Translations under genes and position numbers: made by a program
Notes under the pieces: model-generated
What the model was told of the DNA's origin: nothing
The model's input: the letters and a program-made list of their open reading frames with translations, nothing else
The model's database searches: none
Source of the DNA: an uncultured Pseudobdellovibrionaceae bacterium
Lineage (GTDB): Bacteria > Bdellovibrionota > FAC87 > UBA2466
DNA length: 64,000 nucleotides
Assembly: GCA_964616705.1 (NCBI GenBank)
Contig: CAZTRP010000014.1
Span: 8,770-72,769, forward strand
Reading direction: 5' to 3'
Shown: positions 1 to 64,000 of the stretch, piece by piece
Layout of the letters: each line of letters starts with the position of its first letter
Numbering within the stretch: position 1 is the first letter of the stretch

Positions 1-1118
1 AACAAAATGGACAGATTTACGGGGAAGGGGTTTTAGAGACCTTGCCTGATGGTTTTGGGTTTTTGCGCGCCCCTGACTACAACTACTTGCCTGGTCCGGA
101 CGATATCTACGTATCGCCCTCCCAAATTCGGCGTTTCATGCTGCGAACCGGGGACACGGTTGAGGGGCAGATTCGGCCACCCAAGGACTCAGAGCGTTAT
201 TTTGCGCTTCTTAAAGTCGAAAAAGTTAACTTTGAAGACCCGGATGTCGCTCGGGAGAAAATCCTTTTCGACAACCTTACTCCTCTGTACCCGCACGAGC
301 GGTTTAATTTGGAGCACGATCCGAAGAAATATTCGACCCGTATCATCGATTTGATGACTCCAATTGGTAAGGGCCAACGCGGCTTGATTGTTGCGCCGCC
401 TCGCACCGGAAAAACAGTTCTTCTACAGGAAGTGGCCAATGCGATTACGCACAACCACCCTGAAGTCGCCCTGATTGTTTTGCTTATCGATGAGCGCCCA
501 GAAGAAGTTACTGACATGGAGCGCAATGTTAAAGGCGAAGTCGTCAGTTCCACTTTCGACGAGCCAGCTACGCGTCACGTGCAAGTAGCCGAAATGGTTA
601 TTGAGAAAGCAAAACGCTTGGTTGAGCACAAGAAAGACGTCGTGATCTTGCTTGATAGCATCACTCGTCTGGCTCGGGCCTACAACACTGTCGTGCCTCC
701 GAGCGGCAAGATTCTCTCAGGCGGCGTGGACTCTAACGCCCTTCACAAGCCGAAGCGCTTTTTTGGTGCTGCACGTAATATCGAAAATGGGGGAAGCCTT
801 ACGATTATCGCTACTGCCCTTATCGATACGGGCAGCCGAATGGACGAAGTCATTTTCGAAGAGTTCAAAGGTACGGGCAATATGGAAGTGACGCTCGACC
901 GCAAGCTCATGGAAAAGCGTATTTTCCCCTGCATCGACATCAACAAGTCAGGAACTCGAAAAGAAGAGCTGCTTATTGATAAAGAGGTTCTGAATCGGGT
1001 TTGGATTTTGCGTAAAGTCCTTCAGCCTATGAACGTCGTCGATAGCATGGAATTCTTGCTCGATAAAATCATGTCTTCGAAGACGAACCGGGCTTTTCTT
1101 GATTCGATGAGCAGTTAA
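1..1118 (+). CDS. rho: Transcription termination factor Rho, 5'-partial. The reading frame is open from nt 3, and the N-terminus lies upstream of the window.
   Basis: The translation matches Rho over its full length: '...[37 protein letters not shown]...'. It has the P-loop 'APPRTGKT', then '[10 protein letters not shown]' and 'SGTRKEELL'. Confidence 0.95.
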
Positions 1119-1139
1119 CCCCTAGGGCCAAACCATCAG

Positions 1140-1631
1140 ATGAAACGCAAGTACCTCATCTTGTTCTCACTGAGTGGTTTCATTGTTGCGCTGGATCAGC
1201 TCACCAAGACGTGGGCTTTGCTTACGCTCGACGCAGGCGAGGAAATCACTCTGCTAGGGCGTTGGCTAACTTTGGTTCGAGCTCAAAACAGTGGTTTTGC
1301 CTTTGGACTTATTCAACGCGCCCCCGACTCGTTGAAGGATGTCTTTTTTATTGGCATCCCGGTTTTTGCCCTGGTGCTTATCGTTCTTATTTTTATCAAG
1401 CTTCAGGATGAGCAACTGTTTACCTCGGTGGCGCTTACCACATTGCTGGCGGGCGCCATGGGGAACTTGATCGATCGGGTTCAGTACGGACATGTTCTGG
1501 ACTTTATCCGTCTTGAAGTGGGCGGCTGGGCTTTGCCCGTCTTTAACGTCGCAGATATCTCGATTTTCTTGGGCGTTGCTTTGATGGTGATAAACACCTT
1601 TCGAAAACCGGGCATGGGGAGTGGATTATAA
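1140..1631 (+). CDS. lspA: Lipoprotein signal peptidase (signal peptidase II), paralog 1.
   Basis: LspA signatures are present: 'LDQLTK', 'NSGFAFG', 'GNLIDR', 'VLDF' and 'FNVADI'. The protein is about 160 aa with multiple TM helices. Confidence 0.85.
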   Translation: MKRKYLILFSLSGFIVALDQLTKTWALLTLDAGEEITLLGRWLTLVRAQNSGFAFGLIQRAPDSLKDVFFIGIPVFALVLIVLIFIKLQDEQLFTSVALTTLLAGAMGNLIDRVQYGHVLDFIRLEVGGWALPVFNVADISIFLGVALMVINTFRKPGMGSGL

Positions 1632-2121
1632 AATGGGAAAATACCGTCTGCTCGGTGTGGTGGCTGTAGTCTCCTTGGCACTCGATCAATGGACTAAGTG
1701 GTTAGTTCACTCACGTTTTCGAGTTGGGGAAAGCATCGAGCTCCTAGACCCTGTTTTTGCCCTTACCTACGTTCGAAACAAAGGCGCTGCGTTTGGCATT
1801 TTGCAGACGGCTAGTGCGGAGTTTCGTGAGCCCTTCTTTCTTCTGGTACCCATAGTAGCCATAGTCGCGATTGGTGTCCTGTACTACCGCCTGAAGCCAG
1901 AGCAGAAGTATTCGGCCTTGGCTTTTTCGCTGATTTTAAGTGGGGCGGTCGGCAACTTTATAGATAGAGCCAGGCTTGGCTTTGTAGTCGACTTTCTGGA
2001 TGTGCATTGGAAAGAGGTCTACCACTGGCCAGCCTTCAATATTGCCGATTCCTGTATTGTCGTAGGGGTCGGACTTCTATTCCTTCTCTCCTTTAAGGCA
2101 GAAAACGCTTCCCGTTATTGA
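1621..2121 (+). CDS. lspA: Lipoprotein signal peptidase (signal peptidase II), paralog 2. It overlaps paralog 1 by 11 nt.
   Basis: It carries the same catalytic signature set: 'LDQWTK', 'NKGAAFG', 'GNFIDR', 'VVDF' and 'FNIADS'. Confidence 0.85.
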   Translation: MDYKMGKYRLLGVVAVVSLALDQWTKWLVHSRFRVGESIELLDPVFALTYVRNKGAAFGILQTASAEFREPFFLLVPIVAIVAIGVLYYRLKPEQKYSALAFSLILSGAVGNFIDRARLGFVVDFLDVHWKEVYHWPAFNIADSCIVVGVGLLFLLSFKAENASRY

Positions 2122-2175
2122 GCTAACTCCACGCTCGTGCTATTACGGTTTGCCGTTTAAACGAAAGGAACCCGC

Positions 2176-3474
2176 ATGCATTCCCATAGCCACGATGTCG
2201 AAGTGAAAAAAGTCGATCGAATCAGCAGTACCCAGGTTCGTCTGACCATCGCTTTTGCGGGAAAAACCTTAGCTGAGCACGAGAAAATGACGGCCCAGGA
2301 GTACGCCAAAGAAGCCTCCTTTCCTGGGTTTCGCCCCGGAAAAGCGCCCATGAAGATGGTACTAGAAAAGTACCGCGATCGAATCCGACAAGACGTCGTT
2401 TCCCATCTATTGGAAGCAGGCCTTTCTGAAGCACTCGAGCAAACCAAGCTCATGCCTTTGAATCGCCCCCGAATCGAACTAGAAGCTGTGAGCTTTGAAG
2501 AAGAGAAGCCCCTAGAATTTCACGCCGAATTTGAAGTCGAGCCTGAGATCGAAGTTAAGGGCTACAAAGGCGTCCCACTTAAACCCTCTCCTGTTGAGGT
2601 GACCGACGCAGAAGTAGATGAAACAGTCCAAAACTTGCGTGAGCGCCTAGGCGTTCTGGAGCCGTCCTCTCTCACCAAACCAAAGGCGGGCGTTTTTGCT
2701 GAAGTGGAAGTCGCCTACCACTTGGTTGAGAATCCCTCAAAGGCCGAGCCAGCTTCTACGTTTACAGTGGAACTAGGGAATGGAAAGCTCATCACGGAAA
2801 TTGACCAAGCCCTTATGGAAATGTCAGTCGGGGATTCAAGAAAAGTAGAAGGTACTTTCCCTCCCGATTACCACGAGAAAGACCTGGCAGGACAAAAGGC
2901 CCTCTTTGACTGCAAAGTTCTGGGTTTAAAAGAGCGGACTTTGCCGGAAGTAAATGATGCTTTCGCCGAGCAAGTAAAGCCAGGGCTGACGCTATTGGCG
3001 CTTCGCGCAGATATACGGAAAAATCTTCAGTCCACCAAAGAGCGGGAAGTGCGCCGAGCACAGCGTCAGCAGATTATCGATCACTTGGTGAAGAAGAATA
3101 GTTTTGATGTGCCTTCCAGCATGATCGACATGCAGGCGCGAAAGCTCTTGGACTCCATGACACAAGACTTAAAGATGCGCGGCCAGGCATTGCCCGAGCT
3201 TAAAGATGAAGAAATGAGCGCAGTCCGTGGATCTGCTGAAGAGATCGTTCGAGGCGGGCTATTGCTTAAGCACATTGCGTTGAAAGAAAAAATCGGCTTG
3301 GCCGAAGATAAGCTCGACGCGCGTCTGAATACCCTAGCTCAACAATGGGGCCAGCCGGCGGCGGAAGCGCGCAAGTTCCTCGAGAAGCAGGGAATGCTCG
3401 ATAGAATTCGCGATGAAGTGCTCACGGATCAGATTTTTGACTTCTTGATCGAGAACGCAAAACACGAAAGTTAG
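2176..3474 (+). CDS. tig: Trigger factor (ribosome-associated chaperone / PPIase).
   Basis: It has the 'FRPGKAP' ribosome-binding motif region, is 432 aa, and sits immediately upstream of clpP-clpX-lon. That is the conserved tig-clpPX-lon synteny. Confidence 0.9.
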   Translation: MHSHSHDVEVKKVDRISSTQVRLTIAFAGKTLAEHEKMTAQEYAKEASFPGFRPGKAPMKMVLEKYRDRIRQDVVSHLLEAGLSEALEQTKLMPLNRPRIELEAVSFEEEKPLEFHAEFEVEPEIEVKGYKGVPLKPSPVEVTDAEVDETVQNLRERLGVLEPSSLTKPKAGVFAEVEVAYHLVENPSKAEPASTFTVELGNGKLITEIDQALMEMSVGDSRKVEGTFPPDYHEKDLAGQKALFDCKVLGLKERTLPEVNDAFAEQVKPGLTLLALRADIRKNLQSTKEREVRRAQRQQIIDHLVKKNSFDVPSSMIDMQARKLLDSMTQDLKMRGQALPELKDEEMSAVRGSAEEIVRGGLLLKHIALKEKIGLAEDKLDARLNTLAQQWGQPAAEARKFLEKQGMLDRIRDEVLTDQIFDFLIENAKHES

Positions 3475-3550
3475 GCCGGGCGTTTTTGGCCGCTTCAAGG
3501 AGCTTACGGGCAAAGGCTCTTGCTCGTTGCGTTACGTTTTCCTGCGAAGC

Positions 3551-3579
3551 TTGTCATTGTTGCTCCCAGAGAGTTAAAT
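3551..3579 (+). promoter_or_regulatory. Putative sigma70-like promoter upstream of clpP: TTGTCA-N17-TTAAAT.
   Basis: TTGTCA lies at 3551-3556, followed by a 17-nt spacer and TTAAAT at 3574-3579. A GGGAGG RBS is at 3589-3594 and the ATG at 3605. Confidence 0.25.
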
Positions 3580-3604
3580 AGTACAACTGGGAGGTACGCT
3601 TCAG

Positions 3605-4294
3605 ATGTCTACTTTGTACTCGATGGCAAACGGTAGTCGCCCTTCTCCCGAAAATAGCCAGCTCTCGCCGAGCGCTTCTTACCTAGTTCCGATGGTAATA
3701 GAGCAGACGCCGCGTGGTGAGCGGAGTTTTGATATCTATTCTCGGCTCTTGAAAGAGCGCATTATTTTTATCGGCACGCCAATTGACGATACGATCGCCA
3801 ACCTGGTTGTAGCTCAGCTGCTGTTTTTAGAGTCTGAGGATCCGGAATCGGACATCCATATTTACATTAATTCCCCGGGTGGAAGCGTTTCTGCAGGTCT
3901 CGGAATTTACGACATGATGCAGTACACAAAGCCCGACATCTGCACGTATTGCATAGGAATGGCCGCGAGCATGGGCGCTGTTCTGCTCACTGCGGGCACC
4001 AAGGGAAAGCGCTTTGCGTTGCCTAGCTCAGAAATAATGATTCACCAACCCTTGGGTGGTGCTCAAGGGCAGGCGAGTGATATTGAAATTCATGCGCGCC
4101 ACATTTTAGCAACGCGGGAACGACTCAATAAAATTTTGGCCAAACACACCGGCCAATCTTTGGATGTCATTCAAAAAGACACCGACCGCGACCGTTTCAT
4201 GGGGCCGGAAGAAGCAAAAGCGTACGGCCTTGTCGATAATGTAGTGTCTCAGCGTGGAAAAAGCGCTAAACCAGATAAGAAGGGTGGCGAGTAG
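3605..4294 (+). CDS. clpP: ATP-dependent Clp protease proteolytic subunit.
   Basis: '[29 protein letters not shown]' matches the ClpP propeptide/N-terminus. The catalytic Ser lies in 'GMAASMGA', with the His/Asp context preserved. Confidence 0.95.
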
Positions 4295-4340
4295 CCGCCG
4301 CTTGTTCCGGTTTAAGATCCTTTAGGACAGGAGGTCCGTC

Positions 4341-5621
4341 ATGAGTCGAAGAGATAGCGACAGTTTCGGGAATCTAGTCTGCAGCTTCTGTGGAAAGAAT
4401 CAGCGAGAAGTAAAAAAACTCATCGCTGGTCCTACGGTCCACATCTGCGATGAGTGCATCGAACTCTGCAATGACATCATTGCGGAAGAGGCAGAAAAAG
4501 AAGACGTTCGCACAGGGACAACGAAAGTTCCCAAGCCTTCCGAAATTAAAAATGTTTTGGATGAGTACGTCATTGGTCAGAACCAGGCCAAGAAGACTCT
4601 TTCTGTGGCGTTGCACAACCATTACAAGCGCATTGGTCACCCAAAGACTTCTGGCGAAGTAGAGCTCCAAAAGAGCAACATCTTGCTCATCGGTCCTACT
4701 GGCAGCGGAAAAACGCTCTTAGCGCAAACCATGGCGCGACTCCTGAAGGTACCTTTCTGCATCGTGGATGCTACGACGCTGACTGAGGCGGGGTACGTCG
4801 GAGAAGATGTCGAAAACATCATCCTCTACTTATTGCAGGCAGCGGATTACGACATCGAAAAGACCCAAAAAGGCATCGTCTATATCGATGAGATCGATAA
4901 GATTGCTCGAAAAGGTGAAAACCCTTCGATCACACGCGATGTCTCTGGAGAAGGTGTACAGCAAGCGCTTTTGAAAATTTTTGAAGGCACTCGCGCCAAC
5001 GTTCCGCCAAAAGGTGGACGCAAACACCCACAGCAAGAGTTCCTTCAAGTAGACACGACGAATATCTTGTTTATTTGCGGTGGGGCTTTTGTCGGCCTGG
5101 AGAAGGTCATTGAGGCGCGGCATCACAAGCGTAGCATGGGTATTGGAGCGGACATCCGGACTGAAAAAGAAAAGCCGAAAGATGCCGCCTCAAACCGCGT
5201 GCTTCCAGAAGACTTGCTGCGCTTTGGAATGATTCCTGAGTTCGTTGGTCGTCTGCCTGTTATTGCGACCCTCGAAGAGCTAGATGAAAAAGCGTTGGTC
5301 AAGATTTTGACAGAGCCAAAGAACGCTATCATTAAGCAATACCAGCGTCTTTTCGAGTACGAGAATGTGAAGCTTCGCTTCGAAGATAGTGCGCTTAAGC
5401 GCATTGCCCGTGAAGCGATGAAATCCAAGACCGGCGCTCGTGGCCTGCGTTCAATTCTCGAGCACAGCATGCTCGATATCATGTATGAGTTGCCTTCCAT
5501 CGCTAATTTGAAGGAGTGCATTATCAACGAAGAAGTAATTTCGAAGAATGCACGGCCGGAACTTGTGTTCGGCGAAGATCCTGCGGGCGATGAAATGGAT
5601 AAGAAAGTAGAAAACGCTTAA
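4341..5621 (+). CDS. clpX: ATP-dependent Clp protease ATP-binding subunit ClpX.
   Basis: It has the N-terminal C4 zinc finger 'CSFCGK...CDEC', Walker A 'GPTGSGKT' and a ClpX-specific C-terminal domain. Confidence 0.95.
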
Positions 5622-5649
5622 GCTCTTGTGTTTTTGCGTGCAGTGATTC

Positions 5650-5683
5650 GAGGGGGAAGGCGAGCCTTCCCCCTCTTTTTTTT
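5650..5683 (+). terminator. Rho-independent terminator after clpX.
   Basis: An 11-bp GC-rich stem 'GAGGGGGAAGG'/'CCTTCCCCCTC' encloses a CGAG loop and is followed by a T8 tract. Confidence 0.7.
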
Positions 5684-5708
5684 AAGGCGTGCAGCGTTAC
5701 GTTCTTAT

Positions 5709-5739
5709 TTTGAACCGAACTTCGATTTGCAGTTATAAT
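5709..5739 (+). promoter_or_regulatory. Putative promoter of lon: TTGAAC-N19-TATAAT.
   Basis: TTGAAC lies at 5709-5714 and TATAAT at 5734-5739, about 75 nt upstream of the lon ATG. The -35 element is also close to the sigma32 CTTGAAA consensus. Confidence 0.35.
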
Positions 5740-5811
5740 AGTATTGTGGCGTCGAATTCGGTGCCATGCCTTCCCAAAAGATGCAAATAAATTAGCGGAG
5801 GTTCGTTTCGA

Positions 5812-8250
5812 ATGAACAAGAAGTCGGACGCCCCCCAGGTTTACTCTCTACTCCCCCTTCGTGACATCATTGTGTTTCCTCACATGGTGGTTCCACTCTT
5901 TGTGGGTCGCGAAAAATCCATTCGCGCTCTTGAAGAGGCGATGTCGAGCCGCAAGCAGATTGTGCTCGCTGCACAAAGGCGTGCTCAGAACAACAACCCG
6001 GAAGAGAAAGACATATTCGCTATCGGTACGCTAGCGAATATCATCCAGCTTCTCCGACTGCCCGACGGCACGCTCAAGGTTTTAGTGGAAGGCGTTCAGC
6101 GCGTTAGGATTTTGAAGTATTTAGAAAAAGACTCTATTTTCCGCGTAGAAGGCGAACCGCTTGATGAAGAAGTCAGCTCCCCTGTGGAGTCTGAAGCCTT
6201 TGTTCGCAGCCTGAAGGTAGCTTTTGAAACCTACGTAAAGCTCAACAAAAAGATCCCACCGGAACTTTTAATGTCGGTGCTTTCGATAGATGACCCGTCG
6301 AAACTTTCCGATACTGTGGTTCCGCATCTAAACGTAAAAGTAGAAGACAAGCAGAAGCTTCTCGAAATTACCGATGCTTGCAAGCGACTTGAAGAACTCT
6401 ATGGCTTATTAGAAGGCGAGATTGAAATTCTCCAAGTAGAGAAGAAAATCCGCAGCCGCGTTAAGAAGCAAATGGAGCGCTCGCAAAAAGAGTACTACCT
6501 GAATGAGCAAATGCAGGCCATTCAGAAAGAACTCGGCGATCGCGATGAGTTTAAAAATGAGCTGTACGAATTAGAAAAGCTCATTAAGAAAAAACGCATG
6601 CCCGAAGAAGCCGCCAAGAAAGCCAAGGGCGAGCTAAAGAAGCTAAAGATGATGTCACCCATGTCTGCTGAGGCGACAGTGGTGCGCAACTATTTAGATT
6701 GGTTTCTCAGTGTTCCGTGGAACGAAAAGACGGAAGACAAAATCGATGTCGAAAAAGCGGAAGGGGTCTTGGACGAAGACCACTATGGCTTAAAGACAGT
6801 AAAAGACCGAATAGTCGAACACTTGGCCGTTCAGAGTCTTGTCGATCGAGTGCAAGGGCCAGTCCTTTGCTTAGTGGGACCTCCGGGCGTAGGAAAAACT
6901 TCGCTGGCTCGTTCCATCGCGCGTTCCATTGGGCGAAATTTCGTAAAAATTTCGCTGGGTGGAGTTCGAGACGAGGCAGAAATTCGCGGACACCGCCGTA
7001 CCTACATTGGTGCGTTGCCTGGAAAATTCATTCAGGCCATGAAGAAAGCCGGTACGGTAAATCCTGTTATTTTGCTCGATGAAATCGACAAAATGAGCAC
7101 GGACTTTCGTGGCGACCCAAGCGCAGCATTGCTTGAAGTATTGGATCCAGAACAAAACAAGTACTTCTCAGATCACTACATGGAAGTTGAGTACGATCTG
7201 TCACAGTGCATGTTTATTACTACGGCAAACTCCCAGCACACTATTCCGTGGCCGTTACTTGATAGGCTTGAGGTGATTTCTTTATCGGGTTACACCGAAG
7301 AAGAAAAGATTGAGATATGCAATCGTCACCTCATTCCGAAGGTAACCAAGAATCATGGACTGGATCCGGACTTTGTAACTTTTCCAACGGCGACGTTGGA
7401 AGCCATTATCCGTCACTACACGCGTGAAGCTGGAGTTCGAAACCTGGAGCGTGTTTTTGCTTCGGTTTGTCGAAAGCTTGCTCGCCAGTGGGCAAAGAAA
7501 ACAGCAGTACGTGAAAAAGTGACCATCACGCCGAAGAAGCTCGTGGATCTTCTGGGGCCACACAAGTATCGCTTCCAGAAGCTGGAAGACAATTCCGAAG
7601 TTGGGCTGTGCAATGGTTTGGCATTCACCGAAACCGGTGGAGACATGCTCACCATCGAAGTACTTCAAATGCCCGGCAAGGGATCTTTGAAAGTCACCGG
7701 TAAGTTGGGCGACGTGATGCAAGAGTCGGCGCAAGCTGCTATGAGCTATGTTCGCTCGCGAGCTAAGCTTTTGGGACTTGCTCCCGACTTCTACCAAAAT
7801 ATCGATTTGCACATTCACGTGCCAGAGGGTGCTATTCCGAAGGATGGCCCTTCTGCTGGGATTACTATGGCCACGGCACTCGTTAGCTCGCTCACGGGCA
7901 AACCAGTAAGCCGAGAGGTCGCTATGACGGGTGAAATTACCCTTCGTGGAAACGTACTCCCGATTGGCGGGTTGAAAGAAAAAATCTTTGCTGCGCACCG
8001 TGGCGGAATAAAGACCGTTATTATTCCTCACGACAACGTGAAGGACCTCGAGGATATTCCGAAAAATATTCTTAAGAGCCTAAAAATCATCGACGTCACC
8101 CATACGGATCAAGTGCTGCGGCACGCTTTAGTTGCGGACGAAGTGTTTTTAACTTCGACTGAAACACGTCCGGCTGAGGCGGCAGTGGAACCGATTCCAG
8201 AGGTTGCGGCGACTCCTGCTGATCCAGCTTTACCGCTAACTTCACACTAA
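5812..8250 (+). CDS. lon: ATP-dependent protease Lon (LonA).
   Basis: It has the Lon N-terminal domain, Walker A 'GPPGVGKT' and the protease active-site Ser in '[15 protein letters not shown]'. Length is 812 aa. Confidence 0.95.
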
Positions 8251-8491
8251 GGTGTGCTGGTTGGCCCATTTGGCGGGAGCTTTGTAGGCCGTATTCCGAA
8301 AGAATACGAAAAGATTTGTAATATCAATAATTTATATTGAAGCGGGAAGGGGTTAGGGGTAAATTAGTACTTGTCACCCAGACACCCTACAGACTTCTTG
8401 CTACCTAGCATCTGAGGCACCACGGCTTCTTTAAGCCCGCCTCGTTAATAGTTCAAACCTAGTCGGTTCAACTTTAATCAGGAGTCTTTCC

Positions 8492-8701
8492 ATGTCCTTT
8501 TGCAAAATTTGCAATAAGCCACGCCACCTGTCGTACGTACTGAACAACAAATTAGTATGTTTAGAGTGCGATGAACTTAGCTTCGATATTGAAATCGAAG
8601 ATGAAGATGGGGAATTCGAAAGAAAAGCCCCGGCACCATCCAAAGAACGTCCTACGACGCCCACCGCCCAAAAGCGGAACAAAGCGACTTCAAAGTCCTA
8701 A
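8492..8701 (+). CDS. Small hypothetical zinc-ribbon protein (69 aa) with a basic C-terminal tail.
   Basis: An AGGAG RBS sits 6 nt upstream of the ATG. Two CxxC pairs ('CKIC' and 'CLEC') are spaced by 14 residues. A competing antisense ORF has no RBS. Confidence 0.4.
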
Positions 8702-9870
8702 CGGGCTAGTCGCTTTAGGTCTTCCACTCGATCGAGCCGTTCCCACGTGAAACCTTTTGAGCTCGTGCGGCCAAAGTGTCCGTACGCTGCGGTTTCTTCG
8801 TAGATGGGGCGGAGCAAGTCCAAAGACTTCACGATTTCTGCGGGTTTTGTCCCGAAGATTTCTCGAACTGCGCTCACTAGCTTAGTGGAGTTCGCAGTTC
8901 CAGTGCCGAAGTCTTCGATCATGAGAGATACTGGCTCGGCCACGCCAATTGCGTAGGCAAGCTGAACCAGACAACGCTTAGCAAGACCGGCAGCAACAAT
9001 GTTTTTGGCAATGTAACGAGCCATGTAGCAGGCCGAACGATCTACTTTGGAAGGATCTTTTCCAGAAAAGGCGCCTCCACCGTGTGCTCCGTGACCGCCA
9101 TAAGTATCTACGATGATCTTGCGGCCGGTGAGACCACAATCGCCCATGGGGCCGCCCACAACAAAGCGCCCGGTTGGGTTGATGTAAAACTTGGTTTTAG
9201 AATCGAAATACTTGGCTGGTATAGCCTTAGCGATAACTTCTTCTTGTACCGCCGTCTTGAGCTCTTCGTAGGACACATCTGGGCTGTGCTGAGTGGAAAC
9301 AACCACAGCATCTACGCGTTTTACTTGTCCGTTCGAATCGTACTCAGTGGTGACTTGAGCTTTGCCGTCTGGGCGCAAGAAGCCCAAAATATTTTCTTTC
9401 CTGCATTCTGACAAACGCCGAGTGAGGCGGTGAGAAAATGCTGCAGAAGCAGGCATGAACTCCGGGGTTTCATCGCAGGCATATCCAAACATAAGCCCTT
9501 GATCGCCTGCCCCTTGCTCCTTAAAGAGACCTTCGCCCTCGGTAACCCCTTGAGAGATATCCGGAGATTGGCGGCCTACCGCTGTAATGACGGCGCAAGT
9601 ATTGTAGTCGAAACCTTTGTCGTTTGAGTCGTAACCAATTTTCTTAACGGTGTTACGCGCAATTGCAGTGAAGTCCACAATCGCTGAGGTGGTGATTTCG
9701 CCGCTCACCATGACGAGTCCAGTCGTGAGAAGGCACTCACAAGCTACCCGGCCGCGCGGGTCTTGAGCCAAGATGGCATCTAGAACAGCGTCGCTAACCT
9801 GATCTGCCATCTTATCTGGATGGCCTTCAGTTACGGATTCCGATGTAAACAGGCAGTTCTTAAGATTCAT
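8698..9870 (-). CDS. metK: S-adenosylmethionine synthetase.
   Basis: The N-terminus '[27 protein letters not shown]' and 'GGGAFSGKD' are MetK hallmarks. A GGAGAAGG RBS precedes the start. Confidence 0.95.
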
Positions 9871-9970
9871 ACCTTCTCCGAAAAACCTGTAAGTTGTCTC
9901 GGGAAGGCAGGTTTGTCAAACCCGGATCTTTAGCCCCTAGGCCAAAGATCGGGTCGGGCAGTTTCGCGCG

Positions 9971-11341
9971 TTATCCGCGTTTTTTCTTTTCTGGAATCGA
10001 AAAAGCGTCTTCGCTGAAGTCTTCGCCACCACCACCGCCGCCTTTTCGTTTATTGACCATTCGCAGCGCAAGAGCCAACAACCCAATTCCAAGCGCCATC
10101 GTCAATGCGAAGGAGTTTTGGCTTAGGATTCTGCCAAAGTTTAATCCACCTTCTTTGCGTGGTTTTTTCTTTGGCTTGTTGAGGTCTTCTGCTAGCGGGT
10201 CCTGCCCTGGAGGCACTGCGCCCATATCGGGAGCCGTGTTTGCGCCAGCGATTTTTGTGTCAGCTGGCATAGGCGGTTGTGCGGCAACGGGCTCTGCCGG
10301 AGGCGGAGCGATTTGCGCGGGCGCTGTCTCGACCGGAGTTTGAACCACAGGAGTAGATGCTTCAAGAGAGGTAAACACCTTGATGGTCTGTCCGCGCTTC
10401 AAACTGTCGGGACGAGTTAGGCCGTTCACTACAGCAAGTTCTTTCCAGCTAGAGACGCTGCCCAACATCTTTTTTGCAATGGTGGACATCGTTTCGCCGG
10501 CACCGACTTTGTGTTGATCGGGAGTAAGGCCACGTTCGTCGTAAAACGAAATCATTTGTGCGTCGTCGGGCTGAACACTTGAGGCGAAATAAACGACTTT
10601 GCCAGGCATCCAACGACCTTTGTTCCATTTCTTAAGGTCGGTAGAGTGGCTCGCATCGCCATAGAGCAAGCTAGATACGCTCTTTGCGGTGTCGCCTTGA
10701 CGCAAGAAGTAGTAGCGGTTCAGGCTCTTGCCGCTTCGAGTTACTGCGCGTTCAGGAATTCGCGGAACGACTGCACCGGTGTAGCTAGCCTTTTTTGAAA
10801 ATGAGGCAGTATCGCTAAACGCTTGGGCTCCAGAACTATTTGCCGGATCCGAAAGACCCGCCAGAGCGTCTACTGTCGCAGCGTCTGTTGCACTTTCGGT
10901 GGATGCTACTAAAGGATCGGCGCCTGTTGTTGCCGCAGTGTCGGAGACTGCAGGGGGCGCGCTTTCGGTCGGAGCCGTCATTGCTGCATCACCTTGACCC
11001 GCGGACTTAGCAGCCACTTCCTCGGCGGAAGGGTCAAACAACGAATCCACAGCGGGATCCGTTTTCGCGGCGTCAGTTGCTGCGGTGGTCTCGGCTGCAG
11101 GTGTTTCTGCGCTAGACTCTCCGAAGATTTCTGCTTCGGTGGCGTTCGCCGATTCTTCTGTTGGAGTTTCTCCTCCATCAGCCGTCTCTGCGTAGCCGTC
11201 GACTTGCTCATTTTCTGCCACGTTGTTCTTGTTTGCGCATGCGCTCGCAAACCAAAGAGCCAACAAACATAGTGCCGCTAAAAAGCGTGGGCTGTGCTGC
11301 GTTTTCATACCAGCGATGACCCCCGAAAGGTTATTGTCCAA
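9971..11341 (-). CDS. LysM-domain protein with an N-terminal lipoprotein-type signal peptide and a C-terminal TM helix.
   Basis: It starts with the signal/lipobox-like 'LWFASAC'. An acidic A/T/E/S-rich low-complexity region follows. Two LysM-like segments contain '...YYFLRQGDTAKSVSSLLYG...' and '...HKVGAGETMSTIAKKML...'. A Pro-rich tract and a TM helix come next, and the tail is 'KRKGGGGGGEDF'. Confidence 0.8.
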   Translation of the reverse strand: MDNNLSGVIAGMKTQHSPRFLAALCLLALWFASACANKNNVAENEQVDGYAETADGGETPTEESANATEAEIFGESSAETPAAETTAATDAAKTDPAVDSLFDPSAEEVAAKSAGQGDAAMTAPTESAPPAVSDTAATTGADPLVASTESATDAATVDALAGLSDPANSSGAQAFSDTASFSKKASYTGAVVPRIPERAVTRSGKSLNRYYFLRQGDTAKSVSSLLYGDASHSTDLKKWNKGRWMPGKVVYFASSVQPDDAQMISFYDERGLTPDQHKVGAGETMSTIAKKMLGSVSSWKELAVVNGLTRPDSLKRGQTIKVFTSLEASTPVVQTPVETAPAQIAPPPAEPVAAQPPMPADTKIAGANTAPDMGAVPPGQDPLAEDLNKPKKKPRKEGGLNFGRILSQNSFALTMALGIGLLALALRMVNKRKGGGGGGEDFSEDAFSIPEKKKRG

Positions 11342-11418
11342 ACTTCTTGTCGGAAAATCTCAGGGAATAGTTAATACTTAGCGATTTCCACGCTCTAGAA
11401 AGGCCCAGGATTGTACTT

Positions 11419-13071
11419 ATGTCTTCGAAAACATTGAAAATTATCCCGCTCGGGGGGCTTGGCGAAATCGGTATGAACTGCATGGTTCTGGAGTGGGAAG
11501 AGCAAATGGTGTTGGTAGATTGCGGAATTCAGTTCCCCGATTTGCAATATCCGGGCGTTGAGTTGCTTACCCCGGATCTCACCTACGTGCGTCAACATGC
11601 AGATCGTCTATGCGGCGTGGTAATGACGCACGGCCACGATGATCACATCGGCGCCATTCCATTTCTACTGATGGATACGGATGTGGATGTTTACTGCACT
11701 CCTTTTCCGAGAGGGTTGTTGGAGAACAAACTTTCGGAATATCCGCAGCTCGAAGAAGTTCGATTTCATGAAATTTCCCCACAAAAGAAATTCAAGGTAG
11801 GCCCGTTCACCTTCGAGGCCCTTCCGGTGGCGCACTCCATCATTGAAGCTATGGCGCTGGCCATCGAAACCCCTGTAGGAGTGGTAATTCACTCGGGGGA
11901 TTTTAAGCACGACGCGTCATTGCTTGCTGGAGAACAAACGGGCTTTGAGGCCTTCAAAGCCTATGGTGACAAGGGTGTTCGACTTCTCCTAAGTGATAGC
12001 ACTAACGCAGAGCGCATCGGCCACACTATATCGGAAACAGATGTCACAGAGGCCTTTGAACCCATTTTCAAGGAACAGACGGGGCGTCTATTTTTAGCTT
12101 TGTTTGCTTCGAATATTCGCCGCATTGAAAACCTGCTTAAGGTGGCTAAGGCCCAGGGCAAAAAGGTGGCTTTTGCGGGGCGAAGCATGCATTCGTACAC
12201 TCGCTTGGCCCACGGCCAAGGCCAAATGGAACTGCCCGAAGACACCTTGGTTCCTTTGGAGGTAATTGGGCGTTTTACTGACTCTGAAGTTATTGTTCTA
12301 CTAACTGGGAGTCAGGCGGAACCTGGGGCTGCGCTTGTTCGCATCGCCAATGGCACTCACAAGGACGTTAAGATTCGTACGGGAGATCGCGTTATACTTT
12401 CGAGTCGGTTCATTCCAGGAAATGAGCGGGCAATTACTACGATGATCGATCAGCTCTACCGAGCGGGTGCGGAAGTAACCTACGAATCCATTTTGCCTAT
12501 TCACGTTTCTGGACACGGGTTTCAAGATGAGTTGCTGATGATGCTCAAGGCCTGTCGCCCTGAGTGTTTTATTCCCATCCATGGTGAGTACCGTCATTTA
12601 TCGAAACACGCACGTTTGGCCGAAAGCGCCGGTGTGCCTAAGGGCAATGTGTTGGTGATTGAAGACGGACAAGTCGTACACCTTGGCAAGTCCACCATTG
12701 AGTGGGGGCCCAAGCTTGAGTTGCGCAAGGGAGTCATTGTCGAAGGCCAGTTCATGGAGAGTGACCCTGTTGTTTTCTCCCAGCGCAACCAATTGGCGCG
12801 AACGGGGATCGTTTTTGTTTCTTTCGTGCGAGACAGAAAGTCACTTAGGCTAGTGGAGGCTCCTCGCGTGGCTTGCCATGGGATACTTTATCGAGAGGGA
12901 GTGCATCCAGAGGATGTTCCGTTGGATGCCGCCGAGATGTTGGAAGACTTCTATCCAGATTTAGCGCGCCGCGAAGACTGGAAAGAATTGGTAAAGATCG
13001 AAGTGCGCCGATTTTTTCGAAAGCGCGCAAGCCACAAGCCCGTTGTGGTGTCGGTGATGCAAGAAGTTTAG
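11419..13071 (+). CDS. rnj: Ribonuclease J (metallo-beta-lactamase / beta-CASP family).
   Basis: 'KIIPLGGLGEIGMNCMV' and the His motif 'THGHDDHIGAIP' are present. A beta-CASP/RNase J C-terminal region follows, and the length is 550 aa. Confidence 0.9.
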   Translation: MSSKTLKIIPLGGLGEIGMNCMVLEWEEQMVLVDCGIQFPDLQYPGVELLTPDLTYVRQHADRLCGVVMTHGHDDHIGAIPFLLMDTDVDVYCTPFPRGLLENKLSEYPQLEEVRFHEISPQKKFKVGPFTFEALPVAHSIIEAMALAIETPVGVVIHSGDFKHDASLLAGEQTGFEAFKAYGDKGVRLLLSDSTNAERIGHTISETDVTEAFEPIFKEQTGRLFLALFASNIRRIENLLKVAKAQGKKVAFAGRSMHSYTRLAHGQGQMELPEDTLVPLEVIGRFTDSEVIVLLTGSQAEPGAALVRIANGTHKDVKIRTGDRVILSSRFIPGNERAITTMIDQLYRAGAEVTYESILPIHVSGHGFQDELLMMLKACRPECFIPIHGEYRHLSKHARLAESAGVPKGNVLVIEDGQVVHLGKSTIEWGPKLELRKGVIVEGQFMESDPVVFSQRNQLARTGIVFVSFVRDRKSLRLVEAPRVACHGILYREGVHPEDVPLDAAEMLEDFYPDLARREDWKELVKIEVRRFFRKRASHKPVVVSVMQEV

Positions 13072-13138
13072 AGCGCCGGTTTCATAGCGCTTAAGCGCGC
13101 TACATTTTGTACCGAAGAGCGGTCGAGGATCATCGCCA

Positions 13139-14167
13139 ATGTCGATCGCACAAACGCAGCGCGTTGCCCAAACTCAGTTTTTTGAAGTTCGAGTGGGCTC
13201 CGTCATGATGGAGCAGAAGCTCCCTTATGAAGTTCACCTTCTCATCAGTGGCGAGCCAGTGCTGTTTCGAAAACAGGGCGACGTTATTTCTGCGGAACGC
13301 GCGAAACACCTTCGAGAACATACCGGTGTAAAGCTCCTCATTCCCGAAGATCAGCGTTCGCTCTATATGGATAGCTTGAAATCAGCCATCCGAAATCCTG
13401 ACGTTAAAGTAGAAGAAAAAAGCACGCTGATAAAGGAAACAGCCTTTGTTCATATTCACGCGCTCTTTACCAAAGAAGAAATTCTACCGGTGGTAGGCGA
13501 AGCGAAGTCCTTGGTGGAAGACATGGTCTCGTTCGTCTCGAGCGATGTCGCAGCGGTGAGCAACTTGATGCGCCTTTCGGCCCACGACTACTACACTTAC
13601 AACCACTCAGTGGATGTTGCGGTGTATTCGATTGTGCTGGCTAAGAAAATATTTGGTTCCGACGATCGTGAGTTATTGATTCAAGCCGGTTTGGGTGGGT
13701 TGTTGCATGATATTGGAAAACGCCGAATCGATCTAAACATCATCAATAAGAAGGGGCCTCTCACTCCAGAGGAGTGGGCAGAGGTAAAGAACCACCCCCA
13801 CTATGGCCACGAGTGCCTTAAGGACATGCAAGCGGTGCCCTTGGAGTCCAAACGCATCGTCCACGAACATCATGAAAATTTTGATGGCTCCGGCTATCCC
13901 AACGCTCTATCGGGCGAGTCAATTTCTAAGCTCTCTCGTGTCGTGATGATTGCAGACGTGTTTGACGCGCTCACTACGAAGCGCTCTTACCACGACGCTA
14001 TCAGTCCAGTGCAAGCACTTGAGATTATGCACGGCATGCAACCAGGCAAGTTTGATCCGAGCCTATTTACCTCGTTTGATCAAAAGTTTGTTTCCAAGCC
14101 GAAAGTAACTTTGGCCAAAGATTTCGATGCGTGTGAACCGAGAAAGCAGCGTCTTATTAAGAAATAG
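13139..14167 (+). CDS. HD-GYP domain protein (putative c-di-GMP phosphodiesterase).
   Basis: It contains the 'HDIGK' and 'HHENFDGSGYP' motifs. The true start may be the internal Met near nt 13205. Confidence 0.85.
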   Translation: MSIAQTQRVAQTQFFEVRVGSVMMEQKLPYEVHLLISGEPVLFRKQGDVISAERAKHLREHTGVKLLIPEDQRSLYMDSLKSAIRNPDVKVEEKSTLIKETAFVHIHALFTKEEILPVVGEAKSLVEDMVSFVSSDVAAVSNLMRLSAHDYYTYNHSVDVAVYSIVLAKKIFGSDDRELLIQAGLGGLLHDIGKRRIDLNIINKKGPLTPEEWAEVKNHPHYGHECLKDMQAVPLESKRIVHEHHENFDGSGYPNALSGESISKLSRVVMIADVFDALTTKRSYHDAISPVQALEIMHGMQPGKFDPSLFTSFDQKFVSKPKVTLAKDFDACEPRKQRLIKK

Positions 14168-14181
14168 GCAAAGGAGAGAAG

Positions 14182-14258
14182 TGGTAGGCGAAACAGGCCT
14201 CGAACCTGTGACCTTCTGCGTGTAAAGCAGACGCTCTAACCAACTGAGCTATTCGCCC
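14182..14258 (-). tRNA. tRNA-Val (anticodon TAC).
   Basis: The reverse-complement sequence folds as a cloverleaf: GGGCGAA-TA-GCTC-AGTTGGTTA-GAGC-G-TCTGC-TTTACAC-GCAGA-AGGTC-ACAGG-TTCGAGG-CCTGT-TTCGCCT-A-CCA. The acceptor stem has a G1-U72 pair, and the CCA end is encoded. Confidence 0.85.
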
Positions 14259-14327
14259 TCACTTTGCGCCTGGCATAATTGCCGATCTCGGGACGAATTG
14301 GAACTTTATTTTACGTTTAAGGTGGCT

Positions 14328-15146
14328 ATGGCGTTCAAATATGGGGTTGGGGTTATAGGCCTGGGAACGATGGGCCGGTGCATTGTGGCCGGACTCTTGG
14401 AATCGGGCAAGTTTGGCCCCAAAGCTATTGGTTTCACTACTCGCCAAGCAGTTTCCGCGGAAAAAGCCGCCCGAGAACTGGGAATCGTCGCTTGTTCCAG
14501 CAACGCCGAGCTTGTCGCTAACTCCGAAACTCTGATTTTAGCCGTAAAGCCCCAGAATATTGCCGAGATATTAGATGAAATCAGCCCCCACCTGCGTCCG
14601 GGCCAGACCTTGGTGTCTATTGTTGCAAGCGTTACGACGCAGAAGCTGGAAAAACATCTCGGAGCCCAGGTCGCCGTGATTCGCGCAATGCCGAACACCC
14701 CGGCGCTAGTGCGAGAGGGAATTACGGCCCTGAGTGGCGGTGCAAAAGCGTTGGAAAAAGATTGGGAACGAGCCACGGCGATTTTTGACAGGCTGGGCAA
14801 AGTTGTTCGGGTGGAGGAAAAGCACCTAGATGCCGTAACTGGCTTGAGTGGGTGTGGACCGGCTTACATCTATGTGATTCTAGAGTCCCTTACCGATGCG
14901 GGCATTAAGGTAGGCTTGCCTCGAGCGCTTGCGACGCAGTTGGCATCGCAAACCGTCTTGGGTGCAGTGAGAATGCTGATCGAAACGGGAAGGCACCCAG
15001 CTGCTCTGAAAGATGATGTCACTACACCGGCTGGCTGTACGATAGATGGGCTTATGGAATTGGAAGAAGGCAAACTCAGAGTGACGTTGATCAAGGCGGT
15101 CGTTCAGGCAACAAAACGAGCGGCTTCTTTGTCAGCACCCGATTGA
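14328..15146 (+). CDS. proC: Pyrroline-5-carboxylate reductase.
   Basis: The N-terminus has the Rossmann fold 'VGVIGLGTMG', and the C-terminal region has the P5CR dimerisation domain 'VTTPAGCTIDGL'. The start is set at the ATG preceded by an AAGGTG RBS. The ORF track's TTG at 14298 is an upstream extension. Confidence 0.9.
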   Translation: MAFKYGVGVIGLGTMGRCIVAGLLESGKFGPKAIGFTTRQAVSAEKAARELGIVACSSNAELVANSETLILAVKPQNIAEILDEISPHLRPGQTLVSIVASVTTQKLEKHLGAQVAVIRAMPNTPALVREGITALSGGAKALEKDWERATAIFDRLGKVVRVEEKHLDAVTGLSGCGPAYIYVILESLTDAGIKVGLPRALATQLASQTVLGAVRMLIETGRHPAALKDDVTTPAGCTIDGLMELEEGKLRVTLIKAVVQATKRAASLSAPD

Positions 15147-15215
15147 CTCTGGGCCTAACCAAAAAATAATTGGCCGAAGGGCTCAAGGCGCAGTACTTTT
15201 GATACGAGGGGAAAA

Positions 15216-16484
15216 ATGGCGGGCAAAGCAAAACTAACGTACGACGGAAAAGAATTCGAATTCAATATTATCGAGGGAAGCGAAGGCGAGCGTGCCATCG
15301 ATATCTCGAACCTACGGGCTCAAACGGGTCTGGTGACTCTCGACACCGGCTACATGAATACAGGCTCCTGCCAGAGCGCCATTACCTTTCTCGATGGTGA
15401 CCAAGGCATCCTGCGTTACCGCGGTTATCCCATCGAACAACTTGCGGAAAAATCCTCGTTCGTTGAGGTCAGCTACTTACTGATTTACGGTCGCCTCCCC
15501 ACCAGCGAGGAACTTGCAAGCTTTGGCCAACGCCTCACGCGGCACACCATGCTGCACGAAGACATGAAGCGTTTCTACGATGGGTTCCCCCGAGATGCGC
15601 ACCCCATGGCGACGCTATCGGCCGCAGTAAATACTTTGTCGACGTTTTACCAAGACGAGGCGGATGAATCTTTGTCGATCTTCCGCTTGCTTGCAAAGGC
15701 CCCGACGATAGCGGCCTTCTCGCACAAGAAGTCCATTGGGCAGCCTTTTGTCTATCCGACTAACTCGTTGGACTATTGCTCGAACTTCTTGAAAATGATG
15801 TTCTCCGTTCCTGCGGAACAGTTTCAAGTCGATCCCGTAGTGGCTAAAGCTGTGGACTTGCTTCTCATACTCCACGCAGACCACGAACAAAACTGCAGCA
15901 CCTCAACAGTGCGGTTGGTCGGAAGCAGCAAGGCCAATCTTTACGCCTCTGTCAGTGCGGCCATCTCGGCGCTCTGGGGACCACTACACGGCGGAGCGAA
16001 TCAAGCCGTTGTGGAGATGTTGGAAGTAATTCAAAAAGAAGGCGGGGACGTAAAAAAATACGTTCAACGGGTAAAGAACAAAGAAGAAGGCGCTCGCCTG
16101 ATGGGCTTTGGCCACCGTGTTTATAAGAACTTTGATCCTAGGGCCAAGATCATCAAGCGTGCTTGCGATAATATTTTGGAAAAGATGGGAATCCACGATC
16201 CCCTTCTCGATATTGCTAAGCGGCTTGAAGAAGCGGCATTGGCGGACGAATACTTTGTATCTCGCAAGCTATACCCGAACGTCGATTTTTATAGCGGCAT
16301 CATTTACCGTGCTATCGGGATACCTACCGAAATGTTCACGGTCCTTTTTGCTCTGGGACGTCTGCCAGGATGGATTGCTCAGTGGAAAGAGATGAACGAC
16401 GATGCTGCCAGCAAAATCGGCCGTCCTCGGCAGATCTATACAGGGTCTACAGCTCGAAACTACGTTCCAATTAACGAGCGGTAG
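15216..16484 (+). CDS. gltA: Citrate synthase (type II).
   Basis: 'GYPIEQLAE', 'LHADHEQNCSTSTVR' and 'GFGHRVYKNFDPRA' are catalytic His/Asp motifs of citrate synthase. Confidence 0.95.
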   Translation: MAGKAKLTYDGKEFEFNIIEGSEGERAIDISNLRAQTGLVTLDTGYMNTGSCQSAITFLDGDQGILRYRGYPIEQLAEKSSFVEVSYLLIYGRLPTSEELASFGQRLTRHTMLHEDMKRFYDGFPRDAHPMATLSAAVNTLSTFYQDEADESLSIFRLLAKAPTIAAFSHKKSIGQPFVYPTNSLDYCSNFLKMMFSVPAEQFQVDPVVAKAVDLLLILHADHEQNCSTSTVRLVGSSKANLYASVSAAISALWGPLHGGANQAVVEMLEVIQKEGGDVKKYVQRVKNKEEGARLMGFGHRVYKNFDPRAKIIKRACDNILEKMGIHDPLLDIAKRLEEAALADEYFVSRKLYPNVDFYSGIIYRAIGIPTEMFTVLFALGRLPGWIAQWKEMNDDAASKIGRPRQIYTGSTARNYVPINER

Positions 16485-16492
16485 AGCCTACT

Positions 16493-17461
16493 CTAGAAGT
16501 CAGCGCTTACAATAAAGAGCGCCTGAAACGAACTGTCGCGTTGTCCCAAGAGGAATTCATTTTCTGCTGGCCCATTGCCCGAAGAGACTCGGTAAGCGAT
16601 TTGTGCGCCTACGCTTATCGGATCATAAACTTTAAATAAGCCGCCGAGTCGAAGGCGATTGTAACTAGGGCCGTTTAAGTTTGAATTCCCTGTGGTTGGT
16701 CCTATTCTTGAATAACTTCCTGATGCCCCCAAGCTAAACGTGGCATCTGCAAAGAGATTCAGGCGTCGATCCCATTCCCAGTTGAGCCCAAGTCCAAAGC
16801 AGAGCCCACCTATTCCAATGGTTTCTATCGACGTACCGGCGACACGCCCCGAAGTTTGGGTTTCACTCACGCTGCCCCAACCGAGCAAAAAGCGGGGCCG
16901 CCAAAGCATTTTTCCAACCGCCACCGGATATTCTGCCCGGGCAGCAGCAATGAAGCTTAACTGTTTTATCTGACGAGTTTCCTCGTGCGCGTCGTCGTAG
17001 ACTAGAGTTTGGTTTGGGGTAAATGCGTAAGACAATTCAAGCTCAGCACCGAAGTTGGAGTTGAGACGGTACGATGCGCTTCCATTGATTGCGAAGCTAT
17101 CGGTAAGAAACGCTGTAGCGAGTATGGTTTCGTTGGCCGAATTGTTACTGTGCAAGGAGTTGTAGCCCAGGCCACCTTGAACGTGAAATCGTTTCACGGT
17201 GTTTTTTCGAGAGGGGCTTTGACTAGGAGGCGGCTCGTCTTCCAGCGGCTGTTTCTGAACGGCTTCGCGGGTGGGACGAATGGGTTTTTTCTCAGCTGGT
17301 GGCGGCGGTGCTTGGCGTCGTTTCAAGGGGGCCAGGTAATCGACCTCGGGTTCGCCAGCTTTGCGTTCTTGCTCGGGTACGGGAGTGCTTTCAGGTGGAA
17401 ACTCCGCCCAAGAATAGGTGGATACGAAAACACTCCAGAGAAGAATTAAAAAGAAGCTCAA
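16493..17461 (-). CDS. Putative outer-membrane beta-barrel protein with a Pro-rich periplasmic N-terminal region.
   Basis: It has a signal peptide, a Pro/Glu-rich linker and an alternating amphipathic beta-strand pattern. The C-terminus ends in '...FIVSADF' (terminal Phe). Confidence 0.6.
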   Translation of the reverse strand: MSFFLILLWSVFVSTYSWAEFPPESTPVPEQERKAGEPEVDYLAPLKRRQAPPPPAEKKPIRPTREAVQKQPLEDEPPPSQSPSRKNTVKRFHVQGGLGYNSLHSNNSANETILATAFLTDSFAINGSASYRLNSNFGAELELSYAFTPNQTLVYDDAHEETRQIKQLSFIAAARAEYPVAVGKMLWRPRFLLGWGSVSETQTSGRVAGTSIETIGIGGLCFGLGLNWEWDRRLNLFADATFSLGASGSYSRIGPTTGNSNLNGPSYNRLRLGGLFKVYDPISVGAQIAYRVSSGNGPAENEFLLGQRDSSFQALFIVSADF

Positions 17462-17765
17462 AGTGAGTTTATTCTAGCAGACAAATCTCAGCGGCGAATC
17501 GATTTCGCCCCAGCCCAGATATTCTCCAGGCTGGAGCGATACGTTGCGAATTCTAGATGTCGTTCCCGTTGCGAAGTCTAAGGTGTTCTCTCGAGGGGCT
17601 GTTAAACTTCGGATCAAGTCCGTGTGACAAGGATAAATTCGCGTTAAAAACTGAAGCGCCGCAACATTTGATAGCGCCTGCTAACAGCAAGGCCCAAATC
17701 GATGGGTTGACATCCGGCGCCACTCGCGACGAACATGGGGAAATTAACCAATCCTCAAATTACGC

Positions 17766-19523
17766 GTGGCAAAACAAAAAATCACATCCAGCAGCACAGC
17801 GGAATATTTTTCGAAGAACCTACAGCAGGTTGGCTTTTCTTCGCCCACTAAAGCTGTTCTCACAACTCTAAAGGAAGCTGTAGACAACTCTTTGGATGCT
17901 TGCGAGGAAGCAGGCATCTTGCCCGATATTTCGGTTTTCATCGAAAAGGTGGGAACGGGTACCCTTAAAAACACTGATTTGATCAAGATCCGCATTGAAG
18001 ACAATGGGCCGGGTCTTGAGCTCGACGATGTCACCAAAGTATTCGGTGAATACCTCGCTTCTTCAAAGTTTGGACGAGGAAGGTGCTCTCGAGGGCAGCA
18101 GGGTATCGGTATTTCCGCTGCCACGACTTGGGCGCAGCTTACTAGCGCCAAGGGCGTTCAAGTAATTACCAAGACGGCGAAAATGCGTCAGGCCGTTTCC
18201 ACCGTCGTAAATGTCGACATCAAGAACAACAAAGGAATTTTGCAGGACAAAAAGACGATTCAGTGGAATCGTCCACATGGCGTAAGCGTAGAGTTTTTGA
18301 TTGATGGGCGCCTGCAACTTCAGGGCGAAGGTGGCCTGCTGACCTATCTTACGGGCACGAGCCTTGTGAACCCTCACCTTACTTTGAAATACAAAATTGG
18401 CGATAATCCGTTGGAAACGGTTGAACGTGTCACCAAGGAATGCCCGAGTATCCCGGAAGCGACCGAGCCGCACCCGCACACGATGAAACTGGGCGAATTT
18501 ATCGCGCACTCTCACCTATTTGGAAAAATTACTGTCGGTGCATGGTTGAAGCGGGGTTTTTCCCGCATTACCGATAATACGATTCAAGATCTGGTAAAGG
18601 CCGGTATCAAAAAGGCCGTGTTTGAGAAGTCACTCGATTCCACGACGGAAACCGAGTTCAAGGACGTTTTCTCTAAACTCCAGTCCGTGCCCTTGATGGC
18701 CCCAAGTACGCGTTCTGTTATTACGATTGGGGAAGACGCCTTTTCCAAGAGCGTACGGCGCTTGGGCGAAATAGATTTCTTTTCCGTGGTAACGCGAAAG
18801 CCCACGATCTGTGACTTTAAGCCAGTGGCTGTCGAAGTAGCAGTGGCGCGTCTTAAGAACCCTTCAAAAGTTGTGGGGGAAGAAGATTCTCCTGCCTCGG
18901 TTCTTCGTTTCGCGAACCGTGTTCCGTTGCAGTTCGATAAGGCCGCTTGTGCGATGGTTAAATCTATCGAGTCGGTGAACTGGCGCACTTACGGACTTCA
19001 ACAGGCTAAAAATGGTGTACCGAGCGGGCCGTACGTTATTGCAGTGAGCCTGGTTTCCCCTTTCATTAAGTTTAAGAACGCCTCAAAGGAAACTGTCGAT
19101 GCGAGCGATGAGCTGGTCGAAGAGTTTCGAAGAGCTCTAATACAAGCGGGGCAGCGCCTTTCCAGGCACATTCGACGAGAGTCTCGAGAGGCAGATCTTG
19201 AAAACAAGATTCGCCATATTGAGCAGTTTTGTCCGATTTTAGTAGATTGTCTTTGCCGTATTACAAAATCGCCTGAGAAACGAAAGCAGAAGGCCACCGA
19301 AGGCCTAGTGAAACTCTTGGGTAGAGATGTGCGAGTGGCAGAGAAGCAGCTTGAAGAAGCGGTGGAAGATCACAAGAAGGCTCAGAAGGAAGGGAAGCTC
19401 CAAGTTGTCGACGAGGCAACTGGCGAAGGGGAATCCGCTGAGCAAAGCGAAGTAGTTGAGCAAAAGAAGGCGCCTTCAAAGAAGAAAGCGAAGCCCGCTC
19501 GTAGGGAGAAGAGTGCATCATGA
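17766..19523 (+). CDS. Type IIB DNA topoisomerase subunit B (Topo VI B-like, GHKL ATPase).
   Basis: Bergerat-fold motifs are present: the N-box 'LKEAVDNSLDACEEAG', G1 'IRIEDNGPGL', and G2 'GRGRCSRGQQGIGISAA' followed by 'VITKT'. A transducer-like region follows, and the tail is Lys-rich. The start is GTG. Confidence 0.85.
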   Translation: MAKQKITSSSTAEYFSKNLQQVGFSSPTKAVLTTLKEAVDNSLDACEEAGILPDISVFIEKVGTGTLKNTDLIKIRIEDNGPGLELDDVTKVFGEYLASSKFGRGRCSRGQQGIGISAATTWAQLTSAKGVQVITKTAKMRQAVSTVVNVDIKNNKGILQDKKTIQWNRPHGVSVEFLIDGRLQLQGEGGLLTYLTGTSLVNPHLTLKYKIGDNPLETVERVTKECPSIPEATEPHPHTMKLGEFIAHSHLFGKITVGAWLKRGFSRITDNTIQDLVKAGIKKAVFEKSLDSTTETEFKDVFSKLQSVPLMAPSTRSVITIGEDAFSKSVRRLGEIDFFSVVTRKPTICDFKPVAVEVAVARLKNPSKVVGEEDSPASVLRFANRVPLQFDKAACAMVKSIESVNWRTYGLQQAKNGVPSGPYVIAVSLVSPFIKFKNASKETVDASDELVEEFRRALIQAGQRLSRHIRRESREADLENKIRHIEQFCPILVDCLCRITKSPEKRKQKATEGLVKLLGRDVRVAEKQLEEAVEDHKKAQKEGKLQVVDEATGEGESAEQSEVVEQKKAPSKKKAKPARREKSAS

Positions 19524-20662
19524 AGACAGACGATTCCATTCCACATCTTTCAGAAAAACTTTGCTTACGCCTTTTGTCCGACCTTGAGAATGCTCGGCGC
19601 CCAGTTTTGGAAGCCGTGAAATGTTCGCTGGACAATGCGGAATATAATTTTAAAGTCGGCTACCTCACCCCGGGATCGAAGAAAGTCCGAACAGAACTTA
19701 ACGTGTCTTCGGTTCAAAAGATGTCGCGAGCGATTTTTCTTTTGGAAATTCTTCTTCGAAATCTCGAAACGGGCGCAGTGAATACGAAGCGCGAGCTTTA
19801 TTACATCTCAAAAGGTGAAATCAAGCACGATCCGGCTCTAAAACCGCTCGACTTTGCCGATCAGAACGAAAGCGATGCTATCATCGATTTCATTTGCGAA
19901 ATGCTGGAATGTTATCGGGAAGAATTGAATTGTTTTGCAAACGATCGTGGCGGTCAGACTTACTCTCAGCAGCTCGTGGTCACCGAGACAATGCCCGATG
20001 GCGAGAAAGCGGTTGTGGACCTGAGCAGCTTGGGTACCAGCCCCTTTCAGCCAAAGAATCGTCCGCAGAGCTTAAAGTTAAAGGCGAAAAAACGAATAGA
20101 TTTTTGCCTTGTCGTTGAATCTGAAGGCACCGCGAACACCTTCGTGGCCAATGGATTTTGCAAACGCAATAATTGCATCCTTATGGGTGCACAAGGGGTG
20201 CCGAGCAATGCGGTGCGGGGCTGGTGTAAGTTGATTCAAGATCAACTCAAAGTCCCCATTTACTTTTTTGGCGACTTGGACGCGTACACCATTCAAAATA
20301 TTTACCGTACGCTCAAGGCAGGATCTGCGGCCAGTTTGATTAGAAACTCCGACTTTTCCGCGCCCGATGTAAAGTTCCTGGGAGTATTGCCAGAAGACAT
20401 TAAGAAGTACGACTTGAACGACTATCCGGTTCGAGAAAATGACCTTCAAGAGGCGCGAGCGTTAAAGAAAGCTGCCGATGCACTCAAGAATGACCCCTTC
20501 TTTAAAGACAAAAAGAACAAAGGGGTTTCGCAACTCTTAGAGTGGTTGCTAAAGAACAAACGCCGTTGCGAACAACAGGCGTTTTTTACGGTAGATCCCA
20601 GGGATCCCACCATGCCCGAGAAAATCATTATCGAGAAAATTAAGCGCGGGAATTTTATCTAA
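19520..20662 (+). CDS. Type IIB DNA topoisomerase subunit A (Topo VI A / Spo11-like).
   Basis: The WHD/CAP motif 'TKRELYYIS' carries the catalytic Tyr and the upstream Arg. The Toprim domain has the Glu in 'CLVVESEGT' and the DxD in 'YFFGDLDAYT'. Its start overlaps the topo VI B stop (ATGA). Confidence 0.85.
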   Translation: MKTDDSIPHLSEKLCLRLLSDLENARRPVLEAVKCSLDNAEYNFKVGYLTPGSKKVRTELNVSSVQKMSRAIFLLEILLRNLETGAVNTKRELYYISKGEIKHDPALKPLDFADQNESDAIIDFICEMLECYREELNCFANDRGGQTYSQQLVVTETMPDGEKAVVDLSSLGTSPFQPKNRPQSLKLKAKKRIDFCLVVESEGTANTFVANGFCKRNNCILMGAQGVPSNAVRGWCKLIQDQLKVPIYFFGDLDAYTIQNIYRTLKAGSAASLIRNSDFSAPDVKFLGVLPEDIKKYDLNDYPVRENDLQEARALKKAADALKNDPFFKDKKNKGVSQLLEWLLKNKRRCEQQAFFTVDPRDPTMPEKIIIEKIKRGNFI

Positions 20663-21767
20663 GCCTGAGTCGAGTCGCGCTTAGAATCCAAAGACCGAAG
20701 CAACCAAATACCTTTGTAAAATAATTTCCGGCTCGTGGATCCCAGGCTTGCTTAGGCCAAAAGTCGGTGTAGCAAAAGGTAATCAACATCGCGCAAATTG
20801 CGAGGGTCGATAGGTAGTGGTTTTTCTTTTTATCGCCGGTCCATTCCAGAACAAGCAAAAGATACGCGGGGGCAACGAGCACAAAAGTAGGCGATTCCGT
20901 TCGAGGGCTGAGTAACAAAAGGGCGGACGCTACAAACGTGAAGCCACTCGCTGTAAGAATGCCATCGGCCGCGGACTTTCGAAGTTTTAGCAGAATCAGC
21001 AGAGTCAGGGTGGCGACTCCAGCTCGTAGAGTAGTGCCAAACAGAGGGAAACCCAAACGGCTCAATACGGACTCCAGATCAAGCAAGCCCGCGGATCCCA
21101 TATCGGAACCTAGCGCTCGGCCCCAATCCAAATGGGCGGTAAGGGCCCCCAGAGGTCCCAAGAAGAGAGTGGGCGCTAAAAATAAGCCAAGGGTGGTCAG
21201 ACCGAAAGATCGCAAGAAGGGGCCGCACCAGGGAAGCGCAAACACGAAAACCCCGGGGAGTATTTTGAAATTCGTCCCCAGCGCGAGCCAAAATCCCGAC
21301 GACTTAAATTTTTTGTCTCGGTAGTCAGCTAATCCGAGAAGAACTAAGCCCACAATGAGTGCATTTACCTGTTGGTAGCGTAGTGAAATATCAAGTTCCA
21401 TGGACACCAGTGCAAGCGCAGCCCAGTGCAGCCAAGAATTTTTCGCGCTAAATATTTTCCAACGGGAGACCCCCGTCCAAAATACAAAAGCTCCCAATAG
21501 CGCCCAAGCCAGTGCTTGAATCCTGTCGGGAAGATAAGCAAATGCGCCGTAGAGTGCTGCAAAGCTAGGTGAGTACTTGAACAGGTCTCCGTTTCCGTTC
21601 GGTGGAGCGTACGGACTCTCTCCCAACCAAATATGGTGGGCCGCACGCTCGTACGTTTGGGTCACAATATTTTTGCCCGTTTTTACTAAGCCCGGTGCTA
21701 GAAGGAGCCAGCTGTAGAGCGTGAGTAAAATGACTTGGCGGAAAAACGGTTTCACTGAGGTACCCAA
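20655..21767 (-). CDS. Polytopic membrane protein, DUF2029/GT87-like (putative polyprenol-phosphate-sugar-dependent glycosyltransferase).
   Basis: It has about 10 predicted TM helices. The N-terminal loop contains 'YPP'/'YAP' and 'SPSFAALYGAFAYLP' motifs of the DUF2029 type. It overlaps the upstream gene by 16 nt. Confidence 0.5.
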   Translation of the reverse strand: MGTSVKPFFRQVILLTLYSWLLLAPGLVKTGKNIVTQTYERAAHHIWLGESPYAPPNGNGDLFKYSPSFAALYGAFAYLPDRIQALAWALLGAFVFWTGVSRWKIFSAKNSWLHWAALALVSMELDISLRYQQVNALIVGLVLLGLADYRDKKFKSSGFWLALGTNFKILPGVFVFALPWCGPFLRSFGLTTLGLFLAPTLFLGPLGALTAHLDWGRALGSDMGSAGLLDLESVLSRLGFPLFGTTLRAGVATLTLLILLKLRKSAADGILTASGFTFVASALLLLSPRTESPTFVLVAPAYLLLVLEWTGDKKKNHYLSTLAICAMLITFCYTDFWPKQAWDPRAGNYFTKVFGCFGLWILSATRLRLR

Positions 21768-23686
21768 ACTGCGCTGAGAATTTTATCGCCTACTTCCAGC
21801 GTATCGACGACGTTCAAACCTTGAGTCACTTCAGCAAAAACCGTGAATCGGCCATCTAAGTGAAAGTTGGGAGCGAGATTAAAGTAGAATTGGCTTCCTC
21901 CGGTATCTTTCCCACTGGATGCCAGGCCAACGGTGCCACGCTTATTCTGCCAAAAGGATATTTCGTCGCGCACTAAGTAGCCGGGGCCACCGAAGCCGTG
22001 ATGGGTGGGGTCACCTCCTTGGGCCACAAAGCCGGGAACCACACGGTGGAACTCAGAGTTGTTATAAAAACCGTTTCGCACAAGACGAACGAAGTTCAAA
22101 CTATTTAGCGGCGCTTCGGCGAGCATTCGCAACCGGATTTCCCCACGGTTTGTTTTAAGTACTACGTGAGAACGCACTGCTTTTTGTACCTCTTCCGCTG
22201 TGAAAGGAGTCTGTCCAGATCGTACTTCCGACGAAGGGATCGGGGGAGTCGCACCTAGGGAAGACAGCGCCGATAGAACAGCATTCTTGGCTTCCACCCA
22301 GTCGGTTTTGGCCAGGTTTGAGTAGGTTACGCTAAGAGGCGAAATAAAATCTGTCCAATGTCCTTGTTCGCTGAGGGCCGCCACCAAAGCAAGGGGACCT
22401 GGCTCTTTCCGGTCCAAGAGAAGCCTGAGCGAGTTCTTTATTTCTGGGGTGAAGTCCTCCTGTCCCCATTGGACCAACTTATCGAGCATTTCAATTATTA
22501 GAGTGGGGTTGGGGTCCTTAAGCAGCGTTGCGATCAAAGGGGCTTCTTCGGGACGAGCCGCCAAGGCAATAGCGCCAGCAGCCGAAGCTCTAATATCCGA
22601 TTTTGGATCGCTAATTTCTTTAAGCGCAAACGGTGTCCATTGTTCCGCGTCGATAGCCATTCCCGCATAGAGGCAGTGTCCACGAACCCATGGAGATTTA
22701 TTTTTCTTGTACACCGCCATTACCGCTGGCGACAGTTCCTTCGCTTCCACTTTGTAAGAGGCGGTGGCTTCTAAAGTTGGCACGAGGATGTGGCTTTGGG
22801 GGCTCTCTAGAGCTGAGCGAAGGGACGCAGAGACGTTCTTAGACCAAGTCTGTTGACCAAGTGCTTTGATGGCTTCAGTTCGTGTCGACGTAGAAATGGC
22901 TGTAGCAAACTTATGAGCGAGTAGGGACGTTGATGCAGGTGTTTGGATTTTTCCCAGAATTCGTAGAAAAAAGTTTCCTGCATCTATCGATTTTACCTGG
23001 TCTGAGGTGCGAAGCGTTTCGTCCGGGGGATAAAATGAGGGAAGTCCCTTAAAGCGCGAAAGCGCAAAGCCACAATTTAGGGCGAGTTCGTCACTTTGTT
23101 TTGAGCGCTGAAGCAATAAGGAAATAATTCCCCTTGGGACTGCCCAATTTTCTGAATCTTTCGCCCATAGAGAACCCACCGCGAGGCATATTCCACTTAG
23201 CACCGTTGGATCCGCCCGCCCTCTTAATCCTTCAGCCAAGACAGCAAGGTGCTTCTCCCCGCCGGCCCTTCCAATGGAAAGGTAGAGTTGCCGAAGTACT
23301 TTGGGATCTTGTTGCATGGCAAGATGTTGCACAGCCATGGTGACCGCCGTTTCATCGGGAATCAGTCCTAGGGCAAATGCGACATCTTCTTTGTTGGGAG
23401 CTCTCCTACGGTTGAGTTCCCCAGACAGCTCCATCAGCAGGGAGGGGTCGCCAATTCGGGCAATAGCCCAGATGGCCGCTTGCCGAATGGTGGGGCTCGA
23501 GTGATGAATAGCGGTAGCCAGGTAGGGGTCTTTAAGTGTGCGTTGGTTTTCGGCCGTCCAAATTCGATTTAAGGACGCTTGCGATGTTTGCGCTGGCCCG
23601 CGGTGGGCGGTCCGAGCCTTTGCTTGCAAAAGGGTGCTGGCGAAAATGGCGACAACGCAAGTAGCCCAAAGCCGTAAGTTTCGCAT
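21752..23686 (-). CDS. Secreted HEAT-repeat protein fused to a C-terminal cyclophilin-type peptidyl-prolyl isomerase domain.
   Basis: It has a signal peptide and repeated HEAT-like units such as 'PTIRQAAIWAIARIGDPS'. The C-terminal 160 aa carry the cyclophilin motifs 'FHRVVPGFVAQGGDP' and 'GTVGLASSGKDTGGSQFYF'. Confidence 0.8.
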   Translation of the reverse strand: MRNLRLWATCVVAIFASTLLQAKARTAHRGPAQTSQASLNRIWTAENQRTLKDPYLATAIHHSSPTIRQAAIWAIARIGDPSLLMELSGELNRRRAPNKEDVAFALGLIPDETAVTMAVQHLAMQQDPKVLRQLYLSIGRAGGEKHLAVLAEGLRGRADPTVLSGICLAVGSLWAKDSENWAVPRGIISLLLQRSKQSDELALNCGFALSRFKGLPSFYPPDETLRTSDQVKSIDAGNFFLRILGKIQTPASTSLLAHKFATAISTSTRTEAIKALGQQTWSKNVSASLRSALESPQSHILVPTLEATASYKVEAKELSPAVMAVYKKNKSPWVRGHCLYAGMAIDAEQWTPFALKEISDPKSDIRASAAGAIALAARPEEAPLIATLLKDPNPTLIIEMLDKLVQWGQEDFTPEIKNSLRLLLDRKEPGPLALVAALSEQGHWTDFISPLSVTYSNLAKTDWVEAKNAVLSALSSLGATPPIPSSEVRSGQTPFTAEEVQKAVRSHVVLKTNRGEIRLRMLAEAPLNSLNFVRLVRNGFYNNSEFHRVVPGFVAQGGDPTHHGFGGPGYLVRDEISFWQNKRGTVGLASSGKDTGGSQFYFNLAPNFHLDGRFTVFAEVTQGLNVVDTLEVGDKILSAVWVPQ

Positions 23687-23747
23687 TCTTATGAGGTTAC
23701 CGTTGATCCCCGGCTCGGCAAAGACTAAGTTTTCGCTTCGAGGGTAA

Positions 23748-26015
23748 ATGGACTACTTGGCATCACTTAATGAAGAGCAAAGAAAAGCGGTGGAATTTGG
23801 CGAGGGGCCATTGCTGGTGCTCGCCGGGGCCGGGTCGGGTAAGACGCGGGTCCTGACTCATCGCATCGCCCACCTTATTCACAAGCACCGAGTGCATCCG
23901 AGTGAAATCTTTGCTGTGACTTTCACCAATAAGGCGGCAGCGGAGATGCGCCATAGAGTGGTGACGCTTCTGCAGAGTCACCCGTATTTCCGCGGGGGAG
24001 AACGAGAGATTTGGGTGAGCACTTTTCACTCGTCGTGCATGAGGATTTTGCGAAATGAGATCCACCACCTCGGGTACATGAATCAGTTCACTATTTATGA
24101 TGATTCGGATCAGCTATCGGTAATCAAGGCGTGCCTGAAAGAGTTTCGCATGACCGATAGCTCATTTTCCCCTAAGGCTTTTCAAGGTCGCATCAATAAG
24201 CTGAAAAACGAAGGATACGATTTCTACTCGTATAAGCCGAGCTTCGGGGGAAGTTTTGAAGATGCCTTTGTCCGCGTATTTGAACGCTACACTCAAGTTT
24301 TGCAGAAATCGTCTGCCGTCGATTTTGCGGATCTGATTCTGCTCACCGGTAAGTTGTTTCAACACTTTCCAAATATTTTAGAAAATTACCAAAGGCGTTT
24401 CCCTTTCGTTCTGATTGACGAGTATCAAGATACCAATAGGTGTCAGTACTTACTGATGAAGCTTCTTGCAGGGCCACAAGCAAATATTTGCGCAGTGGGT
24501 GACGAGGATCAGTCGATCTACCGGTGGCGGGGAGCAGATATCTCCAATATCCTCAACTTTGAGAAGGACTATCCGAACGCGACCATTTTTAAGCTCGAAC
24601 AAAACTACCGTTCCAGTCGAAACATCATTGAGGCAGCGAGCCATCTGATTTCTCACAATACTGAACGTCGGGAAAAGAAGCTTTGGACAGACAATCTTGA
24701 AGGCGAAAAGATTCGTGTCCTAGAATGCTACGATGAACACGATGAAGCACTGAAGGTGGCGTCGGAAGTCACGCAACAGTTGGCCCAAGACTGTCCGTTG
24801 AATCAAATGGCGGTTTTCTACCGAACGAACGCACAGTCTCGTGTTTTGGAAGACATGCTTCGGGCAAAAGGGATTCACTATCAGATATACGGCGGTCTCA
24901 AGTTCTATGACCGATTAGAAGTTAAGGATATTCTTGCGTACCTTAAGCTCATCAGCAATCCGACTGACGATGTCAGTTTCCGTCGCATAGTGAATGTCCC
25001 CGCCCGCGGAATCGGCGCGGTATCTTTGGAAAAACTAGTGGAAAAAGCTCGTAGTGAGGGAGCCAGCCTCTTGGAGCTATTGGACCGCGCCTTCGGTCCA
25101 AATCCGACCATCGCATTTGATTTGGGGCGCGCTCAAAGAAGCTTTCAAGCTTTCTACCATTTAGTTCAGAGCCTTCGGGACGCCAAAAAAGATTTACTCC
25201 CTTCCGATTTAATAACGATGGTCATTGAGGATTCTGGCTATAGAAAAATGCTCACCGATGAGCACTCGACAGAATCACAAAGCCGTCTTGAGAACTTGGC
25301 CGAACTTCGCCAAAGCGTCATCGAGTACGAATTAAGGCGTGGGGCTGAGGCACCTGAGAAACTTCTTACCTTGGAAGGTTTTCTTGAAGAGATAGCGTTG
25401 GTCAGTGACATCGATCGGTTTGAGCCAGACGCTCCAGCTTTGAAGATGATGACGATCCACATGGCAAAGGGACTCGAGTTCGATTTGGTCTACATCGTAG
25501 GTCTAGAGGAAGAACTATTCCCGAGCATTCGCCCATGGGAACCCGAAGAGCCGGCCGATGTAGAGGAAGAAAGAAGGTTGATGTACGTAGGCATGACTCG
25601 GGCCCGCAAAAAGCTCCACCTTTTCTATGCCAAGAACCGCACCATTTACGGTAACTCGGGCTTCCGTGTCATGAGTCGTTTTATCGATGAAATACCTGCG
25701 CAATATTTAGAAGAGAGCCGGGCAGATTATTTTGCCCGGCGGCGCGGGGCCCCAGAGCGGCCAGGCCTTTTTCCGGCGCCCGTGAGACAGCAGGATGATT
25801 TTTCGCAAGATTCTGAATTTTCGGACGACTTTTCTCAAACGGATCCGAGTGAAGAAGGCTCTGCTTCCCCACGCCTGGGGGCGCGTGTAATGCACCCCCT
25901 CTTTGGGGAGGGTGTCGTCCGGCGCAGTTTGGGCCAGGATAAGCTGATAGTCGAGTTCGCTGGCCGGGGTCTAAAGAAGATTTCTTTGAAGTTTACTCAG
26001 TTAAAGGTGTTGTAG
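23748..26015 (+). CDS. pcrA: ATP-dependent DNA helicase, UvrD/PcrA/Rep family.
   Basis: It has Walker A 'AGAGSGKT', 'FTNKAA', 'DEYQDTN', 'VGDEDQSIYRWRGA' and the C-terminal 'MTIHMAKGLEFD'. Confidence 0.9.
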   Translation: MDYLASLNEEQRKAVEFGEGPLLVLAGAGSGKTRVLTHRIAHLIHKHRVHPSEIFAVTFTNKAAAEMRHRVVTLLQSHPYFRGGEREIWVSTFHSSCMRILRNEIHHLGYMNQFTIYDDSDQLSVIKACLKEFRMTDSSFSPKAFQGRINKLKNEGYDFYSYKPSFGGSFEDAFVRVFERYTQVLQKSSAVDFADLILLTGKLFQHFPNILENYQRRFPFVLIDEYQDTNRCQYLLMKLLAGPQANICAVGDEDQSIYRWRGADISNILNFEKDYPNATIFKLEQNYRSSRNIIEAASHLISHNTERREKKLWTDNLEGEKIRVLECYDEHDEALKVASEVTQQLAQDCPLNQMAVFYRTNAQSRVLEDMLRAKGIHYQIYGGLKFYDRLEVKDILAYLKLISNPTDDVSFRRIVNVPARGIGAVSLEKLVEKARSEGASLLELLDRAFGPNPTIAFDLGRAQRSFQAFYHLVQSLRDAKKDLLPSDLITMVIEDSGYRKMLTDEHSTESQSRLENLAELRQSVIEYELRRGAEAPEKLLTLEGFLEEIALVSDIDRFEPDAPALKMMTIHMAKGLEFDLVYIVGLEEELFPSIRPWEPEEPADVEEERRLMYVGMTRARKKLHLFYAKNRTIYGNSGFRVMSRFIDEIPAQYLEESRADYFARRRGAPERPGLFPAPVRQQDDFSQDSEFSDDFSQTDPSEEGSASPRLGARVMHPLFGEGVVRRSLGQDKLIVEFAGRGLKKISLKFTQLKVL

Positions 26016-26090
26016 CGCTTATCGGCCTGGGTTGCCGCGGGAAGCCCAGGTGTTGCTACGGGAGCCAAGTGCGGGTAAGTTATCGCCCTT

Positions 26091-26384
26091 ATGTTTACCC
26101 GCGAAGAAGTCCTCCATATTGCTAAGCTTGCGAGACTGGAGCTGACCGAAGAAGAAGTTATTCGTTATCAAAATCAGCTTGGCCGTGTCTTGGAGTACGT
26201 AGCCGAACTGCAAACCGTTCCAACCGAAGAGGGCGAAAGCACCGTTAAGCACGTTCCTCGTGATGCCGTTGCATTTCGTGGGGACAAAGTATTGGCATTC
26301 GGCAATGGGAAAGGGCTATTAGAAAACGCCCCGGCCCTCGAAGGCGATGCGTTTTCTATCCCAACCGTCATGGAGAACGAATGA
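26091..26384 (+). CDS. gatC: Glu-tRNA(Gln)/Asp-tRNA(Asn) amidotransferase subunit C.
   Basis: 'EEVLHIAKLARLELTEEE' is GatC-like. It overlaps gatA by 4 nt. Confidence 0.85.
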   Translation: MFTREEVLHIAKLARLELTEEEVIRYQNQLGRVLEYVAELQTVPTEEGESTVKHVPRDAVAFRGDKVLAFGNGKGLLENAPALEGDAFSIPTVMENE

Positions 26385-27859
26385 GCGCATTTCGCAAACA
26401 AGGCATTGAAGATCTTTTGGAAGGATTTGCGCGGAAAGAGTTTAAGCCCTCTGAGGTAGTTGCTGCTTCCCTGGACACCGTGAAGGCCGAGAATGAAGAG
26501 TTAAATGCTCTGCTTGAAGTTCGATCGTCGGAAGCCATCGCGAAAGCGAAGGAAATGGACTCCCGACTTTCGGAAATTGCCAAGCTGCCCCTCTACGGTG
26601 TTCCTGTCGTGATCAAAGACAATATTCTCGTTAAGGGGTGGAAGACCACAGCCGGGTCGAAGGAACTGGAAAATTACGTTTCTCCGTACACTGCGACTTG
26701 CGCTGAGCGCCTTGAAGCGGCCGGAGCCATTGTTATTGGCAAAGCCAATTGCGACGAATTTGCCATGGGCTCTTCCAATGAAAACAGCGCCTTTGGCGCC
26801 GCCAAAAACCCTTGGGACCCCACGCGAGTGACAGGGGGCTCCAGCGGAGGTTCGGCCTCGGCGGTGGCAGCCGGTTTTGCGCCCGCCTCTTTGGGCACTG
26901 ACACCGGGGGCTCCATTCGTCAGCCGGCGAGCCTTTGCGGTGTAGTAGGTATTAAGCCCACGTACGGAAGGGTAAGCAGATTTGGTGTAGTGGCTTTCGC
27001 GAGTTCCCTCGATCAAGTCGGGCCATTTGGGCGTTCGGTTTGGGATGCCGCTCGCATTCTGGAAGTCATTTCTGGGTACGATGCGAGAGATGCCACGAGT
27101 TCTCGCGCAGTTGTACCTCACTTTACTTCGGCGCTCGCGAACCCGGGTATCGAGTCGCTAAGAAACCTCAACATAGGCATAGCTCCCGAATGGAATGAAG
27201 GGCTCGACCCGCAGGTTCGTGCTTCCTATGAACAGTCTGTTGAATTGCTGAAGTCTCTTGGAGCGAAGATCGTCGAGGTAAAACTCCCCCACGCCCGATA
27301 CGCACTTTCGGTTTATTATTTAATTGCCGCGTCCGAAGCTAGTAGCAACTTGGCCCGCTATGATGGTGTTCACTACGGTCGACGTACTGCGCATCCAAAA
27401 GACTTGGCCGATCTGTATTCCCGGAGCAGGGGCGAGGGCTTGGGGCGCGAGGTGAAGTTGCGGATTATGTTGGGCACCTACGCGTTGAGTGCCGGCTACT
27501 ACGATGCATTTTACGGAAAAGCCAATCAAGTGCGTCGTTTGATCCAAAAAGATTTCGAAGAAGCGTTTTCTAAGTGTCATTGCATTGCTTCTCCCACCGC
27601 TCCGACAACGGCGTTTAGGTTGGGAGAAAAACTGGAAGATCCGCTGACGATGTACCTTTCGGATATTTTCACTCTGCCCATTAACCTTGCTGGCTTGCCG
27701 GGGCTCTCGCTTCCAAGCGGTTTAGATTCCGCTCGCCTTCCAATCGGTCTACAGCTGATTGGAAAGCAGTTCGATGAATCACAACTCTTGCACGTCGCAA
27801 GTGCATTTGAACGAGCTCGGGGCCCACTCTCTCAGCCTCCTTGGAAGGGAGATCGATAA
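26381..27859 (+). CDS. gatA: Glu-tRNA(Gln) amidotransferase subunit A (amidase signature family).
   Basis: It has the amidase signature 'GGSSGGSA' and a catalytic Ser-cisSer-Lys context. Confidence 0.95.
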   Translation: MSAFRKQGIEDLLEGFARKEFKPSEVVAASLDTVKAENEELNALLEVRSSEAIAKAKEMDSRLSEIAKLPLYGVPVVIKDNILVKGWKTTAGSKELENYVSPYTATCAERLEAAGAIVIGKANCDEFAMGSSNENSAFGAAKNPWDPTRVTGGSSGGSASAVAAGFAPASLGTDTGGSIRQPASLCGVVGIKPTYGRVSRFGVVAFASSLDQVGPFGRSVWDAARILEVISGYDARDATSSRAVVPHFTSALANPGIESLRNLNIGIAPEWNEGLDPQVRASYEQSVELLKSLGAKIVEVKLPHARYALSVYYLIAASEASSNLARYDGVHYGRRTAHPKDLADLYSRSRGEGLGREVKLRIMLGTYALSAGYYDAFYGKANQVRRLIQKDFEEAFSKCHCIASPTAPTTAFRLGEKLEDPLTMYLSDIFTLPINLAGLPGLSLPSGLDSARLPIGLQLIGKQFDESQLLHVASAFERARGPLSQPPWKGDR

Positions 27860-29298
27860 TGAGCGATTTGTCCAAGTTTGAATCAGTCATTGGTTTGGAA
27901 GTACATGCGCAGTTACTTACCAAGAGCAAAATGTTTTGCTCTTGTGCCAATGCTTTCGGCGCCGAGATAAATACTCAAATTTGCCCTGTGTGCACTGGTC
28001 AGCCGGGAGCATTGCCAGTTATCAATCAGGCGGCAATCGATTTAGGGATTCGCGCCGCTCTTGCAATGGGTTGCGAAATTCACACGGAGAGTGTTTTTGC
28101 GAGAAAGAACTATTTCTATCCGGATCTGCCGAAGGGCTATCAAATTAGCCAATACGAAAAACCGTATTGCACCGGTGGCAAAGTAGAAGTCGTGTTGAAA
28201 ACCGGAGAGACTAAGTCCTTTGGTTTAACTCGCATTCACTTTGAAGAAGATGCCGGAAAATCCATTCATTCAGCGCACGGCACTCAAGTAAACTTGAACC
28301 GAGCTGGAGTTCCGTTGATTGAAATTGTGAGTGAACCCGAAATGCGCAACTCGCATGAAGCGGGACAGTACCTTCGCGCCCTTCACTCTATTTTGCGTTT
28401 TGCAGACATTTGCGATGGGAATATGGATGAGGGGAGCTTTCGTTGCGATGCGAATATTTCGGTTCGGCCCTTCGGGCAAGCTGAATTTGGAACTAAAGTT
28501 GAGTTGAAGAACATCAACTCTTTCCGATTTGTTGAAAAAGCGATCGATTACGAGATTTCGCGTCAAATCGACTGTGTTGAGCGCGGCGAAAAGATTATTC
28601 AAGAAACGCGGAGCTGGAATTCTGCAAAAGGCGTTACGGAGTCAATGCGGGCAAAAGAACAGGCCCACGACTATCGTTATTTCCCCGAGCCAGACCTCCC
28701 ACCACTTTGCATCCTTGAATCGTGGAAAGAAAAAGTAGCTGCGGAAATGCCTGAACTGCCAGGTGCGAAACGTGCGCGTTTCAAGACCCAGTTTGGATTG
28801 AGCGAGTACGATGCAGGGGTGCTGACCGCGTCGAAAGAACTTTCCAATTTCTACGAAGAGTCGGTAGCCATTACGGGGAACGCCAAAACGACAGCGAATT
28901 GGGTGGCGAACGAATTGTTAGGGCGTCTCAACGCAGCGGGGAAAGAAATTCAGGACAGTCCCGTTTCGATTGCTCAACTGGCGGCGCTCGTTAAGGCAAT
29001 TGATGGGGGCCAGATCAGCGGCAAGATAGCGAAGACGGTTTTCGAGGAAATGTTTGCTACCAGCAAAGATCCGCAGACTATTATTCAGGAGCAGGGCTTG
29101 GTCCAAATCAGCGACCCGGCCGCTTTGGAGGCCGCAATTAGAAGAACGATTGAGGCCAATCCTCAGCAGTACGCGGGTTATAAGGCTGGTAAGGATAAGC
29201 TTCTGGGCTTTTTTGTGGGTCAAGTGATGAAAGAAACCAAAGGTCAGGCGAATCCGGCGCTTTTGAACGAACTCGTCAAAAAGATCTTAGATGCGTAA
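27859..29298 (+). CDS. gatB: Glu-tRNA(Gln) amidotransferase subunit B.
   Basis: 'GLEVHAQL' and 'CPVCTGQPGALPV' form the GatB zinc/cradle domain. The start is taken as the ATG that overlaps the gatA stop (TAATG) and is preceded by a GGAAGGGAG RBS. Confidence 0.95.
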   Translation: MSDLSKFESVIGLEVHAQLLTKSKMFCSCANAFGAEINTQICPVCTGQPGALPVINQAAIDLGIRAALAMGCEIHTESVFARKNYFYPDLPKGYQISQYEKPYCTGGKVEVVLKTGETKSFGLTRIHFEEDAGKSIHSAHGTQVNLNRAGVPLIEIVSEPEMRNSHEAGQYLRALHSILRFADICDGNMDEGSFRCDANISVRPFGQAEFGTKVELKNINSFRFVEKAIDYEISRQIDCVERGEKIIQETRSWNSAKGVTESMRAKEQAHDYRYFPEPDLPPLCILESWKEKVAAEMPELPGAKRARFKTQFGLSEYDAGVLTASKELSNFYEESVAITGNAKTTANWVANELLGRLNAAGKEIQDSPVSIAQLAALVKAIDGGQISGKIAKTVFEEMFATSKDPQTIIQEQGLVQISDPAALEAAIRRTIEANPQQYAGYKAGKDKLLGFFVGQVMKETKGQANPALLNELVKKILDA

Positions 29299-30276
<978 letters not shown>

Positions 30277-30278
30277 AA

Positions 30279-31805
30279 TCAAGAAGTCTGGAACGCGAAA
30301 TAGATTTTACGCACGGCGATTTCTGAAAGCCTTGGCAGCTTTGTGGCACCAAGAGAATCATGCACGTAGTCCGCGTTACGCATTCCATTCAGAACACAGC
30401 TCACCCCGGGCGTGTGAATCAAAACTCCAAGGGCTTTGCGGGATAGAGTCTCTTTCTTCCATTCTTCCGGGAGGTAGGGATCGAGCTTTTGTGCAACTTG
30501 AATGCTAGTTTTCTGCGAGCGGGCCCCGGCTTCGTTTCTAAACACGATCAACAGGCGATCAAGGATGGGCAAGTATTTCTTATGCCAATCGTGCCAAGGG
30601 CCAGGCTCGAGCTGAGTGGTAAGCTGGTCGCAGAGGTAGCGCACGTGTTCCCGGATTTGCTCTTCAATCTGTCCCCAACGATCTGCGCCGAGGCCCAAGC
30701 TGTGTACCTCAGATAAATCCTTGGCCCATCGGAACAGATCCGCGGCAACGCCTTCGTCTGCGCCGATTTTCAAAAAAGGAGCGATCGTCTGTGAGAACTC
30801 CGATTCTAGCTTGTCGACTTGCGCTAAAAGTTCTTTCCATGAAAGGGGCTCGGGAATCGTGGCGAAGTCCGCAAGGCGTACTAGCTGCTGCTGGGTAAAC
30901 GCGTTCAATGGGCGGTTCACCAAGACTGCCAAGTGGTATTTCGAGGCGAATTCTAGGGCAGTCATCGACCCGTCCGCCCCGGTATTTTTCTCGTGCCCAG
31001 GGCCTGATTCGTACAAGTTCAATGGAAGTTGAATGAGGCGAAAATGGTGGCTGTCGGGCGCTCCCCCACGTTTAACCGCCAAATCTTCGGCTATTTTCAA
31101 GAACTGGCTTACGGAAGTTGCATCGGCCCTACTTGCGGGTGCTCCAAGAGAGTTTGAAGAAACACCGTAGGCCTGGATCTTTCCCAGTTGGACTTGCGCT
31201 TCTAGAAACTCAAAAGCTTTGGCTACGCGCGCGTAGAATTGCTCTCGTAGTTTGGGTAATAAAACCGACGAGCCCCGTCGGGCAGCATCCATAAGGTAGT
31301 ATTCGGGGTTGTGCAGAAGATAAAAGTCCAAACACTGCATTTGGAGTCTTTCTAGGGACTTCTCAAGTTGAATGCTAAGGAAGTCAGGGTGAAGGCAATG
31401 CCAGCAATCGTCCTGATACTTGACCATGTCGGGAAACGGATTGCCCTCTGCTTCTCGTGTTCGGGCTAATTCGAGCGCTTGCCCCTGCACGTACCCAACC
31501 TTCGAAACTAAAATAACCTGGTTTCTATCCAGGATCCCAACTTGGATCATTTCGCTAAGCGCTTTACCCACTAAGCGCTCACTTCCGCCATCGGCGTAGT
31601 TGGTTGAGGTATCGATGAGGTTACAGCCTTCAATTAGGGCAGTTTTTAGAGCTTCAGAATAGACCGGTGATATTTCGTTAACTCGGTAACCCCCGAAGCC
31701 GACTCTGGAGCAATGGAGTCCAAGGCCTTCCAGCCACCCACCCAATTCCTTGCGGGAATTGAAGTACTCTGCCGTGCCGTCTACCGTTGCATGTCCCTCA
31801 ATCAA
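30279..31805 (-). CDS. Aldo/keto reductase family protein with a long C-terminal extension.
   Basis: The N-terminal part ('RVGFGGY...IDTSTNYADGGSERLVGKAL...') is AKR-like. The protein is 508 aa, roughly 180 aa longer than typical AKRs. Confidence 0.65.
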   Translation of the reverse strand: MIEGHATVDGTAEYFNSRKELGGWLEGLGLHCSRVGFGGYRVNEISPVYSEALKTALIEGCNLIDTSTNYADGGSERLVGKALSEMIQVGILDRNQVILVSKVGYVQGQALELARTREAEGNPFPDMVKYQDDCWHCLHPDFLSIQLEKSLERLQMQCLDFYLLHNPEYYLMDAARRGSSVLLPKLREQFYARVAKAFEFLEAQVQLGKIQAYGVSSNSLGAPASRADATSVSQFLKIAEDLAVKRGGAPDSHHFRLIQLPLNLYESGPGHEKNTGADGSMTALEFASKYHLAVLVNRPLNAFTQQQLVRLADFATIPEPLSWKELLAQVDKLESEFSQTIAPFLKIGADEGVAADLFRWAKDLSEVHSLGLGADRWGQIEEQIREHVRYLCDQLTTQLEPGPWHDWHKKYLPILDRLLIVFRNEAGARSQKTSIQVAQKLDPYLPEEWKKETLSRKALGVLIHTPGVSCVLNGMRNADYVHDSLGATKLPRLSEIAVRKIYFAFQTS

Positions 31806-31903
31806 AGTAACCTCCCTCGGTTGGCCACACTACCTTGATCCCGGCCGTAGTTCCAGGGTCCACGTGGTTGCATTTCTGGCAGGTTCGGGTAAACAGAGGA
31901 ACA

Positions 31904-32152
31904 ATGTTTTCACCCGAAAAAATACAGTCCGTTGTAGCCACGGCGATTGAAGGTTCCAAAGTCGAAGTCCGGGACATGACCGGAACTAACGACCACTTTG
32001 AGATTGTGGTGGTGGCAAGCCAGTTTGAAGGCAAGCGAATGGTGGAAAGACACCGAATGATCTACACCGCAATCGGTGCCGCGGTTGGCAATGAAATTCA
32101 TGCTTTGGCGGTCAAAGCACTCACCCCAAGTGAAGAAAAGGCAGAGGCATAA
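31904..32152 (+). CDS. bolA: BolA family protein.
   Basis: 'EVRDMTGTNDHFEIVVVASQFEG' and 'MVERHRMIY' form a BolA fold signature. An AGAGGA RBS precedes the ATG at 31904. Confidence 0.75.
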   Translation: MFSPEKIQSVVATAIEGSKVEVRDMTGTNDHFEIVVVASQFEGKRMVERHRMIYTAIGAAVGNEIHALAVKALTPSEEKAEA

Positions 32153-32153
32153 A

Positions 32154-32486
32154 ATGGTATATGAAAACGAACAGGACGTTCAGAAGGCGATATCAGAAAC
32201 GGTAGCCACGCACCCTATTGTCCTTTTTGTAAAAGGCAGTCCTGAGGCTCCTCAATGTGGCTTTTCAAAGGGGGTCATGGATATCTTTTCTTATCTCGGA
32301 GTTCCCTTCCAGACGGTCAACGTTTTGGCAGACCCCTTGCTTCGCGAGGGAATAAAGCAGTTCACTCAATGGCCTACGATTCCCCAGATTTTCATAAAGG
32401 GAGAGTTTGTCGGGGGCTTTGATATTGTTCGCGAAATGTTTGAAAAGGGCGAGCTTGAGCCCATGGTTAAAGCCGCCGCAAAATAA
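32154..32486 (+). CDS. grxD: Monothiol glutaredoxin (Grx4/GrxD type).
   Basis: It has the CGFS active site 'PQCGFSKG' and 'WPTIPQIFIKGEFVGG'. Its start is 2 nt after the bolA stop, a classic BolA-Grx pair. Confidence 0.85.
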   Translation: MVYENEQDVQKAISETVATHPIVLFVKGSPEAPQCGFSKGVMDIFSYLGVPFQTVNVLADPLLREGIKQFTQWPTIPQIFIKGEFVGGFDIVREMFEKGELEPMVKAAAK

Positions 32487-33872
32487 ATGACCGGTTTAGT
32501 GGGTGGGGGAAAACTGCCGAGCCGCACGGTCTGCGCTTGGTTTATTTTTGCGCTAGGCGTACAGCTTTTCTTCGCTATGCCGGTGGGAACGAATCCCGCC
32601 TCCCGATGGGCCGCGCTTTGTGCCTTAGCCGAGGACGGCTCACCCCGCATCGATACTTATTTGGAGCACACCATAGATTGGGCCCGAGGGCCCGACGGGC
32701 ATTACTATTCCAACAAAGCGCCCGGGCCTCTATTGATCGGCTACCCTGTTTTTAAACTTTTAGATTATTGGCAAACTGCCTCTGAACCCGATCGCAACAT
32801 TCGAGATGGAATACGGTATGAAATGCGGGGGCCGAATCTTCGAGTACTTTGTTTTCTGTTTCAGATTGTCCCATTTTTTTTCTTGGCATTGATGTGGTGG
32901 AAAAAATGGGAGGGTTGGGGAGGCTCGCGGCGTGCCCGCGAAATCGGGCTCATTACTCTTTTGATGGGAACTACCGCGACGGTTTTCTTAAACAGCTACT
33001 TTGGGCACGGCATGGCTGCTGTAAGCGTCTTGGCCTTGGCCTATTTCGCCTGTGCCGGGGCAGTCTTTTGGAGTGCCTTCTTTTTCGGTATCGGCGTTTT
33101 GTGTGAGTACAGCGTTGGGTTGCTCATTTTGCCGCTGGCTTTTTTTTGGATTCAGAGTTTTTGGGCAGCGCCGAGAAAAGGGATCTGGATCTGTCGCTTC
33201 TTCGGTGGGGCACTGTTTCCGGCTTTGCTGTGGAGCGCTTACCATCTTTATTGTTTTGGGGGAGTGCTGACCCTTGCGAACCAGTATCAAAACCCACTTT
33301 TTGTTGAGCCAGCTGGCAAAAAGCTCCTGCTCTGGGGAATTCTTTCTCTCCCGAATCCTCACATAGCTTGGAGTCTGCTGTTTGGGATGGATCGTGGTCT
33401 GTTTTGGACGCAACCCTGGGTATTGGCCGTTGCCGTTTTACTTATTGGCAGTTTGCCTCTGAAGAAAGCCCCTGGGCAAAAGGAGGCAATTGGAGCGTTC
33501 GTGGCGCTCATTTTGTTTTTCCTGCTAAACGCCTCCTTCAATGGGTGGCATGGCGGGAGCACTCCCGGTCCACGCTATCTGAGTCCGGTCTTGCCATTAG
33601 TTTCGTTTGCTTTAGTTTTTTTGTGGGACAGCTTTGGCAAAATTACACAGACCATCGTCGCTGGGCTTGTTCTTGGCAGCGTCGTCTCTCAGATTCTATT
33701 TCTCTCGGTTTACGGTTTGCCACCTCAATCAGAGCCGATTTGGTTGTTTTATTGGAATGCGTTCAAACTAAATCCCTACGGAACCACAGGTCTGCGATTG
33801 GCCGTGGGCTGGTCTGTAGGAATATTTTTATTCTATTTAAGCTTGCGGGCGACGCGTCCAAAAACTATTTGA
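32487..33872 (+). CDS. Polytopic membrane protein of about 12 TM helices. It may be a GT-C-type glycosyltransferase.
   Basis: It is highly hydrophobic, and its first extracytoplasmic loop contains 'TIDWARGPDGHYYSNKAPGP'. It has no recognisable catalytic motif beyond topology. Confidence 0.45.
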   Translation: MTGLVGGGKLPSRTVCAWFIFALGVQLFFAMPVGTNPASRWAALCALAEDGSPRIDTYLEHTIDWARGPDGHYYSNKAPGPLLIGYPVFKLLDYWQTASEPDRNIRDGIRYEMRGPNLRVLCFLFQIVPFFFLALMWWKKWEGWGGSRRAREIGLITLLMGTTATVFLNSYFGHGMAAVSVLALAYFACAGAVFWSAFFFGIGVLCEYSVGLLILPLAFFWIQSFWAAPRKGIWICRFFGGALFPALLWSAYHLYCFGGVLTLANQYQNPLFVEPAGKKLLLWGILSLPNPHIAWSLLFGMDRGLFWTQPWVLAVAVLLIGSLPLKKAPGQKEAIGAFVALILFFLLNASFNGWHGGSTPGPRYLSPVLPLVSFALVFLWDSFGKITQTIVAGLVLGSVVSQILFLSVYGLPPQSEPIWLFYWNAFKLNPYGTTGLRLAVGWSVGIFLFYLSLRATRPKTI

Positions 33873-34741
33873 ATGAGCAGATTAAGTTTCTTGGCGCCCT
33901 GGACGGGTTTAAATCCAAGCAAGTCTTTTAGGGCGCAGTAAGCTAAATTCAGTTTAATTATGCTCTTGCGTCGCGCTACCGTTGAGGCTTTTGTCCAGTT
34001 TACCTTAGAACATTGAATTTCAACCTTTTGGTAGAGCTGGATTTCTTCGACGAAACGGGAAAGGTCGTTAGTAAAAGAAACGGTGGAGTTGTTCGAGTGT
34101 CGTCGGTAGGAATAGGCAATCTCGCTGAGTTCCACCAAGCGATGCCCTCCAAAAACAAGCCGTGTCCACAGTTCAAGATCCTGCACCATTTTCCATTCAC
34201 TAGAAAACCGCTCCGCTCCTAGTCTAGATTTGTGAAAGCACACGGTTGGGCAAAAAAGAAAATTCCCCTGCATTATTGCGGCAATGCCCGACTCCTCCTT
34301 CAGCGTCACTGCGTTTTGAGATGAGGGCCTAACGAAGTTTTTGTAGTAGTCAGGAAAAGAAAATAAGGGGCGGCTTCGTTCGTCGATAATACTCGTGCGG
34401 CAGAATACTGCGGTGGCGTTGGGGTGTCTCTCAAATCCGGTGAGAATGGCCTGCGCATAGTTGGGCAGCAGTTCATCATCGCCATGAAGAAGGGTGACAT
34501 AGGCCGTATCGGCGATTTCCAGGCAGCGATTCCAATTACCGACCATTCCAAGAGTCTGGGGATTCTTTGAATAGACGATTCGGGAGTCCTTGAAACTTTC
34601 TACCAAAGCCATTGTTTCATTGGCTGTTCCATCGTCAGAAATCCAAAGCTTCCAATTTGGATAAGTCTGGTCAATTACGCTTTGGATGGAGCGCTTTAAA
34701 AATTCCTGCCCCGAGTAAAACGGGATGGCGAACCCAATCAT
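33833..34741 (-). CDS. Glycosyltransferase family 2.
   Basis: 'IPFYSGQEFLKRSIQSVIDQTY' and 'WISDDGT' (DxD) form a GT-A fold signature. Confidence 0.8.
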   Translation of the reverse strand: MIGFAIPFYSGQEFLKRSIQSVIDQTYPNWKLWISDDGTANETMALVESFKDSRIVYSKNPQTLGMVGNWNRCLEIADTAYVTLLHGDDELLPNYAQAILTGFERHPNATAVFCRTSIIDERSRPLFSFPDYYKNFVRPSSQNAVTLKEESGIAAIMQGNFLFCPTVCFHKSRLGAERFSSEWKMVQDLELWTRLVFGGHRLVELSEIAYSYRRHSNNSTVSFTNDLSRFVEEIQLYQKVEIQCSKVNWTKASTVARRKSIIKLNLAYCALKDLLGFKPVQGAKKLNLLIQIVFGRVARKLK

Positions 34742-35331
34742 TTCTGCGCCAAAGTGACAAATTCATTGTGGGGAAAAAAACGTCCCGTGAAACGAGGCAG
34801 GGGAAAGGAGTAACTTTGGATCACTTTAAGGCCGAGCTTTGTTACAAGTTCAATGCACGCTTTGTCGTCTAAGAAATTCACGTGAGTGGGATCGGAGCGA
34901 AATCCGGCCTCTTGCGGAGTGATGACGACAAGTTTTCCTCCGGGTTTGAGAAACTTCAGGTATTCCGCGAGCAGCCCTATAGCATTGTCCCACTCTAGAT
35001 GCTCAGCGACGTGGGCAAATAAAATTGAATCAAATCGCTCAGCACGCGCATACGGCGACTGCATGAACTCTTCGCTTGTGTAGGCGACAAGCCCTCGTTC
35101 GCGCATTTGCCTGACGGCTTCGGGGTTGTGGTCCACTCCCACGCCCTCACCTTTCAGGTGAAGGAGGTTTCGACCGACCCCGGCTCCGAGATCCAGAGTG
35201 AAACCGAGCTTGAGGTTTCTTAAATGTGCGCGGTAGGGGGCTTGGACATCGATCCAACGGCGAAGCCCCGCAGATTGCAGGCGTACAAGGCGCTGGGCGT
35301 AGTCCACTGTTTGGGTCGAGAGCTCGTGCAT
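34738..35331 (-). CDS. Class I SAM-dependent methyltransferase.
   Basis: It has the 'LDLGAGVG' motif I, and 'LKPGGKLVV'. It overlaps the downstream GT2 by 4 nt, so the two genes are co-transcribed. Confidence 0.8.
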   Translation of the reverse strand: MHELSTQTVDYAQRLVRLQSAGLRRWIDVQAPYRAHLRNLKLGFTLDLGAGVGRNLLHLKGEGVGVDHNPEAVRQMRERGLVAYTSEEFMQSPYARAERFDSILFAHVAEHLEWDNAIGLLAEYLKFLKPGGKLVVITPQEAGFRSDPTHVNFLDDKACIELVTKLGLKVIQSYSFPLPRFTGRFFPHNEFVTLAQK

Positions 35332-35400
35332 AACAGGGCTGCATCTTACTTGTCAGAGCGTCTTGCCACAACCGCTAAGGCCTGCAATCCTAGTAGGCCT

Positions 35401-35865
35401 ATGAGAAACCTCTTTCTTGCTTTTACCATTACTTGGGCCTGTACTGCCGCGCCAACGCCGTCGCATCTGAATGTCGAAGGTGTACGGCCAGCCCGGGTGA
35501 AACGCGGGGCCGCTGCCGAAGCAGTTGTGGAGCTCAAGGTCCAGCAGGGCTTTCACGTACATGCGAACCCAGCCTCTCGGCCCCAGCTTATAGCTACCAA
35601 AGTTGAAGTGGTTGGAGGCAAGGATTTAGAGGCAAGTCCGGCAGTTTATCCCCCACCGAAGCCCTACAAAGTTCCTGGAATGGACGCTTTGGTCGATACC
35701 TATGACGGTCGGTTTGAAGTACGAATACCCATTCGAGCTGCCCAAAATGGAGCGGCTGGAAAGCAGGAAATGCAGGGCAGCGTTCGGTATCAGGCCTGCG
35801 ACGACAAAGTTTGCTTTCCCCCCAAGGTAGTTAAATTCGGGGTTCCCGTGGAAATCGTTCCTTAG
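35401..35865 (+). CDS. Secreted stand-alone DsbD N-terminal (alpha) domain protein.
   Basis: It has a signal peptide. 'SVRYQACDDKVCFPP' matches the nDsbD Cys pair motif (E. coli 'RYQGCADAGFCYPP'). The start is taken at the internal ATG at 35401. The ORF track's 35224 start would overlap the upstream gene. Confidence 0.7.
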   Translation: MRNLFLAFTITWACTAAPTPSHLNVEGVRPARVKRGAAAEAVVELKVQQGFHVHANPASRPQLIATKVEVVGGKDLEASPAVYPPPKPYKVPGMDALVDTYDGRFEVRIPIRAAQNGAAGKQEMQGSVRYQACDDKVCFPPKVVKFGVPVEIVP

Positions 35866-35877
35866 TAGGATGCGCCC

Positions 35878-36648
35878 ATGCTCGATGGGAAAAAAATAGT
35901 ATGCGTCCTTCCTGCCTATAACGCGGAAAAGACGCTGGAAAAGACATTAAGAGATGTTCCCTCAGGCGTCGTAGATCTTTTCATTTTAGTGGATGATTGC
36001 TCCAGTGATGCAACGGTAAAAGTCGCGGAGCGTTTGAAGGGTGAATTTCCTCTCAAGGTGATTCGCCACGATCTCAATCGTGGCTACGGGGGAAATCAAA
36101 AAACTTGCTACCGAGCTGCCCTTGCTGAAGGGGCGGATGTCGCTGTGATGCTGCACCCCGACTATCAGTACGAACCTAAGCTATTGCCTGCTTTGGCCGG
36201 CTTAGTTACCAGCGGGGTGTACGATGTTGCCCTTGGGTCGAGAATTCTCGGCAAAGGGGCACTTGAGGGCGGAATGCCCATGTACAAATACGTTTTCAAT
36301 CGGATTCTTACGGCGCTTGAAAACTTGCTAATTGGTCAAAAGCTTTCGGAATACCATACAGGCTATCGAGCCTTTTCTGCCCGCGTACTTCGAGAAATCG
36401 CCTTTGATTTAAATAGCGACGACTTTGTGTTCGACAACGAAATGCTCGTTCAGTGCCATGTCGCAAAATTTCGTTTAGGGGAAATCTCGGTCCCTACAAA
36501 ATATTTTCCCGAGGCCAGCTCCATCGGATTTCAGCGCAGTGTTAAGTATGGTTTAGGAGTGCTGCGTTGCTCTTTCGAAGGCTTGATGTGCCGCATTGGG
36601 TTAAGAAAACACCCTCGTTTTACAACGCTCGTTCCGTCGCCCGTTTGA
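35878..36648 (+). CDS. GT2 polyprenyl-phosphate sugar synthase (Dpm1/GtrB/ArnC-like), soluble form.
   Basis: 'VCVLPAYNAEKTL' and 'ILVDDCSSD' form the GT-A DxD motif typical of dolichol/undecaprenyl-phosphate hexose synthases. It has no C-terminal TM segments. Confidence 0.75.
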   Translation: MLDGKKIVCVLPAYNAEKTLEKTLRDVPSGVVDLFILVDDCSSDATVKVAERLKGEFPLKVIRHDLNRGYGGNQKTCYRAALAEGADVAVMLHPDYQYEPKLLPALAGLVTSGVYDVALGSRILGKGALEGGMPMYKYVFNRILTALENLLIGQKLSEYHTGYRAFSARVLREIAFDLNSDDFVFDNEMLVQCHVAKFRLGEISVPTKYFPEASSIGFQRSVKYGLGVLRCSFEGLMCRIGLRKHPRFTTLVPSPV

Positions 36649-36661
36649 TATGATGTAAACC

Positions 36662-38707
36662 ATGTCAAAGCGGAAATTTCGGCCTGTCCCGTGGTTTGTC
36701 GCAAGTATTGTCCTTCTCGGCGCTTCGATCTATGTGTGGCAGTTCCACAAAGATGGCGCCAATTCCGAACCCGATCAATTCCTGCATTTTGCACTTGGCA
36801 GGCAGATGGCCGAGCAAGGGTTTATTGAAAAAATTCCGCAGGCAACAGATTTGAGTTGGAGCGAGCACTACGACAACGAATATTTCTTGTTTACTGGATT
36901 GACGGCGCTGGCGTGGAAGGTGGGAGGCGAGAATGCTGCCCGAGCTCTAGTGCCGATTCTTGTTACCTTGCTCGCGCTGCTGGTCTTTAAGTTTTGTCGT
37001 AGGTACCTGCATTGGGGTTGGGCGCTTGGATTGTCCCTCTACTTGCTCTTGCACCCATACACTGTCTCTCGGTTTCTGGCGCTTCGTCCTTCGCTGTTGG
37101 CGGAATCGCTCTTTCTTGGGCTGGTCTTTGGTTTGGTGGAATCGAACGTTTGGGTCGTTGCGGCTACTGCTTTTTTGTTTCCGCTAAGTTACCACGCGAT
37201 TTATTTTCCGGCGCTTGCGCTTTTGTTCGCAGCGTTACTTGGCCGAATCTACTCTCCCAAGTGGCTCAAGACTTCGGCAATCGGGGGCGCAGCACTCATT
37301 GCGGGCATTTGTTTGCACCCTGCCTTTCCTCACTCTTTGGAAATGGTAACGAACGTTTTCACGGCGACTCTGAGGCCCGTCCAAATTCCACTGAGTGAGA
37401 GCTCCATGGAAGTGCAGGGATGGCTAAAGGAACAGCTATTTGGCAGAGTGCCATTTTTTCTTGCGATACTAACCATTGCTCTTTGGCAATTGTCCATGGA
37501 ATGGGCGCCTACGCGCCCCAAGAAACGCGCTACCAAGGTATTCTGGGAACCAGAATTTCTATTCCTATTTGGACTGACTGCTGTGTTTGTTGCGCTTTTA
37601 CTGCTTTCTTATCGTGCAGTGGAATATGCCGGTCCGTTAGGTTTGGTTTTCGCTGCGCTTGTTATTGGACGTACGGCACGAGGAGGAAAAGAACGGGCGG
37701 CGTTTTTTGTCATGGGGTTTGTTTTCCTTTTGCCGGAATTTCCAAGTGTATGGATTAGGCCATTTCCTCCAAGCGTTCCAATGTCGGAACTAAGACAGGC
37801 GATACTGGCGTTGCCTCCGGAAGCCAATGGCAAGAAAGTTTTCAACTGCGATTGGTATACGGGCGGCCCGATTCTGTATTGGAATCCAAATGTGCAATTT
37901 TCCGACCTCGGTGATCCGGGCGCGATTGAAAAGTCCCATCCCGGATTTACCTCATTAAAAATGGCGCTGCGCCTTGCCGAGGTTCCCTATTTGCTTGGAC
38001 CCGTGCGGTATGCATTTAAGTCGGACTACGTACTGTGTCAGCATAGCCCAATGGTCCAATCTATGGAGGGAAGCCCACATTTCCGTCGTCTGTTTCCCAT
38101 TCCGTCGAAGCGTTTTGAAGAAATTCCGGCGTCATCGTATTTCGTTTACGAAGTAGCCAAGAGCCTCAACGATTCATTTGTGACAGCTTTTGAGGTATCC
38201 AATCGCTCGGTCGCTTCTACCTGGTCTAAGCTTGAAAGCAAGTCCGCCTTGCCGCCCGAACAGCGATCCCCTTTTGTTGGCCTCGGCAGTCAAACTTCAG
38301 CTGATCGTACTCCTACGTCTTCCGGGAATAATTGCGTTGAGCTTAGGCCCACTTCCGAAGCTTGGAACGGGGCGATTGGGGCTAAATACTTGGGTTTGGG
38401 AGGGGGACCCGAAGTCGAAGTATCCCTAAATGGACAAAAGTTTTTTGACCGCAAAAAGTGGTCTGTGCGTAAAGACCTCGATGTTCTAGTTCCTCTGCCA
38501 AAAGCGCTATCACAAAAAGACAACTTAAAGATAAAAGTGTGTTCGCAAAAGGACCGGCTCCGGTCAGGCATCGCCGTTTCTCTTTGGACTCCGGAGAGGC
38601 TGCGGAGTATTTGCGATTGGAAAAATGACCCGCTCGAATCTTCCATGAAGACTTACTTGGATAGGCCGCTGAGAACTTGTCTTGGGCCTGTGGCTACTTT
38701 GCACTGA
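36662..38707 (+). CDS. Large polytopic membrane protein with a roughly 300-aa C-terminal extracytoplasmic domain. It may be a GT-C-type transferase.
   Basis: It is 681 aa with about 11 N-terminal TM helices followed by a soluble domain. It lies immediately downstream of the Dpm1/GtrB-like GT2, matching the Gtr/Arn-type gene arrangement. Confidence 0.45.
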   Translation: MSKRKFRPVPWFVASIVLLGASIYVWQFHKDGANSEPDQFLHFALGRQMAEQGFIEKIPQATDLSWSEHYDNEYFLFTGLTALAWKVGGENAARALVPILVTLLALLVFKFCRRYLHWGWALGLSLYLLLHPYTVSRFLALRPSLLAESLFLGLVFGLVESNVWVVAATAFLFPLSYHAIYFPALALLFAALLGRIYSPKWLKTSAIGGAALIAGICLHPAFPHSLEMVTNVFTATLRPVQIPLSESSMEVQGWLKEQLFGRVPFFLAILTIALWQLSMEWAPTRPKKRATKVFWEPEFLFLFGLTAVFVALLLLSYRAVEYAGPLGLVFAALVIGRTARGGKERAAFFVMGFVFLLPEFPSVWIRPFPPSVPMSELRQAILALPPEANGKKVFNCDWYTGGPILYWNPNVQFSDLGDPGAIEKSHPGFTSLKMALRLAEVPYLLGPVRYAFKSDYVLCQHSPMVQSMEGSPHFRRLFPIPSKRFEEIPASSYFVYEVAKSLNDSFVTAFEVSNRSVASTWSKLESKSALPPEQRSPFVGLGSQTSADRTPTSSGNNCVELRPTSEAWNGAIGAKYLGLGGGPEVEVSLNGQKFFDRKKWSVRKDLDVLVPLPKALSQKDNLKIKVCSQKDRLRSGIAVSLWTPERLRSICDWKNDPLESSMKTYLDRPLRTCLGPVATLH

Positions 38708-38734
38708 CGGCGAGCGCTCGATGGCAAGGAGTTG

Positions 38735-38937
38735 CAAGTCAGCTGGGGCCACCGCCCGCCGGCCCCTGCGGCTAGCTGTCGAATGGTCCGCCTGGGGATT
38801 TTAGATTTCTATTTGTTTTCCTCCCGCTCGGCTCGCGGAAGACGGCTTTTGGCTTTGATGAGATAGTTGCCCGCTCGACGCCCATTCGACAGCTAGACTC
38901 CGGTGCCGGCGGGCGGTGGCCCCAGCCGACTTGCAAG
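38735..38937. repeat. Large imperfect inverted repeat (arms of about 50 nt, spacer of about 94 nt) in an intergenic gap.
   Basis: The left arm 38735-38786 and the reverse complement of the right arm 38881-38937 share two blocks. The first is a 33-nt GC-rich block with one mismatch ('TTGCAAGTC[A/G]GCTGGGGCCACCGCCCGCCGGC'). The second is a perfect 15-nt block ('CTAGCTGTCGAATGG'). An 8-nt mismatched bubble separates them. Confidence 0.6.
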
Positions 38938-39156
38938 ACTTTTAGAGTTCGTAATTTTTTCGTTTAATTTTTCGTCGTGGTGACGAGAGGTTTGACAGGG
39001 GCCTAATGAAAGCGGTCGTGGGGGCTTTTAGGATCGGGTCCTATTCAATCGGAATACGCGGCATTCTCTGCTAGGAGTCGCACGCCCCCATTCGCACACT
39101 TTCGGTCTACTGAGAACTGCGAGAATTGGCCGCGCCTTTGCAGTACTTAGGTCACT

Positions 39157-39750
39157 ATGAAAGCTATTTACGCTTCTATTTTTGTATTGGCCCTGGCAGT
39201 ATCCTCTTCCTCAATTTTGGCAGAGGGTGATGACGCTCATAAGAGCGGAGGAAATGGTACGACGAGACCATCCAACGTCGGCTCGGACGTTATGCCGAGG
39301 CTTATCAAGGCAGTCGATGCTTGTTCCTTGGACCGCGAGGGGGCTATTTCGGATCCCCCGATTTCTTCCTTCTCAAAGCCAATCTCCAGTAAACCAAAAA
39401 GCGTTGCTACGCCCGCAAAACCAGCCGCGACTGCAAGTGTGGCGGCATCGAGTGCACAGCCAAGTCGTACTGAAAAACCAGCCACTAAAGTCGCTCCCTC
39501 AGAAGGTGCAAATACTTCTGATAGGAAAGCGGCTGCATTGGCGAGGCTTTTCAATAAGTGCAAAGGGTGTCACGGCCCCGGCGAAGCGAGCTCTTTGGAG
39601 TCTTTTGCCACCGCTAGTTTTAATTTAGAAGAAAAGGGAGAAGTTTCACCTGGTCGCGCATTGGCTGCCGCTACGACGGTTGCAGAGATGAAAGCAGGAC
39701 TCACCCCAGAGGATATTGAGTTGCTGAAAGAGTGGAAAGCGACAAAATAA
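39157..39750 (+). CDS. Secreted putative c-type cytochrome with a long Ser/Pro/Ala/Thr-rich linker.
   Basis: It has a signal peptide, about 110 aa of low complexity, then a single 'FNKCKGCHG' heme-binding motif (CxxCH preceded by Phe) near the C-terminal domain. Confidence 0.5.
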   Translation: MKAIYASIFVLALAVSSSSILAEGDDAHKSGGNGTTRPSNVGSDVMPRLIKAVDACSLDREGAISDPPISSFSKPISSKPKSVATPAKPAATASVAASSAQPSRTEKPATKVAPSEGANTSDRKAAALARLFNKCKGCHGPGEASSLESFATASFNLEEKGEVSPGRALAAATTVAEMKAGLTPEDIELLKEWKATK

Positions 39751-39782
39751 AAATTACTAGTACGTAGGACCGGCGACCTTGG

Positions 39783-40661
39783 TTAAATTTTCTCCGCCGT
39801 TGTCCCATCCTGAGTTAGCAAGGCGCCATAGAGCTCGGGCCGTCGATCTCGAAAAAATCCCCAGCCTGCTCGCGCAGCTCGGATTTCTTCCAAGTCAAAT
39901 CTAGCAAGAATAATCCCTTCGGATTTCGCATCTAATTCTTTTACCAAACCGCCCGCTTCATCCGCGATGAAACTATGCCCATAGAATTGCTGTGATCCTT
40001 CAGTTCCAATGCGATTTGCTGCCACTACCGGAACGACGTTGCTTACCGCATGGCCGATCATGGCTCTTTGCCAGCGGTCTTTTGTTGCTAAGGGATCGGG
40101 GTTCGATGGTTCTGATCCAATGGCGGTAGGGTAGAGAAGTATTTCAGCCCCCTGAAGCACCATAGCTCGAGCACATTCTGGGTACCACTGATCCCAGCAA
40201 ATGCCGACGCCAATGCATCCGAAACGCGTCTTCCAAACTTTGAAACCCGTATTGCCCGGATTGAAATAGAACTTTTCCTCGTAGCCCGGTCCGTCGGGAA
40301 TATGGCTCTTTCGGTAGAGTCCCATCATGCTGCCGTCGACATCTAGCATGGCCACACTATTGTAATGGGCTTGTCCCTCGCGCTCGAAAAAGGAAATCGG
40401 AAGTACCACGCCGTGCTTTTTGGCGAGAGCAGAAAAATGCGCAAGCATGGGATGGTTTGCAACCGGCCTGGCGCGAGAAAAAAAGGCTGGTGACTCAACG
40501 GTGCAAAAGTAGTGACCTTCGAAGAGTTCGGAAGCCAGAATCACTTGGGCGCCTTGGCGAGCCGCTTCTGCGATCCAATGGGAAATTTTTTCCGTATTTT
40601 CCTTCTCGCTATCAGTGAGAGCGCATTGAATCGCGGCTACGCTTACGAGTTCTTTCGCCAT
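39783..40661 (-). CDS. aguB: N-carbamoylputrescine amidase (nitrilase superfamily).
   Basis: It has CN-hydrolase motifs with the catalytic Cys in 'GVGICWDQWYPE'. It sits beside agmatine deiminase. Confidence 0.85.
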   Translation of the reverse strand: MAKELVSVAAIQCALTDSEKENTEKISHWIAEAARQGAQVILASELFEGHYFCTVESPAFFSRARPVANHPMLAHFSALAKKHGVVLPISFFEREGQAHYNSVAMLDVDGSMMGLYRKSHIPDGPGYEEKFYFNPGNTGFKVWKTRFGCIGVGICWDQWYPECARAMVLQGAEILLYPTAIGSEPSNPDPLATKDRWQRAMIGHAVSNVVPVVAANRIGTEGSQQFYGHSFIADEAGGLVKELDAKSEGIILARFDLEEIRAARAGWGFFRDRRPELYGALLTQDGTTAEKI

Positions 40662-40664
40662 GCC

Positions 40665-41690
40665 CTAGGTCCTCTTGGGTTCTTGCTGGGTAATGCAGTG
40701 AAAAGCTCCGCCCCCTTGTAGCAAAGTTGAAGCGGGGCATCCAATTACTTTTCTTCCGGGAAACAGAGGCCGAAGTTGTTCAATTGCCAATGCGTCACGG
40801 TTGGTGCCATAGGTCGGCACTACTACTGAATGGTTAGAAATATAAAAATTCACGTAACTCGCAGGGAGAACCTGCCCATCCTCACTAAGAACTTTGCCGG
40901 GAGAGGTAATTGTATGTACTTGGAGTTTTCTTCCGCGTGCATCGGACATTTTTTCAAGGTCACTCTTGATTTCGTTCAAAACAGAAGCATTTGGATCGCT
41001 TGAATCGGCCGGTGCCATACACACTACTTTCCCGGGTGCTACAAAGCGGGCCAAGGTGTCGATATGGCCGTCGGTATGATCGTTGAGCAGGCCCTCGTAG
41101 AGCCAGAGGACTTTTTTTACTCCTAGAGAATCGATGAGGTGCTTTTCCACTTCTTCGCGGGAAAAACTTCGATTTCGGTTCACATTGAGCAAACACTGTT
41201 CGGTGGTAAGGACCGTTCCTTCCCCATCCACTTCAATGGATCCCCCCTCGAGAACCCAAGAGAAAGGCACCCCGTCATACCCCGAAGCTTCGGCAATGCG
41301 CCGGTTGACTTCATCGTCATAGCGCAAATTAAACTTCTCTCCCCATCCATTGAAGATAAAGCAGCCAGCCTTCAACTCTGCGCCAGGGGTCCGTAAAAAT
41401 AGGGGGCCCGTGTCTCGCAACCAAATATCGCCAAAGCCAATCTCGAAAACACGAATTTCAAGTCCAGATAACGCCTGTCTGGCCTGTTCGGCGCGCATTG
41501 GATTGGGAGCTAAGACACAAAGGGCCTCGCCAACTGAACCACTCGGGGCATAGGAAATAGCTCTACAGAGTTCGACAAACTCCTTTTGGACTTCGACGAG
41601 CTCCTCCTCGCCCCAGAGTTCAGCGTGGCTAGGCCAAGCTACCCAACAGGCTTTGTGAGGTTCCCATTCCGCGGGCATTGAAAATTGCAT
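40665..41690 (-). CDS. aguA: Agmatine deiminase.
   Basis: 'MPAEWEPHKACWVAWPS' is the agmatine deiminase/PAD family N-terminus. The start is taken at the internal Met rather than the ORF track's 41789. Confidence 0.85.
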   Translation of the reverse strand: MQFSMPAEWEPHKACWVAWPSHAELWGEEELVEVQKEFVELCRAISYAPSGSVGEALCVLAPNPMRAEQARQALSGLEIRVFEIGFGDIWLRDTGPLFLRTPGAELKAGCFIFNGWGEKFNLRYDDEVNRRIAEASGYDGVPFSWVLEGGSIEVDGEGTVLTTEQCLLNVNRNRSFSREEVEKHLIDSLGVKKVLWLYEGLLNDHTDGHIDTLARFVAPGKVVCMAPADSSDPNASVLNEIKSDLEKMSDARGRKLQVHTITSPGKVLSEDGQVLPASYVNFYISNHSVVVPTYGTNRDALAIEQLRPLFPGRKVIGCPASTLLQGGGAFHCITQQEPKRT

Positions 41691-41756
41691 GCGGATCTCG
41701 TACCACGAAAGAGGACATCCGGCACGTCTGTGTGGTAGGTGTGGCCGAGAATCGCT

Positions 41757-42494
41757 ATGAAACTCAAAGACGCTGTAGAAAAAATACAAAATCGGGGACT
41801 TCTTCTAGTCTATCCCCTGCAAAATCGGCCGGAACCCCGATCATTGTGGTCGGAGTTCTATCCAAGAACCAAAATGCGTTGGGAATGGGACTCTGAGGGT
41901 GCAGACAATCGCGTGGCTAATCTGTGGCACCTACGTGAAGCGATTTCGCGTTCCGGACAAGTGGTTTACACAAAATGGTTCCGTGGCCGAGCTACGTTTC
42001 TTTCAAAAGAGATCTTCTCGGCATTTTTAGCGCTCCTTAGAGTTCCTGATAGCTCCCTAAGTCGTGCTGCTAGTCAGTTATTGCGGGTGCTTGAAGAAGA
42101 CTCCCCGCTTTCTACTAAAGAGCTAAAGAAACGTTGCCGTCTGGTTGGCCCTGGAAACGAAAGGGTTTACTCAAAGGCATTACAAGAGCTTTGGGACTCA
42201 ATGCAGATTGTTGGTTACGGAGAGGTCGATGATGGGGCATTTCCGTCGCTCGCCATTGGGGCCACGCGGGTTTTGTTTGATGAACTGGTAAAGAACGCGG
42301 AGTCTCTAGATCTTGGTGAGGCCGAGGCGCTAGTTCAAGAAAAACTGGGCAAAGATTCTGTGGTGTATAAGTATTTCTTAAAGCGGCGCGCCGCTCTTTC
42401 TTTAAATCCCGTAAGCCGCGTCCCTAAGAAACGAAAATCCGCTGAAATAGGCGGTATGGTCCGCTACGAAGATTTAGTCCGTGGTGAGCGCTGA
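41757..42494 (+). CDS. Hypothetical protein (about 245 aa). It may be a winged-helix protein.
   Basis: The ORF has a good length and an acceptable start context, but I recognise no family confidently. Confidence 0.45.
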   Translation: MKLKDAVEKIQNRGLLLVYPLQNRPEPRSLWSEFYPRTKMRWEWDSEGADNRVANLWHLREAISRSGQVVYTKWFRGRATFLSKEIFSAFLALLRVPDSSLSRAASQLLRVLEEDSPLSTKELKKRCRLVGPGNERVYSKALQELWDSMQIVGYGEVDDGAFPSLAIGATRVLFDELVKNAESLDLGEAEALVQEKLGKDSVVYKYFLKRRAALSLNPVSRVPKKRKSAEIGGMVRYEDLVRGER

Positions 42495-43877
42495 ACACCT
42501 TTTCGGTAGGTACGCTACGAGGGGGCCACGGCGGGCATTTTTAGAATTTGTTCGGATAAGTACTTTCTCGACCCACCCCGGTTCAAAACTCGTCACTTTT
42601 TCGTATCGTGCATTCCAATCCGTATCTGGAACAAAATCGGATCGAAGCAATGAAAGCGTCGAGCAGTTGGAATTCGAATAGTTTGCTCGAGCGATGGAAG
42701 CCCATTGAACCTTTCGAAGTAACAGGGCTTGTGGGTAAAACACCAGAGCGCCCCCAACGCCATCGACGGCAGAAATTTCCGGGTGAAGAGCAAGCCACGC
42801 GGTGAGCTGAATGAGATTTCTTTGCGCCGTATTGGTACACGTCACCAAAAGCAGAAAGGCGTTGAGGCCCACGAACCAGGCCTTGCGCCAGGGGGCGCCG
42901 GCTTCCCGTAGCCAAGCAGCGAGTGGAACCAGGCAAAAAAGGAAGATCGGGACAACGGGAACAAGAAATCTCTCCTCCTTGTGGGGCGATAACGTGTGGG
43001 CGAGGAGAAAAAACACGAAGTAACTCAGGGGGGCCAAGTATCCGGCAAAGGCCTCTTTCCACGCAAAACCGCGGTACCTAGAGAGCAATGCTGGAGGAAG
43101 GGTCAGGCCAAAGGTAAGTGCCAAGAAGGTGTAAAATGGCATACGCCCGAAATGTTCCCCCGAGTACTGGATATTGTATTCAACATAGCTTCTAAGCTGA
43201 CTGTGAAAACGCCCTTGTAGAAACCAGTCGGGAAGGCCCGTAAGGACGAAAACCCCTAGGCCGAAGGCCAAGAAAAGGGACAACTCCCGCGGCCGCCTAG
43301 TTTGTAGGACCACGCATGCAAGGCCTAGAACGCAAATCCCTGCTTGAAATCTCATCATGGAGGCCAAACCAAGAAAGCCCAATGCCATGAGTAGTGAGCG
43401 CGGTGACGTGCTTCGTTGGTAGTTTCTTGCATGAACTGCACTCCAAGTAAGAAAGGGCATGCAGAAAGTCTCAATCATCGGACGAGTAGAAAACAAAGGA
43501 AGGGCCCAATAGAAGCAAATCAAAACCTGGGCAATTCTGCGTTGGAGCGCTGTTGATCTATCGAAAAATGCGGTGGTGGCCCAAAATTGGAGCACGAAAA
43601 CCACTCCTCCCAGTAGAGCGAGGGCGAATCGCATTTGGGAAATGGGATCCAAAATTCCAAATAGCAGGGGAATCTGACCGAGGCCCAAAAGAAGCAGCTT
43701 TGGAACGTAGGGGTGAATTCCGGAAATAAGCGCTCGCCAGTGAGGAGATTCCTGTGCGGGCACCATGATCGCAAAGCCGTTGTTGTAGTCGTCAATGCTG
43801 ATAATGCTCAGGTTAAAAAAACCCGTCAGAGCGGTAACTAGGAAACCAGTCCAAAATATTACTGCAGATGTAGGCAT
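42474..43877 (-). CDS. GT-C mannosyltransferase, GT22/Alg9-PIG-B-like (polyprenyl-phosphate-mannose dependent).
   Basis: It is polytopic. The N-terminal loop has 'SIISIDDYNNG' (acidic DxD-like). The family signature '...SPHKEERFLVPVVP' matches the HKEERF motif of Alg9/Alg12/PIG-B-type alpha-mannosyltransferases. The start is set at the internal Met at 43877. Confidence 0.65.
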   Translation of the reverse strand: MPTSAVIFWTGFLVTALTGFFNLSIISIDDYNNGFAIMVPAQESPHWRALISGIHPYVPKLLLLGLGQIPLLFGILDPISQMRFALALLGGVVFVLQFWATTAFFDRSTALQRRIAQVLICFYWALPLFSTRPMIETFCMPFLTWSAVHARNYQRSTSPRSLLMALGFLGLASMMRFQAGICVLGLACVVLQTRRPRELSLFLAFGLGVFVLTGLPDWFLQGRFHSQLRSYVEYNIQYSGEHFGRMPFYTFLALTFGLTLPPALLSRYRGFAWKEAFAGYLAPLSYFVFFLLAHTLSPHKEERFLVPVVPIFLFCLVPLAAWLREAGAPWRKAWFVGLNAFLLLVTCTNTAQRNLIQLTAWLALHPEISAVDGVGGALVFYPQALLLRKVQWASIARANYSNSNCSTLSLLRSDFVPDTDWNARYEKVTSFEPGWVEKVLIRTNSKNARRGPLVAYLPKRCSALTTD

Positions 43878-43896
43878 GGCTGGACGAATCCTAGCA

Positions 43897-44667
43897 CTAG
43901 AGGGGTAGGTGGAATAGCGGCTTGTCGGTGTCCTTTTTAAACAAGAATAAGTAGTTAAATCCGCGAAGGAAGTAGTTTCCATCGACTGCGGCAGTGTGCC
44001 AGTGGTTGCGTTTTAGTGTCCGGTTGTGCCGAGTCACGCTGATAATGTCGATTGGGTGGAATTGGCGCTTAGCCAACTCAAAGAGTTCAAAGCCAATGGG
44101 CGAGAAAGGCTTGCCCTTCTTGTAGGAGTCACAAACATAAATAGCGAAGTACCGCTTGTTCTTGAGCACCCGAAATGCCTCGCCAATCACCTGATTCATT
44201 GCCTGGTAATAGTCGGGGGTACGTGAATCCAGTTCGCCAATACATTGGGGATCCCCGGAATACCGAATATGGTTCGAATAGGGGGGATCCATAAAAAAGA
44301 AGTCTACGGTTTCAGGCTGCAGGGGGAGATTTCGGGCGTCCGCCTTCACAATGTCTTCCCGGAAGGGGGCAATATCAAAACCCAGGCCTTTTCGTTTTAA
44401 GTCTTGGCAAACGGCAAGTGTGGTACCGCTCCCGCACATTGGGTCCACCACGGTGTCGTTTTCGCGCGTATAGCGCTCTAGTAGGTTCCAAATGACATAA
44501 GAAGGCGTCGCCCCCTTATAGTCTTTGTGCCCTTGCATTCCGGTTCCGTAATGTTGAGAGGGGTACTCCCAAAGTGTGGTGGTTTGCAGCTTGAGAGAGG
44601 GTCTCTTCCAAAGCTGAAAAGGCTTTTTCGGCCCCTTGGCCGGGTGCATTTGGGCTTGGTCGTCCAT
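43897..44667 (-). CDS. N6-adenine/N4-cytosine-type DNA methyltransferase with a permuted motif order (I before IV).
   Basis: 'LWEYPSQ...GATPSYV...LLERYTRENDTVVDPMCGSGTTLAVCQDLKRKGLGFDIAP' matches the AdoMet-binding half of N6_N4 MTases (motif I). The catalytic 'FFMDPPYSN' (motif IV) lies about 30 aa downstream. I see no partner restriction gene. Confidence 0.6.
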   Translation of the reverse strand: MDDQAQMHPAKGPKKPFQLWKRPSLKLQTTTLWEYPSQHYGTGMQGHKDYKGATPSYVIWNLLERYTRENDTVVDPMCGSGTTLAVCQDLKRKGLGFDIAPFREDIVKADARNLPLQPETVDFFFMDPPYSNHIRYSGDPQCIGELDSRTPDYYQAMNQVIGEAFRVLKNKRYFAIYVCDSYKKGKPFSPIGFELFELAKRQFHPIDIISVTRHNRTLKRNHWHTAAVDGNYFLRGFNYLFLFKKDTDKPLFHLPL

Positions 44668-44732
44668 TGGGACGGCAATAGACCATATCCTGTGTTTGCG
44701 TTCCAGCGAGAATTGAGGTCAATTCGGGGGCT

Positions 44733-45116
44733 ATGGAAAATCACCAGGTCCTCAATATTGGCAAAATCCAGGAATTTCAGCGCAACTTCGTTAGGGAGCG
44801 CGATTGGGAAAAGTTCCACACCCCCAAGAACTTAGCTATGGCACTTGCCGGGGAAGCGGGTGAATTACTGGAGCTTTTTCAGTGGCTGACAGCCGAGGAA
44901 TCTTACCGTTTAGCCGAGTCGCCTCAGAAAGCCCAAGCGCTACGCCATGAAATGTCGGACATTCTTTTCTACTTGCTCCGCCTTGCGGATGGCTTTGGAA
45001 TCGACCTAGAAAAGGCGCTATGGGAGAAGTTGGAAGAAAACGCCCGTAAGTATCCCGTCGAACTATCCAAGGGACGAGCTACGAAGTACACCGAATTTGC
45101 TCAGGGTAACGACTAG
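44733..45116 (+). CDS. MazG-like nucleoside triphosphate pyrophosphohydrolase (YpjD-type, all-alpha).
   Basis: 'HTPKNLAMALAGEAGELLELFQW' (EExGEL metal-binding) and 'HEMSDILFYLLRLADGFGIDLE' are present. Confidence 0.75.
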   Translation: MENHQVLNIGKIQEFQRNFVRERDWEKFHTPKNLAMALAGEAGELLELFQWLTAEESYRLAESPQKAQALRHEMSDILFYLLRLADGFGIDLEKALWEKLEENARKYPVELSKGRATKYTEFAQGND

Positions 45117-45139
45117 CGTACGGAGCTCCCTCTGACTTT

Positions 45140-45532
45140 CTAAGTTGGAGAGTCTCTAAACACAAAATACACGGCTCCGACTAGGCAAATGCCCGCCCAA
45201 ATCATGTTCGTTGTTAGGCGGATCCCCATGTAAAAATAGGCGAAACCCGCAAAGACCAACAACGTTATGACTTCTTGAAGCACTTTTAGTTGGGGCAACG
45301 AGTAAAAGCGGAATCCTATGCGGTTCCCGGGTACCTGGAGGCAGTATTCGAAAAATGCTATCCCCCAGCTGACTAGTATAGCGATCCAAATTGGCTGGTG
45401 GTTGAGGTGCTTCAAGTGGCCATACCAGGCATAGGTCATGAAGATATTGGAAAGAAGCAGAAAAATTACCGTAGCCACCATAGAATACTTTTCTAACCTG
45501 TTGTAGATAAGGAGTCGATTATGGACACTCAT
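45140..45532 (-). CDS. Small DMT/EamA-like membrane protein (4 TM).
   Basis: It is a hydrophobic 130-aa protein. 'YCLQVPGNRIGF...LPQLKVLQEVITL' resembles small DMT-superfamily proteins. Confidence 0.45.
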   Translation of the reverse strand: MSVHNRLLIYNRLEKYSMVATVIFLLLSNIFMTYAWYGHLKHLNHQPIWIAILVSWGIAFFEYCLQVPGNRIGFRFYSLPQLKVLQEVITLLVFAGFAYFYMGIRLTTNMIWAGICLVGAVYFVFRDSPT

Positions 45533-46186
45533 TTACTTGGCATTTTGATCCAGACGATTCCTGTGGTTTTTGCCGCCTTGTTTCCGGTTTTGAACCCAAT
45601 TGGGTCGGCGATTATCTTGCTTCCCCTTACTACCAATATTGACGACACCACTCGCCAGTTTATTTCAAGAAAGGTGGCGCGCAATACGTTTGTTCTACTC
45701 ACTGTCGTTCTTTTTGCGGGCAGCGCTTTACTCGCTTTTTTTGGCATATCTATTCCAGTAGTTCAGGCGGCGGGGGGAATGGTCCTTGTTTCAATGGGTT
45801 GGAAAATGCTGACGGCGACCGACTTAGTAGATACCGAAAAAGACGGTACACCCCAACCGGGTACTCTTGCCGATCAGACTTTCTATCCGTTCACCTTTCC
45901 GTTTACCGTTGGACCCGGAAGCGTGGCAGTGACCTTAACCTTGAGCGCTCATACATCGCACGATACCTGGATTGAGACATTTGTTAGCCGAGGCGGTGCT
46001 TTGATTAGCTTCTTGGCTTTGGCCGTAACCGTCTACCTTTCACTTGCGTACACGGTATCTCTGCTTCAGCGGGTGGGCCCTTCAGCCACAAAGGTAAGTA
46101 TGCGGCTGATGGCATTTATCATTCTGTGCATTGGAGCCCAAATTAGTTGGACCGGCGTGCATTCGCTGTTGATGCAACTTCATTGA
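45521..46186 (+). CDS. marC: MarC family integral membrane protein (UPF0056).
   Basis: 'FAALFPVLNPIGSAIILLPLT' and a 6-TM architecture are typical of MarC. Confidence 0.75.
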   Translation: MDTHLLGILIQTIPVVFAALFPVLNPIGSAIILLPLTTNIDDTTRQFISRKVARNTFVLLTVVLFAGSALLAFFGISIPVVQAAGGMVLVSMGWKMLTATDLVDTEKDGTPQPGTLADQTFYPFTFPFTVGPGSVAVTLTLSAHTSHDTWIETFVSRGGALISFLALAVTVYLSLAYTVSLLQRVGPSATKVSMRLMAFIILCIGAQISWTGVHSLLMQLH

Positions 46187-46227
46187 ACGCTCGCCAAGTT
46201 CCCCCCGGTCGAGCTATTCTTTTCTAA

Positions 46228-47352
46228 GTGAAAATCTGTATTCATGCTCTAGGCATATCGATGGGCGGTGGCGCTCGGCACTTAGAGAACTTTTTGCGGG
46301 CCCTCTCGGCCGATCCCCAGGGTCACACTTTCCTCGTGCTAGTTCGCTCCTCTGAAAATTTGCATGTACACAGTTCGGCAGTTGTTTTGAAAAACCCGGG
46401 CGGTATATTTAGCAAGAACCCAGTTTTTCGGTTTATTCACGATCAAGTTTTGCTTCCATTCCGGTTGTGGTTCGGAAAATTTGATGCCGTTGTATCGTTA
46501 GCGAACTTTGGTCCGGTGTTTTCGCCTGCCCCCCACATTCTGTTTGAGCGAAATGCGCTGCACTTCTGGGACGGTCCGCAGGGAGCTACTTTTCATCTCT
46601 CGTTTGCAGAGCGATGCCGACGGTGGTTGATCGAGAAAACTGCCCGTCGAGCTACGCTCATAGTTGCTCCCACCCATGCAATGGTCGCCGGTATGCAGAG
46701 TAAGTTGCCGAGCATTCCCAAGTCGAAGTTTTCCGTGCTTCCCCATGGGTTCGATCTGGAAACGAGTGTGGGCCACGTGACAAAGGCGCACGACTGCCGT
46801 GGACTGAAACTTCTCTACGTGGCGCACTATGCTTGGTACAAAGGATTTGAATTTCTTCTGCGGGCCGTTGCCGAATTAAAGCGGCGCAACGTCGATTTTC
46901 GCCTCTCCCTTACGTTGGGTAAGGAAACTGATTCGACCACTGTAGCTTCTCTTTCGGCGCTTGCTAAAGACCTAGGCGTTCTCGATAGCTTAGTTTTTCT
47001 TGGTAGAATTCCTTCTAATCAAATGGGTTCGTTCTATAGAGATGCCGACGCACTGGTATTTCCTTCCCTGTGTGAGTCTTTCGGTTTTCCACTGCTTGAA
47101 GCGATGGGAAACAGGGTTCCCGTAGTGGCAACGGATCTCTTGGTGTGCCGCGAGATTTGCGGGGGTGCCGCTTTGTATTACCAAGTGGGCAATGTTTCGG
47201 ATGCCGCTGATAAGATCCTGGAAGTTTCAAGATTGGCGACGAGAACGCGCCTTGTCGACGAAGGACACAAGAGAATGCAGTCCCGGGATTGGAGTTGGCG
47301 TGCCTACACCGCCGACTTTATTGGCTTGGTTTCGGAGGCCGTTGATCGGTGA
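46228..47352 (+). CDS. Glycosyltransferase family 4.
   Basis: It has a GT-B C-terminal domain with 'FPSLCESFGFPLLEAMGNRVPVVATD' (EX7E motif). Confidence 0.8.
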   Translation: MKICIHALGISMGGGARHLENFLRALSADPQGHTFLVLVRSSENLHVHSSAVVLKNPGGIFSKNPVFRFIHDQVLLPFRLWFGKFDAVVSLANFGPVFSPAPHILFERNALHFWDGPQGATFHLSFAERCRRWLIEKTARRATLIVAPTHAMVAGMQSKLPSIPKSKFSVLPHGFDLETSVGHVTKAHDCRGLKLLYVAHYAWYKGFEFLLRAVAELKRRNVDFRLSLTLGKETDSTTVASLSALAKDLGVLDSLVFLGRIPSNQMGSFYRDADALVFPSLCESFGFPLLEAMGNRVPVVATDLLVCREICGGAALYYQVGNVSDAADKILEVSRLATRTRLVDEGHKRMQSRDWSWRAYTADFIGLVSEAVDR

Positions 47353-49193
47353 GCTAGTAGCCAGTTGGCCAGCGAATACAAGGCCCATACCTGGCTCCAA
47401 ATGACTCCATTTTTTCGTTTTGAATAGTCGGAATATACTTTTTCAGCCACCTGTAAATCAATTCCGAGTTGGTACCAAACTCCACCGTAGTCTGAGCTAA
47501 ACGTCGCTCGAACTTGGTTTTGCAGAGCGCCATCAATAAGTTCATTCCAGTGAAAGCTGAAACCCGATTTTTTCCGTTCGATGGATTCTTTAGGCAAATC
47601 CTTCCCTATCGTCTGAAGGATTAAGGGTTTGTTTCTTGTCCCCGCTACCTTTGAGCGGCCACTAATGGATGCGACCAGCTCCACTAAACGGTGATCCAAG
47701 AACGGCCCGCGGATTTCTAAAGAGTTCGCCATTCCCATACTGTCAGTGTCGCGCAAGAGAACATTCTTTAGATAAATTTCTATGTCCATCGCGCTTAGCG
47801 CATTTATGGGGTCACGAACATTTTCAATCCACGGAACAAGTTCTCTTACCCATTTGCTTAGTGGGGTGGTGTCTTGGCCGGCAATGAGTTTTGATCTTGA
47901 AGAATCTAGAAACAGGGCTCGAGAAATTCCGTAATAGTCCCAAATTTCTTTAGAGCTGGAATAGAACGCCGCGAGCTTCTCAGATGGACGCCCAGAAAAC
48001 CTTCCCCATGGGAGTTTTGGGACGCGTCGTAGCCACGCAAAATGTTTTGCTCTGTGAAAGTGTCCATAGCCACAAAACAATTCATCCGCACCGACTCCAC
48101 TTAGCGCAACTTTAAAACCAGTGCGATGGGCTGCTTCGGAAATAGCAAACGTATTAATTCCGTCCATGGAAGGCTGGTCCATTTTATGAATTGCACGCTC
48201 TGCCAGCGTCGCGAAAATGGAACCGGGAAGTGGCACCTCGGTATGGCGGGTTTTAAGCCAAGCCGCAACTCTTCTTGCCTCTCGACGGTCTGCCGACTCC
48301 CCCTCTTCCGAGAACGCACTTAGAGTAAATAGTTCTGAAGAGGTGCCTCGTGTCGCTGCGGCTGCGATACTGCCCGAGTCGATGCCACCCGAAAGAAACA
48401 GCGCCAGAGGGACATCAGATACTAGACGACATGTGACAGCATCGCTTAAGAGCCCTGCGACAAAATCTAAATCAATTGAGTCGTTGACGCTAAGATACCC
48501 AAATGGGTTCTGCCAGAATCGGCGCGACACGATTTTAAAATCTTGCGAAGACACTTTGAGTAAGCTGCCGGCTTCGACTACATGGCCTCCCTCGTATACA
48601 GTGTGAGGCTCCGCGACGCTTCCAAATGCGAGATACGAATCTATAGCTTTGGCAGAAATTTTGGTTCCAAGAAAACCAGCTTTAGCGAGAGCGGATACTT
48701 CCGAGGCAAATGCAAAACCGTCTTTGTTGTGACAATAGTACAGCGGTTTGATCCCGAGCCGATCTCGGCAAAGGGTAAGGGTTCGCTCCGACTGATCCCA
48801 GATAGCAAATGCAAACTCGCCTTGGAGCAGCTCGGGCGTTTTATCGCCCCATAGGACCCATGCTTTTAGAAGTACTTCGGTGTCGCCCGTTGAGTGAAAT
48901 GGGCCGGCACCTGACGCTTCGAGTCGATTGCGTAGTTCGGTGTGATTGTAAATTTCTCCGTTGTAGATGAGCGTGAATCTCCCCGAGGAGTCCGTCATTG
49001 GTTGCTTTGCGTTCGGGCTGAGATCGCGGATGGCAAGGCGTCTGTGGCCAAAAGCTACATGAGTGCTGCCTTCATCGTACGAAGCGTAGAAGGCGGTGCC
49101 GGAATCTGGGCCGCGGTGCACCATGCAGTCCCGCAACGCTACGAGTCGGTTTTTTTCTTCGCGGTGAGAGAGAACCCCAGCAATGGCACACAT
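47304..49193 (-). CDS. asnB: Asparagine synthase (glutamine-hydrolysing) family amidotransferase (WbpS/AsnB-like).
   Basis: The N-terminal 'MCAIAGV' is a Ntn glutaminase Cys2. 'SGGIDSGSIAA' is the PP-loop. The protein is 629 aa. Confidence 0.9.
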   Translation of the reverse strand: MCAIAGVLSHREEKNRLVALRDCMVHRGPDSGTAFYASYDEGSTHVAFGHRRLAIRDLSPNAKQPMTDSSGRFTLIYNGEIYNHTELRNRLEASGAGPFHSTGDTEVLLKAWVLWGDKTPELLQGEFAFAIWDQSERTLTLCRDRLGIKPLYYCHNKDGFAFASEVSALAKAGFLGTKISAKAIDSYLAFGSVAEPHTVYEGGHVVEAGSLLKVSSQDFKIVSRRFWQNPFGYLSVNDSIDLDFVAGLLSDAVTCRLVSDVPLALFLSGGIDSGSIAAAATRGTSSELFTLSAFSEEGESADRREARRVAAWLKTRHTEVPLPGSIFATLAERAIHKMDQPSMDGINTFAISEAAHRTGFKVALSGVGADELFCGYGHFHRAKHFAWLRRVPKLPWGRFSGRPSEKLAAFYSSSKEIWDYYGISRALFLDSSRSKLIAGQDTTPLSKWVRELVPWIENVRDPINALSAMDIEIYLKNVLLRDTDSMGMANSLEIRGPFLDHRLVELVASISGRSKVAGTRNKPLILQTIGKDLPKESIERKKSGFSFHWNELIDGALQNQVRATFSSDYGGVWYQLGIDLQVAEKVYSDYSKRKNGVIWSQVWALYSLANWLLAHRSTASETKPIKSAV

Positions 49194-49208
49194 TTGTCTA
49201 CTATAGGT

Positions 49209-50705
49209 TCAAATAGAGGTTTGTTCCAGATGCCTTGGAGAACTACTTTTTGATACCCAGCAGAAGGCGTGGCTTAGCATCCAACAGAATGGCAAAACTC
49301 GGGTTACGTGAAAAAGAAGCCAAGCCGGGCCTACTTCCGCAATTGGACCTTGGATAAGGACCAACAGCCAGATACTCCAAATGTTGTTCGGTAGCGGAGA
49401 AAGCACTAGAGCGTTTGCGAAAAGGAATAAAGCAAAAAGAAATCCAGAAAGCATTACCAAGCCAAGCCACTCACCGTAGACATACGCCTCACCAAACATA
49501 GTGAACGAAACGGCAGTGTTTTCATCTTCGTCCGAAGTGACATCCGCCCAATGAGCCAGGAAAATTCCCTTCTTAAACGGGGTGTCTCCAGTTACGGAGG
49601 TGGGAAGAATATCCAGCGTTGAAAAGAAAAAGCGCATTCCCAGAGTCCCTGCTAGTGCAGATTTCGAAATTAGAATATCCGCTGCTTTAATCAGGGAGAA
49701 GCGCTCAAGCAGCATGCTTCGGGCGTTTTCATAGTAGCCGCCGGTTTCCGTTAAGAAGTTGATCTCATCTTCCTTACGCTGCTCGTAGACAGAAGACAAA
49801 GATTCGGAGCTACTAAGAAGTTCGGAAACCATCTTAGTAACAATCTCGACCTTCTTTGGAAGAGTTTCCGTAAATACGAGATCTCTCGCTAGGAAGGTGA
49901 TGGGAACAATTACAGTGGTAAGAAAGAACGCGGCTCCCGCCCCTACTATGATCGCTATCATCTTTGGACGGTAGCCAAAGTAATAAGCGGCTAGGACCAA
50001 GCAGAGTAATGCTTCAAAGCTCAGGCTCTTGCTTGTAGTGACCACACCCAAAACAACTTGGACCAGGACAGTAAAAAGGACCAAGAAGTCTGTGCAATGT
50101 TTCCTGCTAGTCTCCATCACTCTTGCGCCAACCGCTGAAACTGTCGACAGAGGAAGTGCAAACTTAAGGTAGCTGGCCATGCCTGCGCCCATGGGGCCAA
50201 GGGATTCGACTGAAAGCCCAAAGTAGACGAGTGAGCCAAAGAAACCAACAACGAGACTCGTGATAGATATTCTTCGAAGCCTCACCGGGTCGACGATGGA
50301 AAGGAAATGCGTTTGTTTTGGGGTGCGAATCGATCCTAGATGGAAAGAGACACAAGCGACAGTGAACATTCCCACCGTCATAACTCCCATCGTAAGAATA
50401 GGGGTGGTGAGATTCGAGTGAGCGGGTTCCAATAGACCAAGTTTTGCGACTTGGGAGATGAGGACGGTCTTAAGCGCAAGCGCTGCCAGAGCCAGTCCGT
50501 TCACTGTTCTTGCTCCACCCAGCGAGTTAAACGCTATGACAAAGAACTGGGTGTAAGAGAAGAAAAGCAGGGCAAAAATGGGGTCGGTGTTTGTGAGAAG
50601 CTGACCAATCCCGATAGCTAGGGAAAATGCAAATGAAACCCGCATGGGAATGGCCCCGGCTGAGAGGCGCTCTGCGATACTGATTTTTTCTGCCGCCGTA
50701 GCCAT
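49209..50705 (-). CDS. Polytopic membrane protein. It may be a Wzy-type oligosaccharide repeat-unit polymerase or ligase.
   Basis: It has about 12 TM helices with a large loop, and it sits inside a polysaccharide locus. I identify no definitive motif. Confidence 0.4.
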   Translation of the reverse strand: MATAAEKISIAERLSAGAIPMRVSFAFSLAIGIGQLLTNTDPIFALLFFSYTQFFVIAFNSLGGARTVNGLALAALALKTVLISQVAKLGLLEPAHSNLTTPILTMGVMTVGMFTVACVSFHLGSIRTPKQTHFLSIVDPVRLRRISITSLVVGFFGSLVYFGLSVESLGPMGAGMASYLKFALPLSTVSAVGARVMETSRKHCTDFLVLFTVLVQVVLGVVTTSKSLSFEALLCLVLAAYYFGYRPKMIAIIVGAGAAFFLTTVIVPITFLARDLVFTETLPKKVEIVTKMVSELLSSSESLSSVYEQRKEDEINFLTETGGYYENARSMLLERFSLIKAADILISKSALAGTLGMRFFFSTLDILPTSVTGDTPFKKGIFLAHWADVTSDEDENTAVSFTMFGEAYVYGEWLGLVMLSGFLFALFLFANALVLSPLPNNIWSIWLLVLIQGPIAEVGPAWLLFHVTRVLPFCWMLSHAFCWVSKSSSPRHLEQTSI

Positions 50706-50710
50706 TTGTT

Positions 50711-51247
50711 TTACTTAAGGGCCTTAAACACGAGTGTTGCTGAAACCGCGATGGAGAAAAGTGTGGTCACTACAGAAAGCACGGCCAGAGTATCCGGAGC
50801 GATAAAGGGATCTTTCGCGTAAACCAGAACCATGTCACCGGCCAACAGTGTAGGGGGATACACCCCGGGTGTTCCCGCATATTCTTTCAGGTTGCACTGT
50901 ATGACTTCTTCAGAGGCCTTTGAACGACGTTTTATTGAAGCATGAGAAAGATCCGCATCGGGCCGAGTGCCTCCAGCTAGGGAAATTAGGTGCACAACGT
51001 CAGTGCTTCTTGGAACGTGATAGACTCCAGGTCGATTCACCGCGCCAAGCAAATGAACAGTGATGAGCACTTCCCCTGGCACCTGCTCAGAAAAGTACTC
51101 TTCGGCGCGATTGTGGATACGGTCGTTTTCGGTGGGATCGACACCTCTTGGCAAGTCGGCGAATGCTTCGTTGCATGGCATAGAGACCGCTGCCAACAGG
51201 CAGACTAAGCGGGCAAGAAGAGAGATTGTGCTTTGCCGACAGTGCAT
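50711..51247 (-). CDS. Polysaccharide export protein (Wza/GumB-like, short form).
   Basis: It has a signal peptide, Poly_export-like 'PGEVLITVHLLGAVNRPGVY' and 'LAGG', an SLBB-like segment and a C-terminal hydrophobic helix. Confidence 0.65.
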   Translation of the reverse strand: MHCRQSTISLLARLVCLLAAVSMPCNEAFADLPRGVDPTENDRIHNRAEEYFSEQVPGEVLITVHLLGAVNRPGVYHVPRSTDVVHLISLAGGTRPDADLSHASIKRRSKASEEVIQCNLKEYAGTPGVYPPTLLAGDMVLVYAKDPFIAPDTLAVLSVVTTLFSIAVSATLVFKALK

Positions 51248-51327
51248 AGGATTCCTCCCTGTCCTGATCGGTAAAAAAGGGTCTTAGCTTAAAAGAAATT
51301 GCATAGATCCCAAAACTTACTGCGCCG

Positions 51328-52197
51328 TTACAGATCTTTGCCAGCCTGAATATTTTCAATTTCCAGGCTGATTAGAGTGTGAAGCCACAAACCCTGTAGG
51401 AAGTGGTAGCTAAATGCCTGGCGTCCGTCTAGAAATCCGCCGAGTAGAAAATAGCGGTACCCAAAAAAGAGCCAAGGCCGCACGAGCGGTGGAAGATTTT
51501 TCCAAATATAGTATTGAATCCAACGTTTTGGCCGAGCATTCGCTCCCCAAAGTCGAGGCTTCTCGGACGGTGTCTTTAATGCCTCCTCTGCTTCAAGGCG
51601 CGCATATTTCAAGTGTTTTTCATGCCAACGCTGAATTCCGTTGTGGTTCTCATTGTAGAAATCGTAGCGGAGCCGTTTTGTCGGTCCATTTACCAATAGG
51701 TGTTCATTTACGCTTCGTTCCTCGACTCGTATTTCCTTGGTTCGTGCAAGGCGCAGAAACCAAACGGCGTAGTAGCCTCTTCGAATCCATCGACCTCGCC
51801 ACAACAGTCTGCAGCGCATATAGAAACCATTTTCAACTGGGTCAGTAGCAAGCAAGCTTGAGATCTCTGCCTTTAGTTCTGGCATCAGCCATTCGTCGGC
51901 ATCGAGGAAAAACAGCCAAGGCGTTTGGATGTCGCAAGCTTGCAGTGCGTGCTTTCGCTGAGCGGCGTAATTGTCGAATTTCCTTTGAAACACCCTGGCA
52001 CCGGCTTTTTGGGCTAGTTGGACCGTACCATCGGTGCTGAAGGAGTCTAAAACCACAATCTCCTTAGCCCATCCTGCTACGCTTGCGATGGCTTGGGGTA
52101 AGTTTTTTTCTTCATTGTAGGTCAGGATGACGACCGTCAAGTCCATCGGGCTGCTCATTTCGGGGGGTTTATTCAATTTTACAGCGTATTTCCCCAC
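51328..52197 (-). CDS. Glycosyltransferase family 2.
   Basis: 'LTVVILTYNEEKNL', 'LDSFSTDGT' and 'DADE' form GT-A motifs. Confidence 0.8.
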   Translation of the reverse strand: MGKYAVKLNKPPEMSSPMDLTVVILTYNEEKNLPQAIASVAGWAKEIVVLDSFSTDGTVQLAQKAGARVFQRKFDNYAAQRKHALQACDIQTPWLFFLDADEWLMPELKAEISSLLATDPVENGFYMRCRLLWRGRWIRRGYYAVWFLRLARTKEIRVEERSVNEHLLVNGPTKRLRYDFYNENHNGIQRWHEKHLKYARLEAEEALKTPSEKPRLWGANARPKRWIQYYIWKNLPPLVRPWLFFGYRYFLLGGFLDGRQAFSYHFLQGLWLHTLISLEIENIQAGKDL

Positions 52198-52261
52198 GCC
52201 ACAATGCCGCTAGGATCCAAGCTCAAGTTTTTCCAGGAAAATTACGAAAACAATACGACAT

Positions 52262-54463
52262 ATGCCATTTTCCAGCTACATAGGCCTCATCTGGCGCAGA
52301 AGGAAATTGCTTGGAGTCTGCGCGTTAGCTGCAGCAACTCTGGCGGTCATCGATTGGCAGTGGAATCGAATTTATGAAGCAAAGTCGGTTTTGTTAATTC
52401 AAAAGTCCGACAACGCATTCTCCGGTATTGGACAAAACGCAGCGGGTAAGACGGCGGCAATGATGGCTGCCAGAGAACAATTTGATAGGTACCTGCGCTT
52501 TCTTAAGAGTCGGCCATTTCTACTCATGGTGGCAGAGCGTGTCTTGAAACACCCTGAGTCCGCACGATACCTAAAAAAATTACAACCGAACGAGTTGCGT
52601 ACCTCGTCTCGTTCAAATGAAGAAAATACTCCGGCGGATGTTCGCAACGATGAGAGCCTGAGTCGACTCGGACGCGCAATCGCGTCGCGCCTTTCTTTCT
52701 CAAGTGGACAGGTGGGTACTCTTGAGATTGCGGTCAGGATGGGTGACGCTAAGTCGGCGATCGATCTTGCAAGTTTGGTTTTACAGGCCGCTATAGATTT
52801 TCTTAACGATGCGGAGCTCAAGGAGTTGATGGACTCCAAAAGGTATCTGACACTGAAGCGGGCCGAAACCGAGGCTTTGCTTGGTGAGATCGATAAATCC
52901 TACTTGGAACTAAATCGTCATTCTGATTTGCCTGTGGGTTACAAAGGGGTAACAAGTGGCGGTGGACTCGAGGAATTTCAACAGGCCAAAGTCCGGCTCT
53001 CAGAAAATCAGAAGGTAATCGAGCGACTCAATTCTCAATTAGCAGATTTGGCCCAGAAAGGAGCCAGCAAGCAAGCTACCGACAGGGCCGCGCTGGCTTC
53101 TGCTAGAAAAGAACTCGACACGCTTTCTACTAAGAAGGCTACTTTGCTCGCCGAGGGGTTTGCAGCGAACTCCCATCAAATGAGAATGATTGAAGCGCAA
53201 ATCGCTTCAGCGCGGGAGCGCCTCAAACAGGCCGAGACGCAGTTGCGATCGGCCGGGGAAGAAAAGGGGGAGCCCACCTGGAACTGGGAGGGACTTTCTC
53301 GAAGAATGAAGCAACTACGACAGGAAAATCTTTATCTTGAAGCAAGAATACAAACGCTGAATAAGATTTTAAAGCCCGACTCTATGACGGAATCGCCGGC
53401 CGCCCGTAGCAGAAAGATCGAGTACCTGCAGAAGCGAGCGGACTTGCAATACCTATTTTACTCAGAGCTAACCAAGCGGCTTTTTGACATCGACATACGA
53501 CGAATCGCGGTAGAGCACCAACTTGTCGTACTGGAACCACCATCCCGAGCTACCCTTCGGCGTTATCCTAGCTTGCCCCGAACTATGGCGATGGCTATCT
53601 TCTTTGCCCTCGTAGGCGGTATTGCGCTCGCTTTCCAAATCGAGCAGTCGAATCCACTTCTTTTGGACGACACAGATGTTGAAGCTCTGTCGGTAAAGGT
53701 GGTTGGTTACGTGCCCGATCTCGCTTCTTCATGGGGAGATCGAAGGCGGACGAAATCGAGTGCGCCTATGATTCCGGCGCGCATGCAGCCGCCGGATTCG
53801 CGAGAAGCGCTTATCTTCAAACATCTTAGAACTAAGTTCATACAGCTTATTGATCGCAGCGAGCGTAAGGTGAAATTAGTTACCATCACGAGTGCGGGGC
53901 CAGGAGATGGCAAGAGCTTTGTGACACTGAACACTGCACTTGCCCTAACAAAACTAGGAAAGCGCGTTTTACTCATTGACGCTGACTTACGCGCGCGCCG
54001 TTTGACGGCGAATTTGGCGCCACTAGCCGAAGAGGGACTAGCGACGCAGTTTGGTCCAAACGAACAATTGGCCCAGGCAGTTATTTCAAACTGCTATGAG
54101 AAGGTGGACTTTATTGGTGCTGGGGCATTACCGGACGATCCGTCGGAGTTCTTTACGAACCCAAGCTTCGCCATCGTTCTAAAGAGCATTGCTGAGAAAT
54201 ATGATTTCGTGTTCATTGATACGCCGCCAGCCATTGAATACCCAGATGCTGCAACGGTCAGCGCTACCACAGATGCGACGATTGTGGTCGGTTGTAGTGG
54301 ACGTACGCGGCTTAAACATTTTGCGGCTATGGTTGAACAGCTCAGTGGTTCGGCTCCCCTTCTATGGGCCGTACTAAATAAGGCGCGTGGGCCTTATACG
54401 AAGATGGCGCCCTTCGGATCATTTTCCAATTCAGGCAACGGGCGTTCGTCAAAGGCCGCTTAA
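52262..54463 (+). CDS. Polysaccharide co-polymerase / Wzc-like protein with a C-terminal P-loop ATPase (BY-kinase-like) domain.
   Basis: It has an N-terminal TM plus a Wzz-like periplasmic coiled-coil region, a second TM, then Walker A 'SAGPGDGKSF', 'LLIDADLR' and 'VFIDTPP'. The C-terminal tail has one Tyr rather than a Tyr cluster. Confidence 0.8.
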   Translation: MPFSSYIGLIWRRRKLLGVCALAAATLAVIDWQWNRIYEAKSVLLIQKSDNAFSGIGQNAAGKTAAMMAAREQFDRYLRFLKSRPFLLMVAERVLKHPESARYLKKLQPNELRTSSRSNEENTPADVRNDESLSRLGRAIASRLSFSSGQVGTLEIAVRMGDAKSAIDLASLVLQAAIDFLNDAELKELMDSKRYLTLKRAETEALLGEIDKSYLELNRHSDLPVGYKGVTSGGGLEEFQQAKVRLSENQKVIERLNSQLADLAQKGASKQATDRAALASARKELDTLSTKKATLLAEGFAANSHQMRMIEAQIASARERLKQAETQLRSAGEEKGEPTWNWEGLSRRMKQLRQENLYLEARIQTLNKILKPDSMTESPAARSRKIEYLQKRADLQYLFYSELTKRLFDIDIRRIAVEHQLVVLEPPSRATLRRYPSLPRTMAMAIFFALVGGIALAFQIEQSNPLLLDDTDVEALSVKVVGYVPDLASSWGDRRRTKSSAPMIPARMQPPDSREALIFKHLRTKFIQLIDRSERKVKLVTITSAGPGDGKSFVTLNTALALTKLGKRVLLIDADLRARRLTANLAPLAEEGLATQFGPNEQLAQAVISNCYEKVDFIGAGALPDDPSEFFTNPSFAIVLKSIAEKYDFVFIDTPPAIEYPDAATVSATTDATIVVGCSGRTRLKHFAAMVEQLSGSAPLLWAVLNKARGPYTKMAPFGSFSNSGNGRSSKAA

Positions 54464-54469
54464 CACCAA

Positions 54470-55843
54470 GTGGGATGGCAAATGGGAAAGACCAAAAATA
54501 GTTTAGCCAAAGTGCCTTCAATTTCCTGGGAAGCGGAATTGACAGATAAATTTAAGCGTCACGATGCTACGGTCGCCGTGCTTGGCTTGGGATACGTGGG
54601 GCTGCCGGTATTAAAGGAATTCAGCTTGGGCGGTTTCTCCGCGCAGGGCTACGATATTGATGAAGCCAAGATCGATAGTCTGCGTAAGGGGAAAACCTAC
54701 CTCAACACTGTGGACGAAACGTGGATCTCCGAAGGCCTGAAGGAAAAGACACTAAGAGTGAGTGCGGATTTTTCCCGGCTTATGGAAGCCGATGCCATTA
54801 TCGCTTGTGTACCGACGCCCCTTGATTCGCACCGCCAGCCTGACCTTAGCTTTGTTGAGAAGACAGCCCAATCTATCGCAAAGACCTTGCGGCCCGGGCA
54901 ACTGATCATTTTCGAGAGCACCAGTTATCCAGGAACCACCAGGGAAATTGTTCTACCCATACTAGAGAAAACCGGGTTGAAGTTGGGTTCCGATTTTTTC
55001 TTGGCCTATTCTTCGGAACGTCAGGAGCCAGGGCGTACCGAACCGAGTTTTAAGCAAATTCCGAAAGTTGTTGGCGGAGTTGACCCTGTTGGGGGGAGCC
55101 TCGCTTGTGCGCTTTATGCTGAAATCGTCGATAGCGTCGTGGCTGTCAGGTCAGCCGAAATAGCGGAAGCTGGCAAGATTCTGGAAAACATTTACCGTTG
55201 CGTGAATATCGCGCTTGTAAATGAGCTCAAAATTGTTTTCGACAAAATGGGGATCGATATTTGGGAGGTAATCGCTGCCGCCGCAACAAAGCCTTTCGGT
55301 TTTCAACCATTCTATCCAGGCCCGGGAATGGGAGGGCATTGCATTCCTATAGATCCGTTCTATCTCACTTGGAAGGCCGCACAGTTTGAAGTCCCAGCAC
55401 GTTTTATCGAGCTCGCCGGCGAGATCAATTGGCGCATGCCAGACTACGTTTTGGAAAAGGTCACTGAAGGGCTGAACCGAAGTGCGAAAGCGATTGCGAA
55501 GAGTAGAATCTTGGTACTTGGAGTAGCGTATAAGAAAAACGTCGACGACGTTCGCGAAAGTCCTGCGCTTCACATTGTTGAGAGTCTTTTAAAAAAGGGC
55601 GCGGATGTTCAGTACCATGACCCCCATGTTGCCCAGATTCCAAAACAGCGCGTCAGACATTTAAATTTGAGCAGTCAGGAACTCACCGCTGAGCGATTGC
55701 GGGAGGCTGATGCAGTGCTCATTATTGCGGATCACGACGCCATTGATTGGCAGTTTGTTGCAATACACGCTCGCCTTATTGTGGACACGCGCAATGCGAT
55801 GTCCAAAGTTCGCATCGATCCCGCAAAGCTCATCAAAGCATAG
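54470..55843 (+). CDS. Nucleotide-sugar dehydrogenase of the UDP-N-acetyl-hexosamine 6-dehydrogenase family (WbpA/WecC/TviB-like).
   Basis: It has the 'VAVLGLGYVGLP' Rossmann fold and a catalytic Cys in 'GPGMGGHCIPIDP'. Length is about 440 aa. Confidence 0.85.
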   Translation: MGWQMGKTKNSLAKVPSISWEAELTDKFKRHDATVAVLGLGYVGLPVLKEFSLGGFSAQGYDIDEAKIDSLRKGKTYLNTVDETWISEGLKEKTLRVSADFSRLMEADAIIACVPTPLDSHRQPDLSFVEKTAQSIAKTLRPGQLIIFESTSYPGTTREIVLPILEKTGLKLGSDFFLAYSSERQEPGRTEPSFKQIPKVVGGVDPVGGSLACALYAEIVDSVVAVRSAEIAEAGKILENIYRCVNIALVNELKIVFDKMGIDIWEVIAAAATKPFGFQPFYPGPGMGGHCIPIDPFYLTWKAAQFEVPARFIELAGEINWRMPDYVLEKVTEGLNRSAKAIAKSRILVLGVAYKKNVDDVRESPALHIVESLLKKGADVQYHDPHVAQIPKQRVRHLNLSSQELTAERLREADAVLIIADHDAIDWQFVAIHARLIVDTRNAMSKVRIDPAKLIKA

Positions 55844-55914
55844 TTAACGCAGCGCACAATCATAACCCCTTATTCTTTCTAGCTTTTTTGCCGATACGGA
55901 ATTTGGGAGTCCAC

Positions 55915-57846
55915 GTGCGCAAAGCGAAACCATTTTTGTCGGTTAAGTACCAAGTGCTAATCGCCTTGGCTGCTTGCTTAGTGGTTTCGTTCGTTACTTT
56001 CTATTTAAGTGCACGTCGAGTTATCGTTGCCGATAAGAAGCTGCTAATCCGAGACCTTAACCTCGCATTGATGGATGGCACTTACGGGGCAGTGACTAAG
56101 GCCATTGTTCAAAGGGCCACGGAACTGGTCCAAGTGGTCGCCTCGGAGCAAATCGCCGCCGAACCTAAAGAAGAAAAGGTCCAAGAGTTTTTCAAGGCTT
56201 TTCGCCCGCCGGTCGCCGGCGAGATTTTTCGCGCATCCTTCTACAAGAAAGAAGGCGCCGGAGAATACTTGCCATTTTCCCAGTACATCAATTTTGAGTT
56301 GGTTAAGTCGCGTGGTTATGGAGGAAGTTTCTTCTCTGAGCTCGATGCTGCGAATGGCATCGATGCGAAGGCGAAAGTGGGTGAAAGGGAAGGTATTCAG
56401 CTGAGTAACTATTCGGGAAAAGTTCAGGGCACAAAAGGCCAAGAAGACTTTTTCGGCCTCAGTCTCTTTATTCCAGCCAGAGCTCAAGGAACAGAAGATA
56501 CGGCTTGGCTAGCGCGAATCGACTTGGACCAACAGTTTCTCATTCAAACTCTGCAGAGCTCCGATCTTTCAGAGATATTCTTGGTGGATCAACGCGGAAA
56601 GATAATTTGTCATAGCGAACCCTCGAAGCTCCTAGTGCCTGGAGTCTTTCAGCATCCACTTATTCCTAAGCTTCGGGAAGTAACGCGCCAGAGTGAAAGT
56701 ACTGAGGTGAACATTGACGGTACCCCGTACTTCGCCAGTATTCGAGATGCTGGCTTCCCGGGTTTGTTTTTAGTGTCGCAGATCCCTGCCTCTGAGCTCT
56801 ATCATTCGTTGAGAAAGCTACTTCGATCTACCCTGGTGTCAGCTACGTTCATTTTGTATCTGGCATTTATTGCGAGCTTGGTTTTTGCAAACCGATTTAC
56901 TGCGGGCATGAAACGCTTGGCCTTTGCAGCTCGCGAAATTGGACGTGGAAATTTCAAGGCAGGCCTCGTGGGCAGTGAGGGCGGTAAAATTTCTGATGAA
57001 GTGTCGGTACTTTCGAGTGGATTCGATGCAATGGCTGAAGAGATCCAACAGCTTCTTGTGGAAACAGCAGAAAAAAGCCGCATGGAGAATGAGTTGGTGA
57101 CCGTAAGTCTGCTTCAGTCCACCGTTCTCATTGCGCCTGAAGTGCAGTCTCAAGAATTGGAAGTGTCCAATTGCTATATTCCGGCAACCGAATGCAGCGG
57201 CGATTTTATTGATGCTTTCGTCGTCGGCAGAAAAATCTATTTTGCGGTGGCTGATGCCACTGGCCACGGCGCTTCTGCCGCATTGGTCACAGGGGTAGCC
57301 AAGAGTTGCCTTCTAACTTTACGACTTATGAATGCGGGGGCAGCGCCTTCTCCTGATCAGGTATTGAGTTCTTTGAATCGGGTTTTGTTTGAAGCTTGTA
57401 AGGGAAAGCTTCTCATGACTATGTGTATGATTCAGCTGGATGTCGATACTGGCGAAATTTTACTCTCAAATGCAGGCCATGAATCCCCTCTGTGTATCCG
57501 CAAAGAGGTAGTAGAGAGCGGAAAAGGAAAAGCGGAAGAGTTTTTTGCTCGGGGCGAGCGTTTAGGTTTTGCGGCCGAGAGTGTGTATTCTTGTGAGCGG
57601 TACTCGATTTCAGCAGGGGATTGCCTGCTCTTGTACACGGATGGCATCACTGAGGCTAAAGACGGCAAGGGCGCAGAGTGGGGCGAGCGACAGGTAAAGA
57701 AATCTCTCAAAAAAGCCCTGAGTAGTTCGGCTTCACTTTCTACAGCCAAAGAAGAACTGTTAAAAGATCTTCGTTCCTTCACCTCGGATGAGCCACTTCA
57801 CGACGATGTGACCTTCTCCCTGCTTCGACTCCGCAAAGCTGCCTAG
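55915..57846 (+). CDS. Membrane sensor with HAMP domain and a C-terminal PP2C-type (SpoIIE/RsbU-like) Ser/Thr phosphatase domain.
   Basis: It has two TM helices flanking a periplasmic domain, and a HAMP region ('...MKRLAFAAREIGRGNF...'). The PP2C region contains 'SGDFIDAF', 'FAVADATGHG' and 'LLLYTDGITE'. The start is a GTG with a GGGAG RBS. The ORF track's 55747 extension overlaps the upstream gene. Confidence 0.8.
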   Translation: MRKAKPFLSVKYQVLIALAACLVVSFVTFYLSARRVIVADKKLLIRDLNLALMDGTYGAVTKAIVQRATELVQVVASEQIAAEPKEEKVQEFFKAFRPPVAGEIFRASFYKKEGAGEYLPFSQYINFELVKSRGYGGSFFSELDAANGIDAKAKVGEREGIQLSNYSGKVQGTKGQEDFFGLSLFIPARAQGTEDTAWLARIDLDQQFLIQTLQSSDLSEIFLVDQRGKIICHSEPSKLLVPGVFQHPLIPKLREVTRQSESTEVNIDGTPYFASIRDAGFPGLFLVSQIPASELYHSLRKLLRSTLVSATFILYLAFIASLVFANRFTAGMKRLAFAAREIGRGNFKAGLVGSEGGKISDEVSVLSSGFDAMAEEIQQLLVETAEKSRMENELVTVSLLQSTVLIAPEVQSQELEVSNCYIPATECSGDFIDAFVVGRKIYFAVADATGHGASAALVTGVAKSCLLTLRLMNAGAAPSPDQVLSSLNRVLFEACKGKLLMTMCMIQLDVDTGEILLSNAGHESPLCIRKEVVESGKGKAEEFFARGERLGFAAESVYSCERYSISAGDCLLLYTDGITEAKDGKGAEWGERQVKKSLKKALSSSASLSTAKEELLKDLRSFTSDEPLHDDVTFSLLRLRKAA

Positions 57847-57850
57847 ACAT

Positions 57851-58777
57851 TTATTTCGCAGAGTTGGGCGCGAGCGAAACTTTTTGCATTTTAAATTCGT
57901 TTATCTTTGATTGGATTGTTTGGCCTTTGAGGGAAGCAGTGACGCGGGCGTAGTAGGTCCCCGGAAGATTTACCAGCAGTAACTGTCCTGAAGCTGCATC
58001 GTTCGATCCAATTTTGGCAGAGAAATTCTTAAATCGTGATACTTCCAAACTATATTTTACTCCGGGGAGCGGGATCGTCGACCAAGTGAAATCCACCCAT
58101 AGCGACGTTCGGGGGAGGCTGCTTTTGTCTGGAGGTGATTTTAGATGCAGATTGTAGTGAGAAAGCTGGTCGAGTGGCTTTGTAATGGCTTCAGCGACTT
58201 TTCTGGTGGGTAACAGTTTTGGGGTTGCTCTGGTTAAAACGGGGATCTCGTCAAGCGCCTCCAGATTCAGCGGATTACGTGCCTCGGGTTTCTTTGAACA
58301 CGCATAGATCATTCTGCTAAAACTTTCCGCGTCAAACGGCTTTGAGTTCCCAAGCACAATGCCCACTTGGTTAGTCTTTGAGCCTAGGTCGATAAGTTTT
58401 ACCAGCGAGTTTGATTGAAGATCGAGAGTGGTTCCGTCGGTTAGCTCGATATATGCCTTCGATCCTTCGGGGGTAAAAATACTATCGCGTTCGTAAACCG
58501 GAGACTCCCCGTCTAGTTCGTTCCATTCAAGAGATCTGCCGGCACGGTAATGAATGGTTCCCTGAGGGACCAACGTACCTATGGATGTACTTGAGGACTG
58601 ATAGCTACGCCCTGAATCTTTTCCAAAAAGGACCCAAAAAAGACCTAGTCCAATGGTGGCCATGAGGATCAGGCGAAGGTCCTGCGCTCGGGCTTGTGCT
58701 AGCTCTTTTTTTAGCTCTTTTGATTCCATGGGATCTCTATTCATCGCATCGGTATAAGCTGTCGAAACCTTTAACAA
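57851..58777 (-). CDS. Membrane-anchored periplasmic protein with a FecR-like domain.
   Basis: It has a single N-terminal TM. '...PEGSKAYIELTDGTTLDLQSNSLVKL...' resembles the FecR sensor fold. Confidence 0.4.
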   Translation of the reverse strand: MLKVSTAYTDAMNRDPMESKELKKELAQARAQDLRLILMATIGLGLFWVLFGKDSGRSYQSSSTSIGTLVPQGTIHYRAGRSLEWNELDGESPVYERDSIFTPEGSKAYIELTDGTTLDLQSNSLVKLIDLGSKTNQVGIVLGNSKPFDAESFSRMIYACSKKPEARNPLNLEALDEIPVLTRATPKLLPTRKVAEAITKPLDQLSHYNLHLKSPPDKSSLPRTSLWVDFTWSTIPLPGVKYSLEVSRFKNFSAKIGSNDAASGQLLLVNLPGTYYARVTASLKGQTIQSKINEFKMQKVSLAPNSAK

Positions 58778-58875
58778 TCTAGCAAGTTTGTGGAAGCTCG
58801 CAGGTGAGCGCCCTTGACCTAACGCGCCTTGTCAGATTCGCAATCCCGGTATACTTCTCAACGATTGGAGGTTTG

Positions 58876-59925
58876 ATGCCTTTTCAGCGCCGTTCCATAG
58901 GTCTTTTAGCGGTATTTCTGGCCGGAGGAGTTTTTGCGGAACCGTGGAAGGAGTTCATAGACCAAAAGACGACTTTCTTTAGCGCAATGGATGCGGCGGG
59001 CGAATTGGAAGTCCTAAGCCGAGGAACGAAGGTGCCGCTGAAAAGCTTAAGTCCAAGGGAAATTCAGTCGGTTCGCCTTGAGCTTGAATCCCTTTGGGTG
59101 GCAGATCCAGCAAAAGCGGGTGGAGATGAAAGCATTCGAAACATGCTTCGGGCCATTCGATACCGGTTAGGGCCTAATCTATCTCCTGCAATGGCACATA
59201 CCTGGACAATGCGCGCGGTGATCGTTCCCGAAATCAAGGTGGAATGGAAGGATGTAGATGGAACCCAAAAGGTATTTCACGCGAAAGTGAAGGATATTTC
59301 CCGGTGGGAGAAAGATGTACGTCGAGAAATGGAATACTTAAGCGACCTCGTTTTTGTTCGCTCCTGGGGAAAAATACTTCTAAAGGGCGAAGTGCGAACC
59401 TCTAAGCGAATCATTGATAAACTGATGCCCCACACCGACAAGTCCGATCCGTCGGCTCCCGTGGTTCGCTACCTGGTAGAGCCTGCTCAGGTCAAGAAAC
59501 TGATAGATGACACGTTTCCCGGGGAGGCATCGCGCAGCTGCATGATCTGGGTGCCTGAAGACGGCACCGGTGATGTCCCTCCGTGGGTGGGGCCTGCCTA
59601 TACAGGTTCGGATAAACCCACTTTGGACGGAGAAATCATCACCGCCGTTCACACTACAGACCAGCGCCTTTCAAGGCCCCACGGATGGGCAAAAAAGGAC
59701 GCAGGGGGATTGGTGCATGAATTCTGGCATCACATCCAAAACTGGCTCGCGGATGAAACTAAGTTTTCTGGTTTTGTTGTCGACAACCACGACGATGCCC
59801 ATCGGTTGAGAATGGAGGCAGAAATAAAGGCTCAGAAGCTACCCATGCCTTTCCTGTCGTACGCAGAGTATTTGGGGGCACTTCCCACAGAGTCGATGTT
59901 AGAAGCCGCGAATCTTCGCCCATAA
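58876..59925 (+). CDS. Secreted hypothetical protein with an HExxH zincin-like motif.
   Basis: It has a signal peptide after a GGAGG RBS and the ATG at 58876. 'GGLVHEFWHHIQ' contains HEFWH. Confidence 0.5.
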   Translation: MPFQRRSIGLLAVFLAGGVFAEPWKEFIDQKTTFFSAMDAAGELEVLSRGTKVPLKSLSPREIQSVRLELESLWVADPAKAGGDESIRNMLRAIRYRLGPNLSPAMAHTWTMRAVIVPEIKVEWKDVDGTQKVFHAKVKDISRWEKDVRREMEYLSDLVFVRSWGKILLKGEVRTSKRIIDKLMPHTDKSDPSAPVVRYLVEPAQVKKLIDDTFPGEASRSCMIWVPEDGTGDVPPWVGPAYTGSDKPTLDGEIITAVHTTDQRLSRPHGWAKKDAGGLVHEFWHHIQNWLADETKFSGFVVDNHDDAHRLRMEAEIKAQKLPMPFLSYAEYLGALPTESMLEAANLRP

Positions 59926-59998
59926 GGGAAAAGTTTTGCGGTGGCCAGAGGCTTCGCGCTTTACAACAGGCCCCATTTTTGGAAGTATCCCGGTTTAT

Positions 59999-60074
59999 TC
60001 CCGGGTAGCTCAGTTGGTAGAGCAGGTGGCTGTTAACCACCCTGTCGGGGGTTCGAATCCCTCCCCGGGAGCCA
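59999..60074 (+). tRNA. tRNA-Asn (anticodon GTT).
   Basis: The cloverleaf is TCCCGGG-TA-GCTC-AGTTGGTA-GAGC-A-GGTGG-CTGTTAA-CCACC-CTGTC-GGGGG-TTCGAAT-CCCTC-CCCGGGA-G-CCA. All stems pair, with one G-U pair in the T-stem. The CCA end is encoded. Confidence 0.9.
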
Positions 60075-62105
60075 TTAATTCCCCACCACCCGTCGAATCT
60101 CTTCAATAGTTTTAGTCGCCTGCTCCCTTACAACCGGATCGCTGCTCTTTGTGAAGGGTACAAGTTTTTCGATTACTGCAATATTCGCTTCAGCCACGTT
60201 AATGAGTCTTTGGCTTTTTGCCTGATCAGAGTTCAGTTCTGGATCCTGAAATTCCGCCGTCATGTACTCTGCAATAAGTTTGGAGGCTTCCTGCATAGCA
60301 TCTAGCAATCGAACGGGGTTCTTGGCTGAAGACTTCTTAATGTATTGGCCGCGGGGCAAAAAAGCCACCGAGCGATATAAGTAGTCGCTAACTATTTCGT
60401 CAAATTTTGTGCGCGCTACTTCGGCTACAAGCGGATCCGAGTCGCCTACGAAATCATTCAGGACTAACTTAGCGTTTAGATCGGCTCCTATGAAGTAGAA
60501 ATCAATGGCAGTTTGTACGTCGCTTTGCAGGTCGATATTTTCTTTCCCTCTTAGCAGGGAAAAGAACGCTTCAATTAGCGCCCGTGATTCTTTCCATTCC
60601 TTCTCTGTTTCGCTGTTCACAAGATGATCTTTCGCGAGGTTAAAGGCCATGGCCCGCATGTCTTTGTCGTCATCGCTCGTCATGACTTCAGACAGCATCG
60701 CTACTTTGGCAGACGGGGCAGTCTTTCGCTGGTTTAGCATATTCAACGCGGTCATTCGGACTTGTGGATCTTTGGCGTGCAGGCCCACTCGGATCGGTTT
60801 CAGCGTTTCAAGTTCCGGGTTTGAGTTCATGTAGTAGTACGTTTCGTGGAGTTGAAGTCCGTACATTTCCTGGGCGGATTTGAGATTAGAAGTGGCCATT
60901 TCGTTGGACACTAGGTGACGTACTGTCGAGGCATCTTCACCGGAACCATTCCAAATACTCACTGAAATGCCTCGGGCTAGTTCTAGTCCGGCCGTTCGAT
61001 GCTTCAGTTCTTTTGACTCTAATAGCTTTCGAATAGGGATCGCTGGAGAATTGAAATTAGAGATCACCCCGCTCATTCCAACTCGAAACTCGGCCACATC
61101 GGAACTAGCAATTTCAAAAATTCTCTCTGTCACCAAAGCCTCCATCTGCCGATTGAGGCCCTCTACCTTATTATGCTGAATCTTTTTAAGCATAAGGTAG
61201 AAACTGAGGAGGCGATCCCGCGTTACGCCAAACGCATCGAGGTTGCCCGCGGGTGAAGTGGTTCCTGCGTCGAGGAAAGCGGATGCAATCGGTGCCAAAA
61301 GGTTGTCCGGCAGCTGGTCCTCGTAAGTTACAAGGGCGTTGGAGAGCAACTCAAGGAGGTAGGGGTTGGCTGGGTCAACTACTTTCAAGCGAGGATCGCT
61401 TGTGATTTTCGTCACAAAGGCGCTTCGCCAACTATCTGACTTGTTTTGCTCCAGGATGGTCAGAATCTGCATCCATGGTTTGCGCCATTGCTCCACCGGC
61501 GATAGCATCATTTTGGAGAATATTTTATCGGCCTGTGGCAGGACTACCGAGGAGGCCTCGGATCCCAAAGTAGAAAGTAGGGGGTAGTAAACTAGATCGA
61601 ACTCTTCTTCTGTGAGTGCTGAGAGTCTTTCTGCGAGAGCTAACTCTACGAGAACCCCTCGGTCTCCGAAAGTTCGAAAATCGAACGCCTTCCGTCCATC
61701 GTCATTGGAGAGCGAACTCTTGATGTAGGCATTCTGCAATGACTCGTCGTTTGGAGATGCGAGTAAGGCGATGTTTTCTGCGAAAAACTTTTCTTCGTTG
61801 GTCGAGTCTGGCTTGGTTGCAAGTTCATTCAAAAAAATATTTGCCAGCTTTGGTGGGTCAATCTGGGCAATCACCTGAAGCATCGCAATCTTGATATTTT
61901 TATCGGTCTGTTTGAGGTAGGCAGACTTTAGGTCGTCAAAGCACTTCGTGCCCTGCGAAGCTAGCTTCCGAATCGCTGATTTGTTCGCAGGCTCTGCTAT
62001 CAAGCGGCTAAGGTCGCAACCGCCAAAAGCGCCGCTGCCAATATATAAACAAAAGAAAGTTAATAAATAGAAAGTAGTGTTTTGAATCTTGAGAAAAGTA
62101 GGCAT
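60075..62105 (-). CDS. Secreted, possibly lipidated, alpha-helical repeat protein (HEAT/ARM-like).
   Basis: It has the signal peptide 'MPTFLKIQNTTFYLLTFFCLYIGSGAFGGC' and a long all-alpha repeat-like sequence. The start is set at the Met preceded by a GGGAG RBS. Its stop abuts the tRNA-Asn 3' end. Confidence 0.5.
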   Translation of the reverse strand: MPTFLKIQNTTFYLLTFFCLYIGSGAFGGCDLSRLIAEPANKSAIRKLASQGTKCFDDLKSAYLKQTDKNIKIAMLQVIAQIDPPKLANIFLNELATKPDSTNEEKFFAENIALLASPNDESLQNAYIKSSLSNDDGRKAFDFRTFGDRGVLVELALAERLSALTEEEFDLVYYPLLSTLGSEASSVVLPQADKIFSKMMLSPVEQWRKPWMQILTILEQNKSDSWRSAFVTKITSDPRLKVVDPANPYLLELLSNALVTYEDQLPDNLLAPIASAFLDAGTTSPAGNLDAFGVTRDRLLSFYLMLKKIQHNKVEGLNRQMEALVTERIFEIASSDVAEFRVGMSGVISNFNSPAIPIRKLLESKELKHRTAGLELARGISVSIWNGSGEDASTVRHLVSNEMATSNLKSAQEMYGLQLHETYYYMNSNPELETLKPIRVGLHAKDPQVRMTALNMLNQRKTAPSAKVAMLSEVMTSDDDKDMRAMAFNLAKDHLVNSETEKEWKESRALIEAFFSLLRGKENIDLQSDVQTAIDFYFIGADLNAKLVLNDFVGDSDPLVAEVARTKFDEIVSDYLYRSVAFLPRGQYIKKSSAKNPVRLLDAMQEASKLIAEYMTAEFQDPELNSDQAKSQRLINVAEANIAVIEKLVPFTKSSDPVVREQATKTIEEIRRVVGN

Positions 62106-62269
62106 ACGTAAGGCTCCCGTCCTGCTGAGACAGAGCGCTAGATACCTGAGCGGCACATTAAATTCAATGTACTATTCAAATTGAAGGGAAGGGTAGCGAG
62201 AGAGGCTGGTAAGGACCCCTAAATACAGACTTTTTAAGGTTCGACCCAGCCCCAAAAAATCCAAAGGCC

Positions 62270-62848
62270 CTAGGCCCGTAGCGACTTAAAAATGCCCTTT
62301 GAGACTTCTTTGAGTGTGTCAAACACGCCCAGCCCTTGAATGGCCACGGCTTCGAGCTCGGGGGCATCGAATACGTTCAATTCAGACCGAAGCACTCGAA
62401 GTGGAATAGGGTTTGGAATATCACGTTTGTTGTACTGAAAAACTATCGGTGGACGTACCTCGTAGCCCTCATCTTTCAGGTTCTCCTGAAGGCTCTTCAA
62501 GCTTTCTAGGTTTTCATCCATTCGATCTACCTGCGAGTCCGCCACGAAGACGATGCCGTCGACTCCTTTGAGAACCATCCGTCGGCTTGCATCGTAAAAC
62601 TGTTGTCCCGGGACCGTGTAAAGGTGGAAGCGGGTGCGAAAACCCTTTATGTCGCCAATATTAAGAGGCAAGAAATCAAAAAAAAGTGTGCGTTCTGTCT
62701 CGTTCGGCAGCGAAACCATTTTCCCGCGGTGATCGGGCGCTGTTTGTCCATAGATGTACTGCAGGTTGGTGGTTTTCCCACCCATCCCTGGGCCGTAATA
62801 AACTAATTTGCAGATGATTTCTCTGGCGGCGTAGTTGATAAACGACAT
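62270..62848 (-). CDS. mglA: Ras-like small GTPase MglA.
   Basis: It is near-collinear with Myxococcus MglA: 'MSFINYAAREIICKLVYYGPGMGGKTTNLQYIY...TRFHLYTVPGQQFYDASRRMVLKGVDGIVFVADSQ...QYNKRDIPN'. The start is taken at the MSFINY Met. An alternative start lies 36 nt upstream. Confidence 0.85.
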   Translation of the reverse strand: MSFINYAAREIICKLVYYGPGMGGKTTNLQYIYGQTAPDHRGKMVSLPNETERTLFFDFLPLNIGDIKGFRTRFHLYTVPGQQFYDASRRMVLKGVDGIVFVADSQVDRMDENLESLKSLQENLKDEGYEVRPPIVFQYNKRDIPNPIPLRVLRSELNVFDAPELEAVAIQGLGVFDTLKEVSKGIFKSLRA

Positions 62849-62923
62849 CCTGCCATTGTAGGGGATGAAGTGCTGCGTAGACAACGTCGTTGTGCGATGA
62901 GTTTTGCGCGGCGCGTTTTTTGA

Positions 62924-63532
62924 CTAGAGTGCCACTCGGTTTTGTAGCGCTTTTCCTAGAGTGGCGCCGTCTAGGTATTCAATCTCTGCTCCAACGGGGA
63001 TTCCATGGGCTATGCGACTTACTTTAAGGCCCGTTTGTTTTATTAGGCGTGCAATGTAAAGAGCCGTGGTATCGCCTTCTACCGTCGGGTTGGTTGCTAA
63101 AATCACTTCTTTAATGAGGCCCTCTTTCAAGCGGTCTTGAAGCTTTTGTATTTTTAGCTTTCCCTCGTTCATGCCGTCGAGAGGCGAGAGTACCCCATGA
63201 AGTACATGGTATTTCCCCTGGAATTGCCGACTTTTTTCAAAAGCCGCCAAATCTGAAGGTTCTTCTACTACACACAGAATTTCATTGGAGCGCTGTGGGT
63301 TGAGACAAAGAGCGCAAGTAGGGCTTTCGGTGAAATTGCAGCACTCGGAGCAGGAGTGAAGAGAGCGACGAGCGACCTGAATGCTCTCGGCAAGGCTATG
63401 AGCGAAGTCTTCTGGTTGTCGCAGAATAAAATAGGCTAAGCGAGTGGCTGTTTTGTTGCCAATGCCAGGCAGATTTTTCAACTCACTGATCAGGGTATCT
63501 AAAGGAGTGAGGCCGGTTGTTTCCTTCTCCAC
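62924..63532 (-). CDS. recR: Recombination protein RecR.
   Basis: It has the HhH 'LPGIGNKTATRLAYFIL', the C4 zinc finger 'CSEC...CALC' and a Toprim domain. Confidence 0.9.
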   Translation of the reverse strand: MEKETTGLTPLDTLISELKNLPGIGNKTATRLAYFILRQPEDFAHSLAESIQVARRSLHSCSECCNFTESPTCALCLNPQRSNEILCVVEEPSDLAAFEKSRQFQGKYHVLHGVLSPLDGMNEGKLKIQKLQDRLKEGLIKEVILATNPTVEGDTTALYIARLIKQTGLKVSRIAHGIPVGAEIEYLDGATLGKALQNRVAL

Positions 63533-63534
63533 TT

Positions 63535-63864
63535 TTAACTCATACCTTTAAGGAGTGAACTCAGCGGGCCTAAGTCTCCCGCCATTCGTGACATTTCTTC
63601 GCTTACCATGTTCTGCGATCCTAGTATGGCTTGGTTCACTGTTGCCAGCAGGGCGCTTTGTAAGTTCTCGCGTTCGGTATTTTTAAAAAAATCGGGTTCG
63701 ATAGTAAGAGATAAAATCTGTTGTTTTCCATTTGCGACGACTTTTATTTTGCCGTCTGCGCTGGTTACTTCCATGGTGCGCGACTTAAGGACTTCTTGAA
63801 CGCGTCCCATTTCTGAGCGTACTTTTTGTGCTTGCTGAACGAACTCTCCAAGGCCTTTAAACAT
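63535..63864 (-). CDS. ybaB: Nucleoid-associated protein YbaB/EbfC.
   Basis: It is 109 aa with 'MFKGLGEFVQQAQKVRSEM' and 'KIKVVANGKQQILSLTIEP'. It lies in the conserved dnaX-ybaB-recR context. Confidence 0.85.
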   Translation of the reverse strand: MFKGLGEFVQQAQKVRSEMGRVQEVLKSRTMEVTSADGKIKVVANGKQQILSLTIEPDFFKNTERENLQSALLATVNQAILGSQNMVSEEMSRMAGDLGPLSSLLKGMS

Positions 63865-63866
63865 TT

Positions 63867-64000
63867 TTAGATCTCCACGTTTACGTCGACGACCTCAGCA
63901 CCAAGAGCTTCCTTTACCTGTAATACGGAAGGGTGTTCTAAGGAGTCTTTTTTTATACGAGCCGTCTCGTCCTGTCGGTTCTTCTCAATGCTGCGAACGT
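63867..64000 (-). CDS. 3' end of an upstream gene running off the window, most likely dnaX (DNA polymerase III tau/gamma). The call rests on synteny only.
   Basis: The minus-strand frame is open and ends with '...PSVLQVKEALGAEVVDVNVEI*' at 63867-63869. The product is inferred only from the dnaX-ybaB-recR arrangement. Confidence 0.35.
   Translation of the reverse strand, partial: VRSIEKNRQDETARIKKDSLEHPSVLQVKEALGAEVVDVNVEI

Follow-up and report, generated by a model that had tools for sequence, protein, structure and literature searches.

The 64-kb stretch of DNA from an uncultured Pseudobdellovibrionaceae bacterium analysed here (64,000 nucleotides; hereafter the window) was confirmed to encode a genuine, intact archaeal-type topoisomerase VI (Topo VI), native in the chromosome of this Bdellovibrio-like bacterium. 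We consider it highly probable (about 0.85) that the gene pair is a native top6B-top6A operon of the Bdellovibrionota, which encodes a canonical type IIB Topo VI, derives from an ancient archaeal acquisition and likely acts as a stand-in for Topo IV. The enzyme is already known and annotated in this phylum, and thus the finding is correct yet ordinary. Topo VI has been reported in 17 bacterial families, including that of Bdellovibrio (B. bacteriovorus) (PMC11302465), Bd2864 of B. bacteriovorus is annotated as Topo VI (PMC11318664), and close relatives in the databases already carry the annotation "DNA topoisomerase VI". Because catalogues of bacterial Topo VI already include the Bdellovibrio enzyme and its annotation is routine, the discovery value is small. 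Two minor points are new: across the clade, a conserved acidic motif takes the place of the basic archaeal KGRR loop, and the C-terminal tail of the B subunit is hypervariable.

An overlapping gene pair with the catalytic set of Topo VI

The two subunits are encoded by separate, adjacent and co-oriented genes, top6B (topoisomerase VI subunit B; 17,766-19,523, + strand; GTG start, 585 aa) and top6A (topoisomerase VI subunit A; 19,520-20,662, + strand; ATG start, 380 aa), which share a 4-nt start/stop overlap, ATGA (19,520-19,523, + strand). The initial annotation had described a coupled B-A pair with this overlap, and both open reading frames and the junction were confirmed. A protein identical to this A is also present in public assemblies, where 15 contigs have independent gene calls that agree on the pair (585 aa and 380 aa) and on its neighbors. 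In 78 of 80 related loci, A follows directly after B. Among 78 related loci, 23 have a junction of -4 and 15 one of -1, with almost all of the rest below 40 nt. A Shine-Dalgarno-like AGGGAG (19,503-19,508, + strand) is found within the B codons R-R-E-K, 12-17 nt before the ATG of top6A, and 55 of 79 loci have a core of this type between -20 and -4 relative to the top6A start, versus 12% at random positions. Translation of the two genes is probably coupled via the ATGA overlap and this site inside the end of top6B.

Both genes are predicted to be driven by their own promoter. A perfect -35 hexamer, TTGACA (17,707-17,712, + strand), lies 59 nt upstream of the top6B start and is followed after an 18-nt spacer by a weak -10 element, GAACAT; together they probably form a sigma-70-type promoter of the top6BA operon. 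The hexamer is invariant across a 6-genome alignment, and 29 of 66 loci have a TTGACA 36-72 nt before top6B. A generic promoter scan did not pick up the TTGACA promoter of top6B, and so the assignment is one that we infer. Further upstream, a conserved block, GATAGCGCCTGCTAACA (17,670-17,686, + strand), contains an imperfect inverted repeat (TAGC-N4-GCTA) and is a possible operator. This block had no Rfam match. Its conservation is limited to the window and the five relatives closest to it, despite saturation at synonymous sites.

The B subunit scored 492.3 bits against the NCBIfam Topo VI-B equivalog NF003218 (cut-off 274) and matched the B subunits of M. mazei (PDB 2q2e_B; 7e-80 over residues 5-482) and S. 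shibatae (2zbk_B; 1.6e-61 over residues 2-522). Its GHKL (Bergerat) ATPase core (residues 33-158; 17,862-18,239, + strand) matched HATPase_c_3 (3.8e-08) and HATPase_c (3.6e-07), both above Pfam cut-offs. The B motifs quoted in the initial annotation were all located, EAVDNSLDACEEAG at residues 37-50, IEDNGPGL at 77-84 and GRGRCSRGQQGIGISAA at 103-119. The ATPase residues are the general base E37, N41 (the Mg/ATP Asn), the G1 box (D79-N-G-P-G83) and the G2 box (G110-Q-Q-G-I-G115). None of them varies among 68 relatives, and E37 and N41 align with E38 and N42 of S. shibatae and with E44 and N48 of M. mazei.

Between the GHKL core and the transducer, B appears to have the H2TH domain that is specific to type IIB enzymes (approximately residues 229-310; 18,450-18,695, + strand), based on a continuous, in-register alignment without gaps to M. 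mazei residues 211-310. K262 and R267 occupy the M. mazei DNA-contact positions R263 and K268; position 262 is K in 65 of 68 relatives and position 267 is R in all 68. The transducer domain (residues 313-480; 18,702-19,205, + strand) matched Pfam Topo-VIb_trans (4.3e-42) over positions 1-158 of the 159 in the profile. It contains W406-R-T-Y409 (the WKxY motif, in which W and Y are invariant) and the invariant switch lysine K441, which aligns with K427 of S. shibatae and K435 of M. mazei. The C-terminal tail (residues 521-585; 19,326-19,520, + strand) consists of an acidic stretch and then the Lys-rich end noted previously, with nine K/R among the final 20 residues. Tail identity to relatives drops to 0.14-0.40, and across 68 relatives the tail is 24 to 245 aa long with a net charge of -9 to +72; in Oligoflexus it is histone-H1-like. 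It is thus hypervariable by sequence comparison, and probably disordered.

The A subunit scored 415.8 bits against NCBIfam NF003335, marginally short of the cut-off (424), and its subfamily assignment is clear because the next-best A model scores only 165. It also matched the structure of M. jannaschii Top6A (PDB 1d3y; 1.3e-35). The motifs TKRELYYIS, VVESEGT and FGDLDAY were found at residues 89-97, 198-204 and 250-256, respectively. In the winged-helix (5Y-CAP) domain (residues 67-137; 19,718-19,930, + strand; Pfam TP6A_N 2.2e-14), the catalytic Y95 (codon 19,802-19,804) and R91 align with 1d3y chain positions 35 and 31, which we take to be M. jannaschii Y103 and R99 if the construct begins at residue 69. 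The Toprim domain (residues 195-360; 20,102-20,599, + strand; Pfam TOP6A-Spo11_Toprim 9.4e-40) has the metal ligands E200 (20,117-20,119), D252 (20,273-20,275) and D254 (20,279-20,281), which align with M. jannaschii E197, D249 and D251. All five of these residues, R91, Y95, E200, D252 and D254, are invariant in 79 sequences. With HATPase_c, Topo-VIb_trans, TP6A_N and TOP6A-Spo11_Toprim all recovered, and with the catalytic tyrosine and Toprim acidic residues aligned with solved archaeal enzymes, the earlier claim of a full Topo VI catalytic set holds.

Chromosomal setting, distribution and ancestry

The genes flanking top6BA encode an outer-membrane beta-barrel protein and a GT87 glycosyltransferase, and the annotated neighbors in the 64-kb window are all housekeeping genes, including rho, tig, clpPX, lon, metK, rnj, proC, gltA, uvrD, gatAB and recR. 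GC content is flat at ~0.50 over the window. The GC3 z-scores of the pair are -0.07 and +0.06, and top6BA codon usage is nearer the window mean than that of 34 of the 37 other genes. The initial annotation had judged the flanks ordinary and the base composition native by eye, and both judgments are upheld. The order proC-gltA-top6BA-uvrD is kept in the nearest 16-19 genomes (family level).

These data bear on a recent acquisition on a mobile element, an integrated plasmid or provirus with a Topo VIII-like or Mini-A-like gene, a reading that is for practical purposes refuted. Plasmids, proviruses and viruses are known to carry type IIB topoisomerases (PMC7671362), and two distant outgroup loci (L087 and L090) lie amid many small ORFs without a recorded Pfam match, resembling a mobile context. 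However, the subunits in this bacterium are separate and not fused, GC and codon usage are native, and chromosomal synteny is kept across ~20 genomes. We identified no integrase, transposase, relaxase or phage gene in the 64 kb, where the locus does not lie in an integrated plasmid or provirus, and neither repeats nor an integrase flank the tRNA genes, which lie 3.5 kb and 39 kb away. Searches for phage relatives gave no match, and those for plasmid relatives gave only haloarchaeal megareplicons at 26-29% and no bacterial plasmid.

A relative is encoded in 296 GTDB species genomes; the best 80 of these 296 share 79-95% A-subunit identity and are spread over Bdellovibrionia, Bacteriovoracia and Oligoflexia. 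The same B-A pair is found in at least 78 other species-level Bdellovibrionota genomes. Thus, of the initial description as rare and possibly laterally acquired, the rarity stands for Bacteria overall, but Topo VI is not rare in Bdellovibrionota, and any lateral acquisition must be ancient rather than recent given the spread of relatives over three classes. The top6BA genes are under strong purifying selection. The dN of top6A (0.04-0.15) is the lowest of all neighborhood genes in every comparison (gltA, 0.06-0.22; uvrD, 0.16-0.29), making top6A the slowest-evolving gene of the neighborhood, slower than citrate synthase.

A crude distance (NJ) tree of 59 A-subunit sequences, which holds no named Spo11 or Topo VIII outgroups, recovered the Bdellovibrionota Top6A clade in 100/100 bootstraps. 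Distances within the clade do not exceed 0.24, compared with 1.39 to the nearest outgroup, which leaves a long stem. The phylogeny called for at the outset was thus obtained for A within that sampling, and it places M. jannaschii Top6A together with two further representatives as the sister group (78-84/100 bootstraps). This position beside Methanocaldococcus Top6A agrees with the published one, in which one bacterial Topo VI cluster adjoins Methanococcales (PMC11302465). The gene pair was probably acquired from an archaeal lineage akin to Methanococcales, before the classes of Bdellovibrionota split, and would since have been inherited vertically under strong purifying selection.

A recoded DNA-crossing-sensor loop and the likely cellular role

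In M. mazei, a basic KGRR loop (B residues 186-189) senses DNA crossings in the T-segment cavity and is essential for strand passage (PMC5922973). Aligned at this position, the B subunit in the window has the loop D180-G-R-L-Q-L-Q-G-E-G-G190 (18,303-18,335, + strand), in which L185, Q186, G187 and E188 align with M. mazei K186, G187, R188 and R189, and the net charge is -1 here versus +3 in M. mazei. All 68 Bdellovibrionota B subunits have the motif D-G-R-[IVL]-Q-[LMV]-[NQ]-G-[ED]-[AG]-G, also of net charge -1. Basic versions of the loop occur in three archaeal B subunits (M. mazei, S. shibatae and L089) and in two further B subunits (L081 and L091), and three other divergent lineages besides the Bdellovibrionota clade have a non-basic loop. 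A basic KGRR loop is thus a feature of the enzymes that have been studied and not a criterion for the family. Two other DNA-sensing positions are recoded clade-wide, K399 to N and R457 to Q. With a net-acidic motif in place of KGRR, the enzyme may depart from the archaeal model in T-segment sensing or in ATPase coupling.

A stronger version, which we regard as doubtful, is that Topo VI is the universal sole decatenase of Bdellovibrionota, fixed at the root of the phylum, possibly with a rewired DNA-crossing sensor. In that case T-segment capture or DNA affinity may be provided by other surfaces, e.g., a clade-specific FGRGRC ATP-lid segment, and in some lineages the long basic C-terminal tails of B may serve this purpose. 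Bacterial Topo VI would then be a mechanistic variant and not a copy of the archaeal enzyme.

The loss of a loop needed for strand passage in M. mazei, together with the homology between Top6A and Spo11, could also suggest a Spo11-like maker of programmed double-strand breaks, or a defense nuclease module, that acts without strand passage; some defense systems use GHKL and Toprim domains. We consider this very improbable. The ATPase site of B is complete and, like its switch lysine and WKxY stalk motif, invariant, and the housekeeping context and extreme purifying selection also argue against it. Neither protein matched a PADLOC model (E <= 0.01), and a defense-system identity was rejected.

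Under the preferred reading of a canonical Topo VI, A and B would assemble as an A2B2 heterotetramer, as in the M. mazei and S. shibatae enzymes. By the same analogy, the B dimer would bind ATP via its GHKL fold (E37, N41 and the G1 and G2 boxes) and close on the transported duplex, and the transducer, with switch lysine K441, would pass the nucleotide state on to the A dimer. The A dimer would cleave the gate duplex using Tyr95 and the Mg-binding Toprim triad E200, D252 and D254; a second duplex would go through the break, which would then be resealed. We infer that the most likely role is that of the main ATP-dependent decatenase and supercoil relaxase beside gyrase, replacing Topo IV in a phylum from which Topo IV is reported to be missing. 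Topo IV is reported to be absent outside Pseudomonadota and Terrabacteria (PMC11302465), and an E. coli parE ts mutant is complemented by M. mazei Topo VI (unpublished data cited in PMC11302465). At odds with the former, a review lists 'Top IV (Bd0005)' in B. bacteriovorus (PMC11318664); Bd0005 may be a misannotated gyrA. We found no biochemical or genetic study of any bacterial Topo VI in the literature searched.

It is also conceivable, but unlikely, that this is a functional Topo VI with a specialized role in Bdellovibrionota rather than a general stand-in for Topo IV, serving growth inside prey that is filamentous, multi-chromosome and non-binary, or a nucleoid coated with histones. A review places Topo VI with histones among the unusual chromosome-architecture proteins of B. 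bacteriovorus (PMC11318664). That Topo VI occurs throughout the phylum, evolves very slowly and sits on a long stem suggests a lineage-specific adaptation, and both the clade-wide recoding of DNA-sensing elements and the variation of B tails by lineage, with histone-H1-like tails in Oligoflexus, are consistent with it. However, the pair is also found in Oligoflexus tunisiensis, a free-living, non-predatory member of the Bdellovibrionota, and Topo VI is therefore not tied to predation. Furthermore, no histone, SMC or division genes are co-localized with top6BA in the window. A specialized role would be compatible with the Topo IV stand-in, as the two are not mutually exclusive.

The residual value of the locus is as a resource. 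The clade is large (at least 80 species-level genomes), its A subunit is extremely conserved (79-95%), and it carries a natural "mutant" of the crossing-sensor loop that is essential in the archaeal model enzyme. The clade is therefore a good natural system for asking how type IIB topoisomerases detect the DNA segment being transported and whether bacteria truly use Topo VI in place of Topo IV. A selective drug target in predatory bacteria is a further possible question.

Comparison with known topoisomerases

The closest known system is the Topo VI of B. bacteriovorus HD100 (Bd2864 and the adjacent Bd2865), from the same phylum, probably also the same family (Pseudobdellovibrionaceae) judging by how the nearest relatives are labelled, and with the same two-gene B-A architecture. 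The locus described here is from a different, uncultured species, and the likeness rests on published descriptions of Bd2864 and Bd2865. It also shares its tree position, beside Methanococcales Top6A, with the bacterial cluster of PMC11302465. Compared with the rest of the Bdellovibrionota clade it has no structural peculiarity; B tail length and charge vary by lineage.

Archaeal Topo VI (M. mazei, 2Q2E; Saccharolobus shibatae, 2ZBK and 1MX0; M. jannaschii Top6A, 1D3Y) has the same domain order and, as the initial annotation recognized, is likewise encoded in B-then-A operons with an overlap. All catalytic residues are shared, namely E37, N41, the G1 and G2 boxes, K441 and W406/Y409 in B, and R91, Y95, E200, D252 and D254 in A. 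Identity to the archaeal enzymes is low (33% to M. mazei B, 28% to S. shibatae B and 34% to M. jannaschii A). Unlike in archaeal Topo VI, KGRR is replaced by D-G-R-x-Q-L-x-G-E-x-G, K399 by N and R457 by Q, and the host is a bacterium that, per the literature, has gyrase. The B subunit also lacks the Ig-like C-terminal domain of M. mazei B and has a charged low-complexity tail instead.

In Topo VIII, which is found on plasmids or integrated elements, B and A are fused into one polypeptide; Mini-A is a shortened A-like protein that stands alone, with no B partner. Both share homologous GHKL-transducer and WHD-Toprim modules with the pair described here, whose two subunits, in contrast, are separate, full length and encoded among chromosomal housekeeping genes. 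Fused representatives of 750-1060 aa reach only 26-28% identity to A (E ~1e-12 to 1e-15). A Topo VIII identity was rejected given the two separate genes, the chromosomal context and the absence of any bacterial plasmid or phage relative in our searches; a Mini-A identity was rejected given that A is full length (380 aa), has both domains and is coupled to a complete B. The initial annotation had left open a divergent member of the Topo VIII/Mini-A group, an option now excluded because the subunits are separate, B passes the NF003218 cut-off and A groups with M. jannaschii Top6A.

Topo IV belongs to type IIA and differs in the fold of its DNA gate; it has a 4-nt stagger and three gates, whereas Topo VI has a 2-nt stagger and two gates. 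Bacterial Topo IV (ParC/ParE) is nonetheless the functional analogue of the enzyme described here, and both presumably do the same ATP-dependent job, decatenation of replicated chromosomes and relaxation of positive supercoils (see discussion in PMC11302465).

The top6B-top6A gene pair

We identified two forward-strand genes, top6B (17766..19523, GTG start) and top6A (19520..20662, ATG start), which encode proteins of 585 aa and 380 aa and share an ATGA stop/start sequence at 19520-19523. The initial annotation had read this locus, without database searches, as two coupled open reading frames of a complete bacterial topoisomerase VI (Topo VI)-like pair; the coordinates and the junction are borne out, and every motif quoted in its favor was found in place. 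Independent gene calls on 15 public metagenome contigs with an identical A protein give the same 585-aa plus 380-aa pair, with the same neighbors.

The top6B product contains HATPase_c, HATPase_c_3 and a Topo VI-B transducer domain at 4e-42 (Pfam), and scores above the NCBIfam equivalog cut-off for Topo VI-B (492 bits vs 274). Among solved structures it aligns continuously with Top6B of M. mazei (7e-80, residues 5-482) and of S. shibatae (1.6e-61, residues 2-522). The top6A product contains TP6A_N (2e-14) and the Top6A/Spo11 Toprim domain (9e-40), and aligns with the solved M. jannaschii Top6A at 1.3e-35. It scores 415.8 against NCBIfam NF003335, for which the cut-off is 424, and the next model reaches just 165. 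The GHKL, Topo VI-B transducer, TP6A_N and Toprim domains, the subject of an HMM check proposed with the initial annotation, are thus all recovered. The predicted folds of both subunits are fixed by the solved-structure matches at 7e-80 and 1e-35, and judged by sequence both proteins are full-length Topo VI subunits.

Residue correspondences were counted in alignments with the archaeal structures. With archaeal numbering and roles as established in the literature, E37 of the B subunit corresponds to the general base (S. shibatae E38, M. mazei E44), N41 to the Mg/ATP-binding asparagine (S. shibatae N42, M. mazei N48), and K441 to the switch lysine (S. shibatae K427, M. mazei K435). In the A subunit, R91 and Y95 align with M. 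jannaschii R99 and Y103, the catalytic Arg and Tyr, and E200, D252 and D254 with E197, D249 and D251, the Toprim metal site. All eight residues are invariant in the 79 A and 68 B sequences compared from related genomes. The catalytic Tyr and the Toprim acidic residues therefore align with the solved archaeal enzymes as had been proposed, and the identification as a bacterial Topo VI is supported by Pfam, NCBIfam, structure matches and aligned invariant catalytic residues.

By homology, the products would assemble into an A2B2 enzyme in which the GHKL domains, driven by ATP to dimerize, capture a T-segment. Through the transducer and switch lysine a signal would then reach the A dimer, which is expected to cut the G-segment using Tyr95 and the Toprim Mg2+ site and, with the T-segment passed, to reseal the break.

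Native context and expression

GC content is flat across the 64 kb (0.48-0.53). Relative to the 37 other window genes, GC3 of the two genes has z = -0.07 and +0.06, and 34 of the 37 deviate more from the window mean in codon usage than the pair does. GC, GC3 and codon usage are indistinguishable from background, and foreign composition is ruled out. The initial annotation had judged the composition native by eye and the flanks free of integrase or plasmid hallmarks; both judgments hold, since no integrase, transposase, relaxase or phage protein, nor any other mobile-element gene, was found when every ORF of 150 aa or more in the 64-kb window was examined. The annotated window ORFs have housekeeping or envelope functions. 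Left of the pair lie rho, two lspA copies, tig, clpP, clpX, lon, metK and genes encoding a LysM protein, RNase J and an HD-GYP protein, together with proC, gltA and an OMP gene; to the right are genes encoding a GT87 protein and a cyclophilin-HEAT protein, uvrD/pcrA, gatA, gatB, polysaccharide genes and recR.

Several of these neighbors have features of their own. The tandem overlapping genes at 1140-1631 and 1621-2121 both encode full-length signal peptidase II (LspA, Peptidase_A8; 4e-36 and 5e-44), a local lspA duplication. Genes encoding a GT87 glycosyltransferase (20655-21767) and an Alg9-like GT22 mannosyltransferase (42474-43982), families better known from mycobacteria and eukaryotes, lie in or close to an extensive region of genes for polysaccharides and glycosylation (~29-56 kb). 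The 644-aa protein encoded at 21752-23686 has N-terminal HEAT repeats fused to a C-terminal cyclophilin-type peptidyl-prolyl isomerase; its gene adjoins the top6 operon only in the closest relatives (32-70 % identity). ORFs 32487-33872, 36662-38707, 49209-50705 and 58804-59925 (461, 681, 498 and 373 aa) lack any Pfam match at E <= 0.01.

A recent mobile-element or Topo VIII-like origin of the pair is contradicted by this native composition and housekeeping context. In tblastn searches, Top6A had no match among 50,697 phages, and among 72,556 plasmids it matched only three haloarchaeal megareplicons, at 26-29 % identity. Together with the lack of element genes, these results rule out a mobile-element origin. 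The conserved synteny also speaks against it, as the order proC-gltA-top6B-top6A ... uvrD is retained in the 16-19 closest genomes. A Spo11-like or defense role is likewise contradicted, by the same housekeeping context and by the ATPase, transducer and stalk elements, which are intact and invariant; neither protein matches the PADLOC defense models, which rules out a defense system.

Upstream of the Topo VI genes, several blocks of the intergenic region (17462-17765) are invariant among the six closest genomes despite saturated synonymous sites: GACAAG, GTTAAACT, GATAGCG-N2-TG-N-TAACA and TTGACA. The third, an imperfect inverted repeat at 17670-17686, is restricted to the nearest relatives. 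The TTGACA hexamer (17707-17712, forward strand) occurs 36-72 nt 5' of top6B in 29/66 loci, where chance would give ~1 % per locus (estimated for a 40-nt window and a hexamer frequency of 1-in-4096). A generic promoter and terminator scan of 17300-21000 gave counts no higher than the shuffled expectation and missed this conserved hexamer, and no RNA element 5' of top6B, the inverted-repeat block included, matched Rfam, either at E <= 1 or in a scan of the whole window. In many relatives (L015, L022, L024, L031, L036, L038-L040, L045 and L049) TTGACA begins merely 36-37 nt before the top6B start codon. Standard promoter geometry would put the transcription start at or beside that codon, so the top6B mRNA of these loci would be leaderless or nearly so.

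Within the last top6B codons (R-R-E-K) lies an AGGGAG Shine-Dalgarno sequence for top6A, and similar cores are present in 55/79 loci, compared with 12 % at random positions. The hexamer, the embedded Shine-Dalgarno sequence and the ATGA overlap argue for a single transcript and coupled translation, which would suit a 1:1 complex.

Distribution, selection and ancestry

In a scan of one genome per GTDB species, 296 genomes encode an A-subunit relative. The best 80 of these are 79-95 % identical, and their titles name Pseudobdellovibrionaceae, Bdellovibrio, Bacteriovorax, Bacteriovoracaceae and Oligoflexia, including the cultured Oligoflexus tunisiensis Shr3; the nearest ones, at 93-95 %, are MAGs that bear the name of the Bdellovibrionales family Pseudobdellovibrionaceae. 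The top6B gene is directly upstream of top6A in 78/80 loci, the other two being cut by a contig end, and the two genes overlap (junction -4 or -1) in 38/78 and are less than 40 nt apart in nearly all the rest. One pair, on a contig labelled 'candidate division WWE3 bacterium' (L041; JBBRLF010000222.1), has an A subunit 82 % identical to that of Bdellovibrionota and most likely reflects contamination during binning, not a gene of WWE3.

Saturation of synonymous sites in all pairs of available genomes makes dS incomputable, and genes were compared by dN only. In every comparison top6A has the lowest dN of all neighborhood genes (0.04-0.15; gltA 0.06-0.22, uvrD 0.16-0.29, gatA 0.13-0.36), and top6B is comparable to gltA. 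The pair is therefore subject to purifying selection no weaker than that acting on core metabolism.

A set of 1.84 billion cluster representatives, each standing for one 50 %-identity cluster, was searched exhaustively with HMMER and yielded one full-length representative at 56 % identity to the A subunit (locus L082), also with an adjacent B gene, and no other above 35 %. Fused B-A proteins of 750-1060 aa, only 26-28 % identical to the A subunit, may be Topo VIII-like. In a crude Kimura-distance neighbor-joining tree (59 sequences, 352 columns, 100 bootstraps), the Bdellovibrionota A sequences form one clade (100/100 bootstraps) with internal distances of at most 0.24, a stem of length 0.65 and a nearest outgroup at 1.39. 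The sister group comprises M. jannaschii Top6A and two other representatives (78-84/100 bootstraps), in agreement with the published bacterial Topo VI cluster beside Methanococcales (PMC11302465). Although crude and no proof, the tree supports an old acquisition from a euryarchaeal lineage. Of the nearest outgroups, only L089 is shown by its genomic context to be clearly archaeal.

Among the more distant loci, Topo VI-like B and A genes at L087:1994-4586 and L090:837-4607 (A 28-30 %, B 24-25 % identical to the window proteins) are surrounded by extended series of small ORFs for which Pfam hits are not recorded, a setting that resembles a virus or another mobile element; in L090, B and A have four small ORFs between them. 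At L091:115-1918, two overlapping ORFs are called for B, one of 261 aa (GHKL part) and one of 352 aa (transducer part); the gene may be truly split, or the call may stem from a frameshift or an assembly error.

Comparison with known topoisomerases VI

The Topo VI of Bdellovibrionota is already known. A 2024 survey reported Topo VI from 17 families spread over seven bacterial phyla, including Pseudobdellovibrionaceae, represented by B. bacteriovorus, and inferred at least two archaea-to-bacteria transfers (PMC11302465). All Topo VI-bearing bacteria had gyrase, and Topo IV was found only in members of Pseudomonadota and Terrabacteria; on that statement, the Bdellovibrionota representative has no Topo IV. 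In a 2023 review, the Topo VI of B. bacteriovorus is given as Bd2864, and 'Top IV (Bd0005)' and 'Top II (Bd2865)' are listed as well (PMC11318664). The Bd0005 listing conflicts with the survey's Topo IV distribution, and this gene may be gyrA; Bd2865 adjoins Bd2864 and is probably Top6B. Close relatives of the window protein already carry the label "DNA topoisomerase VI" in NCBI and JGI. Given these reports and labels, the present result correctly re-identifies an enzyme already known from this host lineage. Only three points go further than the literature searched: the figures on presence across the phylum and on extreme conservation, the recoded crossing-sensor loop and the variable B tail. 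They are hypothesis-generating rather than surprising.

From the distribution and the literature, we infer that the enzyme decatenates and relaxes DNA beside gyrase, replacing Topo IV. M. mazei Topo VI complements an E. coli parE ts mutant (unpublished, cited in PMC11302465). No gyrA, gyrB, parC or parE lies within the 64-kb window. Less probably, the enzyme has a specialized role in chromosome biology, which would be compatible with decatenation and relaxation. A strict tie to predation is opposed by the presence of the pair in Oligoflexus tunisiensis, which is free-living.

The B tail past residue 520 is hypervariable among the 68 relatives (24-245 aa, net charge -9 to +72). The Lys-rich end noted in the initial annotation is present (9 Lys/Arg among the final 20 residues) and is shared by close relatives, but roughly half the clade has a short, acidic tail, which rules out a Lys-rich tail as a family trait and as a general compensation for the missing basic loop described below. 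Oligoflexus Top6B tails consist of A/K/P-rich repeats that recall histone H1 or basic DNA-binding tails of other kinds: that of O. tunisiensis Shr3 (L071:5835-7990; 718 aa) has 190 aa and net charge +23, and that of Oligoflexus sp. FD111 (L078:5650-7960; 769 aa) 245 aa and +72.

Wendorff and Berger (PMC5922973) identified three functionally important basic elements in M. mazei Top6B. Strand passage requires the KGRR186-189 loop and residues K399, K401 and R457 of the stalk/WKxY region, and ATP use is coupled to cleavage by H2TH residues R263, K268 and K308. In the H2TH element, R263 and K268 correspond to K262 (K in 65/68) and R267 (R in 68/68) in the window protein. In WKxY, W400, K401 and Y403 correspond to W406, R407 and Y409, whereas K399 is replaced by N405 (N in 66/68). 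In the stalk, R457 is replaced by Q463 (68/68), with R/K adjoining at 464.

In the KGRR loop, M. mazei K186-G-R-R189 corresponds to L185-Q-G-E188, within a strict D-G-R-[IVL]-Q-[LMV]-[NQ]-G-[ED]-[AG]-G of net charge -1 in 68/68 B sequences and in the 56 % sister clade; our literature search found no paper commenting on this replacement. The few other lineages sampled vary: the loop carries positive charge in three B subunits of archaea (M. mazei +3, S. shibatae +2, archaeal contig L089 +3), is weakly basic in two further B subunits (L081 and L091), and is non-basic in three divergent lineages, two of them in mobile-element-like contexts. Thus, the loss of the basic loop is real and clade-wide, but it is not peculiar to Bdellovibrionota.

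Follow-up and report, generated by a model that had tools for sequence, protein, structure and literature searches.

In a 64-kb stretch of Pseudobdellovibrionaceae DNA (64,000 nt, analysed as a whole and here called the window), we find a circularly permuted orphan methylase gene that diverges from a gene for a predicted DCTPP1-type pyrophosphohydrolase, an arrangement that is conserved in related lineages. Our preferred reading is that a chromosomal orphan methylase, its substrate most likely DNA, and a DCTPP1-type enzyme are probably linked as 'writer plus pool sanitiser'; taken as a whole, we give this reading about an even chance. The pair is neither a restriction–modification system nor an anti-phage NTP-depletion module.

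The locus

A first-pass annotation, made from the sequence alone, had reported two open reading frames separated by a 65-bp divergent spacer, and both frames and the spacer are exactly as it described them. The features of the locus are as follows, in window coordinates.

42474–43877, minus strand: GT22 (Alg9-like) glycosyltransferase gene (PF03901)
43897–44667, minus strand: methylase gene, 256 aa, ATG start (open reading frame)
44278–44289, minus strand: motif IV, DPPY, catalytic, methylase residues 127–130 (direct reading)
44419–44445, minus strand: motif I, DPMCGSGTT, AdoMet-binding loop, methylase residues 75–83 (direct reading)
44509–44586, minus strand: conserved N-terminal segment of the methylase, TTTLWEYPSQHYG...QG..Y.GATP, about residues 28–53 (CcrM and Pfam alignment)
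44668–44732, no strand: divergent intergenic spacer, 65 bp (open reading frame coordinates)
44677–44687, minus strand: conserved 11-mer TATGGTCTATT, 10–20 nt upstream of the methylase ATG
44733–45116, plus strand: gene for a predicted MazG-like all-alpha NTP pyrophosphohydrolase of the DCTPP1 / RS21-C6 type, 127 aa, ATG start
44853–44873, plus strand: MazG-like motif E41xGE44LLE47 (direct reading)
44949–44966, plus strand: MazG-like motif E73xxD76xL (direct reading)

The glycosyltransferase gene is co-directional with the methylase gene, starts 19–20 nt past its stop according to the gene callers and is possibly co-transcribed with it; it is not kept with the pair in all relatives, being separated or displaced in two of the loci compared (L090 and L092). 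As the annotation had stated, the surroundings bear no mobile-element hallmarks: no mobile-element genes flank the pair, and GC content is flat at about 0.50 across the region in the composition profile. Its further statement that no restriction endonuclease partner is visible also holds, none lying within about 6 kb of the methylase gene. No nuclease family occurs among the proteins scanned in 40665–47352, the gene at 47304–49193 encodes asparagine-synthase domains, and there is no defence-island context around the pair in the window. The window methylase subfamily sits among housekeeping genes.

The spacer 11-mer occurs exactly once in the 64-kb window. It is kept in the orthologous spacers of four other loci (L005, L009, L088 and L092), where it falls in differing reading frames, and the conserved element reads TATG[GCT]TCTATT. 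No sigma-70 consensus was found in the 65-bp spacer, and promoter and terminator scans of the region returned nothing exceeding shuffled expectation.

Two classifications of the locus were tried and rejected. Searched against PADLOC-DB for defence systems, the methylase came out as generic MTase_II/MTase_III with a weak match to mad2, and the MazG-like protein and the neighbouring genes returned nothing. A mobile-element origin was set aside because phage, plasmid and IMG/VR searches were essentially empty and composition was flat.

A permuted methylase without a recognition domain

In the β class of amino-methyltransferases, as defined by Malone, the linear order of motifs is IV-V-VI-VII-VIII-TRD-X-I-II-III, with DPPY before FxGxG. 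The window methylase runs X-I-II-III-IV...VIII, with WEYP at residues 33–36 and motif I ahead of DPPY, and it has no discrete target-recognition domain between VIII and X. The Pfam profile of the class, PF01555 (N6_N4_Mtase; 82.6 bits against a cut-off of 26.7), matches the methylase in two stretches and in swapped order, with residues 27–107 falling on profile positions 138–219 of 221. The same swap is seen in the alignment with CcrM (residues 41–123 on CcrM 188–271; residues 116–139 on CcrM 28–49, DPPY on DPPY) and with a canonical β-class enzyme (residues 55–100 on 224–269; residues 116–130 on 52–66). From the swapped profile match it follows that the methylase is a circular permutant relative to β-class N6-adenine/N4-cytosine DNA methyltransferases. 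The first-pass annotation was thus right about the permutation and about the position of motif I before DPPY; the separation of the two motifs is 43 residues, not the approximately 30 that it gave. In its best stretch, the PADLOC MTase_II model (PDLC03376, 100.5 bits) aligns unswapped, residues 106–245 pairing with profile positions 111–249 of 249.

An AlphaFold model of the methylase has a confident core, with strands and helices spanning residues 55–244. As the protein ends at residue 256, just 12 residues lie beyond the last strand, and at the other end around 27 residues with little conservation lie ahead of the conserved N-terminal segment. This segment has low pLDDT in the model, and many of its columns are invariant; it aligns with CcrM 188–220 and with Pfam positions 138 onward, and its β-class counterpart is the W-x-x-P...HPTQKP segment located after the target-recognition domain. 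The termini of the methylase fall at the usual place of that domain, so that motif I precedes DPPY in the usual linear Rossmann arrangement and a separate recognition domain is missing. The family alignment A1 contains about 90 invariant columns, among them DPPY and, within motif I, D75, P76, C78, G79, G81, T82 and T83, with M77 and S80 nearly so.

Comparison with known classes places the methylase closest to the β enzymes, examples of which are CcrM, DpnA, M.MboIIA and M.RsrI. It shares with them DPPY, an FxGxG-type AdoMet loop and a W-x-x-P...(H/A)-(P/T)-x-x-(K/S)-(P/Y) segment before motif I, and its C-terminal strand is similar to the 'ETLIWASK' strand of CcrM (E=2e-6 for the CcrM match); the differences are the placement of motif I before IV and the missing target-recognition domain. 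In the γ class (M.TaqI, HsdM), the order X-I-II-III-IV...VIII is followed by a C-terminal target-recognition domain. The window methylase has this γ-like order but no C-terminal domain, and neither of the γ-class families N6_Mtase and Eco57I (PF02384 and PF07669) matched it at E≤0.01.

Substrate of the methylase

Several lines of evidence indicate that the substrate is most likely DNA. First, DNA amino-methyltransferases (CcrM, N4C methylases and DpnA) account for all of the best sequence matches of the methylase, and its segment upstream of motif I, residues 27–67, is specific to β-class DNA enzymes.

Second, distant homologues with the same motif order occur in DpnII-type restriction–modification clusters. 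Two such clusters (L114 and L115) contain a permuted methylase, a D12 Dam-like methylase, a β-class methylase, Mrr_cat and DpnII. Their first gene, the permuted methylase, is 31% identical to the window methylase (E=4e-29, residues 30–245 against 34–261) and resembles it in motif order, in the swapped PF01555 mapping and in length (about 260 aa). Whereas these enzymes, at about 30% identity, are embedded with endonucleases and other methylases, the window subfamily has no nuclease partner. Distant same-order methylases also adjoin DndB-HEPN genes.

Third, fusions to ParB_N, HTH_ParB or KorB domains occur among other homologues. No fused MazG domain was found in the C-terminal extensions of homologues at 47–62% identity, whose tails are low-complexity and basic.

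The principal alternative for the substrate is RNA: the methylase would act on rRNA or tRNA (m2G, m6A or m4C), consisting only of a catalytic domain like that of Trm11/RlmL/TrmN, and the MazG-like enzyme would clear modified NTPs arising from RNA turnover. The methylase does align in the same order with TIGR01177 (residues 68–204) and with Trm11 chains, and its DPMCGSGT and DPPY motifs fit UPF0020 (PF01170; 25.2 bits against a cut-off of 22.3, with no single stretch passing). Very high cross-phylum conservation without a recognition domain, the basic K/R/S-rich tails of close relatives, and an Oligoflexales operon partner, a TruC-like pseudouridine synthase, that is itself an RNA modifier would also fit, and NTP sanitisers that deal with RNA modifications have a precedent in the Maf enzymes (PMC3899018). 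Nevertheless, the methylase carries no THUMP, S4 or other RNA-binding domain, and its scores against NCBIfam RNA-methylase models are far under their cut-offs (TIGR01177, 26.5 against 316.55; Trm14, 17 against 280). It differs from the tRNA m2G methyltransferases Trm11, TrmN and Trm14 (UPF0020) both in having neither THUMP nor an equivalent and in its N-terminal segment, which matches DNA enzymes and not Trm11. The best matches, the DpnII clusters and the ParB/HTH fusions all point to DNA, and mammalian DCTPP1-type enzymes are deoxynucleotide-directed (PMC7162842). We consider an RNA substrate unlikely. The HMM classification that the first-pass annotation had named as a check assigns the methylase to the DNA amino-methyltransferases rather than to Trm11/RlmL.

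A DCTPP1-like pyrophosphohydrolase

Three features assign the product of the divergent gene, as a prediction, to the DCTPP1-type all-alpha (d)NTP pyrophosphohydrolases, which are house-cleaning enzymes: its HMM score (PF12643 MazG-like, 56.7 bits against a cut-off of 27), its E-x-x-E...E-x-x-D motifs and its similarity to solved structures, namely mouse and human dCTP pyrophosphatase 1 (PDB 2a3q and 6sqw; E=2e-29 over residues 12–125). The metal-binding residues E41, E44, E47, E73 and D76 can be read directly in the protein. Of the two motifs listed in the annotation, ExxDxL is present as E73-M-S-D76-I-L78; the supposed EExGEL reads G-E41-A-G-E44-L-L-E47, that is, ExGEL.

By eye, about half of the residues are identical to those of DCTPP1, the metal-binding E/D motifs are conserved, and a conserved C-terminal SKG...KYT segment is common to both. 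Mammalian DCTPP1 has 170 aa, whereas the bacterial protein has 127 aa and lacks an N-terminal extension of about 30 residues. Unlike the window gene, DCTPP1 has not been described as genetically linked to a methyltransferase. DCTPP1 rids the nucleotide pool of methylated dCTP by hydrolysis and so guards against its misincorporation (PMC13291643, PMC4491611, PMC7162842).

The MazG family is far broader than that of the methylase, with 7977 matches, Streptomyces included, and the nearest MazG relatives outside the window's clade have no methylase beside them.

Conservation of the methylase family

At least 546 species genomes, drawn from about ten phyla, encode members of the permuted methylase family at 57–75% identity, the carriers including Bdellovibrionota, Hydrogenedentota, Planctomycetota, Nitrospirales, Anaerolineae, Spirochaetota and Myxococcota, among others. 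The permuted order is a trait of this family, not a peculiarity of the window gene. A neighbour-joining (NJ) tree of the methylase mostly follows taxonomy. Identities in the two genomes with long contigs in common with the window's clade are 72% and 71% for the housekeeping gene RNase J, 75% and 75% for the methylase, and 80% and 69% for MazG; the extent of divergence is similar for the pair and for RNase J. No characterised or assayed member of the permuted family was found in the literature.

Among 80 methylase genome loci, no nuclease family recurs as a partner. Neighbour clustering of these loci yielded only lineage-specific neighbours: a pseudouridine synthase, MazG, a class II RNR (in 8 loci) and an unannotated protein of about 250–300 aa; a universal partner gene for the methylase was therefore rejected. 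The adjacent cognate endonuclease of a type II restriction–modification system is missing, and compared with restriction–modification methylases the window subfamily is solitary and far more conserved. Like Dam and CcrM, it is chromosomal, nuclease-free and conserved, with a tree that mostly follows taxonomy, which is the profile of an orphan methylase.

One point against our preferred reading is that DNA methylases are not usually so well conserved from phylum to phylum.

The first-pass annotation had called both genes typical of phage and defence-island cargo, and one of its two proposed roles was an anti-phage module in which self DNA would be marked by the methylase and infection would lead the MazG-like enzyme to deplete or edit the (d)NTP pool. 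Such a role would fit the general presence of MazG-like and methylase genes in phage and defence contexts, the weak matches of both proteins to PHROG families, the DpnII, Mrr_cat and DndB-HEPN genes beside distant same-order methylases, and the weak PADLOC match to mad2 of the MADS system. However, the methylase family is essentially absent from mobile and viral sequences, with 1 weak match in 72,556 plasmids, 1 partial match in 50,697 phages and no true members among 2.9 million IMG/VR viral contigs, and the MazG-like protein has no PADLOC match. The cargo description does not stand for this methylase family. The window's lack of a defence island or mobile genes, its flat GC, the housekeeping-like divergence, the largely taxonomic methylase tree and the lack of a conserved sensor or effector partner likewise speak against an anti-phage role, and the MazG-like protein is a close DCTPP1 relative and no known NTP-depleting effector. 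We regard the anti-phage module as very improbable; the other proposed role, an orphan epigenetic methylase, is the better of the two.

Conservation of the gene pair

The pair is conserved in related genomes, which answers the question of co-occurrence raised in the first-pass annotation; given also the HMM assignment above, neither of the outcomes that it had named as refuting has come about. At least seven related lineages retain the divergent arrangement (L001–L004, the window's lineage, L005, L009, L088/L089, L090, L092/L093 and L097/L098), with spacers of 17–72 bp. In L090 and L097, both outer flanks are unlike those of the window, with FecR on one side and exosortase EpsH on the other, and the pair is intact.

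A second arrangement is found in seven Oligoflexales-type loci, where the methylase stop overlaps the MazG start or lies within 37 nt of it. Here, a pseudouridine synthase, the methylase and MazG form a translationally coupled operon. The first gene encodes a TruC-like (RluA-family) pseudouridine synthase; its overlap with the start of the methylase gene is seen in Oligoflexales and also at one further locus (L041).

Elsewhere, MazG is usually missing. It is absent beside the methylase in 71 of the 80 genome loci and in all 11 further metagenome loci, and 82 of the 91 loci that lie outside the window's clade are without adjacency; most methylase loci have no adjacent MazG, and the methylase does not need it as a partner. 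A third clade with MazG adjacency was sought in a metagenome scan seeded by the distant subfamily A2 and was rejected (0 of 11 full-length loci).

The MazG proteins of the window's clade and of Oligoflexales are not sisters: they share 45–52% identity with each other, and the window MazG is 58–64% identical to homologues not known to adjoin this methylase. This suggests two independent juxtapositions of methylase and MazG, a conclusion that is not firm because the MazG tree is an NJ tree on about 113 positions.

These patterns bear on a simpler explanation, that the two are unrelated housekeeping genes. Their adjacency would be inherited synteny, perhaps through a shared bidirectional promoter, and Oligoflexales a second accident or a rearranged remnant; the methylase would act alone and the MazG-like enzyme would be a general regulator of the dCTP/dNTP pool. 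The 82 loci without adjacency, together with the very wide spread of MazG-like genes mostly without a methylase, favour this explanation. Both clades with adjacency lie in or near Bdellovibrionota, so that a single ancestral juxtaposition is possible, and other lineage-specific neighbours recur too (the class II RNR in its 8 loci; GT22 in the window's clade). Yet the pair outlasts replacement of both outer flanks, the stop/start overlap in Oligoflexales is difficult to explain by neutral adjacency, neither MazG set has the other as its nearest relative, and the intervening sister clade (L008 and L010) has no MazG beside the methylase. On balance, we think it somewhat unlikely that the genes are unrelated.

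A possible link between writing and pool sanitation

We return to the reading that we prefer, in which a functional link between the genes, as writer and sanitiser, is probable; it draws on the two independent gene arrangements and on the fact that DCTPP1 is known to act on methylated dCTP. The methylase would write methyl marks on the polymer. Degradation and salvage of the methylated nucleic acid would then yield methylated (d)NTPs, which the pyrophosphatase would hydrolyse, so that methylated bases would not be re-incorporated at random. Maf house-cleaning enzymes (YhdE/YceF) follow the same proposed logic: they act on methylated NTPs and pseudo-UTP from RNA turnover, hydrolysing m5CTP, m7GTP and pseudo-UTP and so blocking re-incorporation (PMC3899018). 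The Maf fold (Maf/ITPase-like) is unrelated to the all-alpha MazG fold, and we claim no sequence similarity.

A more specific version is an 'epigenetic hygiene' module, in which the pyrophosphatase would specifically destroy salvaged N4-methyl-dCTP or N6-methyl-dATP so that the mark is placed by the orphan methylase only and never by a polymerase. We hold this version to be doubtful. If this version is true, the role proposed for DCTPP1 in protecting mammalian methylation patterns would have its first counterpart in prokaryotes, the module might be of greatest importance to Bdellovibrionota-like bacteria recycling foreign nucleotides, and Oligoflexales would extend it to a three-gene operon with the pseudouridine synthase.

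To our knowledge, orphan methyltransferases conserved across phyla are rare, with Dam and CcrM as the main examples. Such enzymes have tended to mark important regulatory systems. The permuted methylase family combines housekeeping-grade conservation with the lack of a recognition domain. No description of its pairing with MazG was found in the literature; the repeated coupling to a DCTPP1-like gene raises the idea that bacteria, like mammalian cells, may guard methylation patterns by hydrolysing methylated nucleotide triphosphates. Should the link prove accidental, a false 'defence system' lead will still have been removed, and the permuted topology is still documented as a family trait held in common with enzymes of restriction–modification clusters. 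At least one carrier, Oligoflexus tunisiensis Shr3, is in culture.

A permuted methyltransferase without a recognition domain

Direct reading of the open reading frames (ORFs) bears out a divergent gene pair with a 65-bp spacer, as the first-pass annotation had placed it:

43897–44667, minus strand: methylase ORF, 256 aa
44733–45116, plus strand: MazG-like ORF, 127 aa

In the methylase, WEYP (residues 33–36) and the AdoMet block DPMCGSGTT (75–83) precede DPPY (127–130), the latter two lying 43 residues apart rather than the approximately 30 first estimated. The proposed circular permutation relative to beta-class order is real. The 82.6-bit match to the PF01555 (N6_N4_Mtase) profile falls into two stretches, residues 27–107 aligning to profile positions 138–219 of 221; in CcrM, residues 41–123 align to 188–271 and residues 116–139, which include DPPY, to 28–49; and a canonical beta-class enzyme from another locus gives a likewise swapped alignment. 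The 249-position Type II methylase model of PADLOC scores 100.5 bits, its best stretch running in the query's order. An AlphaFold model (pLDDT of about 90 in the core, 71 overall) places helices and strands across residues 55–244 of a chain ending at 256, so that the termini fall at the position of the beta-class target-recognition domain; as modelled, the enzyme has no such domain. By its catalytic domain the protein is a member of the PF01555 superfamily, yet it departs from the beta class in motif order and recognition domain. The order is gamma-like, although the sequence and domain features of the gamma class are lacking, and despite a similar fold the methylase neither passes the cut-off of the Trm11 family HMM nor has a THUMP domain.

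A widespread family that behaves like housekeeping genes

A protein search with the methylase returned 4046 relatives, the top 120 being 64–89% identical, and an alignment of 15 family sequences leaves about 90 columns invariant. At least 546 carriers turned up when one genome per species was scanned, and the 80 best-matching loci among them (57–75% identical to the query) were kept. Carriers include Bdellovibrionota (Bdellovibrionales, Oligoflexales), Hydrogenedentota, Phycisphaerae/Planctomycetota, Nitrospirales, Anaerolineae, Spirochaetota, Myxococcota, Gemmatimonadota and Sumerlaeota, and the neighbour-joining tree mostly tracks taxonomy, with some transfers. The permuted order is shared by the family rather than peculiar to the window gene. 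Literature searches found no characterised member of the family.

At greater distance (about 31% identity, E = 4e-29, full length), homologues that keep this motif order head DpnII-type clusters. There the permuted enzyme is joined by two further methylases, one D12 Dam-like and one canonical beta-class, together with an Mrr_cat protein and a DpnII endonuclease. Two loci carry such three-methylase restriction-modification clusters:

L114, 4968–9196: methylases, then Mrr_cat and DpnII endonuclease
L115, 4992–8697: assigned by ORF sequence similarity alone

The classical DpnII system has the layout dpnM-dpnA-dpnB, relative to which the permuted enzyme is an additional methylase. Another distant same-order homologue adjoins a DndB-HEPN protein, and others are fused to ParB_N/HTH_ParB/KorB or DCD domains or interrupted by an intein. 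The permuted topology thus occurs in bona fide DNA-modification contexts. Homologues P0250, P0252, P0253, P0256 and P0241 (47–62% identity) bear C-terminal extensions of 100–150 residues, which are low-complexity and K/R/S/G/P-rich and, in the two scanned (P0241, P0253), without Pfam domains. They resemble non-specific nucleic-acid-binding tails and might substitute for a recognition domain.

The window's own subfamily behaves like a housekeeping orphan. First, plasmids, phages and viral contigs all but lack the methylase family: 72,556 plasmids gave one match (29% identity), 50,697 phages one partial match, to a gene annotated ParB, and 2.9 million viral contigs one partial match (28%). Second, in two related genomes sharing long contigs, identities to the window are 75% and 75% for the methylase and 80% and 69% for the MazG-like protein, close to the 72% and 71% of RNase J, so the pair's divergence is on a par with that of a core gene; the RNase J relatives labelled Deltaproteobacteria or Bdellovibrionaceae, at 54–60% identity, place the window in an uncultured lineage allied to Bdellovibrionota. 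Third, as first noted, no nuclease lies near the methylase, and neighbour clustering across the best 80 loci turned up neither a partner common to all nor a nuclease that recurs. The methylase is a solitary, chromosomal, permuted amino-methyltransferase that belongs to no restriction-modification system and to no defence module that can be recognised. The suggestion of phage or defence-island cargo does not hold for this methylase family, the MazG-like protein has no PADLOC match, and a defence module is very unlikely.

Recurrent pairing with a DCTPP1-type enzyme

The MazG-like protein matches PF12643 (56.7 bits) as well as mouse RS21-C6 and human dCTP pyrophosphatase 1 (E = 2e-29, residues 12–125), and sequence similarity thus identifies the methylase's neighbour as a DCTPP1-type pyrophosphohydrolase. 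Of its two reported motifs, ExxDxL is present (EMSDIL), whereas EExGEL reads GEAGELLE, that is, ExGEL. Every member of the window's clade examined keeps the divergent arrangement, with spacers of 17 to 72 bp, and co-occurrence in other genomes is thereby confirmed for this clade; a second arrangement occurs at seven Oligoflexales-type loci, including cultured Oligoflexus tunisiensis:

Divergent pair: L001–L004 (same lineage as the window); L005 (methylase 82% identical), L009, L088/L089, L090, L092/L093, L097/L098
Oligoflexales operon: L036, 5181–7319; also L023, L029, L033, L034, L051, L067

On one strand, the operon runs from a TruC-like RluA-family pseudouridine synthase through the methylase, which here ends in a basic tail of 77–112 aa, to a DCTPP1-like MazG; each stop codon overlaps the next start or lies close to it, as in translational coupling. 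The operon's MazG shares only 45–52% identity with the MazG proteins of the window's clade, and the window's is 58–64% identical to homologues without an adjoining methylase or of unexamined context (for example, Streptomyces, L094). The two MazG sets are not sisters in the neighbour-joining tree, and in the intervening methylase clade (L008, L010) a class II ribonucleotide reductase, not MazG, adjoins the methylase; these relationships make two independent juxtapositions likely, though short of proven. This B12-dependent reductase (about 1160 aa), a second deoxynucleotide-metabolism neighbour, lies convergently downstream of the methylase at eight loci in the Bdellovibrionales-type sister clade (L006, L008, L010, L012, L014, L015, L016, L018).

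One main rival is that the adjacency is accidental synteny. Adjacency is lacking in 71 of the 80 best genome loci and all 11 further metagenome loci, and the MazG-like family is far broader than the methylase family, both of which count against coupling; yet at L090 and L097 the pair is intact although both outer flanks have changed (FecR beyond MazG, exosortase EpsH beyond the methylase). We found no description of the pairing in literature searches.

The spacer also holds an 11-mer, TATGGTCTATT (44677–44687, minus strand), 10–20 nt upstream of the methylase ATG and present as a single exact copy in the window. It is kept as TATG[GCT]TCTATT, in differing reading frames, in the orthologous spacers of L005, L009, L088 and L092 and is missing from that of L090; it probably serves as a promoter or operator.

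Proposed function

The substrate is probably DNA, given that its best sequence relatives are DNA enzymes, and given the same-order homologues in restriction-modification clusters and the ParB fusions. The other main rival, action on RNA, draws on the Trm11-like topology and motifs, the pseudouridine synthase in the operon and the extreme conservation. The methylase would be a writer and the MazG-like enzyme a pool sanitiser, the two probably working together. Precedents suggest this reading: DCTPP1, by published accounts, hydrolyses both dCTP and its methylated form and keeps them from being misincorporated (PMC13291643, PMC4491611, PMC7162842), and Maf enzymes hydrolyse modified NTPs set free by nucleic-acid turnover (PMC3899018). 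Each part is in itself ordinary; what deserves testing is that a compact orphan methylase is conserved across phyla and repeatedly coupled to a DCTPP1 relative.

Genomic surroundings

GC content is flat, at about 0.50. Genes around the pair encode glycosyltransferases (GT22 and GT4), membrane proteins (DMT_6 and MarC), an AlkZ-related protein, agmatine deiminase together with a CN hydrolase, and asparagine synthase; those for Lon, RNase J, UvrD and Topo VI lie at a greater distance.

41739–42494, plus strand: AlkZ-related protein (PF24741, 85 bits)
42474–43982, minus strand: longest GT22 ORF
17766–19523, plus strand: Topoisomerase VI B subunit (PF09239 transducer, GHKL ATPase domain)
19520–20662, plus strand: ORF overlapping the Topo VI B gene

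The AlkZ-related protein, akin to DNA-glycosylase winged-helix proteins, has its gene two places away from that of the methylase, a synteny shared by most members of the window's clade but not by L090. The GT22 ORF overlaps the methylase 3′ end by 86 bp, an ORF-listing artefact, since gene callers on identical contigs start GT22 about 105 nt later (467 aa), 19–20 nt after the methylase stop. Bacteria seldom carry Topo VI; the ORF overlapping its B gene is presumably the A subunit.
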